From IMG/VR virus record IMGVR_UViG_3300012232_000010, positions 33,723 to 97,722 of that record: DNA of 64,000 nucleotides; one strand, 5' to 3'. This document shows, in pieces, positions 1 through 64,000 of the stretch. Position 1 is the first letter of the stretch. The number at the start of each line of letters is the position of its first letter. The stretch is from a virus (lineage: Duplodnaviria > Caudoviricetes). A program made the translations under genes and the position numbers. Under the pieces are notes generated by a model. The model was not told the origin of the DNA. It saw only the letters and a program-made list of their open reading frames with translations, and ran no database searches.

Positions 1-1312
1 GACCAGAACTACAACCAGCTACTATACTAGTTGTTCCTGTTGGTGGACAAGTTAGTATGAAACAGTTTCTTATGCCATACTCTAAAATCTTTTTTCTCAA
101 ACCCGGAGTTAGACACTTTTTACAAAATCCACTTTCTATAAATTTGTTTCTATCTAAAAGTGGAAACTGACCTTTTTCCACAGCAAGAAATATGCTTGCT
201 TCGTAAGCCTTTTTCTTGATGAAACTCATTATGGAGTCTGTAACTTCCAAAGCCTTATCGGAAGAATACTTGACACCCATCCTTAGAAGGGTATCGTGTA
301 ACCCCATAACACCGAGACCTATTCTTCTTTCCTTTTGGGAAAAATCTTTTATGATAGGCAACGGGAAATCGTTTTTATCTAGAACATTGTCTAAAAATCT
401 GACACCCAACCTAATCGTATCGTCCAAAGATGACCAGTCTATTTCCCCATCTTTGTCTACGTGAGAAGATAAAACTATGTTTCCCAAGCAACAAATCGAG
501 TATGGCGCTAAAAACTGTTCTCCGCACGGATTGGTAGAAGTGAACTGTCTGCAATAATACAGGTTATTATATTCTTCTGCATTTCCTATATTCAGGAAAC
601 CGGGATCACCAGTTATCAAAGAGTTCTCTACGGCCTTATCGTACAGCCACTTGGCTTTAATAGTCTTTACCGTCTTACCTTGCCACTTCAACTCTATATC
701 TTCATCTTTCTTAAGAAGATCGAAGAAAGTGTTATCAACCAATATACTTATATTCGCGTTGTTAAGTTCTTTTTTATCTAGTTTGACATGCAAAAATTCT
801 TCTATATCAGGATGATTGTAAGATAGGCAGAACATTAAAGCTGATCGCCTACCACCACCCTCTCTTAGTTCGTTACAAACACCATTCACTATTTTCATAA
901 GGGACACAGCACCAGTTGCGACTCCACCAGTACCCTTTATTTCTGCCCCTCTTGGACGAATATTATCAAACGATATTCCTATTCCACCACCCAGACCACT
1001 TATGATCGTAACATCACTAAGTAGCTGACCCCAACCTTCTCTGGAATCTTCCGAAGGAATAACAAAACAATTCAACATAGCAGACTTCTTACGTCCAGCA
1101 CCACGCCAAATTCTTCCACCGGGACTAAATCTATTAGTGTTTAGAATATCGAAAAATCTATCCGCGAAATGTTTGATTTTATCACCATCTTCAGCGCTTG
1201 CTATAAAGTTAGCAACTCTTTGGCAAGCATCTTGAAATTCTTCACTTTCATGAATGGCGTATCTATCTTTAAATATTTGTAGAGAAAAACCTTCTGGACT
1301 ATATGGATTCAT
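1..1312 (-). CDS. nrdJ: Class II (B12-dependent) ribonucleotide reductase, N-terminal part; runs off the left edge
   Basis: Not in ORF track. Hand translation from ATG at 1312 (TAATG overlap with upstream stop): MNPYSPEGFSLQIFKDRY...FSPGGRIW...LNCFV...GGGIG...TNPCGEQ...RRIGLGVMG...PPTGTTS, the canonical RNR motifs. Class II is inferred; no NrdB is seen in the window. Confidence 0.85.
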   Translation of the reverse strand, partial: MNPYSPEGFSLQIFKDRYAIHESEEFQDACQRVANFIASAEDGDKIKHFADRFFDILNTNRFSPGGRIWRGAGRKKSAMLNCFVIPSEDSREGWGQLLSDVTIISGLGGGIGISFDNIRPRGAEIKGTGGVATGAVSLMKIVNGVCNELREGGGRRSALMFCLSYNHPDIEEFLHVKLDKKELNNANISILVDNTFFDLLKKDEDIELKWQGKTVKTIKAKWLYDKAVENSLITGDPGFLNIGNAEEYNNLYYCRQFTSTNPCGEQFLAPYSICCLGNIVLSSHVDKDGEIDWSSLDDTIRLGVRFLDNVLDKNDFPLPIIKDFSQKERRIGLGVMGLHDTLLRMGVKYSSDKALEVTDSIMSFIKKKAYEASIFLAVEKGQFPLLDRNKFIESGFCKKCLTPGLRKKILEYGIRNCFILTCPPTGTTSIVAGCSSG

Positions 1313-1824
1313 TAACTTTTTCCTATGAAATCTTGTATTGAAGCAGATTCTTGCATTAAAAGAATTTTATTTTCAGGAGACCATCTTACCACTTCTATAA
1401 AATGATTTTCTAGCATATCGCGAACAACTTGTGGTAATGAGTCTACTTTAGAATCGGCATACAAGCCGACCTTAGATGTTGTCACTGGACCATACACAAC
1501 TTTAGTTATGCCTTTTTGAATAATATGCGCCCAACAATGAATACATGGTGGACCAGTTATATACGCTGTCGCACCTTCTAGGCTTGAAGAACAATTTAGA
1601 ATCGCGTTTTCCTCTGAATGTAAAATGGGAGGGTATTTCTCTGGACGTTCTTTTGGCATTTTTGATTCGTCAACTTTTCTCGGATATCCGTTGTACCCTA
1701 ATCCCACTATCTGATTATTTTTATTTACTAGGACACATCCGCATTTAGTGCTTTCATCAGGGCTGCGTTTTGACGCCCAAAAAGCCATGACCATAAAGTA
1801 GTCGTCCCAATTGATTCGTTCCAT
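1312..1824 (-). CDS. dCMP deaminase
   Basis: WDDYFM..A..ASKRSPD, GYNG, HSEENAI and PCIHC zinc motifs. Confidence 0.92.
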   Translation of the reverse strand: MERINWDDYFMVMAFWASKRSPDESTKCGCVLVNKNNQIVGLGYNGYPRKVDESKMPKERPEKYPPILHSEENAILNCSSSLEGATAYITGPPCIHCWAHIIQKGITKVVYGPVTTSKVGLYADSKVDSLPQVVRDMLENHFIEVVRWSPENKILLMQESASIQDFIGKS

Positions 1825-1836
1825 ACCTATTATATC

Positions 1837-2619
1837 CTAAATTCCATTTTTTGTTAGAAAATCTCTAATGGATTTTACCGAAGTAGAAGTTACCAAAAAA
1901 CTAAATGCGTAACGATTGTCTTCGGTTTTTCCTATACCCGTCAATACACCGATCAGATAATAGTCTTCGCCAACTTTCGTATACAATCCTCCACCACTAG
2001 AACCAAATGCTGCATTTCCAGATGAAATAATTTGTCCAGTATCATCTTCAATATCAGATATATTCCCCATTGTCATTACAGGATTTTGTCTTAACGGACA
2101 AGCAGACATGTAAACATCAACAAGATTATTCAAACTACCAAATATATTATCATCGGCTATTTTTGCTATATTGCACAAATCTTCATCTAATTCAAAAGAT
2201 ATAATCCCGGCATCAATACCATCGGATTCTATCTCGTCTTCAAATTTTGCGATTACTTTTCTGTCAACTTTGCCGTTAAAAGTATATAATGTGACTTCGA
2301 ACTTTCCTTCAATAACAATATCTCTATTAGCCCCTGTGATAAAATCTTTTGGGCGATATTTTTGAACAATATTTCTATCATCAGTTATATGCTTAACAGT
2401 CAAGATATAGTATTTGCATTTACCATTATCACATTTCTTATCTATTATTGTGCCAGACCCAAACGTTGGTTCTGGTGATTTTATCATTACTGTTGGCCAT
2501 ATAAGTTGCTCTCTTTTAATCTGAATTGGGTCTGCTTGCTTAGTCTCACTTTTTGTAAGATTAATCCCTATAAAAGCTGTCAATAGAGATATCAAGCAAA
2601 ATAGTTTTATATTGCTCAT
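1837..2619 (-). CDS. Secreted trypsin-like serine protease
   Basis: Signal peptide; GSGTII, ILTVKH (His), DAGII (Asp), GSSGGG (Ser). Confidence 0.8.
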   Translation of the reverse strand: MSNIKLFCLISLLTAFIGINLTKSETKQADPIQIKREQLIWPTVMIKSPEPTFGSGTIIDKKCDNGKCKYYILTVKHITDDRNIVQKYRPKDFITGANRDIVIEGKFEVTLYTFNGKVDRKVIAKFEDEIESDGIDAGIISFELDEDLCNIAKIADDNIFGSLNNLVDVYMSACPLRQNPVMTMGNISDIEDDTGQIISSGNAAFGSSGGGLYTKVGEDYYLIGVLTGIGKTEDNRYAFSFLVTSTSVKSIRDFLTKNGI

Positions 2620-2638
2620 ACTTTACTACTTTCTAAAA

Positions 2639-3082
2639 TTACTTGTCAATCTTTTCGTTCACGGCCTCTATCGCACCGTTTAGTGCTAGTACGGCAAGCT
2701 TGTTTCCCACATTCGTAGAATCCTCTGTTTCTATATATTTATTTACAAAGTTCAGTAGAGCAACAGCAAACATCTGGATTTGTGGATCGTTCAAATTATC
2801 AATCAATTCTTGTGCTTGTGTCAAGGTGTATTCTGCGGGATTTTGGCACAAGTCTTTACAATTACCCAAAAATACTACTATATTCTTGTATTGATCTTGA
2901 GTGAGTTCTGAATCCTTGAGCATCATTCTTGTAACTTGCTTTACAGTTTGTTGTATTTGTTCTGGATGATGTTCTACAATATTAGTTACTACAGCTTCTC
3001 CAATCTTTTTCTTAACCGAAGCACACCCAAAAGAAGTTAGGCAAAGTGACAGGACCATAAACATAAAAATAAAATTTTTCAT
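2639..3082 (-). CDS. Putative lipoprotein
   Basis: MK + hydrophobic stretch + lipobox-like SFGC. Confidence 0.55.
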   Translation of the reverse strand: MKNFIFMFMVLSLCLTSFGCASVKKKIGEAVVTNIVEHHPEQIQQTVKQVTRMMLKDSELTQDQYKNIVVFLGNCKDLCQNPAEYTLTQAQELIDNLNDPQIQMFAVALLNFVNKYIETEDSTNVGNKLAVLALNGAIEAVNEKIDK

Positions 3083-3145
3083 ACTATTTCTCCAAAAGTT
3101 TAAGAAAATCTGTGGATTTGAGCCAATCTCTTTTCCGTTTCTTTT

Positions 3146-3634
3146 CTAAGAAGCATAAGTTTCTCTTATCTTTTTAATTGCTTTGTTCTTACTTGTGAAT
3201 ACACAGTTGCTAGATATGTCTAACTTTTCAGATATTTCTCTAAGAGTATTGTTTTCTAAGTAATACATGACTAGTATATTTCTTTCTCTATCCGTCAGTT
3301 TTTCTAGCATTTCCGCAATGAATATACTGTCGTCTTGCGAGCCATCCTTAGCGATTGAAGAAACGGTATTATCATATATGTTTTTACACAAATTCTTCTC
3401 TCGTCTTATGTATTTCAAGATATTTCCGTGGACTGTTCTGTATAAATAATTATTGAAAGACCCCAATTGATTATTATAATAAATCATAGCATAAAGTAGC
3501 TTAACTTTGGCTATAGCCATGAGTTCATCAGGGTTTTTATACTTGAAACCAGCCACTATCTGGAATAAAAGCTTTACTTTACTTTTATAGTAATAGTTGT
3601 AGTAAGAACTAGTTATTCTTCTTCGTAATCTCAA
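3146..3634 (-). CDS. Sigma-70/ECF-like RNA polymerase sigma factor
   Basis: Region 2-like GSFNNYLYRTV; region 4 LTDRERNILVMYY...TLREISEKLDIS...KAIKKIR. Confidence 0.75.
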   Translation of the reverse strand: MRLRRRITSSYYNYYYKSKVKLLFQIVAGFKYKNPDELMAIAKVKLLYAMIYYNNQLGSFNNYLYRTVHGNILKYIRREKNLCKNIYDNTVSSIAKDGSQDDSIFIAEMLEKLTDRERNILVMYYLENNTLREISEKLDISSNCVFTSKNKAIKKIRETYAS

Positions 3635-3865
3635 TTAACATATCCCTAAATTGTGGCAAATCTGCGTCTTTAAAAGTGAAGCAGCAGAAATGACCATACT
3701 TACATTTGTAACCAAAAACGTATTTTATAGCAACCCAAGCCCGTTTAATGAAATTTCTATATTGACAAAGGAATATTTCTGTATATAATTCTTTATCAAT
3801 TTCGTCATACGAGAACTTAAGAGTATGCTCTGGGCTATAACAATAACACTCAAAAAACTTAGTCA

Positions 3866-4699
3866 TTACACCTTCCTAAACTTCGATTCTATATATTCTA
3901 TCCCGCTTGGAGATTTTTCTACGGTAATTCCATGAACCAATAGTGGAAACTCCGCATCAACAATTCTAAACAACTTTATAGCAAGACAACGAATCTCTGC
4001 GTCTGCCGCCAGTGAACCACGCATTTCAATAAAGTGTCTGATAGCCCGGCCATTAAAAGTGGTAAAGCACTTAGTCTCTGTGGCGTTAGGCAGTACACTT
4101 CTAGCTGCTTCTCTGGCTTTCTTTCGACGCTCTGTTTTATCTTCAATGGTGGCATACATGCCGTTCAAATGATCCGTCAGAACCTTATAATATTCTACTG
4201 TCTTGCTTAGGTAAGCCCTATATTCTTCTAACACTTCTGGTTTCTGCGCACCTAATTCTTGAATAGCTGGCGGAATTACGAAATCTGTATCACTTTCATC
4301 TACATATCTTTGGCTCAATTGACTATAAGCCATACCAGCGCGGTGTCTGACTAATTCGTGAGTCAAACTACGAGAGACATTCCAGATTTCAAAATTCAAA
4401 TTGATATGTTCTAGTACACTACCATGTTGAACCTCTATAAGATGTTTGATATGATCATCGTGAGACCGACCCTTTTTAGCTTCTGAACCCTTTTGAGGCC
4501 AAGACATGTAACATGTTCGTCCCGCCATTTCGATTAGCCATTCGCCATCCCTGTCACCCAAATCTTGGTTCGAGTCTAGCTTATTTTGAAATTCTGGCCA
4601 CTCAAGATCGTGGTCGTCCAAAAATGCTGTTAGACCATTAATATCTATCACTGGTCTACCTACTAGCTTAACTTCAGCTTCTGTAACAAATCTAGTCAT
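3866..4699 (-). CDS. thyX: FAD-dependent thymidylate synthase
   Basis: AGRTCYMS, HGSVLEH, SRSLTHELVRHR..YSQLSQRY, AREAARSVLPNATET; start moved to ATG 4699 after AAGGAG. Confidence 0.95.
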   Translation of the reverse strand: MTRFVTEAEVKLVGRPVIDINGLTAFLDDHDLEWPEFQNKLDSNQDLGDRDGEWLIEMAGRTCYMSWPQKGSEAKKGRSHDDHIKHLIEVQHGSVLEHINLNFEIWNVSRSLTHELVRHRAGMAYSQLSQRYVDESDTDFVIPPAIQELGAQKPEVLEEYRAYLSKTVEYYKVLTDHLNGMYATIEDKTERRKKAREAARSVLPNATETKCFTTFNGRAIRHFIEMRGSLAADAEIRCLAIKLFRIVDAEFPLLVHGITVEKSPSGIEYIESKFRKV

Positions 4700-5489
4700 A
4701 AGTCTCCTTAATCTCATCAATTATTAACGAGTAATTACAATCGTACCATCCCGATGTACTTAACGCATTTATTTCTAACAAAAATGTCCCCTCTTTATTC
4801 TTTGCTATATCTACAACAAATAAATCATCAGGATACCAATAAGAACTCTTGATCATCCTTTCAGCCAAATATACTATAACTTCTGGAACATATTTATCAG
4901 GATCAAATCCTAAGTAATTTGTTTTTTCACAAAATGTTTTATACTGACAACCAGTTATGTATTTATCCTTGTTGAATATTAATCTATATTCGAAGTCTAT
5001 ATGCTTAACTGGTGCTACTACTAATTCATCATTTCTACCAAAACAAGAATTGATATAGTCTAAATCTTTAGGAGTATACACCCCTCCACAAAATCCATTT
5101 GGCTTATAACCAACTGCTGGTCTAACAAATAGATTGTTATTCGGATGGAAGAAGCATTTATCTTCAAGGTCTCTACATTTTATAATAGAAAAATTCCAAT
5201 TGAAAAGATTATTGGGAAATCCTCTGTACTTTTGATAATAAATTCTCCAATCGTAATTTTCTATTGTGCAGGACGTAATAAGGTTAGGATTGTTGAGTTC
5301 CTTGATTTTTCTAATAAACTCTAGAGAGCCATAACAAAACGTTTTCTCTGTACAAGTGTCTAGGTGGGCGTATGAAGAATTTACAGCGCCTTTGTTGAAA
5401 ACTTTGTAGGGAATCTTTTTATTTTTCAAAACAGATATTAGAGTTTTAATATCGTCTTCAAAAACAAGGTCTTCTACTAAAAATTGCAT
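4692..5489 (-). CDS. ATP-grasp domain protein (DUF4343/R2K-like)
   Basis: YGS, LFVRP, EYRLIF, FVVDIA...LLEINALSTSGWY. Confidence 0.75.
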   Translation of the reverse strand: MQFLVEDLVFEDDIKTLISVLKNKKIPYKVFNKGAVNSSYAHLDTCTEKTFCYGSLEFIRKIKELNNPNLITSCTIENYDWRIYYQKYRGFPNNLFNWNFSIIKCRDLEDKCFFHPNNNLFVRPAVGYKPNGFCGGVYTPKDLDYINSCFGRNDELVVAPVKHIDFEYRLIFNKDKYITGCQYKTFCEKTNYLGFDPDKYVPEVIVYLAERMIKSSYWYPDDLFVVDIAKNKEGTFLLEINALSTSGWYDCNYSLIIDEIKETYD

Positions 5490-6491
5490 TTAATACCCAT
5501 TCTTTTCAAAGTATCTTTTACTTACTAGTTTTAGCTTAACTCTGTCACCCTTTTCGGTTTCTCTATCAATAATAGGGGATATAACACAACCTTCCATAAG
5601 ATGACCACTACCGCCTACTACGCTATCTTTTTCAATAAGTTCTAGAATTTTATCTAGATCAAGCGGACCTCTATAAATTTCTGGAACCCAAAATAGTTCT
5701 GGACCCAAATCCCTAGCCTCATCATGATTTAACCATGTACGACCAGATAGAATATCGAATACCGCAAACCTAATTTGATTGGTTTCGCACCCGTATTTTA
5801 GATTCTGGACTTGACCAAATATTTCACCATACAAAACGAGTTCAGGATTCTCCCTACACCAAACTTCTATCCAAGGATTTTGACTCAACGCTTTCCACCA
5901 AGGGTCTTTCTCTGACAGGGCTTTCCAATTAGTCCTACTCCCGCACCACATTCTATTGTCTTGCCAAACAAATCTAGCATTAGCTCCGTGTATCTTTTCA
6001 GTACACACAACTATTTCATTCTGATAAATTCCTAGTTCAGTGTTATAGATATTGGTATGAAACCAATCAGCGTATTTTTTATATCCTTCTACATCATATT
6101 TGGGATAGTATCCCGGTGGGCCAGATTCATTATCTCCGTTAAAAGTTACTTCCATTTCTGGTTCATACCTTTTGATCCCAAGTTCATACATCGCATTCTG
6201 ACCCACTACTGATCCGGGTGGTGCTTTGATCATAATGCCATCTGACCAAATTCCTCTAAATTTTCTTGGCTTAATTCGTTTGTTATCCCCCAAAAACTTA
6301 AACTGCTCCGTATCAGGAACGACGTAATCTTCTGGTATATGAACACCAATAGATTCGTTTTCCCAATCAGAAGTTTTTACAACAAGAGTGAATCCATTGT
6401 ATTTAATAAGACTCAACGAATCTGCATCTGGATGACGCTCTAGTTTAATTGAGATAACAGGGCATTCATGCTGACTCATTAATGTCTCCAT
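5490..6491 (-). CDS. RNA ligase, DRB0094/Rnl5-like
   Basis: N-terminal HPDADSL OB-like domain; motif I TEKIHGAN, YGEIFG, FAVFDI, EGCVI, KLVS. Confidence 0.85.
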   Translation of the reverse strand: METLMSQHECPVISIKLERHPDADSLSLIKYNGFTLVVKTSDWENESIGVHIPEDYVVPDTEQFKFLGDNKRIKPRKFRGIWSDGIMIKAPPGSVVGQNAMYELGIKRYEPEMEVTFNGDNESGPPGYYPKYDVEGYKKYADWFHTNIYNTELGIYQNEIVVCTEKIHGANARFVWQDNRMWCGSRTNWKALSEKDPWWKALSQNPWIEVWCRENPELVLYGEIFGQVQNLKYGCETNQIRFAVFDILSGRTWLNHDEARDLGPELFWVPEIYRGPLDLDKILELIEKDSVVGGSGHLMEGCVISPIIDRETEKGDRVKLKLVSKRYFEKNGY

Positions 6492-7143
6492 TTCTCTATT
6501 AATTCGTAGTATTTTTGCTCGGTTACTCGCAAATTACATTCACATGCTTCGTCTAAACCTCTTCTCTTACCCTTTAATGTGATAAAATATTTTGTGCTAG
6601 ATGAGAAAAAATCTTTATCTTCATATATAAATCCATTAACAATTTTATATGGATAATAATATTCACACGGATGATTTGTTTCTCTATCTATTTCATTATA
6701 AATGCAGTCGCCTATAAAACCACCTATAAATATACCAATAATTATTAAATAGGTGAGAGGATTTTTAAGTATTTTCAAACTTCTTCTTGAGACATTCATA
6801 TTGTTTCCTTTGAGACTCTTCCCATTCTTGTTGTTGTTTTTCTTTTGCTAATTTTTCAGTTTCTATTTTCAAATCTCTTTGAGATATCAAATGATTTTCA
6901 AAATACTGTAAATCTTTACTAAATAATTCTGGAACAAAATATTGTCCATGACTTTCAATACCGCCGCAATAATATTCGTCGCCACCGAAATAAATAGACC
7001 CATCTTCTATCTTTATTTCTGGATAATCAACTCTTGCAAATCCATTATCATATTTTTTATATAATTCCATGAATGGTTTAAGATGTTCTAATACATCTGT
7101 ATTTAGTTGTGAAAGCTGTTTAAATTTTACTAAGAATTCCATA

Positions 7144-7737
7144 CTATAGTTCCTTTATCATTTTGATAGCCTGTACAACACTCTTGGGTCTTAGGATTTT
7201 TTTATCCTTCATAGTGAAGGCATCTTTGTTATAAATTTGCGGCCATAGCATAACTTCACCACCCGCTTCATGGAAGCCCCAAACTTTTTTGACCGTATCA
7301 TCTATAAGGATTCTGTTTTCCCCGGCAAGCAAACTCTTATTAGTAGATATGATCAACTTCCCACTCTTTACAAAAAATGGATAATGTTTATTTAGCCAAG
7401 CTACTTTCCCACTAGAACATGCTGGACAAATTTTGGATGGCGCTGTTAATACATAACAGTCTTCAATATTTTCATTACTAAATAAAGCCATGATCAAATC
7501 ATCAGACCAATCGTATTTAGGCAAATTTTCCCAGAATTCTATACTATTAGCTTTTGTTCCCCAAAAATCTTCTTCCGTCATTCCTAACTTATTAGCTAGG
7601 TCCATAGAATTCGGTCTGCAAAGATATGGTTTTCTAGCCAAAAATCCTTTGGTAAGCCCAAACTTCTTTTCTATACCAGTAAATAAGTCAACTAATACAC
7701 CATCAAGATCGAGAAACACAGTCTTTTTATTTTTCAT
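7144..7737 (-). CDS. HAD-family 5'(3')-deoxyribonucleotidase
   Basis: FLDLDGVLVD, FWENLP, LTAP, GK..WL, ILIDD. Confidence 0.85.
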   Translation of the reverse strand: MKNKKTVFLDLDGVLVDLFTGIEKKFGLTKGFLARKPYLCRPNSMDLANKLGMTEEDFWGTKANSIEFWENLPKYDWSDDLIMALFSNENIEDCYVLTAPSKICPACSSGKVAWLNKHYPFFVKSGKLIISTNKSLLAGENRILIDDTVKKVWGFHEAGGEVMLWPQIYNKDAFTMKDKKILRPKSVVQAIKMIKEL

Positions 7738-7998
7738 TGTAATCCTTAATAGTTTAATCTACTTTCGTAAAATTTCCACGCATATTCATCAAACTTTTGG
7801 AATACATTAACAAATTCTCTTGCTTCATCTATACGATTTTCTTGTACCATTTGATTTATCATATTTAATTGATGAATCGCTTCATTAACATTTTCTGAAA
7901 CCATATATTTATATAAACATTGTTTACACTTAGTTTTTTCATCCGGTCTTCTGCCGAGACATTCTACTCCCGGATTTTGATGGCATAAGTAACAGATA

Positions 7999-8358
7999 TT
8001 ATCCATTGAATCTAATCCTATAAATTTCTTCCGCTTGGCAACAGTGACCGACTTGACCATAGATATCGGAGAAGCCATTAAATTGTTTGATAACTTCTAA
8101 TAGTTGTGGTTCTTGATGAAAATAAGAATCCCATAGATTACTATACAATTCTTTACAAGCATCTTGGTTTATTGGCTTACGGCCCTTGGCCTGCATAATA
8201 GATAGTCCGGTAAATCCACCCTCAAATTTCTTTGCGGCTTGATATATTTCTTCTATACTCGCAAAGTTATAAGCGGATAATCTCGCGTAGAAAGCGCTAA
8301 ATCGCTTGTCTCCTTTACTACTACATTCTAGAAATGGTGCTGTTCCGAACTTTAACAT
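7999..8358 (-). CDS. Conserved phage protein, possibly NADAR-like
   Basis: ECSSKGDKRFSAFYA; FASIEEIYQAAK resembles the NADAR F.s.Eh.yQa.K motif. Confidence 0.4.
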   Translation of the reverse strand: MLKFGTAPFLECSSKGDKRFSAFYARLSAYNFASIEEIYQAAKKFEGGFTGLSIMQAKGRKPINQDACKELYSNLWDSYFHQEPQLLEVIKQFNGFSDIYGQVGHCCQAEEIYRIRFNG

Positions 8359-8753
8359 TATTCACCCTTTAAAATATACTCATCGTATTCATCAACAAGT
8401 ACATACAGTTTAGACGCATCCAACTCTAAAGAAATCATATCATTATATCTTCTGACCCTTTTTATCATTGCGAGTCTTTCAAGAATTTTCTTGGCTTGTT
8501 TTTTTATTCGCTCTTCTTTTCTAATGACCTTTTCCGGTTTTACTTCAGAACCCCACTTCCACATTTTATCTACGAACGCTTGCATCCCTTTGTTCATTTG
8601 AAATGTCCTCATTTACAATTTCTATTTCAGCACTAATACTGCCAGCTTTATTATCATACTCCCAACAAGTTTTCCTGATACTTTCACTTAATGTATAATT
8701 TATTTGATCCCTTAGCTTCAATAGATTGTTGGTATCCATTTTTATAGATAGTG

Positions 8754-9143
8754 TCATAAAATAATCTTCCTTTTCTTTTTGACTACAGGATCATATTTCT
8801 TAATCTCTTTTGGTTTTTCAAGAATAAACTTTTTAGACTTTAACTCAGGATAATAACTTTCAGTATAAACATCATCGAACATCCAAGCTCCAGACTTATC
8901 AAATTCTCTCATATAATCTACACCATCAAGAGATTCTGTGAATTTTACTTGCAGCCCAAATATATTTATCTCTTCAATATTTTGAAGTATTATAGGTTTA
9001 TCATTATAGAATGGGCTATTGAATACCATCTCCAAGAAATCTAGCTTATTGTTTTTTGATACAAATATAACATTGGGATACCTTGATCTATACGCTCTAA
9101 AATCTTGTATGGCCTTATGAACGTCTTGCATAGATTTAAACAT
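8754..9143 (-). CDS. Hypothetical protein ending KKKRKIIL
   Basis: Co-oriented ORF with overlapping start/stop junctions. Confidence 0.6.
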   Translation of the reverse strand: MFKSMQDVHKAIQDFRAYRSRYPNVIFVSKNNKLDFLEMVFNSPFYNDKPIILQNIEEINIFGLQVKFTESLDGVDYMREFDKSGAWMFDDVYTESYYPELKSKKFILEKPKEIKKYDPVVKKKRKIIL

Positions 9144-10554
9144 CTAATACCTCATATTTGATACTTGTATTACTAAATTCTCCCGGAGAGATTATCGCAA
9201 GCTGATCTAATACTAGCTTCCTTAAGCCTATAGCTATATTCACAACCTCTACCAATTCTTGCTTGGTCAAGACCTTATTCGGATAAATGATTTTGATAAG
9301 AGCGCTACTTAATTTTGTTACGGCCTGTTGATTCCTGAAACCAATATCTGCAAACTTAATTCTGGACTTAACAACATCAGTATAATCTATATCTCTTAAT
9401 CTATGAAATATCTCCCCAATATAGTCGGCCATAAATCCGTAATCACTAGACAGGCTAGACATGGTAATTCTTGGGAGTTTCCAGCCGGGGATGTATCCGT
9501 GGATTCTGTCTAGAAAAGCCCTATCGTTCCTTATCTTTGCTGGTAACGGGATAAACAAGTGGTGATAGTAACCCTTGACTTCACCCTTTTCTCTATCGCT
9601 ATCTATATTACCTATGAAAACCGTAGAGCAAGTAGCCGTTAGCTCCGTCTTATCTCTTGAGAACTTACCAGAGTTAAGATAATCCTTCATCATATTGATG
9701 AGTTCTTCATTATCGAACTTAGTTCCAGATATTTCATCAAATACTATAAAATCCTTTTTACAGATTGCTCCGACACTTCTTCTTAACTTGTTGTAGAATA
9801 GACTAGCCACGCTGACGCTAGAACCAGATAAGACTAGACCATACTGACTTATATTTCTATAAAGATGCGTCTTAGCGGTTTCAGTGCCGCCCAATTCTAC
9901 CATATTGACATTACATTCTACGAATGGTATAAGTCTACATATATACAACATCTTCTGTTCTTTTGAAAGATGTTCCGGATTAAATCCTACACTATTTATG
10001 ATAATATCAATCCACTCGTTGGTTGAAAACTCTCTTCTCTTCTCTATAAACGAATTATGATTTATATTTGTTACCTGAAAAGGTATAAAGTCTGTGATAA
10101 TGAATGGATAATTCTTCTTTTTAATTAGAAAGTTAGGATCATAAGCAACGGACACGCTACCGAAACACCCTGTTGTCAGTAAAGTATCTCCATATTTATC
10201 CAATATTGGTTTAGCGATTCTTACATTATTGTCTTCCAATACATTGATAGATGCGAAATACTCATTCTTATTCTGGTCAAACCTGCATTGAACATTTCCT
10301 ATAAATGAATATCTGCCGAGTTCTCTAATCCTACTCTTGACCAACTCTTTCTTATCAGAATCTATGAAGTTTTCTTCTATGATCTTATTTATCTTTAAGA
10401 TTCCAGAATCAATATTCGATCCATCAACTAATTGAGACACAAGATAATCACACACGAATGATGGAAGCTTCCTAAAATTGTTAGAAGAATTAGATATAGA
10501 CTTGTTTATAACCAAACCATTCTGGTTGAACACGTTTTTAAGTTTTACATTCAT
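9136..10554 (-). CDS. BrxL-like (BREX) MCM-type AAA+ ATPase without the Lon protease domain
   Basis: LPSFVCDYLV, EWIDIIINSVGFNP, RLIPFVE.NVNMVELGGTETAKTH, FDEI, GKFSR, AFLDRIHGYIPGW.LP, YGFMADY. Confidence 0.8.
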   Translation of the reverse strand: MNVKLKNVFNQNGLVINKSISNSSNNFRKLPSFVCDYLVSQLVDGSNIDSGILKINKIIEENFIDSDKKELVKSRIRELGRYSFIGNVQCRFDQNKNEYFASINVLEDNNVRIAKPILDKYGDTLLTTGCFGSVSVAYDPNFLIKKKNYPFIITDFIPFQVTNINHNSFIEKRREFSTNEWIDIIINSVGFNPEHLSKEQKMLYICRLIPFVECNVNMVELGGTETAKTHLYRNISQYGLVLSGSSVSVASLFYNKLRRSVGAICKKDFIVFDEISGTKFDNEELINMMKDYLNSGKFSRDKTELTATCSTVFIGNIDSDREKGEVKGYYHHLFIPLPAKIRNDRAFLDRIHGYIPGWKLPRITMSSLSSDYGFMADYIGEIFHRLRDIDYTDVVKSRIKFADIGFRNQQAVTKLSSALIKIIYPNKVLTKQELVEVVNIAIGLRKLVLDQLAIISPGEFSNTSIKYEVLDV

Positions 10555-12708
10555 TTATTATATCGCCAGTAAATCGAGTATATTGTTTCTCTGTACTGTG
10601 TCGTCTTGTTGCTTATTATCAGATAGGCATTCTAAATGACAATATTGATTCTCTTTTGTAAAATTGTATTCTATCTTGAAATTGTCGAGAATCATACACG
10701 GAACTATCTTATAGATAGTCTCGTTAAATTTTATTTCTTGTTTACAAAAACAACAATTCATTATAGTCTATCCAAAAGTTCTAAAACTTCATCCAAGGCA
10801 GAAACTCTACCCGATTGAAATCCAGTATCTACTGCGTGAAGTGTATCGACTTTTTTCTCTTGAGACATTAATTTATCAGCTTCCTTCAAGGCATCATCTC
10901 TTAATTTAGTAATAACTTTTTCTAAATCATTAACAGAACATCTAAGTTCACTATAATGAAAATCACCACAACAATCGCACATTTAGTTCATCCTTCTAAG
11001 AATTTCTTCTTCTAGTTTCATATTGTATTCGAATATATTATACGTAGGAAACCCATCCTCTTTAAGACAGTCGTGACATTTGACAGAAGAATTATGATAT
11101 TCTTGAACAAGATTCAAGTTACCTAATTGTGGTATCATCTTTATCTTTCTTTTGTGACTAGAAGATAATTTTTTCATTTTGCATCCTTTACAAGATACTC
11201 AAACATTTGAATCATATGTTCTTTTGCTTCTTTCTTAGAAAAGTTATTTGGATATTCATCTCCACCAGTCAATTTCTCTAACAAGTCTTTTATATCATAA
11301 TGAATAGACCAAAGTATATCTCTTTCGTAGGGGGTATTGCGTTGCTCGTCTATATCCTTTAGAAGCTTTTTAATATGAGCATTCTTTTTATTCATTAATC
11401 ATCCCCACAAGTATCAAGTATAACCCATAGACTCACAGAAAAGACCATAACTATCCAACACCAAGTTATTAGTTCTTGATTTATCATTTCAATCTCCAAC
11501 CAAACTTATTTTCGGTCTTGCAACGTGCATAGCACGTATTTGATTTGAATTATAAATGTCGGCGCGCAATCCGCCCATTATACCTATCAAATCTAATATC
11601 CTATTAGATTTAGTCTTTAAATCTCTTTACTATACAGAGATAGACTATAATCTTGTACGGACTTGCCAGCGCTATTCCGGGTTTTCTCGGACCAGAGTAT
11701 TGGTCGGTCAAATACTTCTGGATTTTTCGTCGGGGACGATTTGGCACACCCAATCCTATCACCGCCCAATGCAGCCATCAATCCCGAAGGATATACTCCA
11801 CATTGGTTTGTCAGCGGCTCAACTGGCATTGGGACCATCAGAGTTTGAATTCGGCCCTTTGCTGTTGAAAATTTATTGGGATTCGTTCGACTTGAATAGC
11901 TCAAGTGTATCCTTTCCTTGTCGTGCATTTTTGTCCTAGTAAATGCACAAACTTCCGTACAATATGTATCTTATACGCCAACCCGCTTAAACGGGTTCTC
12001 AAAAATCTGTAAATTTGCGCCATTGAACGATCCGGAATTTCCGGACAGTTGGGACGTTCCTGCTCTAAAATCCAACCTGCGCAATCTAAAGCGTTTTTAA
12101 CGTCTTCGTTTATATGCTTAACTTTTATAAGCATTACTTTAATTATCTTCTCTCCATATTCTTTCAAAATCTTCTTCGTTAATATTGAATCGAGAAGAAA
12201 ATTTCTTAGCTACAGGCTTAACTCTTTGTCTTATTTGTTTATACCCGGATGGATCGTTTTTGTAATCTTCTTTCAATATAGCCCATCCGAACCACATGTC
12301 TTTGCTGACATATTGTTCTGCTATATAGTTCAGAGTCCATTCCCACCACTTTTTACCATTTAGTAAAATCTCGTAATATGAATCTGGATTTTCGGGAATA
12401 ATGCCTTTACTCTCTTTCAAGAAAAACTGTTGCAATCCTTCTTCCGTTCTGGTGAACGGTTGGATAGTAGAGCATCTTTCGAATCTTTCTATTTCTACTT
12501 TAAATTTGCGACTTATTCTCATATTATTTTTCTAATAGAGACAGAAGATGTTTAGCAAAAATAACTTCTCCGCATTCTACTCCACCATGAAAGGCGTCAT
12601 CCATATTCCCGCCGAATCTATCGTACACTATTTCATCTTCTTGCATTTCTCTTCCATAATTTTTTTCAATATATGTTTCTAGATATTTTACAATTTCTGT
12701 TATATCTT

Positions 12709-13191
12709 TCATGATTCTACCATCCTATCTATAGCTTTGATATAATAATCAGTTAAGTCTTGAACTTCTTTATCATTTTCTTTTGTTCTATATTTTCTTC
12801 TTGTGTTTCTGATAGCGACCCTAGCTTCTTCGGCCAATCTATCTTTATGGGCTTTAATTTTCTTTAAGACTTCGCCAGACGCAATAGGAATATTGACCAT
12901 GATTGTATTTTTAGAGAATTTATAAGCTTCAAATCCGTGTTCCTTTAACACATCTTCCACCGAACCTAATATCTGCGGGTCGAATGGTGTCACTGACACT
13001 TGCCTATCTTTCTTTGCAAAAGAACACAGATGTTGCAATGGGGTTGGTTGGGCGTGATATCCTATCCTTAGATTTTGCATAATACTATCATCTATATCTG
13101 GACCTATTCCGATTATTTGTCTTTTAAACAAATCGAAAGTTTTCAACATAGATTCATTAGCTTCTTTCATTTCATTCATTAGTGTAACCAA
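12709..13191 (-). CDS. frr: Ribosome recycling factor homologue (divergent)
   Basis: Y...TPL, V.PFD, IMVNIP, AEEARVAIRNTRR, EVQDLTDYYIKAID. Confidence 0.8.
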   Translation of the reverse strand: MVTLMNEMKEANESMLKTFDLFKRQIIGIGPDIDDSIMQNLRIGYHAQPTPLQHLCSFAKKDRQVSVTPFDPQILGSVEDVLKEHGFEAYKFSKNTIMVNIPIASGEVLKKIKAHKDRLAEEARVAIRNTRRKYRTKENDKEVQDLTDYYIKAIDRMVES

Positions 13192-13706
13192 CTTAAAAAT
13201 AGATTAAACCATTCATTAGAAATTTTGGGTTCACGATAAAGTTCTATACCCTTCATATTCTTACAAAATGCTTTTACCATTTCTATTGCATGTTCTTCAA
13301 ATTCATCTACATCATAGATTGATGAACACACCATCGGATCATTTTCATTTATAGGTAGCCAAGGCAATTCTTTATGCTCATCTTTACGATATCTCATTCT
13401 ATTTTTCCACCATTTGGTTCACATTCCCCATGTAAATATGCTATCCACTTTTTACGATCAAATTTAGGGTTTCTAGATTCACAAAAATCTGCTAGTTCAT
13501 CAATAATAGTTGAATTGCGAAGCTGTCTAAATCCTGATCTTGGTTTGCGTATAATATCAGCTAATGCTATAAAATCTTTTTTGTTCATTTAATTTCCTTA
13601 TTAGATGATTATATAAATCAAAAATAATACTAAAAGAATTATTGTTAGTATAGGGAGAAGTTCTATAAATACTATTCCAAATTGTTCTAAAGAATCGTGC
13701 CACATA

Positions 13707-15602
13707 TCAAATATTTTCATTTTTAATATCCTTTTTGAACATTGAGAACTCATAATGCTTCGAGTTTTGCAAGATTAGGCTTTTAATAAATTCATGCTTT
13801 AACGGTCTACGATCCAACATTGTGAAACACGCTGCTAACTTATCTCCCTGATATTTTTGCTTTGCCATTAGTGCAAAATCTTTTCTAGACAAATGATGCT
13901 CATTTTCTTCTACAAAGTTTCTAATATGATCGGTTATAGAATTCGCAATTTTTATACCATCATACATAGAACAAACCGCTGGCATTATCGTCGTCCAAGT
14001 TTCGAAATCATAATTCGTTTCGAAGTTGTGTTGGAACACGCAAAAATCTGGTCTATCCCACGCAAGCCATAAATCTATTAACGATTCTGACTTAAGATTC
14101 GATTTCAGCGCATGTAGGATAAAATAGTTATCTGACTTACACTTAACTAAGTCTTGATCGTTGTTCATCCTTATAACATACCCTTCAATCTCTTTTTCAT
14201 TCTTAAGTTTTGCTATTAAATTTATAACATCGGCTTTATTCTTTAGATTGAAGTGCTTGACCAAAGAGATAGATGTTTCTTCAGATATCTTCTTAAGACC
14301 ATGAATATCTATTAGATCAAAGTCCGTATCGAACCACTTCTTGTCTTTTCCGTGAAACACAGCGCCAACTAGATATATCTCTGGCGAATCGTATTTTATC
14401 ACTATCTGATTTCTTGGAGAGACCCATTCAAATAGTAAAGACATAAATGAATAGTACGACGGGTCCGCTAGTTTAGGATACTTTTCAAGGAATCCTTGTA
14501 TTTCATCCTTATTATCCAAACCAACTTCTAAAGAACCTCTCGTTCTAAACTTAACTTCTCCATTATGGACGTACCGTATAAGAAGCGAGCCATCTATCTT
14601 CAGAGTAGCTAGAAGCCCTTTACCCTTCTCTATCTGGTCCAGCAAATCTTGCTCTGTTATTCTAGAATGGTCACAACCCTCTCCCAAATTGAAGAACTTT
14701 TTAAAGCCACACGAAATGACTTTATCATCAGCGTCTAAATGCAGTGACCTTAGCCATAATGAATCTTCAGATTTCCAAGCGGAATTGGAAACAGCAAATC
14801 CGGGCGTTATTAATCTTTCCCCATTGTTTCCTTCAGATATTTTGAATTCTTCTGGTATCATACAATTCCTTTTGAAACCTTCCGTTTCGACTATTTCATA
14901 GTTTCCGTTTTCGATAACCATAGCTCTTAGAACTCCACCACCCGCACAACCACCATCTAGAGCAAAGTTCCAAGGAACGGGATTGACGTTGAATGAACCT
15001 ATATGGCCAGATAGAATATAGTACCCGCCAAGTAGAGTATCATACCAAATTCCCTTAGTTTCATCGAAATAGTTCTTTGGGTCAATTCCACGAATATAGA
15101 TGCATGTTTCTTTAGTTTGGGAATCTATTGGATATCTAGTATCAATTCCTGCATGAACCACGTAGCAAGGCAAACCGTTTAAATCTGGTAGACGAATAAT
15201 GTGTGGTAGAGCATCAATATAAAGTGCAAACCGCCATCTATCCATCGCCAAGTTTGGCGACTTAATAGTTATCTCGTCTATAGTTTTTTGTAGCGCTTTG
15301 CCAATAGTAACTTTATTACCAGTACACCATCGTCTAAACTTGTCATCATGGTTCCCGCAAACCGTGTATATATGATGTTCTTCATGAGGATTGTCTGGTG
15401 TAAAAGTATTCAAAACTTCGTAACACTGATCGCCTCTATCGACTAAATCTCCACACCCAACTATAACATCTGTTTGCTTATTGTAATTGCATTTGATTAG
15501 TAGATTTATGAATTGATCGTAACATCCGTGAATATCCCCAATAACTATAAATCGTTTATTCTTCAAGTGTGTTAGGTCTAAGATTTTAGCGATTTTTCTC
15601 AT
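13707..15602 (-). CDS. Calcineurin-like phosphoesterase fused to a T4 Rnl1-like RNA ligase
   Basis: GDIHG, GDLVDRG, GNHD, HAG, GH in the N-terminal half; FKKFFN, KIDGSL, FEWVSP.NQIV, EGYV, KCKS in the C-terminal half. Confidence 0.85.
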   Translation of the reverse strand: MRKIAKILDLTHLKNKRFIVIGDIHGCYDQFINLLIKCNYNKQTDVIVGCGDLVDRGDQCYEVLNTFTPDNPHEEHHIYTVCGNHDDKFRRWCTGNKVTIGKALQKTIDEITIKSPNLAMDRWRFALYIDALPHIIRLPDLNGLPCYVVHAGIDTRYPIDSQTKETCIYIRGIDPKNYFDETKGIWYDTLLGGYYILSGHIGSFNVNPVPWNFALDGGCAGGGVLRAMVIENGNYEIVETEGFKRNCMIPEEFKISEGNNGERLITPGFAVSNSAWKSEDSLWLRSLHLDADDKVISCGFKKFFNLGEGCDHSRITEQDLLDQIEKGKGLLATLKIDGSLLIRYVHNGEVKFRTRGSLEVGLDNKDEIQGFLEKYPKLADPSYYSFMSLLFEWVSPRNQIVIKYDSPEIYLVGAVFHGKDKKWFDTDFDLIDIHGLKKISEETSISLVKHFNLKNKADVINLIAKLKNEKEIEGYVIRMNNDQDLVKCKSDNYFILHALKSNLKSESLIDLWLAWDRPDFCVFQHNFETNYDFETWTTIMPAVCSMYDGIKIANSITDHIRNFVEENEHHLSRKDFALMAKQKYQGDKLAACFTMLDRRPLKHEFIKSLILQNSKHYEFSMFKKDIKNENI

Positions 15603-15805
15603 TTTATCTCCAATTCAGAGAAGCTTTCTTATATTTTCTTAATTGCTTAGACCGCTCATTCCTTCTAATTCTTTTTTCTGTAGCTAATCTATCTTCAGCT
15701 ATCCAGAATGCTATTTGTTGCTGAATATCCCCATGACACATATAAAAATCAGGGATATCTCTTTCAAGTTCTTTAAGAATATCTAATATATTTTGATTCA
15801 ACATT

Positions 15806-16315
15806 CTATTCTCCGGTTTTCACTTCCACATATTCATCAAACTCATAATCTTCTATGGACTCAAATTGAGTCTTGAACTGGTTTATTATTTCCTTATGCT
15901 TTTCGGTATCTCTTGAGTTGATGGTTGGATGATTTTGTCTTGTAGCCATTCTTTTCAGACACATTACTTCTGGCGCTGTAAAGTGATAGTATGTTATCTT
16001 ATACTTAAAGTATTTTGCTGGCAATGTATATCTTAACCTTTGTAATCTTTGAAAATTCACACGATCAATAACAATGCGATTACATCCTTCTATTAGAAGT
16101 TGAAGGAACTTTTTATAATGCGGAAATCTACCGAACTCATCTTGAGAGATTCTGTAATAATTATTGAGGCAATGCTGCGCATAGTAAGACTTTCCAGAAC
16201 CCGGAAATCCTATTAGGATAGCCAAGACTCTTGGCTGCGGAGCAAAGGTCTTTTCGTGCTTCTGTTCCTTCTCTTGCTTTATCTTCTGTCTTACTTTTTT
16301 ATTCTTCTTTGGCAT
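15806..16315 (-). CDS. P-loop polynucleotide-kinase-like protein (AAA_33)
   Basis: GFPGSGKS, RISQD, VIDRVN, C..R...R.NHPTI. Confidence 0.8.
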   Translation of the reverse strand: MPKKNKKVRQKIKQEKEQKHEKTFAPQPRVLAILIGFPGSGKSYYAQHCLNNYYRISQDEFGRFPHYKKFLQLLIEGCNRIVIDRVNFQRLQRLRYTLPAKYFKYKITYYHFTAPEVMCLKRMATRQNHPTINSRDTEKHKEIINQFKTQFESIEDYEFDEYVEVKTGE

Positions 16316-16549
16316 TTTGATTTCTCAATTTTTCTAGAATTAGTTTCTTTTCTTGTTCTAATTTTACTAAATCTATTTCGAAATATTCTGCAAGAATTTC
16401 TTCTATTGTGTTATTAACTGGCCTATAGCCATCATAGGTTAAATCGAAAAAACACAATCTCCTACATTTGGTTCTTTGCCAGTCCAAAAATTCGCCTATA
16501 ACTTGGGACTTATGAGTCGATATATTAAGCTTTTTATGTTCGGGATACT

Positions 16550-16984
16550 TCATCTTATTTCCTTATCTCTTATTAGGATTCCTTTCAAGTGATCGTATTC
16601 GTGTTGAAACACTACAGCCTCTATACCTTTAAGAACTCTATCGTTGATTATATCGCCGTGTTCATTATAATAGGCAACAGTAATCTCTTTCCATCTCCTA
16701 ACTCTATACGAAGCACCGGGAATAGATAGACAAGATTCTTCTGACCAAATCTTACTTGATCCGGATATTATAATAGGATTGATGATAATTTCTTCTGTAT
16801 TAAATACAAAAAATCTCAAATCATAGCCCACTTGTGGCGCAGCCAATCCTAGACCTTTATGGAAGGCGCATGTCTCTTTAATGTCTTTTATGGCCTGTTC
16901 TACAGCTTCAGTCATTGGAAACTCTACCGAATCACAATTAGCTCTTAGGATTTCATGTGGGTACTTGACTATTTCTAAAATCAT
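16550..16984 (-). CDS. def: Peptide deformylase
   Basis: GLGLAAPQVG, ESCLSIPG, QHEYDHLKG. Confidence 0.95.
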   Translation of the reverse strand: MILEIVKYPHEILRANCDSVEFPMTEAVEQAIKDIKETCAFHKGLGLAAPQVGYDLRFFVFNTEEIIINPIIISGSSKIWSEESCLSIPGASYRVRRWKEITVAYYNEHGDIINDRVLKGIEAVVFQHEYDHLKGILIRDKEIR

Positions 16985-17079
16985 ACAATCTCCAATTATT
17001 TAAAGTATCACTTTACTAAACATGTTTGTGTATAATATACTGTAGAAGTTTACCGTTTTCTTTTAATGGGGAATTAAAA

Positions 17080-17613
17080 ATGATTAAACCAACTTTAGCA
17101 ATAGTTTCGTTTGTTTTTATAAGTCTTTTTTCTGGTTGCACAGCCTCTTTTCTATCACCGGCACAGGGTATGGGCGTAGAACAGCCCAAAATCCATTTCA
17201 AGAAAACCAGAACATCACTAGAAGCTTCTGCTAGTTCAAATTTCTCTGGTGATCTAAAATTTAACGGCGAATACGACAAAGAAGGCGGCAACTTTAAGGG
17301 TGAGCTAGAAGCCCACGTTAATTCTGACGCCTCAACTGTTACCGAAGCACAGGTCGAAAAGATCAAGGCTATGGAAAACGCATACAACAAGTATGCCGAC
17401 AATATGACAGCAATCGCTATTGCACAAGCGCAAGCTATGCAAAAGGCTGTTGAAGGCATAACCAATATGATCCCCGGTGCTATTGGCGCTCTTAATCCAG
17501 CACCACAACCAGACGGTCCCGGCCCTCTTGAAAATATTACCACTCTATGGAACTCCCTTACACCAGAACAGAAGCAAGCGTTCTTGGATAAGTTCCTTAC
17601 TCATAATCCCTAA
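17080..17613 (+). CDS. Putative lipoprotein; the only credible plus-strand gene
   Basis: Fills the gap between def and the DNA ligase; ATG 17080 after GGGGA; signal peptide with lipobox FSGC; TATAAT at 17031-17036. Confidence 0.65.
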   Translation: MIKPTLAIVSFVFISLFSGCTASFLSPAQGMGVEQPKIHFKKTRTSLEASASSNFSGDLKFNGEYDKEGGNFKGELEAHVNSDASTVTEAQVEKIKAMENAYNKYADNMTAIAIAQAQAMQKAVEGITNMIPGAIGALNPAPQPDGPGPLENITTLWNSLTPEQKQAFLDKFLTHNP

Positions 17614-18709
17614 TTGAGACTCCAACGGGAAACCGTGGTACAGAGCCATTCGTATAGCCTTGGAATCTCACAGTAAGCATCTTTCCCAAAACTTTTTTAG
17701 GGTTGTCTAGATACTCTTTGAGTTTATCTAGCGACCCTTCTTTTTTACAATCAAACGAATTATCATCTTTAGTCACACATTCAAATACAGCGCATTGAGC
17801 CATCCTGCCGCGTCCGGGTTTTACCCCAACGATTCTGAACTCCGCATCATCGAATTCTTTTAGCTTTTGAAGATGATACGATCTTTTATTTTCATAAATA
17901 GCTTGAGAATTTCTTGCTATAGACCCCTCATAACCATTAGACCTATCTTCTTCAAAGCATAGCATCAATTCTTGTGGATCATTAACTATTCTTGTATCAA
18001 CCTTAACAATTCTATCGGTTTTAAAATTTATACTATTTATAACCAATAATCTTTGTTCAAAAGGTAAATTTGTATCCACTAGATCATATATATGATATTG
18101 TACAACTTCATGACCTTCTTTTGGACTTTCTGATCTTACGAAAGATACAATCTCTTCAAATTTATCTTTATAGTCGTGGTTATACAATTCGCCATCGAAT
18201 ATTATTAGATTTGGACTAGTTATACGTTTCTCTATAGCCGCAACAATATGAGGCATACTGTTTATAGGCTTTCTTGTGCGGGACCACAAAGTGCATACAC
18301 CGTTATCAACCATAGCTATACACCTTATACCGTCTAGCTTGGGTTGGGAATATGCTGGATATTTAATCTTGTACCCTTGTTTACTGAAAGTTTGAGCCAA
18401 CATTGGCTCAATACCGCCAGTAACAAATTTAGTATCTACTTCACTTTTTTGGGCTTTGCCCAAAGTCTTAACATAACCACTCTTAAGTTTCTTTTCCCAT
18501 TGGGCTTGGGCTTCTTTTACAGCCTGTTCTTGTGGGGTTGTAGCATTAGCCCTTCCAATATTCTTGCCTTTTTCTATAACATCGGATGTGGTTTGAATTT
18601 TACCACCGACTTGCCCGTATTCCTTTGTTATAGTATTTCCTTTAACGGAAATTGTCCATTGTTGAACAGACCCATTACTATTCAAAGAATATAAAGTATC
18701 GAAAGTCAT
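17597..18709 (-). CDS. ATP-dependent DNA ligase with N-terminal WGR-like domain
   Basis: QPKLDGIRC, DGELY, YHIYD, YEGSI, KLK, TVRFQG...PRFP; YGQVGG in the N-terminus. Confidence 0.9.
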   Translation of the reverse strand: MTFDTLYSLNSNGSVQQWTISVKGNTITKEYGQVGGKIQTTSDVIEKGKNIGRANATTPQEQAVKEAQAQWEKKLKSGYVKTLGKAQKSEVDTKFVTGGIEPMLAQTFSKQGYKIKYPAYSQPKLDGIRCIAMVDNGVCTLWSRTRKPINSMPHIVAAIEKRITSPNLIIFDGELYNHDYKDKFEEIVSFVRSESPKEGHEVVQYHIYDLVDTNLPFEQRLLVINSINFKTDRIVKVDTRIVNDPQELMLCFEEDRSNGYEGSIARNSQAIYENKRSYHLQKLKEFDDAEFRIVGVKPGRGRMAQCAVFECVTKDDNSFDCKKEGSLDKLKEYLDNPKKVLGKMLTVRFQGYTNGSVPRFPVGVSIRDYE

Positions 18710-18903
18710 TATGGATTATACCTCTTTCCCTTGCTTGGGTGTTTCATAATATCACTTTCTATCCACACCTTGAGTCTTGCTTCTAACTTATCTAAGGCTT
18801 CTGTAGATACGCTTGTGAGTTCTTTTTCCATTCCGGGTCGCAGAGCGGCCAGCTTAGCCATGATAAATTTCTTAACAGCACTTCTATTTAGAAGACTTGA
18901 CAT
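18709..18903 (-). CDS. Small histone-fold-like protein
   Basis: 64 aa from ATG 18903: LLNRSAVKKFI...TSVSTEALDKLEARLKVWIE...HPSKGKR resembles prokaryotic histone alpha1-L1-alpha2. Confidence 0.5.
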   Translation of the reverse strand: MSSLLNRSAVKKFIMAKLAALRPGMEKELTSVSTEALDKLEARLKVWIESDIMKHPSKGKRYNP

Positions 18904-19625
18904 TCTTATTCTCCAGAAATGTTTTTTTGACACATGCGGCAATTTGCTTGAAAGAAAGATTATCATTATCATTCAATACAGATGCGTATTTCTTTTCTTC
19001 ATTACTAATTAATATTGGATCAGGAGAATCGAATCCAAACCATTTTCTTACTTCATCCGGCAAATCGCATTCATCATCAATAAAACAAGACCCATCCCAA
19101 TGCCCTTTTCCTGTATTTTGTTGGTAAACATCACAGGCTACACCCAAGCAGCATCTACCAGATTCGTCTTTTAGGCAACCAGTAGTTTGCTTTTTCGCCC
19201 TCATTAAAGCGTCATACCATAATTGAATTCTAGTCTTAATAGGTTTCATACCACCCTCCTAAATTTAGTTATTCATTTCTTAGATAAGTATCTCTTACGC
19301 ATTCTGCAATTTCTCTAAAGGATAGTTTTTCAGAATCATTCAACGAACTAGCGGTTTTATCAAGTCCGTCATGATTCAAATAAGGATCGCACGATTCTAG
19401 ACCAAACCACTCTTGAACTTCAAGGGGTAGAGTATCTCCTTCTCCTTGAAATTTTAATGCTCCATCGTTGTCTTCCCAATACCCTTTTCCAGTATTTTGT
19501 TTATAAACATCGCAAGCTACACCTAGACAGCATCTTCCATTTTCATCCTTTAGACACTCTCTTGTTTGATCAGTTGCCTTTAGGAGCGCTCTATACCACA
19601 GTCTAATTCTATTTGCATTAGCCAT
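18884..19625 (-). CDS. Two tandem paralogous hypothetical proteins (18884-19249, 19269-19625)
   Basis: Share RI.LWY.AL, CLKDE.GRCCLGVACDVY.QNTGKG.W, LP.EV..WFG, LND...LSF..IA.CV. Confidence 0.8.
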
Positions 19626-19897
19626 ATTCTATCCTTTCATTAAATCTTCAAGTTCCTTGTTAACCTTATCAATAATCAACTGCTTAGCATCGGTAATATC
19701 CTCCCTGAAAGCGTCAATCCATAGAGATTTACCGTCTTGCCAAATCTTACAACCCCTACCTAATAGTGGACAATTCAATCTATATGAGAATACTTTGTTG
19801 ATATTTCTGGCATAGTAAAAATCCATAAAAACATCTTTACCATCCGGATGGCATAAACCATTAGACACAATTATATTCCATATACTATCTGCTGTAA

Positions 19898-20101
19898 TCA
19901 TGGATCAAATCTTCCTGTATCATTTTGGAAATACGCCCAATCACTAAGATCGGTATCTCCATCATTTTCATAATCGGTATAGAACCAACAATCCCATTCT
20001 GGGTCTTCCGGAGTTTCCGGCCTTTCCCAACCGGGTCTGACTAATGGACCAGTCCAACATTGAAACATCATAGCTGCTGCTACCAATAATGATCCGCCCA
20101 T
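19898..20101 (-). CDS. Small secreted protein with dockerin/EF-hand-like motif
   Basis: Hydrophobic N-terminus; DYENDGDTDLSDWAYFQN. Confidence 0.5.
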   Translation of the reverse strand: MGGSLLVAAAMMFQCWTGPLVRPGWERPETPEDPEWDCWFYTDYENDGDTDLSDWAYFQNDTGRFDP

Positions 20102-20102
20102 A

Positions 20103-20297
20103 TTACGCCCTTTCTCGTAACTTGGTTTTATTTCTAACTACTACAGAATGTTCTGGTTTTAAAACTTTTGAAGTTGTTGTCCCTAGAGCGGATTCTATTT
20201 CTGACATTGCTTTTTCACACTCTGGACCCATAAAACCCATTCCTTCGAGTTTGCAATTTCCATTTTCATCTATGTCTATAACTATTTCTTTTGCCAT
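20103..20297 (-). CDS. DUF2997-like protein
   Basis: IVIDIDENGNCKLEGMGFMGPECEKAMSEIESALG...KPE. Confidence 0.75.
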   Translation of the reverse strand: MAKEIVIDIDENGNCKLEGMGFMGPECEKAMSEIESALGTTTSKVLKPEHSVVVRNKTKLRERA

Positions 20298-21682
20298 ATA
20301 TTAACTCCTACTTTTAATGATTCCTGTTGGAGAGTTACCCTTTTTTATATCTAAGATTTCTTTTGTTCCGTTCTTGAAATAAATTATGCATTTCGCGCTG
20401 CTCCAACCCATATATTCTTTTGCGGGGCAACCATAGATGCAAGGTTCTGGATAAGCATCCCATTGTGATGCTCCGTACCATCTATCTCCACAACAACTGC
20501 AATCTAGACCTTCGGACACACCATCAAAATATATACCGGCTTTTCGCTTTGCTATAAAATTAGCTTCTTCAGAATCTTCTGCTTCTACTATAACATATTC
20601 AGCAACATCATCGCTTACATCAAAAGTGCCGCCAGAATTATTCTGTCTAAAGGTGTAAAACGAATTTTCAACCTTTGAATTGTTTTCTGTAAGCTTCCCA
20701 GATTTCTTTTCTCTCATCCTTATTCTCCAAAACAGAAAGTACGCCACACAAAGAATTCTTTCTACCAACCGACCTGTTGAAATTATCTGTAGGATTACAG
20801 ATCGCAATATATTCACCAGCTATTAAATCTGGATTATCCTGACTATATATTCTAGCTATTGTACATCTTCGTTGCTCACCGAAAGGTAAAGATATACCCC
20901 ATTCTGTTAATTGTTCGCAAGATAGTGTTTTGTGATAGAACTTAATTTTGTATTTTTCTGTCGTTAGGGCCACATTAATCTCCTATTTCTGTACACTCAT
21001 CTATTTCTATATCGTCAAGTCCGAAGTATTCGATTTCAGGATCACCGGCTTCCGGATCATCTTGAACCATTTCCGTAGCATGTTCTTCATCTTTTGCCTG
21101 AATAATAATTTCGCCATTAACGTTTTGTACACCATGCCACTTGATTTTAAATGTCGGCATCATCATCTCCTAATTCGTTACCATTCTCATCTATTTGAAA
21201 AAACTCTGGATCAGACCCTTGATTCATTAATTCTTCAGCGCATTCTTTTCCTGTTAACTCTTGTGTTTTAATATGATTGAAAACAGCGCTGCATCCACCA
21301 CTAGTAATTTCATAAGCTATTTCCTCTACGCTCATCCATTCTGGAATTTTTTCTTCTGACAAAACTTCTATTTCGTAGACTGTCTTATAGAATTTTCTAG
21401 GCATTTAGAGTCTCCAAAGTTTTTTGTAATTCTCTGATGTTTTTCTTATTCCATGCAACCTCAGCCTTTAAATTCTTCTGAAGTTTTTCCTTTGCATTTT
21501 TTAATTCTTTGTACCAAATATATCTTATATCTCGTCTAAATAATGGCCAATATTGATCGTTGAAATGGATTCTATCATTTTGCGGATATCGCTTATTAAT
21601 ATAGATTTCTTCACACACAAAGGATTTAATTTCATTGCGTTCTATCTTATAGTAAGTTTGTCCTCTTTTAAATCTAAATCCA

Positions 21683-21940
21683 TCAGTTGTTTTCATAATA
21701 TTCTCCCCCCGGTTGGAACATTCCGATTTCTTTCTCTATTGCATTTTCTCGATTTTTGTCCGATCCAACTACTTCGCCAGTCTTGGCGTGAATTATTTCC
21801 CATAATTGTTCTTGTTCATTGAACTCTACATTACTGGCTTTTTTAACGTTGGTGATTTTTCCGATTTCGTAAAGATTTACGAAATCATTATATAGAGTTG
21901 ACACATTTCCTTCTTCATCAATTTCGATAGTTGGAATCAT
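21683..21940 (-). CDS. Small conserved protein of the type recalled next to DUF1257/DUF2997 loci
   Basis: IEIDEEGNVSTLYND..NL..IG.I...KASNVEF....W..I...R..A...E. Confidence 0.5.
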   Translation of the reverse strand: MIPTIEIDEEGNVSTLYNDFVNLYEIGKITNVKKASNVEFNEQEQLWEIIHAKTGEVVGSDKNRENAIEKEIGMFQPGGEYYENN

Positions 21941-22185
21941 TTCATCATCCTTAAACAGGAAATAGTTCTACAAGTGATTCTGGAATCATGCAAGGCCCAG
22001 AAACAACATCGGTTTTACCCGATCCGCACTTCTTGCAAAGAACACTAGTTGTATAAGTCTTAACTTCTTCCTTTTTGATCATGGTACTTTTGACAAACGC
22101 GGGTGCCTTTCCGCATGTTTGACATTCTGATAGTGTCCACTTACCATTAATTGTTTTTCCAGCGATTCTTTTTCTCATAGTCTAT

Positions 22186-22710
22186 TCACCTTTCTATATG
22201 GGTCCATGTTTTATTTTGTTTTATATAATAAATGCTTCTGATTGAGATATTGAATTTTTTTGCTATATTAGAACAACTTTCATGAAGTTCTAATAATTTT
22301 AGAATCTTTTTTACTTTATTGTCATTTAATATTGCTTTCCACTGGTTTGACCCCCTATTATCTACTCTTGTGCCATGCTTTTTTGAATCTTCTTGATTTT
22401 CTTTTTTAGTACCCCAACACAAATTTGTTAATTCATTATTCCAAGGTTTTCCATCTAAATGTCTGCACTCCATTCCCGGAGGACATTGACTAATAAAAGT
22501 TTCTAAAACTAACCTGTGAATAAAATATTGTTTTTGATTTGTATTTTTGGAAAGATACACGCATTCATGCCCATACTTACTCCGTTTGACTGGTTTTAAT
22601 ATTCTGTCATTTTTTCGTTTAAATCCTTTTAATCTTTTGATTCTACCAAGATTAGAAACGGAATATAATCCTTCATAATTACGGATATTTTTCCATCGTT
22701 CTATTATCAT
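22186..22710 (-). mobile_element. NUMOD4-HNH homing endonuclease
   Basis: ERWKNI..YEGLYSVSNLGRIK; HRLV...F, RHLDG.PWNN.L.NL.WGT..EN. Confidence 0.9.
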
Positions 22711-23039
22711 AGGACTATTCTTCTAGTTAGTGGTTTCTTAACTTGTTCTGCAATAATCTTTTTCTCAATATTAATCTTATGTTCAACGGCTGCATTATTT
22801 TTTATGTGACCATTGCACATTGCAAAGAATGTTTCGGGACCAATTAATTCTATACCATATGCACGGGCCTTTTTCGCCTTGGTCGAAGTGCTATTCATAT
22901 CCATTATGACCAGTATAGTTGTTGTGTTAGTTATAGATTTCGAGACAGACGCTCCAGCCTTAATAGCCATAGCTTCCATTTCGTTTCGGGTGATTGGACC
23001 CTTTCCAGTAAAACAAAATGTCATATTCTTGTTTAGCAT
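22707..23039 (-). CDS. Stand-alone BRCT domain protein
   Basis: FCFTG....R.EME......GASVSKSIT.....LV.......TKAKKARAYGI. Confidence 0.85.
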   Translation of the reverse strand: MLNKNMTFCFTGKGPITRNEMEAMAIKAGASVSKSITNTTTILVIMDMNSTSTKAKKARAYGIELIGPETFFAMCNGHIKNNAAVEHKINIEKKIIAEQVKKPLTRRIVL

Positions 23040-23271
23040 CGTTTAATCCTAATTAACCACTTTAGCATTTTTTATTACTTTTACCTTTGTATCTAATGAT
23101 ACCTTGGACGGTCTTCCTTTTTCCAAATCAACAAGAATCACTTTATTATTCTCATCTAAGTCACTAAGGATATAGTATCTATCTTCATAGAGAACACAAG
23201 TGCCGAGTGTTATGCTACCAATACGTGTCAATTCATTAATATTATCAATTTCAATTTTCATTTTGGAATCC

Positions 23272-24252
23272 TTATATCAAGAGAAACTCACAATGTTTCC
23301 TAAAATCGTCTATATTTTTGAAGCCCGCATACGATATGCCAGACCGCAAAGCACCATTGTATCTAGCTAATAGATTTTCTACCGACTCACCCAAATCCAA
23401 TAGGTTAGTCTTTCCTTCTGGGCAATCATTATTTACTTTGCCCAACCATTGTTCTTGGACGGAACGACTAGCCATCCCCTTGTATACCTTTTTCTTAATG
23501 CCGCCAACGTCAATTACTTCAGCGGCGCTTTCTGGGCATCTTGCAAAGATAGAACCGGCCATGACAGATGAAGCGCCAGCCCCGATAGCCTTAGTGAAAT
23601 CCGCTGGCTCTCTTATTGATCCGTCACTTATTATTGGAATATTGTATTCCCTAGAATTAAGTTTACAATCGTACACGGCACTAAATTGATTCTTCGTACA
23701 ACCCGCCGTATTCGCCGTTATACAGGCACTACCACCACCTATACCAACCTTAATAGCATCAACCCATCCCCTGAACATTGGGAACATTTCTGGATTAATC
23801 GTGTTACCAGCAACAACCCGAACGGTAGGATACATATCCTTTATCGTCCTGCACATCTTTAAAACTTGCTTACTAAATCCATGAGCAACATCGACAAATA
23901 TACAATTAGCCCCACCTTTATTTATCAGGCTTTCTACTAGAAGATAGTCATTAGTTTTTATACCTATAGACACTGCTGTTACTGGACACCTATCTGATAT
24001 TTTCTTTGTTTCTTTAATATAATCGAAATCATACCGAAACGCTCTATGTAAAACCCCAAGCGCTCCTAGCTCATAAAGCTTAACACAGAAATCCGCATTG
24101 ACTACGCTGGACATATTTGCGGCTATAAGAGGGATTGGTCTAAATATTCCCTTTATAATTTCGCTTTCTGTAACAACGTCAGACCTACTTATGCAGACAT
24201 TTTCCTTCTGCTTTATTGCAACTTGATTGAATCTATATGACTGTTCAAACAT
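23272..24252 (-). CDS. IMP dehydrogenase/GMP reductase family protein
   Basis: PLIAANM, VDVAHG, KVGIGGGSACIT, IISDG, KAIGAGA..VM.GS, YKGMAS, PEG. Confidence 0.9.
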   Translation of the reverse strand: MFEQSYRFNQVAIKQKENVCISRSDVVTESEIIKGIFRPIPLIAANMSSVVNADFCVKLYELGALGVLHRAFRYDFDYIKETKKISDRCPVTAVSIGIKTNDYLLVESLINKGGANCIFVDVAHGFSKQVLKMCRTIKDMYPTVRVVAGNTINPEMFPMFRGWVDAIKVGIGGGSACITANTAGCTKNQFSAVYDCKLNSREYNIPIISDGSIREPADFTKAIGAGASSVMAGSIFARCPESAAEVIDVGGIKKKVYKGMASRSVQEQWLGKVNNDCPEGKTNLLDLGESVENLLARYNGALRSGISYAGFKNIDDFRKHCEFLLI

Positions 24253-24522
24253 TTTTAGTATCTCTCAAAACGTGGAACATGAATGGAATTCCGTATTTAT
24301 TTACATCTATCATTATGAAGTTTATATTTAGGAATTCGGGAAAAGACAAGTATCTGATACTCTTGTATTTTTTCCAGTCGCTACCCATATATTTTTTACG
24401 ATTATAGAATACAAAAGTTTTTTTGATTAGCCAGTCATTATTCCCCCATATAAGTAAAGAACTTTTATGAGACCCTATTCGGTCTCTTATAAATTCTATT
24501 GACCAATTTCTAATTTCCAGAA

Positions 24523-24936
24523 TCATCTGTATCCCTTAATGTGGAGTCTTTGCTTATTTCCGGCCAGTTTTTCCCTACTAACTATACGCCCCCTAGCCTC
24601 TTGTTGTTCTTTTATTGTGTGATATGCATAATTTCCTTTAAGGTTATTCAACCACGCTTTATTATATCTGCTGCTATCGTAACTAGAAATTATAGCTGTA
24701 TAGTTTCCATTTTCTGTTTTAACAAATCCTAAATCGTTACTGGCGCTCCCAACAAATTCTCTTCTTATAATGATATGTGCTTTGTCGGCTCTAACATCTC
24801 CCTGATACCCTATTAGGTTTTTTGGGTCGGTATGGACTTCTATTTGATTCTTAGTCCAATTTCCAGTTTCCATCAAGGCCGCTATTAACGCACTTTGATT
24901 TTTGAACTCTGTTTGAACATTACAATAACTAGACAT
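24523..24936 (-). CDS. DUF1257 (Ycf35)-like protein
   Basis: MS....QTEFK...AL..AL, L.GYQGD.R...A.I.IRR..VG.ASNDLGF, II..YD. Confidence 0.75.
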   Translation of the reverse strand: MSSYCNVQTEFKNQSALIAALMETGNWTKNQIEVHTDPKNLIGYQGDVRADKAHIIIRREFVGSASNDLGFVKTENGNYTAIISSYDSSRYNKAWLNNLKGNYAYHTIKEQQEARGRIVSREKLAGNKQRLHIKGYR

Positions 24937-25613
24937 TAAAGTTTTCTCCAATCGCATTCCTTAGCAAAGAATCCATCTTCTATCAAGACCACTTGATTTT
25001 CTGGGAAAAGTCTATTGTATTCTTTCACAAACTCATAGATATTCATACCATCAAAATAAAGTCTTATATTTTTCAACAAAATATCCTTTGGTATATCTTG
25101 AGTTTTTGGTAATTTGTAATCGTTAAACATTAATTACTAATTCTCCATTACATATCTGTTGCTGTTAAATCAAGCGGCTCGACCATAGATTCATTATCTG
25201 TTCCGCACTCTTCACCAGAATTTAATCTGACAAATCTTACGGGCCATGCATCTTTACAATCTGTTAGACAAAATCTTCCATCAGTCCTCATGCAAATCCA
25301 AGAAGTTTCCGGGCTAGAATCTTTACATGGCCAATATTTAAAACAATCTCCCGGCCTAGTTGATCCTGCCGCTATAAGTCTTGGTTTATTCCTTAAATTT
25401 GTTTTCATTTATTCTCCTACCAAGAAATTGAAACTAAGACTCTTTCATCCTTTTTTTCTGCCCCATTAGCCAATAACCACTCTACTGTTTTGGGAAGATA
25501 TTCTCCATCTAGCCACACACATCTATAAGAATCGTTTGGCTGTTCATCGCACACTTCATCATGAACTTCTCTAGGCATATCCAACCAATTAAAGACCTTC
25601 ATAGTCTTGTATT

Positions 25614-26600
25614 TCATATAACTACCTTCCTCTTCAAACCCTTAATGAATTGACTAGTCTGTTCATTTTCCATAGATGCTGCTTTTCTAATACCGTTAGT
25701 TGCGCTTAGGATGGCGCTTTGCAATGCTGGACTTTCAAGTGTTTTCCCATTGAATTCTGCATCCAAGAATTGCTCCCTAAATTCATTCAACATCTTTTCT
25801 AGATCGGAATCTCCGAATACATTAAGCATCTTGAACTTATCTATGTACTTACGGAATGACGTTAAGGTTTTCGGTGAAAGCTTCTTACCCTCTTCCTCAT
25901 CAGCAAATGGCGTACCATTGATTCGACACTTTACCAAGTCGCAGAATTTGATAACTTCTTCACGCATAGAACCCACGTATTGTTCTACGAATGATCCGAC
26001 TTCCTTTTGCATCTTTTCCTTCATCTGTCTAGATTTCTCTAGCTTAGCTTCATTTTCTTCAATAATATGTGACACAGACACCCCCTGAAGACTATTCAAT
26101 CCAGCGATTCTGAACAAATGCCAATCGAAGTAGAAGCGGGACCGCAAAGATTCTGCTGTGGGAGGGTAGAATCGTTTTAGACACTTTTCAAAGAATTCTG
26201 GATGACGCTGCTTAACCTCATCCTTAAGATCATTAAATCTAACAATGAACGAGTCAACAACATCAAAGAACTCTTTTCTGAATTGCTTCAAATTATGTTC
26301 TAGGTCTGGCACTATTTTAAGTGGCACAAAGAATGAATTGGCTATCCCGAATGGGACCGAAAATTGCGAAAGATAATATCTTGCTCTTTGCTCTATTTTG
26401 GAGATAGCTTGAATTTCACTTTTTGATACCAAAAGCTTCCTGCCAAGATTTACTAGTTCATCAGGAAGTGCTTTTGTATCAATTCCTAGACTTTCACAAT
26501 CTTCCCGCGAAACCATGCGCCTACCAGACCATGAGCCGATTGATAGGGACACTAGACAACCAACATCAAAAAGGTTTAATGTTTCATTTGTTTGAGTCAT
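25614..26600 (-). CDS. DUF3150-like protein
   Basis: LVSLSIGSWSGRR, LP.ELV.LG.K.L, RAR.YL...SVPF, FFVP, YP....L..RF.F.W. Confidence 0.7.
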   Translation of the reverse strand: MTQTNETLNLFDVGCLVSLSIGSWSGRRMVSREDCESLGIDTKALPDELVNLGRKLLVSKSEIQAISKIEQRARYYLSQFSVPFGIANSFFVPLKIVPDLEHNLKQFRKEFFDVVDSFIVRFNDLKDEVKQRHPEFFEKCLKRFYPPTAESLRSRFYFDWHLFRIAGLNSLQGVSVSHIIEENEAKLEKSRQMKEKMQKEVGSFVEQYVGSMREEVIKFCDLVKCRINGTPFADEEEGKKLSPKTLTSFRKYIDKFKMLNVFGDSDLEKMLNEFREQFLDAEFNGKTLESPALQSAILSATNGIRKAASMENEQTSQFIKGLKRKVVI

Positions 26601-26758
26601 ATTTGATTCCTAATCTAAGAAAGAAAAATAACCATCACCTATATATTGGATTTCTCTATCACCATCATAAATTCTATTATACTCTTCTACTAATTCTTCT
26701 GGCTCTAAGTGCATATAAGCTTGCGCTATCATTTCAACAACATCACTATAATCTAGGC

Positions 26759-28303
26759 TCATACAGAAACCTTTCTACCCTTCTTTTCTACGACTTCTTC
26801 TGGCTTGCTGTTCGCCAATTTTGCATGAGATGCACCCCATTCCCTCATAGCCTTAATCTTTTCAGGCTCTACTTTAGATATAGGTACTACTGACGGCGCA
26901 GCCATTTCCAAGTGGCTCTGATCCAATTCTTCATTCATACAGAAAGCGATTTTAAGTCCAGTCTTAACAATTTGTTCTATCTCTGATCCGGAATAATCCT
27001 TAGTCATCTCAACCATCTTATTCAGATCGAATTTATTCGGGTTTCTTCCTCTTTGAGCCAAATGAATATTTACTATAGCCTTTCTTTCTGAATCATTAGG
27101 AAGGTCTAGAAAGAATATAGAATCAAATCTTCCCGGTCTCAAAAACTCTGGCGGCAACCGATGAATGGTATTGGCAGTGGCTATGACATAGACTACGCTA
27201 GTTCTATCGCTAAGCCATTTAAGCACAGTTCCAAGAACTCTCAATGAAGCCCCACCATCCAATGAATCCCCAAACCCCTTCTCTATTTCATCCAATTGAA
27301 GTACACACGGAGACACACTCTCAATAATCTTGAAAGCTTGTCTTGTATTTTGTTCCGAAGAACCAACCAAAGACCCCATAAGAGACCCAATATCCATAGA
27401 TATTAGGGGAAGATTAAGCTCGGACGCAACACACAGACTTATTCTGGTCTTGCCACAACCCGGAATTCCAACCTGCAAGATACCTTTGGGACTTTCTATG
27501 CCGAAATCTCTTGCTTTATCCGAAAAGCATGGTTTGTCTAATAGGATAGTTCTTTTAAGAACTTCATAACCACCAATATTATTCAACCCACCGGCTGGTG
27601 GTTCTATATAGGTGAGAAGACCAGACGCTCTAATAACTGCTGCTTTTTCTCTTAGAATAGTCTTAATAGCTTCGTGATCTATAGTTTTGTGCTTTCTTAC
27701 GGCCAAAGAAACTCTATCTACGATTTCGCATGAAGTCATACCTTGACAGGCGCGAATAGTATCATCCATGATTTCTGGATTTATTTCGAATGGTTTACCG
27801 TCTTTGGTCTCGACACTTTCTCCCACAAATAAGATATTGTTTTTGATTTGTTCTTTGCTTGGAAGAGAAAAGTCTAGCGTTGTTATATCGTGTCTTAACG
27901 ACGTTGGGATTTCAAACTCTGCCCCCAAAAAGATAATGGTTTTCCCTTTGTGACTCAAGTGATTTTTAGACTCACTTATTTGAGAGATAACCGTATCGAA
28001 TTGATTATAACAATCTTTATTAACATAAGGCCAGAATTCTTTTACTACACAAACAATATTTTCTGGCATATTAAGAATTGTACCAATAACCATCTCTGGT
28101 AGACATGGGCCAATACCCTCTATTTTTGATCCGTCTACAGTAGACCATCCTGACGATACGGACCAAACTAGGGTTTGTTTGTTTATTTCTTTGCAGTGCT
28201 TCTCTATCTCTTCTGCCGCTCTTTCTTTCTCGAAAGTTGAGACATAGAGAAGTGCGTGACCGCTAAGGATATAGTCTTGTAGATCAGTTTTAAAGTTGCT
28301 CAT
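26759..28303 (-). CDS. Ycf46-like classical AAA ATPase (degenerate N-terminal module plus intact AAA domain)
   Basis: IGGYEVLK, PKGIL.VGIPGCGKT, GSLVGSSEQN, LDEIEKGF, ATAN, LPPEFLRPGRFD..FFLDLP, YSGSEIEQ, MREW. Confidence 0.9.
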   Translation of the reverse strand: MSNFKTDLQDYILSGHALLYVSTFEKERAAEEIEKHCKEINKQTLVWSVSSGWSTVDGSKIEGIGPCLPEMVIGTILNMPENIVCVVKEFWPYVNKDCYNQFDTVISQISESKNHLSHKGKTIIFLGAEFEIPTSLRHDITTLDFSLPSKEQIKNNILFVGESVETKDGKPFEINPEIMDDTIRACQGMTSCEIVDRVSLAVRKHKTIDHEAIKTILREKAAVIRASGLLTYIEPPAGGLNNIGGYEVLKRTILLDKPCFSDKARDFGIESPKGILQVGIPGCGKTRISLCVASELNLPLISMDIGSLMGSLVGSSEQNTRQAFKIIESVSPCVLQLDEIEKGFGDSLDGGASLRVLGTVLKWLSDRTSVVYVIATANTIHRLPPEFLRPGRFDSIFFLDLPNDSERKAIVNIHLAQRGRNPNKFDLNKMVEMTKDYSGSEIEQIVKTGLKIAFCMNEELDQSHLEMAAPSVVPISKVEPEKIKAMREWGASHAKLANSKPEEVVEKKGRKVSV

Positions 28304-28931
28304 AATAATCCTTTATAACATATCTGTTGGAGGATAATTGTCGTCTTCACCACCCTCTAGAAGTTTTCTCATTTGGAAGTTTTCATTTATTAATGAAGTA
28401 ATATCATGTTTATAATTTTCTATGAGAATTCTTATATGTTGAAGCAAAACTTCTTCTTCACTTTCATGCTTTGCAGATTTCGCCCTAGTTATTGGCGAGT
28501 CTGGTTCGCAATCAAGTTTATCAAGAATTTCTCTTAGTTCACGAAGCAACTGTTCCCTCTGCATAGTTTTCGTTCCCATATAGTATATTCCCTGCCTCTG
28601 AAATATCTCGTCCCATTCTTCTTAGAATCGAAGCGGCCTTTCTTTGGTTTCCAGTATGCTTCAATTGGTTAGCCATCGGGCCAGCCAGACCCTTGTTGCA
28701 AGTTAGAATAAACTTACCATTAACCTCATCTATTTCGATTGAAAATGCCGGTTCGCGTTCTTGTGCTTCCATAAGATTTCCTTTCATTTAACCCATTCCA
28801 TATCTCTACCACACTCTGGACAGATTGGATATCCAGAATCTAACAAAAATATTATATCTTGTTTAGACCTTAATTCTATTACTGTGTTTCCACAACCACA
28901 GTCGCACGTATTTTTGAACTCTAAAGTTATT

Positions 28932-29348
28932 CTAGTCATGATCATAACTATCCGAACTTATTTTCCCATCTCTAGTAACAGTTATTCTAGAGTGATCGCC
29001 GAACATTTCCTTGAAATCTTCACTGTCAAATTTTTGAAGAACAGCACAAACTTTCTTCTTTAGATTATTCAATGGATTTTCACCATAAATTTCGTACCCA
29101 TCCTCTTCATTAATATCTGGATCATAAATATGGGCGCTGAAAGTGCATTCATCCCCATCATTGAAATAAGGAGTGTACTGACGCCATCCGAAACTATTAA
29201 GTGTTGGGTTTTCTTCGAAAAGTGCTTTTGTGCATTCGGAAAAAGCATCCTTCATAACCGCTCTTGCTTCATTCTTGATTACCTCTGCCTTAGACTTTGC
29301 TGCTTCAAACTTTTCCATTGCGTTCATACAATTTCCTTTCTTAATCAA
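28932..29348 (-). CDS. Conserved phage hypothetical protein
   Basis: WRQYTPYFNDGDECTF, FGDH..IT. Confidence 0.6.
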   Translation of the reverse strand: MIKKGNCMNAMEKFEAAKSKAEVIKNEARAVMKDAFSECTKALFEENPTLNSFGWRQYTPYFNDGDECTFSAHIYDPDINEEDGYEIYGENPLNNLKKKVCAVLQKFDSEDFKEMFGDHSRITVTRDGKISSDSYDHD

Positions 29349-29820
29349 TTATTCTTGGTCTATTATCATCAAACGGTTTGTCAAACGGATATGGATTTGG
29401 TAGCACAGTTGGGGGATTGGGTACTGGTGCCGGAAATTCAAATTTTTGAACTTCTTTTTCATATAATTTCTTTGACGAATTGGGTAATTCACCCTTCCCA
29501 TTATCCATCCATTCCTCAAAAGGAATTCCCTGAAGAAAGTCCTGCGCTGTTGGAATAAATTTCCCCCTATAGTCTTCTAAAACATGTTGTTCGCCAATAT
29601 CTCTTACAGAAATCTTTTTACCATTAGAGTTTGTGATTGTGACTCCAAAGATTCTTTCTAGAATCGTGGATAGGAACCAACAGTTATGCGTCAATGCTCT
29701 ATGGCGATTATCTGCAATCGCTGACTTACTGGAATCCATTAAGTTATGGATATCTATGTAATCTTCTGGTTTACCACCAAATTTCCTAGCTGACGATTCA
29801 GCATGAATCCACGGTTTCAT
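29341..29820 (-). CDS. DUF6915-like protein
   Basis: P..HAESSARKFGG.PEDY..IH..MD.SK, RHRAL.H, VR.IGEQHV.ED...FIPT. Confidence 0.7.
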   Translation of the reverse strand: MKPWIHAESSARKFGGKPEDYIDIHNLMDSSKSAIADNRHRALTHNCWFLSTILERIFGVTITNSNGKKISVRDIGEQHVLEDYRGKFIPTAQDFLQGIPFEEWMDNGKGELPNSSKKLYEKEVQKFEFPAPVPNPPTVLPNPYPFDKPFDDNRPRIID

Positions 29821-30001
29821 TTAATATCCTCCCAATTTTCTTGATCTTGCAAATCCTTTGCATTGGTCTAATTCACGAACTAGTTTTTCAGTAACTAAGT
29901 CGAAACTTGAACCTCTTTCTTCAAAATATGTTATGAGACAATTAAGAACCTCTATACAGTTTAGAAGTTCCTCATCTGACATACCAATTAATTGATAATA
30001 C

Positions 30002-30856
30002 TTAGCTGCTCTGTAAAAGTTTCCCTGTTCCATAATCGACTCCAAATTTCTTTAGATCGCCATAATAAATTTCAAGACACTTTATCAAGAGACCTTTTAT
30101 TAATGGTTCGTTCGGACTATGAGGGACTACTTCAGTTGTATCGTAGAGTTCTTTTAGTTCTACTTCTTTTTCTGCGAACCAAGTTTCCAATTCAGAAAGA
30201 GAAACATCACCCTTTCTAATAGCCCTCATTTGTCCAGATGACTGTCTCAAATCTATATCGCCAGTTGTCAATATTTGCTCACATTCGTTGGCTAGACGGT
30301 ATAGATGAGAACCATACTTTGTATCGTATCCGAACGTGTCTACTATAATCTTCCTCTTGCCCTCTGGTTCTTTATTTCTTATTTTGCGCAATTGGGAATG
30401 AGCGTAACCCGCAAATTTATGGAAACATCCTTTATGCAGAAAAGACCATTTATTATCAAGAATAATATCGGATTCTGGCGTTTCCAATATAATACAATCT
30501 CTAGGAACGAAAAGACAGTCTATCATATTGGGATTGTTTTCCATGCACAGATGGACGAATTTGACTACGTTGTAAATTGTTATATCATACACTTGATCGT
30601 CATACTCGATACCTTCCTGTTGGAATTGTTCGAATTTATTGATTTGCCTGCCGAATCCCTCTATGTGACCAGCCGTGTGAGGAAATATATACTCAATAGG
30701 CGGAATACAGAACCCGTATATATCATTGTCGGAGAATTCATTAGCCATACCATAAGCGTGTGAACCAGTTTTACAAAGAAAAACTGTTCTATCAAGAAGC
30801 CAATCAGGTGGATTTATCAATTTTTTATCTGACAAAGTTTTTAATATATCAATCAT
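30002..30856 (-). CDS. Pol-beta superfamily nucleotidyltransferase (RlaP/YcgL-like)
   Basis: GSHAYG.....SDND, NNPNMIDCLF, F.GYA.SQ, YDTK...HL.RL. Confidence 0.8.
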   Translation of the reverse strand: MIDILKTLSDKKLINPPDWLLDRTVFLCKTGSHAYGMANEFSDNDIYGFCIPPIEYIFPHTAGHIEGFGRQINKFEQFQQEGIEYDDQVYDITIYNVVKFVHLCMENNPNMIDCLFVPRDCIILETPESDIILDNKWSFLHKGCFHKFAGYAHSQLRKIRNKEPEGKRKIIVDTFGYDTKYGSHLYRLANECEQILTTGDIDLRQSSGQMRAIRKGDVSLSELETWFAEKEVELKELYDTTEVVPHSPNEPLIKGLLIKCLEIYYGDLKKFGVDYGTGKLLQSS

Positions 30857-31519
30857 ATTTTGTTTCTCTGTAAACAATTTCTCTATCAGCAAGATTGGGA
30901 TACCATTTTTGTAACCACATTTTGGTATACTTAATAAGGTCTTCTTTGGTTAAGGATTCATTTGGAGTCCAAACATCATCATATGTGATGACTGGTCTGA
31001 ATTTGAGAATTCTAACACCATTAGCCTTAATCCATTCGTATGATTTATCTCCATCCTTATCTCTTAGAGAATACCAATCGGGTTTGGTGCTATTTGGCGG
31101 GAATTTTAGTTTATAAAACAGATCGAACGGCTCATCCAGCCATCTATCATAAAAGCAATCTATAGAATTTATACAGAATACCCATCTATCTGTAAATTTC
31201 CAAGGAAGGTAATCTTTTATCTTGGGGAGTTCTTTAAACTCAAGAATCCAAGAAAAATATCCGACTATGCAACTCCACAAATCTTTAATTCGTGGAGGCA
31301 ATTCTACGTTTAGATCGCAAGACTTCAAGCCGCCTTCGCATGGATAGTCATGCTCGCATGGTGGACCCATGCATTCCCAATTACTTATTACTATTGGTCT
31401 TTTTTTATAGAGTTTTTCTAGTAGCCAAAATCTTTTGGAGGTAGACTTCAACCATTTGTAATCAGTTTTCTTGTTCTTTACTCGATTTTTAGCTTCATTA
31501 AGCTCTTTTTTAAGTTGAT

Positions 31520-31819
31520 TCATAGATTGTACCAAAGAAAAGTCCCCCAAGACCAAAACCAAAAAACGAACACACTGAACAATAATGCATCACAAATTAA
31601 TATTCCCTGCCAGTATTTATCTCTGGATTTTGTCAAGTGTCTATATCCAAGAATAAATGGAATGGATGTTACTATTTTTAGAACTACTAATCCAAAAACA
31701 CCATAATTATACATTAGATATCTTGCAATAGGGTTCAACTCATAAAAAGAAGGATGATTCATGTTGAACCAAGTTATTAAAAGATCGGCAATAGTGAAAG
31801 CTATTAAAAGTGTTATCAT
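31520..31819 (-). CDS. DUF5658-like membrane protein
   Basis: D.L.T......ELNPIAR...G...K; three hydrophobic segments. Confidence 0.6.
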   Translation of the reverse strand: MITLLIAFTIADLLITWFNMNHPSFYELNPIARYLMYNYGVFGLVVLKIVTSIPFILGYRHLTKSRDKYWQGILICDALLFSVFVFWFWSWGTFLWYNL

Positions 31820-32204
31820 TTTTAATCCAAACGAGATGGCAAAAGTTTTAAGATTTCTTCTATTTCATCCATAGTATTTTTACTAAACGCCAATTTGATC
31901 ATTATTTTTTCTTTAACTTCATCAAAGCTATTCCACAATTCTCTATATTTTGTATCTAAACTTCTTATTTTTTCTTCTATTGGATTATTAAATTCTTCAA
32001 CTATAGCGTTATATTCTTGTATTTTCGGTATAACACTTTCAAGAATTCTTTGAGCTTTAACTGGAAGCCCATCACATATTCCGATTGACGGTGTAGCTAT
32101 TTTACTTTGCGTTCTTAATTTTCTTCTTTCGGCGTCAATTAATTCTCTTAAAGAATTTTGTCTATCATGTATCATTTCTCTTATTATTTCAATCTGAATC
32201 TTAT

Positions 32205-32864
32205 TCATATAGCCCTCATTTCATTAGAGAGAAGATTGATTTCAATTTCCTTATCTAATGCGCATCCTCTTAGCCACTTAACAAACTGTGCGACCCTAAG
32301 ATTAGCCGAGACTTTGGCGCTATAAATGGTCATGGGAGTCGTACACCCAACATTAAAAGCTTCTTCATCGGTATACAAACTCGCCTCATAATGAGCATAA
32401 CTTTCATCGTCATGCACAACGAAAATTCTTGCATACTCAGCCGCAGTGCGACTATCTATAAACAAATCTCTTGCCGAAGCTGTGGATTCAAAGATTTGCT
32501 TTCTAGCTTCCATAGAGTCTACACAACTGAAAACCACTCCGTCATTAAAAGTCATTGGATTGAATTTATTTTTGATAACCTTGACTTCTATACCGGGATT
32601 AATCATTTTGATTACTTGGGCAACGGCATCTACCTTAAATTCCCCAATTTGACTTTCGAAAAAGCCTTGTGTGGCCAAATTAGGCACTTCGACCTTATCA
32701 TAATCAATAAGATCAAGTCTAGGAACACCAATTTCTGCCAACGTAAGAGCCACTTGCCTACCGCCAGCCCCAACACCGACAACCGTACACTTGGTATTCT
32801 TCAGCTTCTCTTCCGGAACTAATGTTCTCTGTCTAGCCGATCTGTCCGCCAATGATTGACTCAT
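32205..32864 (-). CDS. E1-like ThiF/MoeB adenylyltransferase
   Basis: RQ; VVGVGAGG; DYDKVEVPNLATQ; K; CVDSMEAR; DSR; candidate catalytic Cys in GCT. Confidence 0.92.
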   Translation of the reverse strand: MSQSLADRSARQRTLVPEEKLKNTKCTVVGVGAGGRQVALTLAEIGVPRLDLIDYDKVEVPNLATQGFFESQIGEFKVDAVAQVIKMINPGIEVKVIKNKFNPMTFNDGVVFSCVDSMEARKQIFESTASARDLFIDSRTAAEYARIFVVHDDESYAHYEASLYTDEEAFNVGCTTPMTIYSAKVSANLRVAQFVKWLRGCALDKEIEINLLSNEMRAI

Positions 32865-33735
32865 ATTGACCCTCCATATCTCTAAATGCCTCTTTCCATT
32901 CTTCCTCTTCGGAATGCTCTATGAAATTTTCTATAAGGGCTTCCCATTCTAATTTAGGATTTCTAATCCTGCGTCCATCCGGAGCGTAAAATCTTTCCAA
33001 TTCTTTATCATATTTGTAATAATCCTTTTCTTCTTCTACGTAGAAGAGAATACAATCACCTTCTTCGAAGATGAATGGATTTTCATCCTTTTCTTCCTCT
33101 TCAAGATTGGGAATTGTACTTGTTGTATCTCTATGGAAATATTGCTTGTTGTTTCTTAGGAATTCTGTGATAGATTCTTTTTCTCCCTTATAGAACTTAA
33201 CATCCTCTTTCGTGACTTTATCCTCATATTCCTTTTTCCATTCTGCTTGATTGCTAGCATCAAATGGATGAGAATAATCCACTTCAGACTTTATCTCACA
33301 ATCTATTCCGGGAGCAACATTGAATCTCATTCTTGTGTAATCCTTACCCTCATTAGCAAGGATATAGAAGATAGCACAATCTGGCAAAGAGAAATTAGTG
33401 TCGAAATTATCTTCGTCAGCGCCGCTTGGATTTGGACAATTGCCCGGATGTGTATGAATCCAAATTCGCTGACATTGCCAAGGGGCAATCCCCTTATCAA
33501 GCATGTCTTCTACGAATTTAATAGAATCCTCTTCATCCAAGTCAACTGACACAGAAGTGCATTTTTGCTTTACAAGACAGAAATCAGTTACTAGCATAGG
33601 GTCTTCTGTTCCAGAAATCCCATATCCGCCAATCTCTGTATCTCCCGCATCACGCATAAACATAATTTTAGCAAATGCATATGGGGTAAATTTTAAGATA
33701 CCACTAGGATTTTTCTTTGGTTCTAGAAATTCCAT
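32833..33735 (-). CDS. JAB/MPN+ metalloprotease (Ubl-processing/deconjugase) with acidic tail
   Basis: TEIGGYG (Glu) and WIHTHPGNCPNPSGAD = HxH-x7-S-x2-D JAMM motif. Confidence 0.88.
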   Translation of the reverse strand: MEFLEPKKNPSGILKFTPYAFAKIMFMRDAGDTEIGGYGISGTEDPMLVTDFCLVKQKCTSVSVDLDEEDSIKFVEDMLDKGIAPWQCQRIWIHTHPGNCPNPSGADEDNFDTNFSLPDCAIFYILANEGKDYTRMRFNVAPGIDCEIKSEVDYSHPFDASNQAEWKKEYEDKVTKEDVKFYKGEKESITEFLRNNKQYFHRDTTSTIPNLEEEEKDENPFIFEEGDCILFYVEEEKDYYKYDKELERFYAPDGRRIRNPKLEWEALIENFIEHSEEEEWKEAFRDMEGQYESIIGGQIG

Positions 33736-33744
33736 ACTTTCTCC

Positions 33745-34926
33745 TTAAGAAGTTGTTCTTGGACGCCGTGTTCGCCTAACGGGAGTTACTGGTTCTTCTT
33801 CCTTTTCCTCTTCTTTTTCGCAACACCACTTTTCATCATCGTGACATTTCGTACAAATTGTTGATCCACATTGTTTACAAGATTGTTCACAAGATTCGCA
33901 CAAACCTGACTCACATCCATTACATGTGCTTTCATGTTTTTTACAAATATGATCCCCGCATGAATCACAAGATTTACTACATTCTTCACATATGGTTTCG
34001 TCGCACACTTGACAAGTAGTAGCGCAATCTTCGCATAATGTTGTATCGCATCTTTGACAATACGAACTGTTTTCTGAACAACGATTACAAGAATGTGTTT
34101 CACATGCACCACAACTTATTGTCATATGTTCTGAACAGACAGAACAACCACAAGAGTCGCAACAAGAGGCACAATCATCACAAACACTTCTATCACATAT
34201 TTCGCAACAGCACCCACATTCTTCTGGGTCGTAACTACAATCGCATCTTTGGCATCTTACGCCTTCCCACTCATCTAAAGAATGGTATGGCGAATCCCTA
34301 TTATAGTTACTTAGAATATTGATTGCGAGATTGAACACATCCTCTATTCTTCCCTGTTGGGCCGCATCACAAATCAGACTATATCCTTCACCCATACACA
34401 AGGAATCACCATCTACGTGTGGATGCGGATAATTTTCTCCACCACCAGCATAGTTCGGCTCTAGTGCATTTATTGTTAGGAACGAATTAGGGGATGAGTC
34501 TATCAAATTTACAGCCACTCGGACTTCAAATCTTCCTAATCCAATATTTTCAAGAGTTATGGGGCTTGTTGTAACTATCAAATATCCGTCTTCATAAACC
34601 AGAGATTTGAAAGTATTGTTACAAGCTGTCAATTCGGCTAGATAATACTTCGAATCAAAAGATTCTTTCTCGAATTCTAGTCGTTTCTTGTAATCGCTTA
34701 CAATATCTAAAATTCTTGTTATTGCGGTATTAATCTTTTCTTCTATTTTAGAAGAAGCTAGACCAAGGTTGTTACTCATGGCCTTATTTCTTAGAACGTT
34801 ATTTTGGTGTATGGTTAGACTTGCATCTCGGACTTTATTGTGGTTGTATACCACATCTAGTTGTTTCTTTTTAGAAAGTTTGCTATGGAATATGTCTGCT
34901 ACTTCTTTTAGTTGTTCTTTTTTCAT
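33745..34926 (-). CDS. E2-like (UBC-fold) protein with N-terminal helical region and C-terminal Cys-rich repeats
   Basis: YPHPHVDGDSLCMGEG matches the E2 HPH/N...C signature; YN.DSPY; C-terminal CxxC-x4-CxxC repeats; start at ATG 34926 after GAGG. Confidence 0.75.
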   Translation of the reverse strand: MKKEQLKEVADIFHSKLSKKKQLDVVYNHNKVRDASLTIHQNNVLRNKAMSNNLGLASSKIEEKINTAITRILDIVSDYKKRLEFEKESFDSKYYLAELTACNNTFKSLVYEDGYLIVTTSPITLENIGLGRFEVRVAVNLIDSSPNSFLTINALEPNYAGGGENYPHPHVDGDSLCMGEGYSLICDAAQQGRIEDVFNLAINILSNYNRDSPYHSLDEWEGVRCQRCDCSYDPEECGCCCEICDRSVCDDCASCCDSCGCSVCSEHMTISCGACETHSCNRCSENSSYCQRCDTTLCEDCATTCQVCDETICEECSKSCDSCGDHICKKHESTCNGCESGLCESCEQSCKQCGSTICTKCHDDEKWCCEKEEEKEEEPVTPVRRTRRPRTTS

Positions 34927-34945
34927 AAATCCTCTTGCCTCAATA

Positions 34946-34971
34946 GGGGCAGCCCCTTTCGGAGCCGCCCC
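34946..34971 (-). promoter_or_regulatory. GC-rich 11-bp hairpin with GAAA tetraloop between the Ubl and E2 genes
   Basis: Minus strand GGGGCGGCTCC-GAAA-GGGGCTGCCCC (two G-U pairs). Confidence 0.7.
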
Positions 34972-34990
34972 ATTTTCCAATTAGACAGAT

Positions 34991-35221
34991 TTATTCACCC
35001 TTGACCTTGGCTGGTGCGGCGGTAACACGATCCCCATTGAGCAGAACATCATCCATGTCCGCTCTTTCCGAGAAACCGTTGCGACGAATACTGAAGATGT
35101 AATCGTCAAGGTCGCCCTCAAAGTGAACATCAAGGAATTCCCGAACGGTCACACCATCACGAACGTCGTGAGTCTGGGGGAGACCATTTCCCATGTTGGT
35201 AACAAAAGATACTGTGTTCAT
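34991..35221 (-). CDS. Ubiquitin-like (beta-grasp, ThiS/MoaD-like) protein
   Basis: 76 aa; V.DG.TV.EFL, I..NG, D.VL.NGDRV; C-terminus KVKGE; first gene of the E2-JAB-E1 run. Confidence 0.8.
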   Translation of the reverse strand: MNTVSFVTNMGNGLPQTHDVRDGVTVREFLDVHFEGDLDDYIFSIRRNGFSERADMDDVLLNGDRVTAAPAKVKGE

Positions 35222-35242
35222 AAACTGTTCCTTTCTAAAGAA

Positions 35243-35710
35243 CTACACCAAAACACTCTCCGAACACCGGAGAGCGCCAAGACACATCGTATTAAAATCA
35301 TAAGAGGGGCTAAATGGAGAAACGCAATTTTCATAATACTCTATGTTGGCGATTCCCTTTTCAACTAGCCCCCTCATGGTTGCTTTAACACATTGATCGC
35401 TATAAACACCACAAACATTTAGAGATTGTGGAAGATTGAATTTTTCAATAATATCAAGAACCTGTTTGCTCCCATCCAGATTATCTTTTTCCACAAAGAA
35501 AACGTTGGAATAATCTTTTAGGCACGACATAACAGGAGCTACTGTTTTACCAGCTTGTTCGTACTCGACTATTATAATTGGCCAACAATTTCCGATAAAT
35601 TCTTTTAGAAGAGTTTTTACATTCTCAACAAGAATCTTATCGTTGAAGCCTTCTTCATAGACATACGCCGGTTGCATATCTACAACTATAAGAGTTTTCA
35701 TAATCAACAA
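35243..35710 (-). CDS. Isochorismatase/cysteine hydrolase family
   Basis: LIVVDMQ, K, VCGVYSDQCV. Confidence 0.8.
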   Translation of the reverse strand: MLIMKTLIVVDMQPAYVYEEGFNDKILVENVKTLLKEFIGNCWPIIIVEYEQAGKTVAPVMSCLKDYSNVFFVEKDNLDGSKQVLDIIEKFNLPQSLNVCGVYSDQCVKATMRGLVEKGIANIEYYENCVSPFSPSYDFNTMCLGALRCSESVLV

Positions 35711-35960
35711 AGCTCCTTCAAACGTCTTACTTTATTTGCCGTGATAATTTCACGCTTCATTATTGGAGAAACTTTATCCCCCTCAAAGGCAACTTTTGAA
35801 CAATATTTGATTTCCACTGTTTTGGAAGAGATATTGACTATCTCACAGATAGAGCATGAAGCTAGATGCCCCTCTCCCGTTTCCCATATTATTTCCGCCC
35901 TAGAACCTGCTTGAATCATATCTTCTCCCGTTCATAAAATTATATAACAGATATCACCCA

Positions 35961-35999
35961 TATAGGGGTGGAGATTATTTTCTAACCCCCACCCCCATA
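35961..35999 (-). terminator. Hairpin just after the collagen-like gene
   Basis: Minus strand TATGGGGGTGGGGGTTA-GAAAA-TAATCTCCACCCCTATA; no clear U tract. Confidence 0.45.
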
Positions 36000-36013
36000 A
36001 ACCTAATCCACTA

Positions 36014-37420
36014 TTAGAACTTACGACGATTACGATTTGGCATGAATCCTGCCGCAACCGCTAGAGCGCCAGCACTAAAAAGAAGCGATAGGGCATCGGC
36101 ACTACCGCAAAGTCTTCCATCTGGAATCTCTCCCGTTGCACTATTAACTTCACCAACAACAAACTCTACGTTACCACAAGTTAGAGTCGCTGTACCATCA
36201 ATATTCTCTACCAGAGAGCATGACTCACCCGGTCGGCCAACTATACCGTTACCATCAGAGCCATCAGCACCATCTTGACCATCAAGACCATCCGTACCAT
36301 CAGCCCAAGTCACGGTAGTCCCATCTTCACATGTCATGGTATATGTACCATTCTTATTGTCAAGAACAGAACAGGATGACCCATCGGCTCCACTATTACC
36401 ATTATTGCCATCCTCACCATCATTACCGTCTTGCCCACGACAGTCTAGAACGTCAACCGTAGCATCACCATTAGTATCTTCTGTGAAACCACACTTAAAT
36501 CCGCCCTCATTGTACGAGTAGGCGCTGTAGACCTTCAATTCGGAACCAAGCTTGGACGCTGACACATCTTCGATAACTTCTGGTTGTAGACACCAAGCGG
36601 CGAAATCTTCACACGAACCAAATTCAGCAAGACCCAGAGGATCACATAGGTCTTCTGTACCATTTCCATTTAGATCGTAACAATTAATACCATCGAGACC
36701 ATCAGCCCCATCAGAAAGGGTAATGGTTTCTGATTCTGAACCACAAGTAAGGGTGGACGTACCATCCTCATTATCTACAACAGAGCAACCAATACCATCC
36801 GCTCCATCCTCCCCATCCTCACCATCTTGTCCATCAGCCCCATCTTGACCGTCCTGCCCATCGGCCCCGTCTTCTCCGTCAGTACCGTCCTGTCCGTCTT
36901 GACCATCAGTACCGTCTTCACCGTCTTGGCCATCTTGCCCGTCAGCGCCATCCTGACCCGGTTCGCCCTGTGGACCTTGTGGACCCATCACGCCAACTCC
37001 AAGAATCATATCGTGACTAATATCACAACCATCACAATTTTCATCACGGAAGATTGTTACAACAACTTCATAAATTCCGGTAATGTCTGGTGCTGTTAGT
37101 GTAAATGTCTTGGTTCTATTTACCCAGACACCGCCATTCACAGAATCGTTATTCCCGGTATTGTTAAAGCACTGTGTACCAACACCAACAATTTCAATAC
37201 TCGTAGAATCCCAATCTCCACCAGACTTCAGGCCGCAATCAACATCAATCTGAATAGTCGAACTATTCGGTGCTACCAGCGTCGGGATAGCCGAAGGGGG
37301 AAGTGTAAGATTAATTGAATTGAATCTCATATGTTGACCCTCAACACACGACGCAAGAGATTCATTTGCCACGACACCAAGAAGAAGTGCTACTACTAGA
37401 CCAACAGACTTGTGCTTCAT
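36014..37420 (-). CDS. Secreted acidic collagen-like protein with C-terminal membrane anchor
   Basis: Signal peptide; (G-x-D)n tracts; three CS...N.DGT.T.TC-type repeats; C-terminal LCG + hydrophobic helix + RNRRK. Confidence 0.85.
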   Translation of the reverse strand: MKHKSVGLVVALLLGVVANESLASCVEGQHMRFNSINLTLPPSAIPTLVAPNSSTIQIDVDCGLKSGGDWDSTSIEIVGVGTQCFNNTGNNDSVNGGVWVNRTKTFTLTAPDITGIYEVVVTIFRDENCDGCDISHDMILGVGVMGPQGPQGEPGQDGADGQDGQDGEDGTDGQDGQDGTDGEDGADGQDGQDGADGQDGEDGEDGADGIGCSVVDNEDGTSTLTCGSESETITLSDGADGLDGINCYDLNGNGTEDLCDPLGLAEFGSCEDFAAWCLQPEVIEDVSASKLGSELKVYSAYSYNEGGFKCGFTEDTNGDATVDVLDCRGQDGNDGEDGNNGNSGADGSSCSVLDNKNGTYTMTCEDGTTVTWADGTDGLDGQDGADGSDGNGIVGRPGESCSLVENIDGTATLTCGNVEFVVGEVNSATGEIPDGRLCGSADALSLLFSAGALAVAAGFMPNRNRRKF

Positions 37421-38412
37421 AAAAACTCCCTTTAAAACGTACCGTGATTGGTACTAAGATATGTAAGTGCTTAACGCAAGCACTTTTTGTAACCAAGACT
37501 AAAAACTATTGGGTAAAACATTATATTCAAATATTTAAATTTGAAATCAATTACAAATCCATATTCTACGCTATACGGAAATGTATAGAGACAGAATATG
37601 AATCTCCATAAGAATAGTGTTGTTCTTGTACTAGGGATTCTTTTCTCCTTCAATTTATCTTTCATAATTGTCGAATAAAGTTTTGCACACCCTAGTTCAA
37701 AAATTTTCATTTTCCGACCCTTATTCTATCAAACCACGAAAACATAGTTATCCAATGGATTATCATTCTTATCATATTATTATCCCGGTATTACATAAAT
37801 TTCTGGGTCTTTATAGACGCAATGACCCTTATATTTACCTTCTAATATCATAACAATTATGTCACCATTCTTTTGTTTACCCTTTATTCCGTAAAGGATT
37901 TCATCATTATGAATTATATAACATCTTTCACCCAGACCTATACAGGAAAGTCGGACCTTAGCATTCATAGCTTAATTCTCCTTTGGATGAATGTTACAAC
38001 TTGATTTAAGGATGGTTTACCAGCAATCCAAGGCGAGACAGTAAAATGATGAACGTCGTCGCCCGTATCCGGATCAATAATAGTGATGCTATTGTCACCA
38101 AACCAACAATATAGGTTCCCTTCTTGGTCTGGCACACATACTTTAGCGTTTTTTAGTATCTCTTTGAGGGTAATTTCTTTTATCATCAAATTCTCCACGA
38201 TGGTCTCTTAAAGACTTTTTCTTTTTATCCTTTTTATCTTTACCTTTATTGGTAAACTTTTCAAATTGGATAATATCGTCGCTTTGATCGTCGTCTAGAT
38301 TATAATTTTTCGACATTTCACTTACCACACACAACTAAAGCAATGTTATAAACAGCAACACCAATTATAATTAAGCTACCCAAGACAGAAAAACAAATAC
38401 ATTCCCATTTAT

Positions 38413-38775
38413 TCATACCAAACACTCTATTCCTCCAGAATCAGTTGTGTACAAGACTTTAACATTATACTTGGACAAAAGTTTTTGACACTTAAGACAA
38501 GGCTTTGCCATAGATATCCCTTTAACAGAGATTCTAAAGACAAGGATAGTTATATCCTTAAACCTGTCGAATGCTTTAAGCTTATTTAACTTCTTAATAA
38601 GCGCCGCTTCTGCGTGTAGACTCCAATTCACATAATCACCTAAGAGTCTACGATTACTGGCAGTACATATGACGTCACCCCTTTTTGTTAAAGCTATAGC
38701 ACTCATTCTGGCTTTTATAATGTCGGAGTAACCAGCAACTTTGGTCGCTAGCGCTATATGAGAGGCATCAACCAT
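38413..38775 (-). CDS. Cytidine/CMP deaminase-fold protein
   Basis: LHAEAALI and AKPCLKC. Confidence 0.8.
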   Translation of the reverse strand: MVDASHIALATKVAGYSDIIKARMSAIALTKRGDVICTASNRRLLGDYVNWSLHAEAALIKKLNKLKAFDRFKDITILVFRISVKGISMAKPCLKCQKLLSKYNVKVLYTTDSGGIECLV

Positions 38776-39315
38776 AAATCATTCTTTCGATTTATTGCAA
38801 CTTTTGCAATTACAAGTTTCTTTAGATTCGTATTCACGAAGCTTCTTGATTGATTTGAGCATCCTTTCTTTGGTTGCTCTTAGATAATATTCCAAGTCTC
38901 CACTCTGGAAAGACACTCCCCACCATCTTTCTAGTAAGTCTGCTTCTGATGGTGGATCGTGTAATGGTTTATGCTCTAACATAGTTGCTACAAAACCACT
39001 TTTATCTTCAGGCATTTGCTTCCTTCTTAGAAATAACAACGCCAGATTCATCTTCCTCAAGAGCAAGACGAAGAGTGCTTGTGTTAACTTCCTGATTTCG
39101 GAGAGCCTGATAGAGATTGGAGCGAAGGGCTTCTGCTGTCTGATCTTCTTCACACTTTACAACAAGAACCTTACCACCCTCAAGTGCCGTAATAGCCTGA
39201 ATAAGTGGCTGATACTTGGAAGTACGATTCTTGCGGGTGACAACTGACACATCATTAACATTCTTGGTTTCGAACTTCATAGGGTTTCCTTTCTAAAAGT
39301 TGAACTCTTAAACAC

Positions 39316-39699
39316 TTACTTACTACAGAACGTTTCCTTAATTTTGTCACTAAGACCTATCGTTACTAACGTTGAGTATGGAATTAATTGTGTCTGATTT
39401 AGCACGCCATGAATATTCTTTGCGCCAGCGGGATTATGACTGTGGACTACTATTGGAGTTTCTTCATTGATAGACTTAGCAATTTCTTTTGCGACCTGAT
39501 AGCCGGTATTTTCATTTTCGGATGGAACATATATCTCGCCACCAAGATCATGATCTAGGAAAATCAAATCATATTTTCTTGATTTACAAAGGGCTATTCC
39601 AAGCTTAGCTGTTTCAACTATATCTACCTTGAACCCAATGAGTTCTTCTTTGAACCATTTGATTCTAGTCTTGTCATCTTCAACGATCAATATTTTCAT
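39316..39699 (-). CDS. Cyclic-phosphate-processing receiver (cREC)-like domain
   Basis: ILIVEDD..R, IFLDHDLGG, TGY.VA, VHSHNP.G. Confidence 0.75.
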   Translation of the reverse strand: MKILIVEDDKTRIKWFKEELIGFKVDIVETAKLGIALCKSRKYDLIFLDHDLGGEIYVPSENENTGYQVAKEIAKSINEETPIVVHSHNPAGAKNIHGVLNQTQLIPYSTLVTIGLSDKIKETFCSK

Positions 39700-42600
39700 T
39701 TTAATATTTCCCAAATTCCTCACAACCACATCCACAACAATATTCAATATCTTTACAATCACATTCAGTATCACAATATTCGCATAAGTGATAATTTTCA
39801 TCATTACATTTGATATCGTTTACGATCCTTGAAAAGTCTTTGTCTGAAAGCTTGAATTTAACATCGGTTACGACTTCTACTTTACGCAAAGGTGTAATAG
39901 CTTTCGTTTCTACTCTTTCGCTTGTCTCTCCATCGGAAATAAATTCAAGCACTTTAAACGTGACACTATCTTGTTTAGCTTCTCTCAATTTTTGAATCCG
40001 CGCTATTAACTGATCTTTTGACTCGAAATCCTCAAACCAATGAACTGAATCATATGTAAAATCTTCTTCAAAGTATATTGTATACATTACTGATCCTTTG
40101 ACTTAGCCTCTTTTATGACTTTGCCATTATACAACAATCTTATTTCTTCCGCATATCTATCTTCAATTTCGAATCTAAATGCTTGTAATGCCGTTTCTCT
40201 ACTATAATATTGTCCGCAAAAAACATTTTCCCACTCTACTGGAATTTCTGGGAACATCGTCGATCTTCTTTGAATTTGGTACGTCGCGTGTTTATCCCTT
40301 CTCTCCCAAAGAAGATGTTTTATTTCATTTCTAAACTTTTTCTTACTAGATTCGTGTCTAAAAATGTATTTGTCGAATACAATCCCGCACACCGGGCAGA
40401 ATCGGTATTCATCTACAGAATAAATCTGTTTATTGCATGAGAGACATTTGCCTGCCCAACCGTGATAATCTTGCCAGACCAGCAAAGCATTCAGCATTAG
40501 AACTTATCTCCGTATATATTTGTAATAGATTCGACTGGAACGGAAAATTCAAGAACACTATCTTCGGGCGGGGGTGGATATGAAGACCAGCACTGTTTCA
40601 GTCTTTTAAGCAGGACCATGCAGGCATTGTTCATGATTCCAGTATCAATAGCTTCTTCAATCATATCTTGAAATTCTGGTGTTGTACTAATCTTTGTAAC
40701 CATTATATTATCCCCATCTTTTCCAAGAAAAGAAGATAGTTATGCTTATCTTCTAGCGATTCAAAATTAGCTGACTTAACGGTTGCGCTACCGTCTGTAC
40801 AATAATTCCAGAATTTGAAAAAGCTTTCCCAAGTATCTTTGGACGGATCGGAAGTTATTCCTTCAATAGTTATTTCGACAGCTTTCTTTCCATCAACTGG
40901 TGTCATTGTTATAAGGCATTTGTCACAATAATTAACCACCAAATAACAAAGAGATAATGAATCTAGCTGTATCTTTCTACCGCACTCTACGCATTCGAAA
41001 GTCATCATATATCACCAAGACACATTAGTTTCAAAAACCAAGATATGGCAAAACATCCAGATACATAACTAACCACGCAAGAAACCATAATAAAAAATAC
41101 AGCGATTGCGAAAAAAGTTTTTGCTACCATCTATATAGCCCACCAATACGTTTATACAGGCATTTACCTACTTTCCCAACATAGATTTTATCTTCCCACT
41201 TATAGCTAGAGGCTGTTATATCATTACTGTCTACACAAGTAACTTCTACTTCCTTTGTCGGATCATCAAAGGATTGATAGAATACACTACCAAACAATTC
41301 TTTTGCTTTAGCGGAGAAGATTCCATACTTAAAATCACCAGACTCTACCGGCGCTGAGACTACTGGTGGACAGTCCATACATGGCTTTGTCTTAAAGTTT
41401 ATAGTAATCTCACCAGTATCTTGACAATATCTACAATTCATATAGAAATCCCACAATATTGACATTGGTTATAGAACTTAGGGAATCTACAACAAGGGCA
41501 AGACCTACAATCCTTTCTAGTCAAGCCCATTCTCCCGATACATCCATGACACACACCAGTTTTAATAGCTACGTCTAGTCCAGTTTCTATTACTGCTGTT
41601 TGGATTTCGTGAGTTTGTTCTTCTATAATAGAAATAGTTCGTTCTATTAGAACGTTTGGATCAGACTCATCTAGTTCGCAATTACATAGTTCACAATTCA
41701 TGGTGAAGTCTCCATAATTTCAACTATCTCTCTTATTTCGCCGTTGTTATTTTTCCACAAACCATCACACATTCTGGACGCTTCTTTTTCTATTTGTTGC
41801 TTAGTGGAGCCTTCATCTACACGAAAAGAAAATGTAGATTCTTCTGTTGTGATCATTGTAACCTTAACTTTTACTTTTATTGTTGCCACAGATTAACTCC
41901 ATCAATTTAGCTATTGTAAAATTTACTTCTATAAAGTCTCTGTCACTTCCTTCAAAATGAATTTCAGTATTGACTATAGTTCCTAATCTTGATATTTGTT
42001 TAAGATATTTAATTTTGTTTACTGGAATAGAATAATTTTCAATTTCAAGCCAAATTTCTTTTTTATCAAACCACATATTTTATTCCTTAAATTTCATCTG
42101 TAAAACTCTTATTAATTCAGCCGTTTCAGAGTTATCCAGTACAATCCTACCCTCATCAGATTCATTTTTTATCACAATTGATGTTTCATCCAAATCTCTA
42201 GATACAGACATTGTTGTATCATTGATCTGTTCAAATTCATAACGGAAGGTAAAATTATTATCTGGGAATAAGACTTCCTGAATGTAATCTTCGATATCTT
42301 TTTTGGAATAATCATCTGTGCCAACCTTACCGTTTTGGCACCATTTCAGAACATCTACAAGACATGATGACAATCTAAGTTCGGTTCTAGTTTTTATATT
42401 CATTTGCCTTTTTCTCCTATGACTTTAGCCCTCTTTTCAGAGGAATAGGGTTCGTAACCAAAATCATCAGCTCTTTCGAAATCATCAGAATCTATATCTT
42501 CAGCTTTGTCCTTAGCTTCTTCTTCTGAATTCGCCCAAACAATAATTTTCTTAGATTCCGAAATTGTTCGTGTCACTTTTACGATATAATCCGGCATCTT

Positions 42601-43116
42601 ATTGTTCCTTTTCTTGTTCAGCTATTCTCTTAGCGATTTTCGTTTTCCTATTGTTTTTTTTATCCTTGGGAGTAAGGATTACTCCAGACTTGAAAGTCAC
42701 TCGACCCATTCCGGGATCACGACCTAATAAGTTACGCTTTCGTTTTTTCTTTTTGTTCATATTCATGAACCTAAATATCATTCATAGTGTTAATGAATTT
42801 TATAGCCATTCGCCATCCGTATTGATTTGGAACGAATCTAGCAATCGGTGAGTTAATAGGGTCATTCGCCGAGAAATGCGGATCAATAGAAACCATACGC
42901 ATTATATACTCTTTGTCTAGACCTTCAAATACTAAAATTTTATTTCCTTCATAATTATCACAATCCGGATATATAATTTGTACGACAACAAATCTGCCAT
43001 CGTCATACATTCTTTGAATTGTAAAATTTACCGGATTAGGATTTGGATTACGACTACAATCACGACTAGAAGAAGAAAGAAAAAATGCACATCCCATATA
43101 TATTCTCCATTTCAAA

Positions 43117-43188
43117 TACACCCGTCAGGATTCGAACCTGAAATACCAGTTTAGAAGACTGGTGTGATATCCGTTTCACTACGGGCGC
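43117..43188 (-). tRNA. tRNA-Arg(UCU)
   Basis: GCGCCCG acceptor; CCAGT-CTTCTAA-ACTGG anticodon arm; TCAGG-TTCGAAT-CCTGA T arm; no encoded CCA. Confidence 0.9.
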
Positions 43189-43566
43189 TTCGTGTGGCTT
43201 TCGCCGACTATCAAATTAGTTCCGGATGATCTTTAATTGCCTGAAATCTATCGACTACTATTTGACACATTTTATCCAAGACTTCTTGACTCATTCCATC
43301 GAATAAACAAAGCAAATCGTCTTGAATCAATTCGCATTGATCGTCTACGGTTGACCACAAACTTCTAAGCATGTTATTTCTCCACGACGCTGATTCCATC
43401 GTCCTGAATTTCTTTATCCAACTCATAGTATTCTATAATTTTGTTTGTATATTCTAGAAAAGATACTTCATTATTTTCACCGAAAATATACATCAATAGG
43501 TCGTTATGAAGACGATCTTTCACTTCCCCAATTTTAACATAATCAGTGCTAAAACAATAAACCATA

Positions 43567-44673
43567 CTACGCCCTCAACCTTTCTATTTCTCTAGCAAGA
43601 TTTTTCCTAGCTGTCCCTTCACGGTCATAGTAATCTGAATAAGTTTTTGTGTAATAAATTTTGCTTCTCTTGCAAAAATTCTCTAAAAATTCCAATCTAC
43701 CCTTCTTATACTCTTCATCGGAATACATGGAGAATTCTTTACGAATATTGGCACTATTGTCATCGAAAGTAAATCTATCATCGGCGAGACCCAAAAGGTC
43801 TATATCTGCTATGATCTGACCAATGGGGTCACTCAATAGGCAATTGTGTTGCGTACACATTATAAGCCTATGAACTTCCAATCTTTCATTTTCTTGAACG
43901 CCCATAGCATACATCATTTTATAGGCGAAGCCAGAACTTTGTAGCTCATTATCCTTCTTTGTTGGATCATAAATAGAATCGTGAAACCACCACGCAAGTT
44001 CAAGATTCAAATCATTGTGCTTTTGAACTTCACCAAGTCTAGACCATATATGATTAAGGTCATGATAGAATCTATGAGATTCTGTGTATTTTTGGTAAAT
44101 TTCTTCAAATAATGCGTAATTAGTCTCCGACCCAAGACCCAATCTGTCACATAGACCCATCCACTCTTTACGCATATTATTCTTCAGACACATAATTTTT
44201 AATACATGTCTTGGAACATATCCAGTGACAGTCTCAATCCACCCGCTATAACCAACCAGTCCCTTTACTAATGTGGAACTAATCTCATTACATTCACGGT
44301 CTGGCATCAGAAATACTGATCCTACATTTCTATCCAAATCTTTATTTACTATAGCCATAGTTTTTTCAGATTCGAAATCCGAACTATTTCTGATTCCTCT
44401 GACTATGTGTGAAGCCCCAACCTTATTGGCGTACTTTACTAGGTATCCATCATAAGTGGTTGACGCTACGAATTTATGGGATTCTCTACAGGTGTCCAAC
44501 ATTCTTAGACGATCACCGATAGAATATTCACATTTCTTACCGGGATTTATGCCAATTGCAACTATCAATTGACCCTTAAACAATTTACATGCTTGATTGA
44601 TTATATTAACATGACCACTCGTTAAGGGGTCAAAGGTTCCCGCATATATCCCCAATCTTAGATTATCAGGCAT
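43567..44673 (-). CDS. coaD: Phosphopantetheine adenylyltransferase (CoaD) fused to an HD-domain phosphohydrolase
   Basis: YAGTFDPLTSGH, NPGK, IVRGIR...DFESE, ISSTLVK; then R.YH...H, FHDSIY.P...DNE..S, DID. Confidence 0.82.
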   Translation of the reverse strand: MPDNLRLGIYAGTFDPLTSGHVNIINQACKLFKGQLIVAIGINPGKKCEYSIGDRLRMLDTCRESHKFVASTTYDGYLVKYANKVGASHIVRGIRNSSDFESEKTMAIVNKDLDRNVGSVFLMPDRECNEISSTLVKGLVGYSGWIETVTGYVPRHVLKIMCLKNNMRKEWMGLCDRLGLGSETNYALFEEIYQKYTESHRFYHDLNHIWSRLGEVQKHNDLNLELAWWFHDSIYDPTKKDNELQSSGFAYKMMYAMGVQENERLEVHRLIMCTQHNCLLSDPIGQIIADIDLLGLADDRFTFDDNSANIRKEFSMYSDEEYKKGRLEFLENFCKRSKIYYTKTYSDYYDREGTARKNLAREIERLRA

Positions 44674-45079
44674 AATCTGACTCCGGAACACACAATCCGC
44701 GTATGCCACAAAACTCTTCGACGACACTCTTCTTTAATTTCAAACCATTCCCGGACCAACTGTAAAAATCGTCGTGTAAATCTTGCAATTCTGTCAAAAA
44801 ATTTATATCATCATGACCCACTTCTCCAAATACATGTTTAAATTGTTCCGGAAATTGCCTTTCTAGTAACCCAACCCTACTAAAACTTCCATCTGGATCA
44901 CAATCGGCAAAAGCTTCACGAAAACCCGGCTGACAACCGATAGCACATCCCGGATGTGGATTTTCGGGAATATAACAGCACACTTCTTCATCCATATCCG
45001 GTCTAAGTTTAGTAGCGCGACCTTTGCCGTTCAAGGTATGAACAAGGTTATTAATCAATTCTTGTTTGGTGAACTTCAT
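44666..45079 (-). CDS. Hypothetical protein, HPGCAxGCQP family copy 1
   Basis: Motifs shared with 49796 and 50245 ORFs. Confidence 0.7.
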   Translation of the reverse strand: MKFTKQELINNLVHTLNGKGRATKLRPDMDEEVCCYIPENPHPGCAIGCQPGFREAFADCDPDGSFSRVGLLERQFPEQFKHVFGEVGHDDINFLTELQDLHDDFYSWSGNGLKLKKSVVEEFCGIRGLCVPESDYA

Positions 45080-46539
45080 ACTTTATCCTCCGAACCCCAA
45101 AGTGTTTCTCTTACATTCTTAAATGATTGTGTCTGAATGAATTTACCATCACACCAGACTGGTCTCAAAACAGATTGCGCCTCAATATCTGGTGTAGCTT
45201 GATTAATACAGAAGAACTTACCATCTTGCTTGACTACGGCAAGTCGTCCCTTGGCCGAATTCTTCATGCCATTATCTGTAATAGGCTTCTTGAATAGATC
45301 GCGGCCTACGCCATTAACTTGCGCCCAAGTAGCCTTCATTGCTAGACCGTAAACATCTCTGGTCGTATACTGATACGTATAGCTACCAATTCCGTAAACA
45401 CTATTAGTGGAAGCGAACCCGGCAGAGAACAATCGACGAGAAATTTCATCCCCACGATCTACTGTAATCGCATCACCATAGATAGCGCCGATATGAGGAT
45501 CGAGTTCAATAAATCCCTTACCGTTCTTAGAACCACCGAAAACATCGTGCAAACCCCTGATAACACCCTTCTTAACAATTTCCTCCGAAGCATTATTATC
45601 ACCACAGAGGATAAGAACTGGATCACCAGAGTCCGGACGAATAACAACCTTTCCTTGTCTTGCCATAATCCTGTCTTTACGTGCTGGCAGGATTTGAGTA
45701 AGTACACGCCACAGGTTCCACGTATCTGAAACTATAGATACGATACCTGAAGGATAAAGGTCGAGAAGATGATCAAACGTTCGCATTTCACCATCTTCAC
45801 CATTGGCGCACATAACAGAGTGTTCTGTTGCCGGAACCGAGCCGCCAATCAATCCATTGTCGCCGGGATAATACTCTTCAGCGAAAAGAATTGCGGGGAT
45901 AGTATCTGTTCCCGTAAACGAAAGAAGATGACCAGCGCCAGACAACATAGCATCTTCAACGCCACTCATACCACGGAACGAGAAGTCATGACCTTGCCAC
46001 TGAACAAAATCCTTATTTCCGCCAGTAACTTCAGCCCACTTATTGAGCATCTTACGAAAGCGATAAGCCATATTAGCCGAAGTTGAACCCTTCCACAGAT
46101 TACAAGACATTAGAGTTTCAAAGTAATTCGGCAACCAGAAAAATTCATCAATCGTATTTTCAGATATAACTTGTGGGCATCGCAACGGAGTCCGAGTTCC
46201 TTCGGGAATTGCACTAAATCGAAGCGGAACATATCCCAATTCATGCAGTGCCGCAATATGGCTAGTCCCTATTTGATTAGGACCGACATATCCATCAACC
46301 CGCGATTTATATTCCTTCTCGATTACATGCCTTGGTTTATTAAAGAAATGCTCTTGCATCAAGTCGGTCATGAATCGTTTCAAGAAGTATTGAAGACCGA
46401 ACATTGTCGAGTGAGTTTCACCTTCGATTCGACAAGAACGCGGAGTCCAATTTGAATATACTCGTTGTGTCCCTACGGGATACTGGCGACGATGATCGAG
46501 TTTGTAACCGTCGATCATAAGCATTGGATTCATATTCAT
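45076..46539 (-). CDS. Nicotinamide phosphoribosyltransferase-like protein (NAMPT/Namat)
   Basis: DGYK.DH..QYP, FGLQ, HDFSFRG, F.GTDT, VPATEHSVM, SIVSDT, IRPDSGDP, IYGD, GIGS, KATW, KSAKG-like NSAKG. Confidence 0.92.
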   Translation of the reverse strand: MNMNPMLMIDGYKLDHRRQYPVGTQRVYSNWTPRSCRIEGETHSTMFGLQYFLKRFMTDLMQEHFFNKPRHVIEKEYKSRVDGYVGPNQIGTSHIAALHELGYVPLRFSAIPEGTRTPLRCPQVISENTIDEFFWLPNYFETLMSCNLWKGSTSANMAYRFRKMLNKWAEVTGGNKDFVQWQGHDFSFRGMSGVEDAMLSGAGHLLSFTGTDTIPAILFAEEYYPGDNGLIGGSVPATEHSVMCANGEDGEMRTFDHLLDLYPSGIVSIVSDTWNLWRVLTQILPARKDRIMARQGKVVIRPDSGDPVLILCGDNNASEEIVKKGVIRGLHDVFGGSKNGKGFIELDPHIGAIYGDAITVDRGDEISRRLFSAGFASTNSVYGIGSYTYQYTTRDVYGLAMKATWAQVNGVGRDLFKKPITDNGMKNSAKGRLAVVKQDGKFFCINQATPDIEAQSVLRPVWCDGKFIQTQSFKNVRETLWGSEDKV

Positions 46540-46805
46540 ATTTGATAATCCTCTTCAAGTTCAAAATAAGTTTTCTCAAAGATACTAGGCTTTATGGCCC
46601 ACTTCTCATTTTCTACCCCGGTAACTACATAATCACCGGGCTTAACTTCCATCCTGCCTTCTAGGGTTTCTATGTAAAATTTTAGATCGCGGGTGTATGG
46701 ATTTTCGTAACACAGAACACCATCCGGCAAGAAGCTACCGCCAATTGGTTCGAATTTCTCTGCACGAAAAACTATACTGGAATTTCTGCGATAGAATTTT
46801 ATCAT
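46536..46805 (-). CDS. PGDYG-type conserved phage protein
   Basis: IETLEG.M...PGDYVV.GV..E.W..KP.IFEKTY. Confidence 0.75.
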   Translation of the reverse strand: MIKFYRRNSSIVFRAEKFEPIGGSFLPDGVLCYENPYTRDLKFYIETLEGRMEVKPGDYVVTGVENEKWAIKPSIFEKTYFELEEDYQI

Positions 46806-47267
46806 GGCATATCTGCTACTAATTCAATACATCCGGCAAATTCTACATCGTGACACACTTCACGAATATAATATGCTTCACCATTAAAAACTAGACATAC
46901 TGTTTCTGTTGGCTTTTCCTTTTGAAGTTCTTCTATCAAATCTTGATTTGTCATCATTCAATCTCCAATGATCTAAGTTTTGGATTAGGTTGCTTTTCTT
47001 GTGTTATGACTAAAGAATTAATCATGCTAGTAGAAAAGAACTTGGCTTTTCGTGGGTCAAATTCGCCCCTACCATTTGCCTCTATCATTATAACCCCTCT
47101 AGGGGAACTCCAAAATCCAAGCGTCACCGTGTAAAACGGATCGGCTGGAATTTTCAAAATTCGATCTGGCTGGAATTCTGCCATTATCCTGATATTTTCT
47201 TCTCTATCTGCTTTCTCGTCGTCACTGATTCTTTTAAAGACTTTGAACCAATCATCAAGACTAGACA

Positions 47268-48128
47268 TTATCCAAGCCTCTCCTTCATAAAGTGAGCCGC
47301 ATGATACCATAGCGGTCTTACCGCAATACGATTATGAAATTCCATCAAATATGTAGACGGGAACGAATCGGTTGTTATAATTTTATCAAAGCGATTCAAT
47401 AATTCATCATATCCTTTAGAAAAGATTCCGTGAGACACCCATAGGTCTAAATTACAATCTGGACTTTGGCGCTTAATCTCATCTGCTAGACCAATGAAGG
47501 TTCCACCGCCATCACAGATATCGTCTACTATTAGATAGCGGCCTGCACGATGCCGCATATCTATGGAGAAATTACTAAGCTTTCCTGTCTCTGGATTTCT
47601 TACTTTCCTAGCCTCAATTATTAAATCTATTTTTGCTGCTGAGGCGAACTTAGCACATCTACCAGAAGCGCCTTTATCTGGCGCTATGATTCCCCGGTAC
47701 TTATTATTCAATGGAATAGCAACTTCATGAGCCTCTATTGCATCCACATCGACGATAGCTCTTAACATATCTGAGTGAGGATCAAGAACCAGAATAGAGT
47801 GTAGACTAATACGCCTCAATGCTCGACCATAAAGTTGAAGGGTGAATGCCGTGCCATCCTGATATCTATCCTGACGCGCTCCCGGATAATATGGGAGAAA
47901 TAAAGCCATCCTACGCGGTCTACAATGATCTATTGCGTCAAGCAGACACAGAAGTGTCATAAACCCATCAGCACTACAAATCCTAGCATCTACCCATACA
48001 TTCTTATCGGTTATGTATTGTGGGTCCACTTGAACGTGCGGTTCACCCCCCGGAAAGATAAGGGATTTATATGGGTAACACACTGGCGATTCGTCTATCG
48101 TATTGTGAATAGTGATTATATCATTCAT
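47268..48128 (-). CDS. PRPP-synthetase-like protein (Adps candidate)
   Basis: FPGGE, LPYYPGARQDR, DPHS, APDKGA, K.R, IVDDICDGGGTF, HGIFS. Confidence 0.9.
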   Translation of the reverse strand: MNDIITIHNTIDESPVCYPYKSLIFPGGEPHVQVDPQYITDKNVWVDARICSADGFMTLLCLLDAIDHCRPRRMALFLPYYPGARQDRYQDGTAFTLQLYGRALRRISLHSILVLDPHSDMLRAIVDVDAIEAHEVAIPLNNKYRGIIAPDKGASGRCAKFASAAKIDLIIEARKVRNPETGKLSNFSIDMRHRAGRYLIVDDICDGGGTFIGLADEIKRQSPDCNLDLWVSHGIFSKGYDELLNRFDKIITTDSFPSTYLMEFHNRIAVRPLWYHAAHFMKERLG

Positions 48129-49258
48129 ATTAATTCACGCTGGTAAAACTACTGCTGTTCCCGCAACCGTATCAATTTCAATAGAAACGCACTCTCCATA
48201 CTCAACCCAAGTACGCAATTCGTTTTTGACTTCTTCTCGCAAATCCTCATCAATATCTTCTAGAGCGTAATCAACTACGTCCGGTGTCTTGAAATGAAGT
48301 TTAATTTTCATAAACTACTCCTAAGTATTAGTATTCATTAGCTCGCCCTTATCGTCACAGGTGCAAGCGTAAACCCTAACGGGGCCATTATACTTGTTTT
48401 TTCTACATGGTCCATCATCGCCGACAGTCATATCAAAAGCTTTTTGCATTTCTTCTTCTGAGTCAAACAGGAGATAACACATTTCATCCGAAATGATTTG
48501 ATAATCATCATCCAAATCCAAATAAGGAGCAGCCTTCTTAAGTTCGGTATCAAAATGGGCGGCGACACGCTCAGGAACTTCCTCAAGACTAGGAATTCCT
48601 ATATACATTCCCCATTTTTTTGTGGCTTTGCACATCAATCTGAGCGCTTCCATTTTGTCAATTTTTTGCATAAGAGACTCCTTAATAAATAGCAACCGAA
48701 GTCATGACTTTTTCTTTTCTATTTGCTTCTTTAATTCCTTATTCTCTTCTTCCAAGTCACGAATCTTTTGTCTGAGTTTAGATGTTTGGTCCGCACTGGA
48801 ACACATACACGTTTGATAGCCATTTGTGTAACATGCGGTACACCATTTACCCCTCATATTTCACTCCATTAAACGGCTTGTTCACAAGCCTAGCAATAAC
48901 AATGAATCCACCATCCAAAGAATAGTGCGAACAAAGGTGCGAATATCGCTTCTCCAAGAAGAATCGCATATTGTTCTCGCAATTCTTTACCACCATACTT
49001 CAGGGCTTCTTCTAATTTTCGCTTACTCCATTCTCGATTAACAGGATTGCTTCGACTCTTGTTATGGAAATAAGCGAACAATGCAAATATACCACAAGCA
49101 TACCAGAAAGAAATATTATTCAATCCGGTAACGGGAGGAATAAACCAATTATACATGGTTTGTATTACATATCCGTTAAGAAAAAATCCAGCCACCCCAA
49201 ATATAAAGCAAAACGTTATAAACGTAAGATGACGAGCAACCATATTTGACCCTTTCTG

Positions 49259-49792
49259 TTAGAAAATTTCTCGATCTGGTTTATTAACCATTCTGACTAC
49301 AGGAACTTGGTTGTCCTGTCCATTCATGCAATCTAGCAAAGTTTTATAGACCAATCTATTTGGTATATATTTGCTTGCATCTCCGAAATATTCAGAACAA
49401 TCCTTATTAAAGTGCATAGCTAATGCTGCTGCAACTGCTGGACTTCTGGAAATCCCGGCCTCACAATGGACTATAATATGTATTTTTTGCAAAACCATTT
49501 TGGATTGCCAAATAGAGAGAAGGAAATTATCAGTTTCCTTCCAAACTTTGTCAATCAGAAACTGCTTAATCTTCATAGCCATCTCTTTTGTGAAGAGAAT
49601 AATGGCTGGCGCATGTCCGGGATAATCTTTTTCTAGATCGTGAAATTCTAAACTAAGCACATTTGACTCAGGAACGTCGAACACGACAGGATTCGACTTT
49701 GGATCGGTTATAGAGATAATCAATGGATCAAAATACGGAAAATTGTTTACGAAGTCAACAACTTCACGCCTAGAACAAACATACAATTTCAT
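49259..49792 (-). CDS. Protein-tyrosine/dual-specificity phosphatase-like
   Basis: IISITD, F.D, VHCEAGISRS (CX5R), PN..V. Confidence 0.85.
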   Translation of the reverse strand: MKLYVCSRREVVDFVNNFPYFDPLIISITDPKSNPVVFDVPESNVLSLEFHDLEKDYPGHAPAIILFTKEMAMKIKQFLIDKVWKETDNFLLSIWQSKMVLQKIHIIVHCEAGISRSPAVAAALAMHFNKDCSEYFGDASKYIPNRLVYKTLLDCMNGQDNQVPVVRMVNKPDREIF

Positions 49793-49795
49793 AAT

Positions 49796-50679
49796 TTACT
49801 CGCTTTGATCCAAGTAATACAATGCAGATGGGACTTTGAGATTGTGAGTTTCGCAAAACTTCTGAACCTCATTAAGAATGAGATAGTCATTTTTCCAATG
49901 GCCTTGGTAATCATGAAAAGATTGCAAGTCAGAAAGGAATTTTCCATCTTCATAGGACAGAACTAGGGAAAGTGCTTTTCTAAAATCGGATGATTTTGGA
50001 AAAGTATTGATCATAGCCGATATTGGCGTATTCTCATCGGTACTAGGCATAGGGAACAACTGATTGACCTTTTTGAATAGGGGTTGACAACCTACCGCAC
50101 AACCGGGATGCTCACTTTCGGGAGGCATTTTATAGCGACACATACCAGCTTGTGTATCATAGGCTCGTCCCTTACCGTTCACAGCCGAGACAAAGTTGTT
50201 GAAGAATTCTTGATTTCGTTCAAGTTGATTCATTTTTATCCTTTCTAGACCAGAACGGTTTGTAAGTTATTATCCCTAGCAAAGTCATCTACCTTGAATT
50301 GACTCAAAACCAATCCATCCCAATGATGTTCTTCATCATGAAGCACTTGTAATTTCCTAAGAAATTGTTTGTCTTCAAGACTTTGAGCGCCAAAAGCGTC
50401 ATAAACAGCTTTGACAAGTTCGGGCAATAGGTCTGTGTCATTGTCTCTCATACACAAATCATAAATTGGTCCATTGATTTTTCTTGGCTCGACACCAAAG
50501 GTTGTACATGCTTGATGGAATTCTGGCTGGCATCCCATTGCGCAACCGGGATGACCTTCTTTTGCGTATTCGCAATAGGCTTTAACGCCGTTAGCAGACG
50601 TATTTGGTATAGTGCATCTGCCAAGTCGTCCACATGTTTTAACGAAATGTTCGAAAATTCTTTGACGATTCATTTTCAT
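49796..50679 (-). CDS. Two tandem hypothetical proteins, HPGCAxGCQP family copies 2 and 3 (49796-50233, 50245-50679)
   Basis: C.Y....HPGCA.GCQP and FL..LQ..HD....W. Confidence 0.7.
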
Positions 50680-51113
50680 TCCTTATTAACACGATTTGTT
50701 GGATTACCAGCCGACAACCGACTTGCTTCCATGATAGGAAGATTAGCTTCTGTCGGAACATAAATCACATGACCCGCTGCGGCCAATTCCTGAATCCAAA
50801 GATAGTGAAGATATGATTCGTTACCATTAAGGCTACTGCCAATAATCTTATTGGCTTTCGCTACGCCTTCTGCACGAATTACTTCAGCTTCGGCAAGCAT
50901 TGTAGCCGCTTGCTTTTTAGCTTCCGCTTCTTTGGTAGCAATTTGCCGATTCCATTCAGCCTTGGATAACTCAGCCTTACCCTGCAATCCTTGCTGCCAT
51001 ACGTTATATTGTGGGTAGGCCCAACAACCACCACCGATTAAACCGAGACATGCCACAATAACAACGAATACTACGATAACTACTGCCGCATCAGTTTCAC
51101 CACGACGTTTCAT
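50676..51113 (-). CDS. Membrane-anchored SPFH/band-7-like coiled-coil protein
   Basis: TM helix; PQYNVWQQ...G.AEL, AEGVAKAN.IIG.SL, YL.YLWI, IYVPTEANLPI. Confidence 0.65.
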   Translation of the reverse strand: MKRRGETDAAVVIVVFVVIVACLGLIGGGCWAYPQYNVWQQGLQGKAELSKAEWNRQIATKEAEAKKQAATMLAEAEVIRAEGVAKANKIIGSSLNGNESYLHYLWIQELAAAGHVIYVPTEANLPIMEASRLSAGNPTNRVNKE

Positions 51114-51225
51114 AAATTACCCCTTTTTATTAATGAATGCCACAGAAATACCCAAGAGAACGAACATAATAGCCGAAAATCCAACCGACCCACTAGAAAT
51201 TACACTAGCCAACATTGTTTTCTCC

Positions 51226-51807
51226 TTAAAGTTCAAAAGTTTCCAATTCTGCAAGACACTTAAAGGTTGTGTTACCTATTACTTGAGTTCTCGATATGTG
51301 CCAATGTCCAAATATCCACATCTTAGGACGCCATCTAGCCCACATTTCTCCCATTAATTGTCGTGTTATTGTTTTGTCAGAAACACCGAACATTTGTGAT
51401 GATGCAACAGATGGGCAATCATGCGATAAAACAATTTCGGGTTGGACAAGGGAATATTGATGGAGACAATCGCCACATTCACTATATGACAATTCTTCGT
51501 TGCGCCACCAACTTCTTCCTTCTGTTCGGAAAGCTTTATCTATACTGTATGCTCCACCGACATAGAAAATGTCTTTCAAATGACCAATATTCAGAATTCC
51601 AAACCGACCTAGATAATTTGGGCAATCATTAACTATATCGAAGTTATCATGGTTCCCTGCAAAAAAGATGTGACGACAGGGACATAAATCTTTCATATGC
51701 TCATAAGAAAATCCCATATCTCCGATTTGTAATGTACTATCAGATTTTTTAACTATCGACAGATATTCATCATACTTTCCGTGAACATCCCCTATCACTG
51801 TCAACAT
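51226..51807 (-). CDS. Calcineurin-like metallophosphoesterase
   Basis: GDVHG, GD, GNHD, GGAYSID, SHDCP, FGHWH. Confidence 0.9.
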   Translation of the reverse strand: MLTVIGDVHGKYDEYLSIVKKSDSTLQIGDMGFSYEHMKDLCPCRHIFFAGNHDNFDIVNDCPNYLGRFGILNIGHLKDIFYVGGAYSIDKAFRTEGRSWWRNEELSYSECGDCLHQYSLVQPEIVLSHDCPSVASSQMFGVSDKTITRQLMGEMWARWRPKMWIFGHWHISRTQVIGNTTFKCLAELETFEL

Positions 51808-52427
51808 CCTGTATATCTCCTTGGGTGAGTTAATGCTTTACTGATAGGCCACTTTGCTTCAAAAACCCTGTATTTTAGAGTAGAAGTTGACAAAGAAAAT
51901 TTCTTAGCTAAATCCGAAATGCAGTGCAATTCGCCCCTATATAGAATTTTTGTATTATTGCGTCTATTCTTGTTTTGTTGGCCGACCGTAGCCCAAGAAC
52001 AATTAGATTTGCAATAATTCCCGTTATTATTTTTGCGGTCTAAAGTTTTTCTTTTAGGTCTTTCTCCCATATCTTTGAGAAAGTTTTCAAACTTCAACCA
52101 TCGTTTACAAACTGTAATCCCACGCCCACCGTAATTTTTATACCCTCTTGCCTTTTGGTTAGTGCATCTTTGAATCATCATATGCCATGAGTTATACGTT
52201 CTTGACTGACCCACCTTTGTATTATGACCATGTTTCAAAAACCTAGAACTCGTTGCTTCTTTCTTGTAACATCCACAGCTTTTGTCAATATTATTCAATA
52301 GAGAATTTGTTCTAATGAATCTCTTATTACCGCAAGAGCATTCGCAAAGCCAGATACTTTTACCACAATACTTTACAGCTTTAAGTCTATTAAAGATTTT
52401 CCCAGACAAATCAATATTATTTCTCAT
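51801..52427 (-). mobile_element. HNH-type homing endonuclease-like protein
   Basis: WLCECSCG, SCGC, W..MIQRC, YGGRGI.VC.RW..FENF..DMG, TLDR..NNGNY...NC.WAT. Confidence 0.85.
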
Positions 52428-52787
52428 TTTGATTTCGTGAACGCTTTCTTTATAGCTAGAATTCGTTCATAATCGTAATCGTTTTCGTTTCTGTCTCTTA
52501 CCCCATCATTTTTCAGCCAAAAATTAAAAGCTTTCCTGTTTCCTATCAGATTAGGATTGGCAAGATCATCAAGTGGACCATAACAAGAGCAATGGCCAAG
52601 ATCAATTTCATGGTAATTATTATCTTCATCCACAATAACAGCCGTGCCACTACCATCATAACTTCCAGACTGGTACCAGTAAACAACTTTCTTTGCTCGA
52701 ATCAATTTCAAAGTATCCTCATAATACTTAAAATCAATTTCTTCTGGACCAGCTTGAACGAATTCAGTTTTCATTGACTATTCCTTA

Positions 52788-53033
52788 TTACTCACAAAAT
52801 TCCAATTCATCACACAATTGGGTGTTGCACTCTTTTACAAGACCATCACACAGACAACAGTTGAAGTATCCGTTATCCCACGATCCGCACTCTCGGAATC
52901 CATTCTGGTACTCAGCCACATCCAGTAAGTCCATAGTTCCGTCGCCGTTTAGATCGTGCCACTCATTATTGCGCACATCTGGCCCCATCAATCCGGCCCA
53001 CAGCCACCACCAAGCTACCAACGTGATAGTCAT
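52788..53033 (-). CDS. Small secreted protein with dockerin/EF-hand-like motif
   Basis: Hydrophobic N-terminus; DLNGDGTMDLLDVAEYQN; Cys-rich tail. Confidence 0.55.
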   Translation of the reverse strand: MTITLVAWWWLWAGLMGPDVRNNEWHDLNGDGTMDLLDVAEYQNGFRECGSWDNGYFNCCLCDGLVKECNTQLCDELEFCE

Positions 53034-54247
53034 TTGTTTTAATCTCCAAAAGAGATACTGAATTCTTTCTTGAACAATTCGTATATTGTTTCTGTCATAA
53101 GAAAGGCATGACCAAGAAATTCTCTATCCTTTTCGGCAAAGAGGGGTTCAATATCATTCCGGTGAAGACGATCAATAAACCAATTCAACATCCTTTGATA
53201 ATCTTCATCGTCATGCCAAATTGAAAGTTTAATCAGATTGTATTGCGCTGTCATTACGTTGGCCTCACTATGTATCCATTTTCATCCGTAAAAGGTCTGT
53301 ACGACCATTCATTATCGGCAGACCAATAAAATAGTAATGAAAGAAAATCTCCCATACTCCTGCACCAGACAGCATCTTGCGACCAGTGATTTCCTTTAGA
53401 CCTAGTGTATCTAAATCTTAGGAAACAATCTATCTTTTCATGCGAGTAAGAGATACCCATCTTTTCGTGGATTATACGCGATTCCATTTTATATCCTCCA
53501 TTACCACATAGCAATCGTAAACAGAATTGAAAGGATTATAATTTTAATCGCCTTTCTCATTATCAATACCCCAATGAATCTTCCCAATCTGGGCCGAACT
53601 CATCTTCCATCACTCTCAAATCTTCAAAGGAAAGAAGATATGGCGGGACTCCCATATCCAGATCGCTCAAAATTTCTAACGAATCCCTACTTACTCGTTC
53701 AATTGTTGGGGGTTCAAATTTACGCTTCGAATGTTGAAGATCGAAAGCTTCTCGATTGTTATCAAATTGATCCCAAAGATAATCTACTTCATGATCGAAA
53801 AGAGGGAAGTTATAATCTGTATAAAAAAAGAAACCATCCTTGGTTTTACGAATTTCGCCAATTTTGGAATTATGTTCATTCCTAATCATGCCATCATTGC
53901 ACAATTTGAATGTCATTTTGAATCTCCTAGCTTACACATTTCTTTATTCGCTCTACAGTATTCGTCTATCAATCTATCCTGTTCTATTATTAACTCATCC
54001 AATTGAGTTCGGACATTCTTGATTGAATTCTTTACATCATCGAGATAAACTCCCCAAGCTTCTTTAGGGGTTTTACATGGATACATACTGTGAGAAGCTG
54101 TGAACTTTTGTCTTGTTTTTACATGACGACCTAACAGGGTCGGTACTGTTGCTCCATCGCAAAAATGGTTGTCATTTAAAACTTCAATAACATCCATTTC
54201 CCCATTCCAAACTTTGAATCTTAGGTCCATAAATTACTCTCCTTTAA

Positions 54248-54320
54248 TGGGCCGGGCGGGACTTGAACCCGCGACCACCAGCTTATAAGGTTGGTGCTCT
54301 ACCAACTGAGCTACCGGCCC
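54248..54320 (-). tRNA. tRNA-Ile(UAU)
   Basis: GGGCCGG-TA-GCTCAGTTGGTAGAGC; CCAAC-CTTATAA-GCTGG; GCGGG-TTCAAGT-CCCGC; CCGGCCC-A. Confidence 0.88.
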
Positions 54321-54949
54321 ATGTCGGGCAGACTTCACCCATCTGCCCTTGACTGTCACCGCGCTCGGGAAGGTTCGTTAAACCCAAGAGACAGTCGGTT
54401 AGTAGCCTTGTCGATGCTACCCAATGATCAACATAAGAATGAAAGTAATCACCGCTGCCGGGATTGTAAGTTGTCCAATAAACGGACAGAATCCAAGCAA
54501 AGCACCGTGCCACCAAGTCACAACGGCTTCCCTATTCGCATAGACAAGCCAAGTATTGATGGTGTACGGCCAAAGGATCGCTCCAATAGCCGCACAAATT
54601 CCCAAAATAACCAACAGAGCCAAAAGACTACCACCACAAAGAGCAATAATGGCCTTCATACTTATCCTTTCTTACGAATTGTTCTCATACTTCAAAACCC
54701 ACGAAGTCAAGTTCTTGGGGATATAAATCCCCTTATTGGTACGAAACCAATCGACACCCTCATCAACAATAACCAGCCGTTGACCTTCCTTGTACGTTCC
54801 GTAATTCACAAGCATTGAGTACATTTATATCCTTTCACAGAAAAACAGGGGGTCCGGGATTAGCTAAAAAATCAACAAAAAGAAGCATACTCAAGGCATT
54901 CCAAGCGAACGCCATTATCGCAATCAAGAACAAAATCATTTCTTCTCCT

Positions 54950-55465
54950 TTAGCGATGAGATTTTGGAATACTAATGAGTGTACGCATTACCGAAATCCA
55001 GATAGCTCTGGAAAGAGCCTTGTACTCTGGGTTTGGAAGAATCTCAGGGTACTGAAATACAGATCGTGGTGCAAGACGCATAAGGTTATTCCTAGCGATG
55101 ATGCCCTGTGCCAATTCCTTCAATGGCATACGCTCAGGTTTGATGACCTGAATATGGATACTCTCTCCTTCACCCGTAGGATTCTCATATCGCCAGACTT
55201 CCAGAATTGTTGGATCAAGCTTTTCTTCTGTGGGAAGACTGAACCGTGGCTCGTTACCCTCTCCGTAATCCGCGCCTTGGGGTTCAAATCCCCTTGCTTC
55301 AAGCCAATCCCTCAAACCGTCTTGATGTTCAACGAAGAAATCCCAATCGGAATTATCCGTGACATTTCCAAAGAACCGACTTCCGGTAAGATGGAAATGG
55401 ATGACGCTCGTTCGAATCTGATCCAACATAGATACCTTCATAGCCACAGGACTATTCACGATCAT
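54950..55465 (-). CDS. Minimal nucleotidyltransferase-fold protein
   Basis: LTGSRFFG.....SDWDF (GS...DxD). Confidence 0.7.
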   Translation of the reverse strand: MIVNSPVAMKVSMLDQIRTSVIHFHLTGSRFFGNVTDNSDWDFFVEHQDGLRDWLEARGFEPQGADYGEGNEPRFSLPTEEKLDPTILEVWRYENPTGEGESIHIQVIKPERMPLKELAQGIIARNNLMRLAPRSVFQYPEILPNPEYKALSRAIWISVMRTLISIPKSHR

Positions 55466-55477
55466 GTCGTTTCCTTT

Positions 55478-55957
55478 CTAAACAAGAACTGGTTCTTCAA
55501 TTTTCTTTCCGACGTAGACGAAATCATTGTCACTATAATCATGACTACTCACTATCGTCAGATGGGGGAATTCCCGAAGACAAGAAGTGTGATAACTTTC
55601 CCCTTGCTGGTATAGAAGCAACCCAGCGCACTGGCTCCTAAACCGACTAAGCACTTCCTTTATGGTCTTGCCGGTCTCCATGAAATCGTCGATTATCACG
55701 AACCTTCTATCTTGACCATGATAACCCTTTGTGTTTCCAAAGAGATTAGAGCATGAATGCGTACTTTCATTTTCTTTACGGCAGACCACATATTTAATAC
55801 CAGTTTCCATAGAAACAGGAATCAAAGGTAGGCTACCCGACATTCCTATTCCCGTTATGAAATCGACTTGCCCGAAGACACCGGATTGCAGTTGAGTCGC
55901 CAACCACTGGATAACTGATTTTGGATTTTCGATAAAGCGTTCAAAGTATGTGGACAT
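55478..55957 (-). CDS. Type I phosphoribosyltransferase-fold protein
   Basis: G.SG, RK....H, FVIIDDFMETGKT. Confidence 0.8.
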   Translation of the reverse strand: MSTYFERFIENPKSVIQWLATQLQSGVFGQVDFITGIGMSGSLPLIPVSMETGIKYVVCRKENESTHSCSNLFGNTKGYHGQDRRFVIIDDFMETGKTIKEVLSRFRSQCAGLLLYQQGESYHTSCLREFPHLTIVSSHDYSDNDFVYVGKKIEEPVLV

Positions 55958-56469
55958 TGAGAGCCAGCCCTACCTTTCAATCTTTACTATCGTAACACCC
56001 GGAAACTTTGACTTTCGGACAGTTATTTCGTCTGGTAAAAACTTCGTACCAAACCAGAACGCTGTTCTAGTCCAACCCCATTTGGACAAAAGTTTATGGA
56101 TTCGCCATCTAACTTTCATTTATTCGGCTCCTTTCTTATCACGATTTTATCGCAGAAACCGAAATTCATCATCAATCCTTTCATTCCATTCGGCAAACAC
56201 CGGAAGAACGGCTGGATCAATTTCCTCCTTATCTGGATCAAGTGGATTTGGTATTCTGCCATCAGCCCTGATTAAATCTATAACATGTCTCGCTTTGTCG
56301 TCAAGACCAAAGGGATAGTTACTCCAATATTTAGCTTCAGTTAGACAACCACCAAGTCCCTTGATGCATCCAAAAAGAGGATGGAATTGTGCGCCCTCAT
56401 TCCATTCTTTATAAATTTGTTTTGGTGTGCAATTCGAAAGACGTTCTACTTCTGCTTGATAATCGGGTC

Positions 56470-56745
56470 TCATGAATTCTCCAAACATTTTTCGCAAATA
56501 TCAATTTCACACCAATCGAAACCACCCATTGTGGTTCTGCGTTTACCCTTGGGGTGAAAGACTACTTCATGAACAGGAAATACTATTTGATCGTCAATCT
56601 TAGCGACGACTCCATTAATAAGGATTGATGACTTCTCAAACCATCGCCTTAATTCCGAGTTACTCGTAGGTTCTGGTGATTTTTCCGTACTACTCGGCAA
56701 GGCGCTTTTCCTCTTCAGGACTTGACAGAATTGATAAGCTGTCAT
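56470..56745 (-). CDS. S4-like RNA-binding small protein
   Basis: SNSELRRWFEKSSILING. Confidence 0.45.
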   Translation of the reverse strand: MTAYQFCQVLKRKSALPSSTEKSPEPTSNSELRRWFEKSSILINGVVAKIDDQIVFPVHEVVFHPKGKRRTTMGGFDWCEIDICEKCLENS

Positions 56746-57407
56746 TCATCTCTTCCTTTGGAGAATACGATCCAACACAAACCAAGAAAAAAGCCAAAGA
56801 TTATCAATGCACCAATCAAGTCTGCCACCAAACTATCTCTTATTAGGTTCATACGGAAACTCCGTTTGAATGATAACCTTAACACATTGTCCACGACTCC
56901 ATTGCTCACGACGCGCTCTTGCTGGAACTTCTGTCAACTTGCGCAACCATTTGACAGGCATATCGCACAATTGCCTTGTGCGAATCAATTGCCGAATGTA
57001 ATTGTCATACTCTCCCATCTTCGCACCAATCATAAAAATCTACAGGAACAATAATGGATGCGTACTCTGGTCGTGTTCTGAACAAACCACCACCGAAAGC
57101 CATACGGCAAGCATACTTCTCTATATCTCTTGGATTATCAAGATGAGATTCAAAGGTTACTTCTGCGCTCTTTCCTTCTCCAAAGACTAGACATTTGAAT
57201 TGCATATAAAATCATCCTTTCAAAAGCCAGCGCGACGTAGAAAGTCTGCACAATCCATGCAAAAGCCGTTATCTGATAACCCTTCCTTGACCCACAACTG
57301 ATCTGGTCTGCATTTGCATTTACAGAGACTACATGGGTAATAGAACTTGTCTGGTACTAAGAAGTCATCATCGTCATCTTCGAAGGGTGGATATGGAAGC
57401 ATATCTA

Positions 57408-57842
57408 TTACTCCGGGTAAGGTCCAAGAGTTTTAATAATCTTTGACAATTCCAACTTAAGCGAATTATTCGCATAAGTCCTGCCCATATTACCGTCTTC
57501 ACCCTCTAAGCCAAGACTTGAAGCAAGCTTTTTGAATTTACTTCCATGACCAGACTTTTTAAGAGCCACATGCACCAATTCGTGCAATAATGTTGCAAGT
57601 ATTTCTACTTCCGAAGTAAGTTTGGGGGAAATAGTTACTTTAAACGTTCCATTAATTTGGCGAGAAAAGTAACCAATATGACCACCGGGTATTTTCTTGA
57701 CTACCACATACCATTCACTAAGTGGTTCGCCAGTCTTTTCTTCTACTTTTTTCTGTAGAATTTGACCGGCTTTCGTTAGCCAAATTTCTTGTGGGGTTTG
57801 TTGTGTTCCCGCTAAGATAAACATCATAATCCAAAAATTCAT
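57408..57842 (-). CDS. SprT-like zinc metalloprotease
   Basis: TLLHELVH...GHG..FK; start moved to ATG 57842. Confidence 0.7.
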   Translation of the reverse strand: MNFWIMMFILAGTQQTPQEIWLTKAGQILQKKVEEKTGEPLSEWYVVVKKIPGGHIGYFSRQINGTFKVTISPKLTSEVEILATLLHELVHVALKKSGHGSKFKKLASSLGLEGEDGNMGRTYANNSLKLELSKIIKTLGPYPE

Positions 57843-60163
57843 TTGATTTCTCCAATGTTCTACGTCACGATTCGAACGTGATCCTTCGGAATAATTGTCG
57901 GAAGCGTGGCTTATTCCGCTATGCACACCCGGATGCTCCTATAAAGGCGCATCCACACTTCTTGGTAGAACAGGAATCCCCTCCGATTCCATTACAGAAG
58001 TTCCACTACTTCAAATTCGGAAACCAGCGTTGCTTCAAGGAACTTTTTCTTAGGATCGTCATCAAGACGAAAACAATTGATGGTAAACAATCCACCACCA
58101 ATTCTTACTGTGATCTTGGGAATCTTACAGAAGCGAACACCATTTGTTCCACGAAGACAGAAGTTTGTACCATCCGTCAAATCTTGGAATTCCATATTCT
58201 TCCTTTCAAATCATTTGATCGGGACAACAAAAGAACTAGGCTGTCGGTATAAGCGCTCCATTCGGATGCTCATCGACTATGAACGGCTTTTCCAATTGGA
58301 CGTTGTATACGTGATACCTTTCACGAATCACCACAAAATCTGTCAAGTGCAACTTTCTAGCCACACGGATAACATCTTCTACGTTATTGAAACGTGTAGC
58401 CTTCGCAATATCAGAAACCCCGTCTACTTTGGTCTCTGTGTAATAGATAAGAGCCTGAGCGGATGGCTGAAGTACCATCTTATCACTTGCTGCAAGAGTC
58501 GAAGCATTGTACAACATACCATTCTCCTTTGCTGTCTAGCTAACCATCACATAGTTAGCCCAATCACGATACCACAAATGGGATGGTCTATTCATCACCC
58601 GATAACAAAGGTGAACCAAATCCCAATAGATGTAATACCCGTATCCCATTCCATTCTGAACTCTACGAGCGCGTTCTAACGTTGGCATTTTATTTCTCGC
58701 ATTTGTTACACATGGGCTTACCCGCACGATAAACGCCACAGAACTCACACATAAACTCAGTGTTTCCGGGGTTTTGTTTGACCCAATCGCAGGTGCAATC
58801 GAAGGCACAATGACACTCACCAAGAACTTCGAAAGTACCCGTCAAACCATCAGATATAAGCGTTTTTGTCATTTTGAATCTCCGGTTGACCAGTCAACAA
58901 TCCGTGAAGGAACAGTAATTCCTCTCTTGCGAAATTTGGTTTCTTGTCACCACTCTTCAACGAATGATGAATCTCTTCTACAAGAGCGACGATCTTTTCT
59001 TTCCTTGTCATAAGGTTCCAAGAATCTATCCGCTCAGCAGCCATTCTTTCTTCGATTCGAAGACAGTCTTGACACATAATTATTCTCCTAAACGGGATTG
59101 GCCCGGTGTGACCCGGCGCGATCGCAAGCTTTTCGAAGGCTCCGATACCAATCCATCGACTCTGGGTGAACCCAGAATATCAAAGTTTCCACATGATGAA
59201 CAGACCAAAGACAAGAGAGATAAGTCCGTGCAAGATGTACACGAAAACCAAGAAGTCTTCAGACACGTACCAATCTTTTGTGCATGGCTTGAATAAACCG
59301 GCGATACCGCGAAGGAGTAGATAAACTCCTATGATCTTAATCATTTTTGTCTCCTAAGAATGATCTTGGCAATCGTGACATGTACAATCTTTGTATCCAT
59401 CCTTTAAAGGATGAAGATTATCTTCATACGCCGAGAACCCATCATCTTCGGCGGCTCGGATTTGTTCTTGAACCAAATCAAAGATTTTGAAAACATCATC
59501 CATTGTTGAATGACCGCCTACCAACATCTTCTGCTTCATTTCGGGAGAGATTTGAATCGTAACGCTTTCCATATCTTTCCTTTCAGCGAAGTTGACAACA
59601 ACGCAACGGCCCATCGTCTGAAATCTGACACCAAACAAATCCTTCAGGCGGTTCATTGGGCCACAAGAACTTATCGACTACATAAGCAAGAATCGGAACG
59701 CCAGAGAATGTCACCATCATCCACATTTCATTAATCCTCTAGATGAGAACAACAACAAGTATGATCACATTCATGATCGGGTGCGTTTTCAAGATTCTTT
59801 GAATTCAACCACTCCAATGCCTTAGACCAACAGACTTCTCTTGGGTATCGACCCCAACCAAAGTCGCCAATGATATTTTTACAAAAATAAGTTGGACTCT
59901 GGTTCTTTGTAAAGTCTACACTACAATTGTTAATACTTCCATCATTGTAGATGTGTTCTCGCCACTGATAGCCAGCATCCATAAATGCTTGTTGGGCTAC
60001 CCCAATTTGCCAATTACCATGTTTCAATGACATTAAAATTCTCCTTCAAGTATCGCAATCAAGCCCGTTCCAAATACTTTGACCGATTCTATATCTAATA
60101 AAGTCTATAGCCTTTATCAAATGATGCACGGTCCTTCTTGCGTCGGTTCTTGACGCGATACAA

Positions 60164-60237
60164 TAGAGTGGACGGGATTCGAACCCGCAATCTCTTGGGT
60201 GAAAGCCAAGTGAGTTAACCAATTCCTCTACCACTCC
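60164..60237 (-). tRNA. tRNA-Glu(UUC)
   Basis: GGAGTGG/CCACTCT acceptor; CTTGG-CTTTCAC-CCAAG; GCGGG-TTCGAAT-CCCGT. Confidence 0.88.
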
Positions 60238-60247
60238 AAATATTAAA

Positions 60248-60319
60248 TATGTCTTACGGGATTTTAACCCGTATTCTCCGTCTATACAACGGCGGTCTGA
60301 ATATTGAACCTAAAGACAT
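60248..60319 (-). ncRNA. tRNA-like cloverleaf with non-canonical loops
   Basis: ATGTCTT/AAGACAT; GGTT/GACC; CCGTT-GTATA-GACGG; ACGGG-TTAAAAT-CCCGT. Confidence 0.65.
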
Positions 60320-63300
60320 ATTTCTTTACTTCGAAACAATTAACCAAGCGATGAAACAAATGACAACGCACACAGCAAATCCTATTGCTAGGGACTCGCA
60401 AAAAATTCGAATGAGCGGTTCGTTTATCATTTTGCCTTCCTGTGCATTTTTACCAGCCTATCCTCAACGAGAACGATTTCCTCTGGCTTGAGCGTTCCCT
60501 GAATACAACAGACTTGGTACATCTCGTCGCAGTGTTCGCGCTCCATACGGAAGCACGCTACGAAATTCCAAACTGGACTACCCTCTACTTGCTTGTGGAC
60601 TTGGAAATGATTCGGAATATCACGCCCCAAACTCGTCTTGATGGGATCAACGTGATAGATGAAACGTGGCTTGTACTCAATAGGTTTCCTTGCATCATCG
60701 CAACTCTTGCACATACCATCTCCTTTACTGTCAAGCACTTAGGCACTCAGAACACAGCGCAAACATGACTCCGGTGTAATCCCCATCGTATTTTCCCTTG
60801 TCACGACGATAGGCATGACCGAAAACGACAAAGAACTTACCCGTTGAAAGATCATTGCCCAAGACCGTCCTTTGGTCACATTTGTTGCACCACAGTTCCT
60901 CTTCCAATGGAGGTTGGAATGTATCAGGGTAGACAATCGTTTTCTCGACGATTTGCTTCTTAATCATGACACACATGACACAGACTCCTATCGGATAATA
61001 GTTTCCAGCGCCCGAACGATTGTTCTGTCACAGATGTATTCCATGACCTTTGTGGCGGGGGTGTAATCGTCACCGGAATCAATAACTCTGGCGCAATTGA
61101 CCACAAATCCATGCCGACCCACTTGGAGATTCATTTCTGGAAGACGAACATAAGTTTTACCATCAAATGTGAAGTTTTGACCCGTTGAAACAGCCGCCAT
61201 CTGACAGACAAACATACACATCTCCTTCTTGGTCAAGCAACTATTTGTTTCAATTTAAGTGCCTGCGGAGTCAACGACCCGTACCGACTCTCTTTCAAGA
61301 ACTCCACAACAGCGTAGACTCGTCCAGATTCGTTTCCCCTTACTCCATTGTAGCAATTGGGGCAACCAACGATATGCCTAACTCCACATGAATCCGATTC
61401 CTTACCAGACATATCCCTCAAGACTACCTCAAGCATCCCTGAACCCAAGCATCGGTCGCAAATACACATTTGTTACATACCGCTCTTTCTACTTCTTATT
61501 TGTTCGCATGAACAACACCAAGTATCCCCATAAGAAGTCCGATTAAACGCTAAACCGTGAATTGCGCAATGGGTCGGTGGATTGACCAGAAGTTTGTATA
61601 TCATTCTAAGATCATCTCTGTCCAATTCAGGGCTTTGCTTGGACTGGATAGCGTCCAAAATCCTTTTGGTTAGAGAACATCTCTTCTTGTACTGTATTTC
61701 GAATTCCTCTCTGGAACGCATATGAAACTCCTAATCACAGGACGCCCACGACTTCCAAGTCACCTTCTTTCCGACTACACTGATTTCAAATGGCATCCCA
61801 TATCCGGCAGGATGAAAGTGCAACGCAATCTGCGCTACCGCAATATCATCGTTGGTAGGAACTTCGCCATCAAAATCTGCCTCATAGCGGTTCGTTTCTC
61901 CGACCCGACTACCACGTTCCACGACCTTTGCGATTTTAATTGCCATTAGACCCTCCTGAAAACATCGACTTGTTTGATTGCAACAATGCAAATTTTATAA
62001 GAATCTTTCACGATACCGCCGTGAAATACGTATTCCAAAGACACTGTGAATGGTACATTACGAACGCATTCGATTTTACCAAGAACGCCATAATACCGTA
62101 TCCCACCAATTGTATTGATGCGACAAACGCGACCCTCATTTTCTTCCAACATCGACAGAATGTTGTCATTCATAATTAATCAACCTTCATCCAAATAAAG
62201 GTATAAACATCATCCATGAACCCCGTTCCAAGTTCAGACACAATATTGTCCACAGACCGCATAATCCCTTTGTGCGGCCACTCTGATTCCACAAATTCAC
62301 AAACAGCCCCAGATGACGCATCGTGGACTATTATATCCTGATGATTACGAGACAGGATTTGGGCAATGTTGTACTTCACAGTAACAGGGGTGATCATTTT
62401 CAATCTCCTGGTTTCAGCGAACCCTAATCCAGCCAAAGCTGTGGGTATCCGGTTCTCCGTCACCGACCCAAGTGATTCTGATACGTTTCAACAAGCAATC
62501 GTACTTGCGAATCAAGGTGTGACCCGTAATCTTGATATTACAGGCGATACCGCGTTCGATCCCGAACACAGGATCAGGAATCCGAAATTGACACTTATCC
62601 CAATCCGACCCCAATAGTTGAACCCATCGCCTAGACGGTTCCAGCAACACACCAGACCCAATAACAGGGGTTTCACCGACAACCAAAGGTAGCCCGTAAA
62701 TGCCCCTACCGATGACTTCATTCTCAATTGTTGTCATTTAAACCCCTTGATTCAACAATCCTGAATTCAGGACTTCAGGTATTCTTCCAAGGTTTGTGGC
62801 ATCCCAAGAGCGCTTCGGCAGACATATCCTTGTCTTGTGAGTTCATGGACAACGCCGAGCATATTTTTAGCATGTGATCCGCCAATATCTTCACCATCTT
62901 TAAATACGGTGATGACAAATTGGTCTCCATCCCAATTTATAAAGATTCCGTCTTTCATTTTTGTCTCCACTCTTTGACGACACTTCTTGTTAATTAAACT
63001 GTAGACAGGGCGTAGGCGCTTCAGAATGAGGGTTCCAAGATAGAATCAGACTATCCTGAAATAGTCTAATCATCTTTTGTGAAAAGCTGCATTGTAATCT
63101 TAGAACTATTACCCTCAAGAAAGGCTCCCGTTACAGGATTCCAGTCGTCTTTTCGGACGGTTACAACGCAATCTCCGAAGCCAGCAATAATCGCGCTGTC
63201 CAGCCTATTTCTCAACTGTTCGACGGTCATTCCTTCCATATTGTACATCCTATATTCTTCATTTTTTGAGGGTTCTGACCCACTTTTTTCTCAAAAGCCA

Positions 63301-63572
63301 CATCAGCTTCACTTATTGACTTGGCCTCAACCGCGAATACTTTTGGCGCTGTCCAGACACCATTTTCATACTCACCTTTATCGTTGTCATAATAAATGTA
63401 AATATTCATCCTAAACTCCCTACAAGTATCAAACAACAAAGGTAATAGAGAAGGCGAATGGAATTGGGCGGATTTGGGGTTTGGATGTTGGACCAGTTTC
63501 AGGCACACACCCGACTACTGATATCACCGCAATATCAAATAAATTGCGACCTAATAGCTGTTTTTGGCCTCT

Positions 63573-63640
63573 AAAAAAGCCTTGAAAACACCTGAAAACA
63601 TACTAAAATACCCTGAAAACACGGCGAAAATGCAGTGAAA
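63573..63640. repeat. Phased A-tract short repeats (CCTGAAAACA-like)
   Basis: A-tracts start at 63573, 63585, 63595, 63605, 63616, 63627, 63638. Confidence 0.7.
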
Positions 63641-64000
63641 CGCGATATTCTGCGCTACGCGCTGCCCGATTTCTTGGAAAATTCGATTTACGAAACATAA
63701 GTGAACCACAAAACCGAGCAAAATGTTAGAAAAACATCAACCGCAAGGAGAATTATTCCAACTTTTACGAAATCATTCACCTTTTTCTCCAATTTGGCAC
63801 AGATAACGAAGGGGTTTTCCAGAATTCCCGACTAACCGACCCTCATTTTTAGGCCAGAAACGCGGTTTTGATATACTTTTGCTATGCTCGGCATGACCAG
63901 AAAGGAATGTGTGCCAACTAGAACGATTCCAAACGCGAAAGGCTGTCATCTGTGAGTTTTGCCAACCAATCCGTACATGGTTTTGACGCCATATAGGATA

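Follow-up and report, generated by a model that had tools for sequence, protein, structure and literature searches.

Does an AAA ATPase encoded by a phage act together with the ubiquitin-like (Ubl) conjugation genes that lie near it? The question is raised by a 64,000-nucleotide stretch of a Caudoviricetes virus (IMG/VR record IMGVR_UViG_3300012232_000010, positions 33,723 to 97,722; hereafter the window), in which genes for a Ycf46-like AAA protein and four smaller partners are found downstream of a cassette encoding a Ubl, an E2-like protein, a JAB peptidase and an E1. A first-pass annotation of the sequence had proposed that these genes form one system, in which the AAA protein extracts or unfolds Ubl-tagged proteins. 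Here, we ask how much of that proposal is supported by comparison with other genomes, protein families and predicted structures.

Gene content of the locus

The module and cassette genes of the window, and the genes interspersed among those of the module, are as follows.

20103..20297, minus strand: DUF2997 protein, 64 aa; Pfam PF11211, 34.1 bits (cut-off 24.1)
20301-20816: DUF7296, between module genes and unrelated to the module
21683..21940, minus strand: 'sm85', an 85-aa partner; a conserved family with no Pfam family
22186-22710: HNH, between module genes and unrelated to the module
22707-23039: BRCT, between module genes and unrelated to the module
23272-24252: IMPDH/GMP-reductase-like, between module genes and unrelated to the module
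24523..24957, minus strand: DUF1257 (Ycf35-type) protein; Pfam PF06868, 41.9 bits (cut-off 22.2)
25614..26600, minus strand: DUF3150 protein, 328 aa; Pfam PF11348, 76.3 bits (cut-off 24.9)
26759..28303, minus strand: Ycf46-like tandem AAA ATPase, 514 aa; Pfam AAA PF00004, 88.1 bits (cut-off 21.2)
28313..28787, minus strand: two small ORFs, 88 and 82 aa; homologues only in the phage lineage
32205..32864, minus strand: minimal ThiF-type E1 adenylase, 219 aa; Pfam ThiF, 99.6 bits
32833..33735, minus strand: JAB/JAMM metallopeptidase, 300 aa; JAMM motif intact, Pfam Prok-JAB 17.6 bits, sub-threshold
33745..34980, minus strand: E2-like protein, 411 aa, with a C-terminal CxxC zinc-finger array; E2 identity by motif only
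34991..35221, minus strand: Ubl precursor, 76 aa, ending KVKG-E (alignment A10)

Five co-oriented module genes interleaved with unrelated genes had been described at first pass, and both parts of that description hold: all five ORFs are real, lie on the minus strand and score above the Pfam cut-off where a model exists, and HNH, BRCT, IMPDH/GMP-reductase-like and DUF7296 genes lie between them. The DUF3150 gene comes directly after the AAA gene, an adjacency also seen in the phage relatives and in loci L005-L012; a divergent form of DUF3150 in L090-type islands is likewise AAA-adjacent, and Atlas placement puts the protein among DUF3150 clusters that are mostly viral. Sm85 adjoins the module in 15 loci of a first set and in about 13 more from Planctomycetota, sits between DUF3150/DUF2997 and the Ubl gene in compact blocks, and has invariant G11, G27, S36, E39, W47, R64, and E71 (alignment A11). 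In the DUF2997 family, Gly13 and Cys27 are invariant, an LKPEY motif is conserved, and the tail is acidic. The N-terminal M-S of the DUF1257 family is invariant and its C-terminus is fixed; the true start of the window gene is probably the ATG at 24936 (M-S-S-Y) rather than 24957. The 88- and 82-aa ORFs immediately upstream of the AAA gene have same-position homologues in L001-L004 and L085-L089, and no homologues of them were found in the bacterial islands.

The cassette is located upstream of the module. Gly75 of the Ubl is invariant in alignment A10 and is followed by a tail of 1-8 residues; the homologue in Planctomycetota locus L009 has a weak ThiS match (E 0.006). His186-Pro187-His188 and Cys195 of the E2-like protein are invariant in alignment A2, and 29 sequences share the conserved HPH-x6-C motif (alignment A12). 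Pfam, PADLOC, and PDB sequence searches returned no E2 match for this protein, whose tail weakly resembles B-box/RING/PHD fingers. The JAB protein has invariant E34, H94xH96, S104, and D107 and weak Rpn11-like PDB matches. Among proteins of known structure, the E1 is closest to UBA5, MoeB, MccB, and ThiF (about 1e-8 to 1e-9). The PADLOC matches of the cassette were limited to generic E1-E2 and JAB models.

Architecture of the AAA protein

The AAA protein had been assigned to the classical, unfoldase-type clade, and its p97-like PDB matches, intact motifs and full-length structural alignment with p97/Cdc48 bear out that assignment. The best PDB sequence matches are to the D2 domain of p97/VAT/Cdc48 (1e-47), and Foldseek aligned the AF2 model (pLDDT 93.2, pTM 0.88) over about 550 columns with p97/Cdc48/Rix7/NVL as top matches (TMq 0.6-0.66). 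The Pfam PF00004 match is confined to residues 276-400. Walker A, Walker B, sensor-1, and the arginine fingers are all intact, with motifs that read GIPGCGKT, LDEIEK, ATAN, and RPGRFD, and a family alignment of 71 sequences shows no variation at G279, G282, G284, K285, D338, E339, N378, R389, or R392. The N-half keeps the strand and helix order of an AAA domain and has no P-loop; its profile-profile comparison with the C-half was not significant. As modeled, residues 1 to about 235 appear to form a degenerate D1-like AAA domain lacking a P-loop, and the C-half a D2-like domain predicted to be active. The two AAA halves use up all 514 residues, and the double-psi barrel of a p97-type N domain is absent from the AF2 model. 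Indirect support for a putative Ycf46 identity comes from Atlas, where one cluster neighboring the N-domain has Cyanobacteriota as its most frequent phylum, and from the control genome of Synechococcus elongatus, which matches DUF1257.

The pore loop of the window protein reads S-L-V-G. Val313 is conserved in 65 of the 71 family sequences and Gly314 is invariant; position 312 is Leu instead of an aromatic residue, which counts against the unfolding pathway considered below, although the same residue occurs in 28 of the 71 (Tyr in 29, Phe in 5, Trp in 5). No protease partner for the AAA protein was identified in the neighborhood, a further point against that pathway.

The AAA/DUF1257/DUF2997 trio

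That Ycf46-like AAA proteins, DUF1257, and DUF2997 co-occur in bacteria, another element of the initial proposal, is evident from the 82 AAA-bearing loci that had been fetched at the stage of this count, which span many bacterial phyla: DUF1257 is present in 51 and DUF2997 in 56, mostly within 3 kb and on the same strand. Fusions of DUF1257 with DUF2997 occur in 14 loci, from Firmicutes and others. The model of a clostridial fusion is one compact domain of KA1/TBP-like fold (pLDDT 91.9; top matches Z 9.5-10), although this match (Z 10) is just modestly over background. None of the partner proteins (DUF1257, DUF2997, DUF3150, sm85) shows likeness to a known ubiquitin-binding domain or adaptor, which likewise counts against the unfolding pathway.

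Because most trio loci have no Ubl genes at all, the core activity of the trio must be independent of a Ubl. The trio would be an older, autonomous core, and the Ubl cassette an add-on that depends on it. DUF3150 and sm85 are markers of a subtype of the trio, and it is this subtype that the cassette nearly always adjoins.

Linkage of the module to the Ubl cassette

Several lines of evidence connect module and cassette. First, planctomycete loci in which the module genes are joined to a Ubl/E2-like/JAB/E1 cassette, which the first-pass annotation had put forward, do exist: L009, L090, and nine further Planctomycetota loci hold full blocks, and all nine families are contiguous in three gene orders, those of the phage, L009, and L090, the last of which the nine further loci share. 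The flanks of the blocks are not conserved, but integrases or serine recombinases are recurrent beside them. Second, gene-neighborhood statistics were strongly positive. Among 15 evaluable cassette loci in Planctomycetota, the AAA gene was present in 12 and DUF3150 in 13, within about 7 kb, which has a p value of about 4e-22 if the chance expectation is put, roughly, at 0.01 per locus, although linkage counts of this kind overstate independent events because many loci share common ancestry. Third, seven of eight viral records with the cassette also have the AAA gene. Finally, the AAA family occurs in 13 of 14 JAB-positive genomes vs 115 of 387 JAB-negative genomes (Fisher p=2.3e-6). The association is not a matter of chance, as these families are found in company again and again, at dozens of loci unrelated to one another.

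Could module and cassette nevertheless be two independent cargoes that share mobile elements, with no physical coupling and, for example, separate defense or counter-defense functions? Independence would account for the autonomy of the trio, for the 4-kb separation of the two arms in the phage, with unrelated genes between, and for the observation that the cassette proteins, unlike the module proteins, diverge equally from the L009 and L090 types. It would also fit the cases in which one partner stands alone: the cassette lacks the module in L091 (a virus estimated to be 97% complete), L107, and L113, and four planctomycete-type genomes have all five module genes and no cassette. These cases, like the many Ubl-free trio loci, also count against a shared pathway. 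Independent cargoes would not be expected, however, to keep their adjacency across three gene orders, different element types, and a 28-point difference in GC content (36% in the phage vs about 64% in L009). Moreover, nearly every cassette has the module with it (13/15 loci, 7/8 viral records), and in the islands the genes follow one another closely in a single direction, as in one operon. We consider this explanation unlikely. The asymmetry itself, in which cassettes rarely lack the module and modules commonly lack the cassette, is consistent with a cassette feeding a motor.

A possible tag-and-unfold pathway

Adjacency of the same genes to one Ubl operon in related phages and in Planctomycetota islands makes a single pathway probable. 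For the specific proposal that module and cassette constitute one tag-and-unfold pathway, with Cdc48-like action on Ubl-tagged proteins, we see the chances as evenly balanced. The window would then contain, in dispersed form, a system of nine genes and two arms whose carriers are mobile elements: proviruses, large phages, and small integrative islands, chiefly from Planctomycetota. Arm 1 would be the conjugation cassette, comprising the Ubl precursor, the zinc-finger E2-like protein, the JAMM peptidase, and the minimal E1. JAB would trim the Ubl tail after Gly75, the E1 would adenylate the Ubl, and Cys195 of the E2-like protein would carry it and pass it to target proteins. Arm 2 would be the p97-like AAA motor, in which a pseudo-D1 ring is stacked with a D2 ring that is active; DUF1257 and DUF2997 might jointly form a KA1/TBP-like binding platform, with DUF3150 and sm85 as further partners. 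This arm would recognize proteins marked by Arm 1 and then unfold or extract them, with the four small partners serving as adaptors analogous to Ufd1-Npl4 for Cdc48. In the phage, insertions (HNH, BRCT, GMP-reductase-like, and others) within a long co-directional gene array presumably spread the module over 8 kb. No description of a link between such a cassette and AAA/DUF1257/DUF2997/DUF3150 was found in the literature searched.

The same co-occurrence evidence would be expected if the cassette regulated the motor, with Ubl attachment to AAA, DUF1257, DUF2997, DUF3150, or sm85 acting as an on/off switch that JAB reverses. Candidate attachment features are present, including the invariant Cys, conserved Lys-containing motifs (LKPEY), and flexible tail of DUF2997 and the invariant N-terminal Ser of DUF1257, and a switch is consistent with the one-way dependence of the cassette on the module. 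The conserved DUF1257 and DUF2997 residues are also present, however, in trios without Ubl genes and thus did not evolve for Ubl attachment, and we judge regulation of this type to be rather improbable. Least credible is a sulfur-carrier, cofactor, or peptide-modification pathway, in which a ThiS-like protein and a minimal ThiF would activate a C-terminal thiocarboxylate or peptide, with radical-SAM genes nearby and the AAA protein as a maturation chaperone: the minimal ThiF/MoeB/MccB-like E1, the weak ThiS match of the L009 Ubl, radical-SAM/Fer4_12 genes, which accompany the trio at 17 loci and are found in L002 and L004, both relatives of the phage, and the cyanobacterial clustering of DUF2997 and ycf35 with the ferredoxin gene fed7 (PMC4284462) speak for it, but a JAMM peptidase and a Cys-bearing HPH...C zinc-finger protein are typical of conjugation systems, the blocks showed no sulfurtransferase, ThiG, or MoaE, and no radical-SAM gene lies between the arms in the window.

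Comparison with known systems

The window AAA domain matches the PADLOC IetA and NCBIfam IteA models of the IetAS anti-phage system. We rejected this identity, as the NCBIfam score (93.8 bits) is far below the cut-off of 510 and covers the AAA domain only, and no IetS protease was seen in the neighborhood.

The cassette shares its combination of E1-like, E2-like, JAB, and Ub-like proteins with operons described by Iyer, Burroughs and Aravind in 2006 (PMC1779556), where a zinc-finger protein of prokaryotic Ubl operons was proposed as an E3-like adaptor; AAA has 0 occurrences in that paper, which describes no link to the AAA/DUF1257/DUF2997/DUF3150 set. BilABCD/Bub systems (bioRxiv 10.1101/2023.09.26.559546, 10.1101/2023.09.04.556158) have the same gene order (Ubl, E2-like, JAB, E1), and the conserved C-terminal Gly of the window Ubl, followed by a tail that the JAMM peptidase would remove, recalls BilC acting on BilA. 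In contrast to Bil, the window system has a single-domain Ubl, a minimal E1 of 219 aa, and an E2-like protein with a long CxxC array, and it resides on phages as well as bacterial islands. No Bil chains were among the PDB sequence matches of the JAB, E2-like, and E1 proteins, and neither Bil preprint mentions an AAA partner.

With the eukaryotic and archaeal ubiquitin- or SAMP-directed segregase Cdc48/p97/VAT and Ufd1-Npl4, the window AAA protein shares membership of the classical clade, two stacked AAA domains, and coupling, here genomic, to a Ubl conjugation set. Unlike p97, it has no N domain and its D1 is degenerate, without a P-loop; no similarity to Ufd1, Npl4, or UBX proteins could be detected in its partners DUF1257/DUF2997, DUF3150, and sm85; and the system, whose action on Ubl conjugates is a prediction, sits on mobile elements. 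The cyanobacterial and plastid Ycf46/Ycf35/DUF2997 set has the same DUF1257 and DUF2997 Pfam families and an AAA protein of the same architecture (about 500 aa). In cyanobacteria, the DUF2997-ycf35-fed7 cluster has been described (PMC4284462), and Ycf46 has been linked to stress, CO2, and circadian phenotypes (PMC13683863). The window genes differ from that set in that a phage carries them, DUF3150 and sm85 are added to them, and a Ubl cassette is linked with them.

The module, the cassette, and their phage setting

The first-pass annotation had assigned five open reading frames in the window to one dispersed module, and all five were present as stated. Four of the encoded proteins matched Pfam families above the gathering cut-off, and the fifth, sm85, is a conserved protein without a Pfam family. 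For DUF1257, the ATG at 24936 is the likelier start, as it yields the Met-Ser beginning that is invariant in the family.

Module genes in the window
26759-28303, AAA ATPase (Pfam)
25614-26600, DUF3150 (Pfam)
24523-24957, DUF1257 (Pfam)
21683-21940, sm85, 85 residues
20103-20297, DUF2997 (Pfam)

The genes interleaved with the module (HNH, BRCT, IMPDH/GMP-reductase-like, and DUF7296) are unrelated to it, as had also been claimed. Upstream of the module lies a cassette encoding a ThiF-type E1, a JAMM peptidase, a 411-residue E2-like protein, and a 76-residue ubiquitin-like protein (Ubl).

The virus record is linear, 97.7 kb long, and ~58% complete by CheckV estimate; the 64 kb of the window have a GC content of 33-44% and carry nearly all genes on the minus strand. 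A T4-like replication set (DNA polymerase in two ORFs, primase, DnaB-like helicase, UvsX-like recombinase, and ribonucleotide reductase) occupies the upstream part of the contig, and the module of this large tailed phage therefore sits among its early/middle genes. No GenBank phage matched the region by megablast, and a scan of the AAA protein alone against viral contigs was empty as well. The two polymerase ORFs, which lie outside the window ~13 kb apart (L127:3486-5249 and L128:483-2789, or 3486-5249 and 18483-20789 of record G000), belong to one PHROG family, phrog_405, and match its C-terminal and N-terminal parts. In the related phage L002, an HNH endonuclease domain and an IMPDH/GMP-reductase-like domain share a single 508-residue ORF (L002:15315-16841), whereas the window HNH gene (22186-22710) stands free beside BRCT; this difference suggests that HNH is a mobile element moving inside the region.

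The AAA protein resembles a tandem unfoldase

The C-terminal half of the AAA protein is nearest by sequence to the D2 domains of p97/VAT/Cdc48 (1e-47), and models of PAN, CdvC, and FtsH match as well. In an alignment of 71 sequences, the Walker A, Walker B, sensor-1, and arginine-finger residues are invariant, as is Gly314 of the pore loop; Val313 is kept in 65 of the 71. The residue preceding Val313 is leucine in the window phage and, across the family, tyrosine (29/71), leucine (28/71), phenylalanine (5/71), or tryptophan (5/71). No P-loop was found in the N-terminal half, and profile-profile comparison of the two halves by hhalign was not significant (probability 0.13). A D1-like reading of the N-terminal half consequently depends on the AlphaFold2 model, which is confident (pLDDT 93.2, pTM 0.88), and on Foldseek. 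In the model, the strands and helices of residues 1-235 follow one another as in an AAA domain with its lid, and the best Foldseek matches were p97, Cdc48, Rix7, and NVL, with ~550 aligned columns and TMq values of 0.66 or less. We read the protein as a tandem AAA enzyme with a predicted degenerate D1 and an active D2, and without the N domain of p97. Membership in the IetA/IteA family was ruled out on score.

Cassette proteins and small partners

In the Ubl family, an invariant glycine precedes a tail of 1-8 residues; the JAB family keeps its JAMM residues invariant, and the E1 is a minimal adenylase of the ThiF/UBA5/MoeB type. We regard the 411-residue protein as a putative E2 on two grounds, an invariant HPH-x6-C in 29 sequences and its position in the operon; no match to an E2 was found in Pfam, PADLOC, or PDB sequences, and the alignment is too divergent to allow a pattern scan. 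The C-terminal CxxC array of this protein (window 33745-34980) differs in length among relatives, and ~70 alignment columns of it are missing from the homolog in L009, a bacterial neighborhood with a compact form of the block.

In DUF1257, histidine nearly always follows the N-terminal Met-Ser, and the C-terminus ends at a fixed position. We considered its C-terminal 'GYR' as a proteasome-type HbYX motif and dropped the idea, as other members end in ERG, ERF, or SQW. In DUF2997, one glycine and one cysteine are invariant, LKPEY is conserved, and the tail is acidic; two members end differently from the others, in GG-W or GGGLW (L026:4190-4411 and L049:4581-4775), and both of their loci have DUF3150 upstream of AAA. 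DUF1257 and DUF2997 form a single ORF in 14 loci, mostly of Firmicutes, which argues for joint action. The model of a clostridial fusion is a single compact alpha/beta unit (pLDDT 91.9), whose best structural neighbors are the KA1 domains of Chk1, MARK3, and SAD-B (Z 9.5-10, ~86 residues, rmsd 2.5-2.7), a match that exceeds the background stated for the tool only by a modest margin; Foldseek weakly matched the unit to the TBP-like domains of RnlA. As modeled, this fold is a predicted binding platform without an enzyme signature. Profiles of DUF1257, DUF2997, and the E2-like N-region returned only noise against PDB sequences. ESM Atlas neighbors of DUF3150 were mostly viral, none of them informative, and both DUF3150 and sm85 are restricted to one subtype of the module.

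AAA, DUF1257, and DUF2997 form a widespread trio

Contigs bearing full-length AAA homologs (47-70% identity) often measure 100-180 kb. Three fetched neighborhoods had the gene order of the window from the Ubl genes through DUF2997; because such order reflects synteny among relatives, unrelated contexts were examined too. A scan of prokaryotes with one genome per species gave 79 loci from many phyla, and the window proteins were then searched iteratively against the 83 loci fetched up to that stage, 82 of them with AAA. The co-occurrence of AAA, DUF1257, and DUF2997 asserted by the annotation held in this set, with DUF1257 in 51 and DUF2997 in 56 of the 82 AAA-bearing loci, usually on the same strand and less than 3 kb from AAA, often with two or three AAA paralogs. 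Apart from four phage relatives, these loci had no other phage genes in common with the window. Genes recurring beside the trio encode Radical-SAM/Fer4_12 proteins (17 loci), FGE-sulfatase-domain proteins (14), Hsp70-like proteins (9), and extra AAA paralogs (L014-L062 and other bacterial loci). One AAA clade, from Nitrospirota, Gemmatimonadota, and Actinomycetota, mostly lacks DUF1257, even genome-wide.

Two phage relatives, L002 and L004, have a radical-SAM gene between the ThiF and AAA genes. L004:1-21560 comes from a closed archaeal chromosome of 4.9 Mb (Heimdallarchaeota, CP070695.1, ~155-177 kb) and contains a stretch of phage-like genes, 17 kb or longer, in synteny with the window; GC content and skew break at ~17.5 kb, where cellular-looking genes start. 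A complete related provirus is unsupported, as the Heimdallarchaeota genome has no homolog of the window phage's DNA polymerase; a provirus remnant, gene transfer, and an assembly chimera are candidates.

Linkage of the cassette to the module

First, among the 79 species-genome loci, the cassette lay beside the module in L009 only, as a compact nine-gene block of ~64% GC with an adjoining tyrosine integrase. Second, the JAB protein retrieved eight viral records, seven of which also carry AAA. One, provirus L090, carries the complete set of nine in another order (DUF1257, DUF2997, AAA, DUF3150, sm85, Ubl, E2-like, JAB, ThiF), and virus L091, estimated at 97% complete, has the cassette and no AAA. 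Third, JAB occurred in 14 of 401 sampled Planctomycetota genomes, at up to six copies each, and co-occurrence statistics, proposed in the annotation for gene neighborhoods and here taken by genome, placed the AAA family in 13 of these 14 compared with 115 of the 387 others (Fisher p=2.3e-6). Finally, planctomycete loci joining module genes to the cassette, which the annotation had mentioned, were recovered: the full nine-gene block was present in 9 of 20 fetched cassette neighborhoods, counted with HMMs that cover divergent L090-type DUF3150. The other 11 comprised three with AAA and DUF3150 without detected DUF1257 or DUF2997, one with DUF3150 only, two with the cassette alone, and five cut by a contig end. 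PF11348 misses the divergent DUF3150 of L090-type islands (L090:6842-7858; L108-L125), so Pfam-based family counts understate the module. A near-absent overlap of Pfam DUF3150 with the cassette (6 versus 14 genomes, 1 shared) was an artifact, as our own HMMs found divergent DUF3150 beside cassettes.

Four genomes bearing the five-gene module, one of them a complete chromosome, lacked the cassette throughout; they are near-identical on the AAA tree. In this quick tree, the phage and L009 groups fall together in one well-supported clade, in which L009 is basal to the genomes that lack the cassette, a placement that fits a single loss. Cassette proteins are about equidistant from the L009 and L090 types, whereas module proteins are nearer to L009; unequal rates or separate joinings may account for this pattern. 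The blocks have no conserved flanks, and integrases or large serine recombinases are repeatedly found next to them. In Planctomycetota neighborhoods L107-L126 (genomes G243, G227, G320, and G023), a genome has up to six copies of the JAB cassette and nine-gene block, and these often lie on short contigs and near serine or tyrosine recombinases; the block may be part of a proliferating integrative element.

Discussion

Eukaryotic protein quality control depends centrally on the coupling of ubiquitin tagging to a Cdc48-type unfoldase. In prokaryotes, operons of Ubl, JAB, E1, and E2 genes have been described (PMC1779556), and bacterial Ubl conjugation by Bil and Bub systems was only recently demonstrated (bioRxiv 10.1101/2023.09.26.559546 and 10.1101/2023.09.04.556158). 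The DUF2997-ycf35-fed7 cluster is known in cyanobacteria (PMC4284462), and Ycf46 has been linked to stress (PMC13683863). The papers we searched report no dedicated unfoldase for Bil/Bub systems; the Bil papers, PMC1779556, and one further paper checked for it mention neither an AAA partner nor the nine-gene set; and the module-cassette link is undescribed in the literature searched on DUF1257, DUF2997, DUF3150, and Ycf46 and in the Bil and Aravind-laboratory papers.

The cassette seldom occurs without the module, whereas the module often occurs without the cassette, and this asymmetry suggests that the cassette is an add-on dependent on the motor. We favor a putative tag-and-unfold pathway, to which we give an even chance. 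Cassette and module might instead be two independent cargo modules, which we think unlikely; two widespread mobile modules would still be defined, and Ycf46-type ATPases would probably still be tandem AAA enzymes with a pseudo-D1. Less likely again, Ubl could act as a switch on the motor itself, and a sulfur-carrier or peptide-modification pathway seems improbable.

Under a tag-and-unfold pathway, a compact nine-gene operon uniting tagging and unfoldase would make their coupling directly testable in E. coli, and could reveal how phages and mobile islands employ protein tagging in infection. Our broader proposal is tentative: a self-contained predicted tag-and-unfold pathway of Planctomycetota mobile elements and their large phages. 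In it, Ubl would be conjugated to target proteins, KA1-like DUF1257/DUF2997 adaptors would pass the tagged targets on, and the AAA motor, with its predicted pseudo-D1 and active D2, would receive them. If true, it would open the long unexplained function of Ycf46/Ycf35/DUF2997 in cyanobacteria and plastids by a first biochemical handle. Bacteria and phages would then have a counterpart, or an antecedent, of ubiquitin-Cdc48.

Follow-up and report, generated by a model that had tools for sequence, protein, structure and literature searches.

A phage-borne Ubl-E2-JAB-E1 gene cassette that probably encodes a ubiquitin-like conjugation cascade

Ubiquitin-like conjugation in bacteria has hitherto been characterized only as host immunity against phages, in the Bil systems, in CBASS with Cap2/Cap3 and probably in Bub. 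BilABCD systems of Types I and II were described by Hör et al. (10.1101/2023.09.04.556158) and Chambers et al. (PMC10557695). Type II BilA has a conserved Gly followed by non-conserved residues, and BilC cleaves after the Gly (PMC10557695). Here we describe a cassette with the BilABCD gene order (Ubl, E2, JAB deubiquitinase, E1) in a stretch of 64,000 nucleotides of viral DNA (the window; positions 33,723 to 97,722 of IMG/VR record IMGVR_UViG_3300012232_000010). The pattern of a conserved Gly with a short non-conserved tail is common to BilABCD and the cassette (22 of 22 members), and both have a Cys in E1 and E2, which implies thioester-type chemistry. BilD is a multidomain E1 with an inactive and an active adenylation domain, a CYS domain and a zinc site, whereas the cassette E1 is a single ThiF domain of 219 aa. 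BilB (CEHH) has a conserved His after the Cys; the cassette E2 instead has HPH before the Cys and a Gly two residues after it and, unlike BilB, adds a predicted helical N-domain and a long CxxC array. The Bil Ubl resembles ubiquitin and ISG15 whereas the cassette tag is ThiS/SAMP-like, and Bil is carried by bacterial defence islands but the cassette by a phage.

The eukaryote-like ubiquitin operons of archaea and bacteria, such as that of Caldiarchaeum (PMC3082918, PMC5654768), also hold a full set, Ub-E1-E2-E3-JAMM, in one operon, and as in the cassette an HPx precedes the E2 Cys and a zinc-finger element accompanies the E2. The RING there is a separate small protein, and the Ub and E1 closely resemble those of eukaryotes, whereas the cassette has a fused tandem zinc array, a ThiS-like tag and a minimal E1. 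Bub (formerly 6E) has a homodimer-type single-domain E1 core like that of the cassette; the cassette E1 profile matches BubCD (9.4e-11) and the predicted E2 core aligns with a chain of the BubCD-BubB-BubA complex (Z 5.4). Bub works through oxyester intermediates without a catalytic Cys and has a peptidase-E1 fusion and the serine protease BubE (PMC11601596). The cassette differs in having an invariant Cys174 in E1 and Cys177 in E2 and a separate JAMM gene.

Mobile elements are already known to carry related genes. PRTRC and plasmid/ICE cassettes (Iyer et al. 2006, class 6b; TIGR03736) combine a ThiF-type E1, a JAB, an E2-like protein and a Ubl, and they are carried by mobile elements; the cellular copies of our cassette likewise lie on integrative elements. 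The ParB partner of PRTRC was not seen here, the E2 family is different, and the E1 scored 37.4 bits against the PRTRC_ThiF equivalog, which has a cut-off of 144.75. In the lambda gpI/gpK tail-tip module (Iyer et al. 2006, class 5; PMC12908700) a phage beta-grasp domain is likewise processed by a phage JAB, but the module lacks E1 and E2, and tail assembly involves cleavage of the Ubl domain from a structural protein, not its conjugation. Type II CBASS is defined by Cap2, an E2-E1 fusion, and by a CD-NTase as the substrate, whereas the cassette has separate E2 and E1 genes; the PADLOC E1-E2 models match its E1 part only.

Organization of the cassette

The original prediction of four adjacent, co-oriented Ubl, E2-like, JAB and E1 reading frames was correct (Table 1), and translation returned the motifs that it had named: HPHVDGDSLC in the E2, HTHPGNCPNPSGAD with the Glu of TEIGG in the JAB, and GVGAGG and VGCTT in the E1. 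The one boundary that we changed is the start of the E2 gene, which had been placed at TTG 34980. The most likely start is ATG 34926, since this codon carries an AGAGGA ribosome-binding site, the relatives align from its Met, and the frame from the TTG crosses a strong hairpin.

Table 1. Features of the cassette and its flank in window coordinates
Feature	Position	Strand	Basis or description
Ubl tag gene	34991-35221	minus	ORF, 76 aa, ends ...KVKGE
Stem-loop	34946-34971	minus	Ubl-E2 intergenic space; GC-rich, 11-bp stem, GAAA loop
E2-like gene	33745-34926 from ATG (listed ORF 33745-34980 from TTG)	minus	393 aa
E2 N-terminal three-helix domain (predicted)	about 34672-34926	minus	AlphaFold
E2 UBC-like core (predicted)	34231-34671	minus	AlphaFold and fold searches
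E2 putative active-site stretch	34396-34425	minus	HPHVDGDSLC, from translation
E2 Cys-rich array	33811-34254	minus	CxxC units listed; weak B-box/RING-like profile matches
JAB gene	32833-33735	minus	300 aa, JAMM/MPN+ metalloprotease by sequence
E1 gene	32205-32864	minus	219 aa, single ThiF-type adenylation domain
128-aa coiled-coil protein gene	31822-32208	minus	4-nt overlap with E1 stop
99-aa membrane protein gene	31520-31819	minus	2-nt gap from the 128-aa gene

The arrangement of the genes is that of a unit packed for co-translation: by ORF coordinates E2 and JAB are 9 nt apart, JAB and E1 overlap by 32 nt, and the E1 stop overlaps the next gene by 4 nt. The cassette is not a chance assembly: about 30 independent viral contigs, and several cellular ones, hold these four families in unchanged order. 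The two genes that follow E1 are probably co-transcribed with it. We considered them as a fifth and sixth component, but their conservation is confined to the closest relative (L002), apart from a weak match of the membrane protein in L021, and on that ground they were not counted as part of the core.

The stem-loop between the tag and E2 genes has a predicted energy of −32.3 kcal/mol (z = −4.6), and on inspection of the sequence no U-run follows it. Three relatives (L002, L018 and L023) have a hairpin of different sequence at the matching position, in L023 with a U-run. The hairpin is probably a partial terminator or transcript stabilizer that sets the ratio of tag to enzymes; lying 3′ of the tag gene, it would probably keep the tag in excess over the enzymes.

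Tag, protease and E1

The tag had been described as a 76-aa beta-grasp Ubl with a terminal Glu that JAB would trim, and both points agree with the family data. The tag profile matched SAMP2 (5lda_B, E=0.0035) and MoaD, and Pfam ThiS was matched by 12 of the 22 homologues (best 3.5e-6); the window tag by itself gave no Pfam match. By sequence it is classed as a putative precursor of a ThiS/MoaD/SAMP-type beta-grasp modifier. All 22 homologues have an invariant Gly followed by 1-14 variable residues, in the window Gly75 and the single residue Glu76, and this pattern implies trimming by JAB.

The predicted JAMM protease has the catalytic set Glu34, His94, His96, Ser104 and Asp107, and the full E...HxH-x7-S-x2-D motif is invariant in 20 homologues. 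Its family profile matched the Rpn11-like protein of Caldiarchaeum (6fjv, E=4.5e-5), the closest solved relative and an archaeal ubiquitin-processing enzyme, which is consistent with the assignment first made from the motif. The window protein scored 0.0036 (17.6 bits, below the cut-off of 25) against Pfam Prok-JAB and 1.7e-4 against the PADLOC JAB model. Phage copies typically extend about 130 aa further at the C-terminus.

The identification of the E1 as ThiF-type was firm, with a Pfam ThiF match of 2e-28 over residues 19-204 (99.6 bits against a cut-off of 28.1). In 36 cassette E1s G30, G32 and G35 of the GxGxxG motif, D54, K77, D116, Cys114 and Cys174 are invariant; by the coordinates at which the alignment ends, Cys174 corresponds to Cys184 of ThiF. 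The Arg of the NLxRQ motif, present in ThiF, is replaced by T, A, P, S or C at position 65 in 36 of 36 sequences. Zinc CxxC pairs, an inactive second adenylation domain, a UFD and a rhodanese domain are all absent from the E1, as are the domains by which canonical E1s bind E2. The best solved relatives are UBA5, ThiF, MoeB, UBA7 and BubCD.

The nearest named families of the E1 are ThiF and MoeB, those of the tag (ThiS, MoaD and SAMP2) are sulfur carriers, and the tag has one C-terminal Gly in place of Gly-Gly. These features would suit a cassette that does not conjugate proteins at all: the tag, adenylated by E1, would act as a sulfur carrier or activated acyl donor in the manner of ThiS, MoaD or TtuB, the E1 would serve thiolation or modification of a small molecule or nucleic acid, and the Cys-rich protein would not be an E2 but serve as redox or metal partner. 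The SAMP, TtuB and Urm1 systems are dual-function. We regard this explanation as improbable. The partners that sulfur transfer would call for are missing, as had been claimed for the window: neither MoaE nor rhodanese, and no ThiG over the cut-off, was found in the window's record and four complete relatives, and the E1 itself has no rhodanese domain. Furthermore a JAMM protease is always present, the tag tails appear removable, and the E2-like protein has a predicted UBC-fold domain with an invariant HPH-x6-Cys motif.

The E2-like protein

AlphaFold models of the E2-like protein had pLDDT values of 92.5, and of 94.4 for the core alone. With a 252-residue construct the fold searches were swamped by coiled-coil matches of the N-terminal helices, hence the use of a core-only model. 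Among 48,161 PDB representatives this core gave Z≥5 with only 42 chains, and nearly all of the 50 chains listed were UBC, UEV or RWD folds. The best match was E2S with a modest score for a predicted model (Z 7.2, rmsd 4.0, 121 residues aligned), followed among the top matches by UBE2E1, UbcH10, Ubc13 and UbcH5; the best Foldseek matches were E2s too, with an E of 0.077 that is also modest. A search of the ESM Atlas with the core returned unnamed clusters only. The original prediction stood or fell with a UBC fold in this protein, and the core model matches UBC/UEV/RWD proteins almost exclusively; as modelled, the core has a UBC-like alpha/beta fold. In the model strand 4 is followed by the HPH loop, the Cys and helix 2. 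HPH takes the place that HPN has in canonical E2s, and Cys177 is the putative catalytic Cys.

The fold was not apparent from sequence searches. The window protein gave no match at E≤0.1 to Pfam UQ_con or Prok-E2_A to Prok-E2_E, none of 22 family members matched the Pfam E2 models at E≤0.01, and no Pfam E2, PADLOC, NCBIfam or PHROG model recognized the protein. The family profile found zinc fingers and coiled coils in the PDB and no E2. A 426-aa protein encoded upstream of a crAss-like JAB-ThiF pair was considered as a possible relative, but hhalign showed no relation to the E2 family.

This failure of all E2 sequence models would be in keeping with a non-catalytic adaptor of the UEV/RWD type, with the E1 conjugating alone as in the E2-less archaeal SAMP/UbaA system and the 393-aa protein serving merely as a zinc-finger scaffold or nucleic-acid binder. 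UEV and RWD domains indeed score close to true E2s (VPS37A Z 7.0, RWD Z 6.2, and TSG101 UEV Z 6.7 on the longer E2 model). Against this, His168-Pro169-His170, Cys177 (seven residues after the last His) and Gly179 are invariant in 147 diverse members of the family, a degree of conservation that one would hardly expect of an adaptor without catalytic function. The canonical spacing in active E2s is HPN-x7-Cys, and the HPH-x6-Cys of the cassette mirrors it. No invariant His was found downstream of Cys177 in the same alignment. We therefore give the adaptor very little weight and keep the catalytic E2 as the preferred assignment.

The C-terminal part of the protein consists of the Cys-rich array and an acidic/basic tail. 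The array comprises a leading CxxC cluster and eight regular CxxC-x4-CxxC/H units of about 15 residues each. Large-phage relatives have 16-21 CxxC motifs in 8-10 units, compared to about 10 motifs in about 5 units in cellular copies. Weak profile matches of the family to the B-box of MID1 (2ffw, E=0.0034) and the zinc finger of TFIIH p44 (E=0.011), and an ANCHR-like B-box match of the window protein that stays below the cut-off (E=0.037), suggest that the array is a putative zinc-binding module with a substrate-selecting or E3-like function.

Viral ownership, distribution and possible role

The carrier is a large uncultured phage, probably of Planctomycetota. The window's record is 58% complete and holds a phage replication module without structural genes; of its relatives, four are viral genomes of 97-100% completeness that have terminase-like ORFs, and complete relatives of 160-180 kb hold the cassette in identical order. 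We considered a cellular origin or contamination of the contig and rejected both in view of the replication module and these relatives. The gene-order survey proposed at the outset, done as a scan of IMG/VR with an E1 alignment, gave some 30 further contigs with conserved order; a scan with the single E2 protein found nothing. In a midpoint-rooted E1 tree the window falls in a cluster of 15 rows, 10 of them from viral contigs of 119-181 kb (support 80/99, with the bootstrap not settled); a smaller cluster with the window's five nearest rows is starred. Phage ownership as originally proposed is thus upheld. The GenBank phage collection, searched at DNA and protein level with the operon and the E2, gave no match; only the E1 had matches there, to remote ThiF genes of crAss-like and Flavobacterium phages at about 30% identity. 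We found no publication on the cassette family; Burroughs et al. 2009/2011 could mention the family of E2s with a zinc array.

The cassette family is also widespread in mobile elements of Planctomycetota. It occurs sporadically and in multiple copies on integrated elements, in 10 of 301 sampled genomes with 1-6 matches each. Integrase-bearing islands house the cellular copies, whose neighbors there are a Bub system, an SNF2 helicase and an OLD-like ATPase; in one planctomycete locus Bub and the cassette stand side by side. This sparse spread and these neighbors, together with the anti-phage role of or link to immunity in all characterized bacterial relatives (Bil, CBASS Cap2/Cap3, Bub), would suit the same chemistry used by a mobile-element defence or exclusion system. 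A structural protein of a competing phage would be tagged as in Bil; to large phages the cassette would give superinfection exclusion, and on integrated elements it would protect the host. We consider this a possible though less than likely explanation, as several observations do not fit it. The window E1 groups with those of other large viral contigs and not with the cellular copies; this suggests that apparently lytic phages of 160-180 kb have long kept the cassette. In the large phages the surroundings are replication, RNA-repair and NAD-salvage genes, not a defence island. PADLOC defence models match only the generic E1 and JAB parts, with none for E2 or Ubl, and in 3 of 3 cellular loci the cassette follows a DUF2958 gene. 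DUF2958 is typical of plasmid and ICE transfer regions.

Our preferred explanation, which we hold to be likely, is that the cassette is a phage-owned, thioester-type ubiquitin-like protein conjugation cascade. It is based on gene content and order, the invariant catalytic residues, the predicted UBC fold, the variable tails, viral ownership and conservation in large phages; each chemical step and the targets we infer. The tag would be made as a precursor from which the JAMM protease removes the residue or residues past Gly75. The minimal E1, probably a homodimer like ThiF, MoeB and UBA5, would adenylate the tag Gly and may hold the tag on Cys174 before it is handed to Cys177 of the E2. The eight-unit CxxC array, the helical N-domain or both would pick the target, which would unite E2 and E3-like functions in one polypeptide. 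JAB could also reverse the conjugation.

As to the role of the cassette, modification of host proteins for takeover or counter-defence may be the purpose, at somewhat less than an even chance by our rough estimate. The cassette may instead keep out rival phages or elements in the manner of Bil, which we hold to be somewhat less likely, and we regard modification of the phage's own proteins and some other function as unlikely, each to the same degree. Many of these phages encode a Ycf46-like AAA+ ATPase a few kilobases downstream. It is a long shot that the E2 with its array is a self-contained E2-E3 hybrid by which this whole 160-180 kb Planctomycetota phage lineage tags host proteins, such as defence factors, and possibly hands them to this ATPase. 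If so, bacteria would face a takeover system of viral origin of the type 'ubiquitin plus unfoldase', and the expansion of the array from about 5 to 8-10 units would reflect target diversification.

Pfam, PHROGs, PADLOC and NCBIfam either lack the protein families of the cassette or score them below threshold, except that the E1 passes Pfam ThiF. With about 1,500 representatives of the E2 family at 50% identity, many genomes must carry this E2 unannotated. The 219-aa E1 and the E2 with its repetitive zinc array could be a minimal and tractable model of how an E1-E2-E3 cascade is built. Here the complete machinery belongs to a virus, is common to related large phages and is also found on integrated elements of the probable host phylum. 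Phage ownership would reverse the known direction in which Ubl conjugation serves as a weapon, in parallel to the eukaryotic viruses that encode ubiquitin-system enzymes of their own.

Gene organization and expression signals

The source record is an IMG/VR virus sequence of 97.7 kb, estimated as 58% complete by CheckV; the window corresponds to its bases 33723-97722. Nearly all genes of the window lie on the minus strand, with three tRNA genes scattered among them. Translation bore out every motif quoted in the original prediction for the four proteins of the Ubl-E2-JAB-E1 cassette. Judged from the sequence, the E2 gene most likely starts at the ATG at 34926 and not at the listed position, because an AGAGGA site lies five bases upstream of this ATG and relatives align from its methionine, and because the upstream TTG frame would cross a strong hairpin. 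The cassette genes are packed for coupled expression: the gap between E2 and JAB is 9 nt, the JAB and E1 frames share 32 nt, and the stop of E1 reaches into the start of the gene behind it. The hairpin between the tag (Ubl) and E2 genes has a folding energy of -32 kcal/mol (z -4.6). Hairpins of different sequence occur at the same place in three relatives, one of them followed by a U-run. Such an arrangement is consistent with a partial terminator or stabiliser through which the tag is made in excess of the enzymes.

An isochorismatase-family gene (Pfam, 2.2e-14) adjoins the Ubl gene directly upstream and was found near the cassette again in L002, L014, L015, L018 and L019. Two genes upstream of the cassette lies a gene for a protein that begins with a signal-peptide-like segment, contains collagen triple-helix repeats (Pfam, 4.6e-14) as well as a collagen-flanked surface repeat, and ends in a hydrophobic anchor; this gene is kept in the nearest relative.

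Positions of the cassette, its neighbours and compared loci
Feature	Sequence	Position	Strand	Length	Remarks
Ubl (tag)	window	34991-35221	-	76 aa	ends KVKGE
Tag-E2 hairpin	window	34946-34971			11-bp GC-rich stem, GAAA loop
E2, Cys-rich protein	window	33745-34980 as listed; likely 33745-34926	-	393 aa	length from ATG 34926
E2 core as modelled	window	34231-34671
JAB	window	32833-33735	-	300 aa
E1	window	32205-32864	-	219 aa
Isochorismatase family	window	35243-35710	-
Collagen-repeat protein	window	36014-37420	-	468 aa
Ycf46-like AAA+ ATPase	window	26759-28303	-	514 aa	phrog_8638, 1e-115
DNA polymerase ORF	L074 (same record)	3486-5249 (record ~3.5-5.2 kb)		768 aa	N-terminal part of phrog_405 profile (42-440)
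DNA polymerase ORF	L075 (same record)	2483-4789 (record ~18.5-20.8 kb)		587 aa	C-terminal part of phrog_405 profile (623-1063)
Cassette variant	L024/L025	381-3293
Cassette variant	L033/L034	~1136-3586
Cassette variant	L036	2630-3820 and 5902-7251
Analogous gene run	L004 (MT774387.1)	2469-5699			crAss-like phage cr111_1
Cassette and Bub-type set	L008 (VRUI01000022.1)	5397-13185			Planctomycetes MAG

E1, JAB and the precursor tag

The E1 matched Pfam ThiF at 2e-28, well above the cut-off, and none of the NCBIfam equivalog models at its cut-off. Its closest solved relatives are UBA5, ThiF, MoeB, MccB, UBA7 and BubCD. It consists of one adenylation domain and nothing else, which is unusual. Among 36 non-redundant cassette E1s the glycine loop, Asp54, Asn62, Gln66, Lys77, Asp116 and Arg139 are invariant, as are two cysteines, Cys114 and Cys174; the arginine of the NLxRQ motif was never found in this set. 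This absence is also unusual, as is the lack of zinc-binding CxxC pairs in the E1. According to the alignment end coordinates (query 17-179, chain 22-189), Cys174 corresponds to residue 184 of ThiF, the crossover-loop cysteine of ThiF and MoeB.

As a single sequence the JAB protein gave weak matches (Prok-JAB, 17.6 bits against a cut-off of 25; PADLOC JAB, 1.7e-4). The complete JAMM site, Glu34, His94, His96, Ser104 and Asp107, is invariant among 20 aligned homologues, and the best solved relative of the family profile is an Rpn11-like protein from Caldiarchaeum (6fjv, 4.5e-5), the enzyme that processes pro-ubiquitin in the archaeal ubiquitin operon.

The window Ubl alone found no family in Pfam or PHROG searches. 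Its homologues precede the E2 gene in almost every cassette, and their profile matched SAMP2 (5lda_B, 0.0035), the SAMP-like protein PF1061 and MoaD. Pfam ThiS was matched by 12 of the 22 aligned members (best 3.5e-6), and neighbours in the ESM Atlas include a Planctomycetota cluster partly annotated as ThiS. One glycine is invariant in the alignment (n = 22); in every member it has behind it 1-14 residues that are unrelated between members, such as E, ELN, ARLVLI or AIGSEGAEIRLAA. These matches, together with the glycine and its variable tail, identify the Ubl at the sequence level as a putative ThiS/SAMP-type beta-grasp protein produced as a precursor. Type II BilA likewise has a conserved glycine with a variable tail and is cleaved after the glycine by BilC (Chambers et al., PMC10557695).

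Such a tag might be a sulfur carrier instead of a protein modifier. Against this reading, MoaE and rhodanese were absent and ThiG gave nothing over the cut-off in the whole record and in four complete relatives, while the same searches were positive in 11-14 of 14 control genomes.

A Cys-rich protein with a predicted UBC-like core

No Pfam, PADLOC, PHROG or NCBIfam model matched the E2, and a word-index search retrieved only two proteins. In a complete HMMER search of 1.84 billion cluster representatives, 1,488 relatives passed E<=0.001 and 977 passed E<=1e-10. His168-Pro169-His170, Cys177 and Gly179 are invariant in 147 aligned members, almost all of which have the C-terminal CxxC array. The family is outside every curated E2 sequence family.

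The AlphaFold2 model built on the family alignment (pLDDT 92.5) has three long N-terminal helices, one further helix, a four-stranded meander, a loop and two helices. Fold searches with the whole construct were swamped by the helices, with the UEV domain of TSG101 still found at Z 6.7 over 121 residues. The core was therefore modelled separately (pLDDT 94.4) and compared with all 48,161 PDB representatives, with no pre-filter by Foldseek. A Z of at least 5 was attained by only 42 chains, and among the matches listed almost all are UBC, UEV or RWD domains. The best is E2S (Z 7.2, rmsd 4.0, 121 aligned residues), then UBE2E1, UbcH10, UBE2F, Ubc13 and UbcH5; a chain of the Citrobacter Bub complex matched at Z 5.4. 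Foldseek also placed E2 enzymes in its first rows (1yf9, E 0.077; UBE2H; UBE2W). The structural scores are modest and the match list is uniform. In the model, HPH-x6-Cys sits between strand 4 and helix 2, the position of HPN-x7-Cys in canonical E2s. Because of the uniform match list and this invariant motif at the canonical position, we conclude that the predicted fold is UBC-like, as originally proposed, and probably catalytic.

The core is followed by eight regular CxxC-x4-CxxC/H units, each about 15 residues long. Profile matches of the array are weak but consistent: the B-box of MID1 (0.0034), the zinc finger of TFIIH p44 (0.011) and an ANCHR-like B-box. The number of CxxC motifs per E2 is 16-21 in the large-phage group (window, L002, L012 and L014-L023) and about 10 in cellular copies. 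The array might be a built-in E3-like or target-binding module.

Carriers of the cassette and its possible role

That a phage owns the cassette, as first suggested, agrees with the phage-type replication set of the record (split DNA polymerase, primase, DnaB-like helicase, UvsX-like recombinase and exonuclease) and with the same cassette in four near-complete viral genomes. These four records are 97-100% complete, measure 160-180 kb and have terminase-like ORFs, with direct terminal repeats in one. The window itself contributes genes for DNA ligase, RNA ligase and NAMPT, and glycosyltransferases are encoded elsewhere in the record. Two ORFs about 13 kb apart, both outside the window, encode the phage DNA polymerase (phrog_405) in two parts.

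The gene order was recovered in viruses and cells. A scan with the E1 alignment gave 63 IMG/VR loci, about 30 of which have the full Ubl-E2-JAB-E1 order according to HMMs built in this analysis; three long cellular contigs have it as well. In a midpoint-rooted maximum-likelihood tree the window E1 falls in a cluster of 15 rows, ten of them from viral contigs of 119-181 kb, with the cellular copies elsewhere; support is 80/99, which is under the star threshold with the bootstrap not settled. A smaller cluster, in which the window is joined by the five rows nearest to it, carries the star (99/94). The clustering with large viral contigs points to retention of the cassette among related large phages.

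Architectural variants were also seen. In one, a 245-aa ORF takes the place of the Ubl and the E2-like ORF measures 710 aa; in others the E2-like ORFs reach about 770-800 aa and the Ubl has no match of its own. One locus has two E2 paralogues either side of JAB-E1. In at least eight viral loci a Ycf46-like ATPase gene lies downstream of the cassette, at a distance of 3-6 kb (found in the window, L002, L012, L013, L014, L018, L023, L027 and L030) and is absent near cellular copies; its recurrence may reflect nothing more than synteny shared by related phages, or else tagging and an unfoldase may be functionally linked.

Named E2 homologues are all annotated 'hypothetical protein, Planctomycetota', and the family occurs in 10 of 301 sampled Planctomycetota species genomes with 1-6 matches each. 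Planctomycetota is therefore the likely host phylum. In the three cellular contigs a DUF2958 gene precedes the four genes, within integrase-bearing islands; one island also holds a Bub system and another SNF2 and OLD-like genes. In L008, the locus with the Bub system, an N6_Mtase-like gene separates the Ubl from the E2, and the cassette adjoins a Bub-type set (Multi_ubiq, DUF6791-ThiF, BubE) in one integrase-flanked island. The single-cell genome AM-311-N14 (G006, 3 Mb) has four full-length E2 copies on contigs C1, C5, C7 and C111, and G231 has up to six matches, which suggests a proliferating mobile element.

The cassette resembles BilABCD in gene order and precursor tag, but is set apart by an E1 of one domain, by where the HPH motif lies, by the array fused to the E2 and by a tag of ThiS type. 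Bub uses another chemistry and another protease (PMC11601596), and no PRTRC or CBASS model matched the cassette at threshold. In the literature searched, which covers bioinformatic surveys incompletely, we found no description of a phage-borne cassette of the E2-zinc-array family. The uncultured crAss-like phage cr111_1 has an analogous run of genes for an unknown 426-aa protein, a protein of 415 aa that matches Prok-JAB weakly (0.0007) and a ThiF of 251 aa. The 426-aa protein showed no relation to the E2 by hhalign. A crAss-like virus protein in BFVD does resemble the E2 core by predicted fold. It is one of several unnamed viral BFVD proteins with a similar predicted core (probability 0.93-1.0), on which basis E2-like proteins may be commoner in phages than annotation implies.

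We infer all chemical steps of the cascade proposed here for a protein-modifying tag. JAB would trim the tail of the tag, E1 would adenylate Gly75 with Cys174 perhaps carrying the tag, and Cys177 of the E2 would then receive the tag. Selection of the target would fall to the zinc array, the helical domain or both, and JAB could undo conjugation. Since its neighbours are replication and repair genes in lytic-looking phages and DUF2958 in elements, we tentatively favour host takeover or counter-defence as the role of the cassette, at less than even odds. A Bil-like exclusion of rivals is somewhat less likely, and self-modification and some other function are each less likely still.
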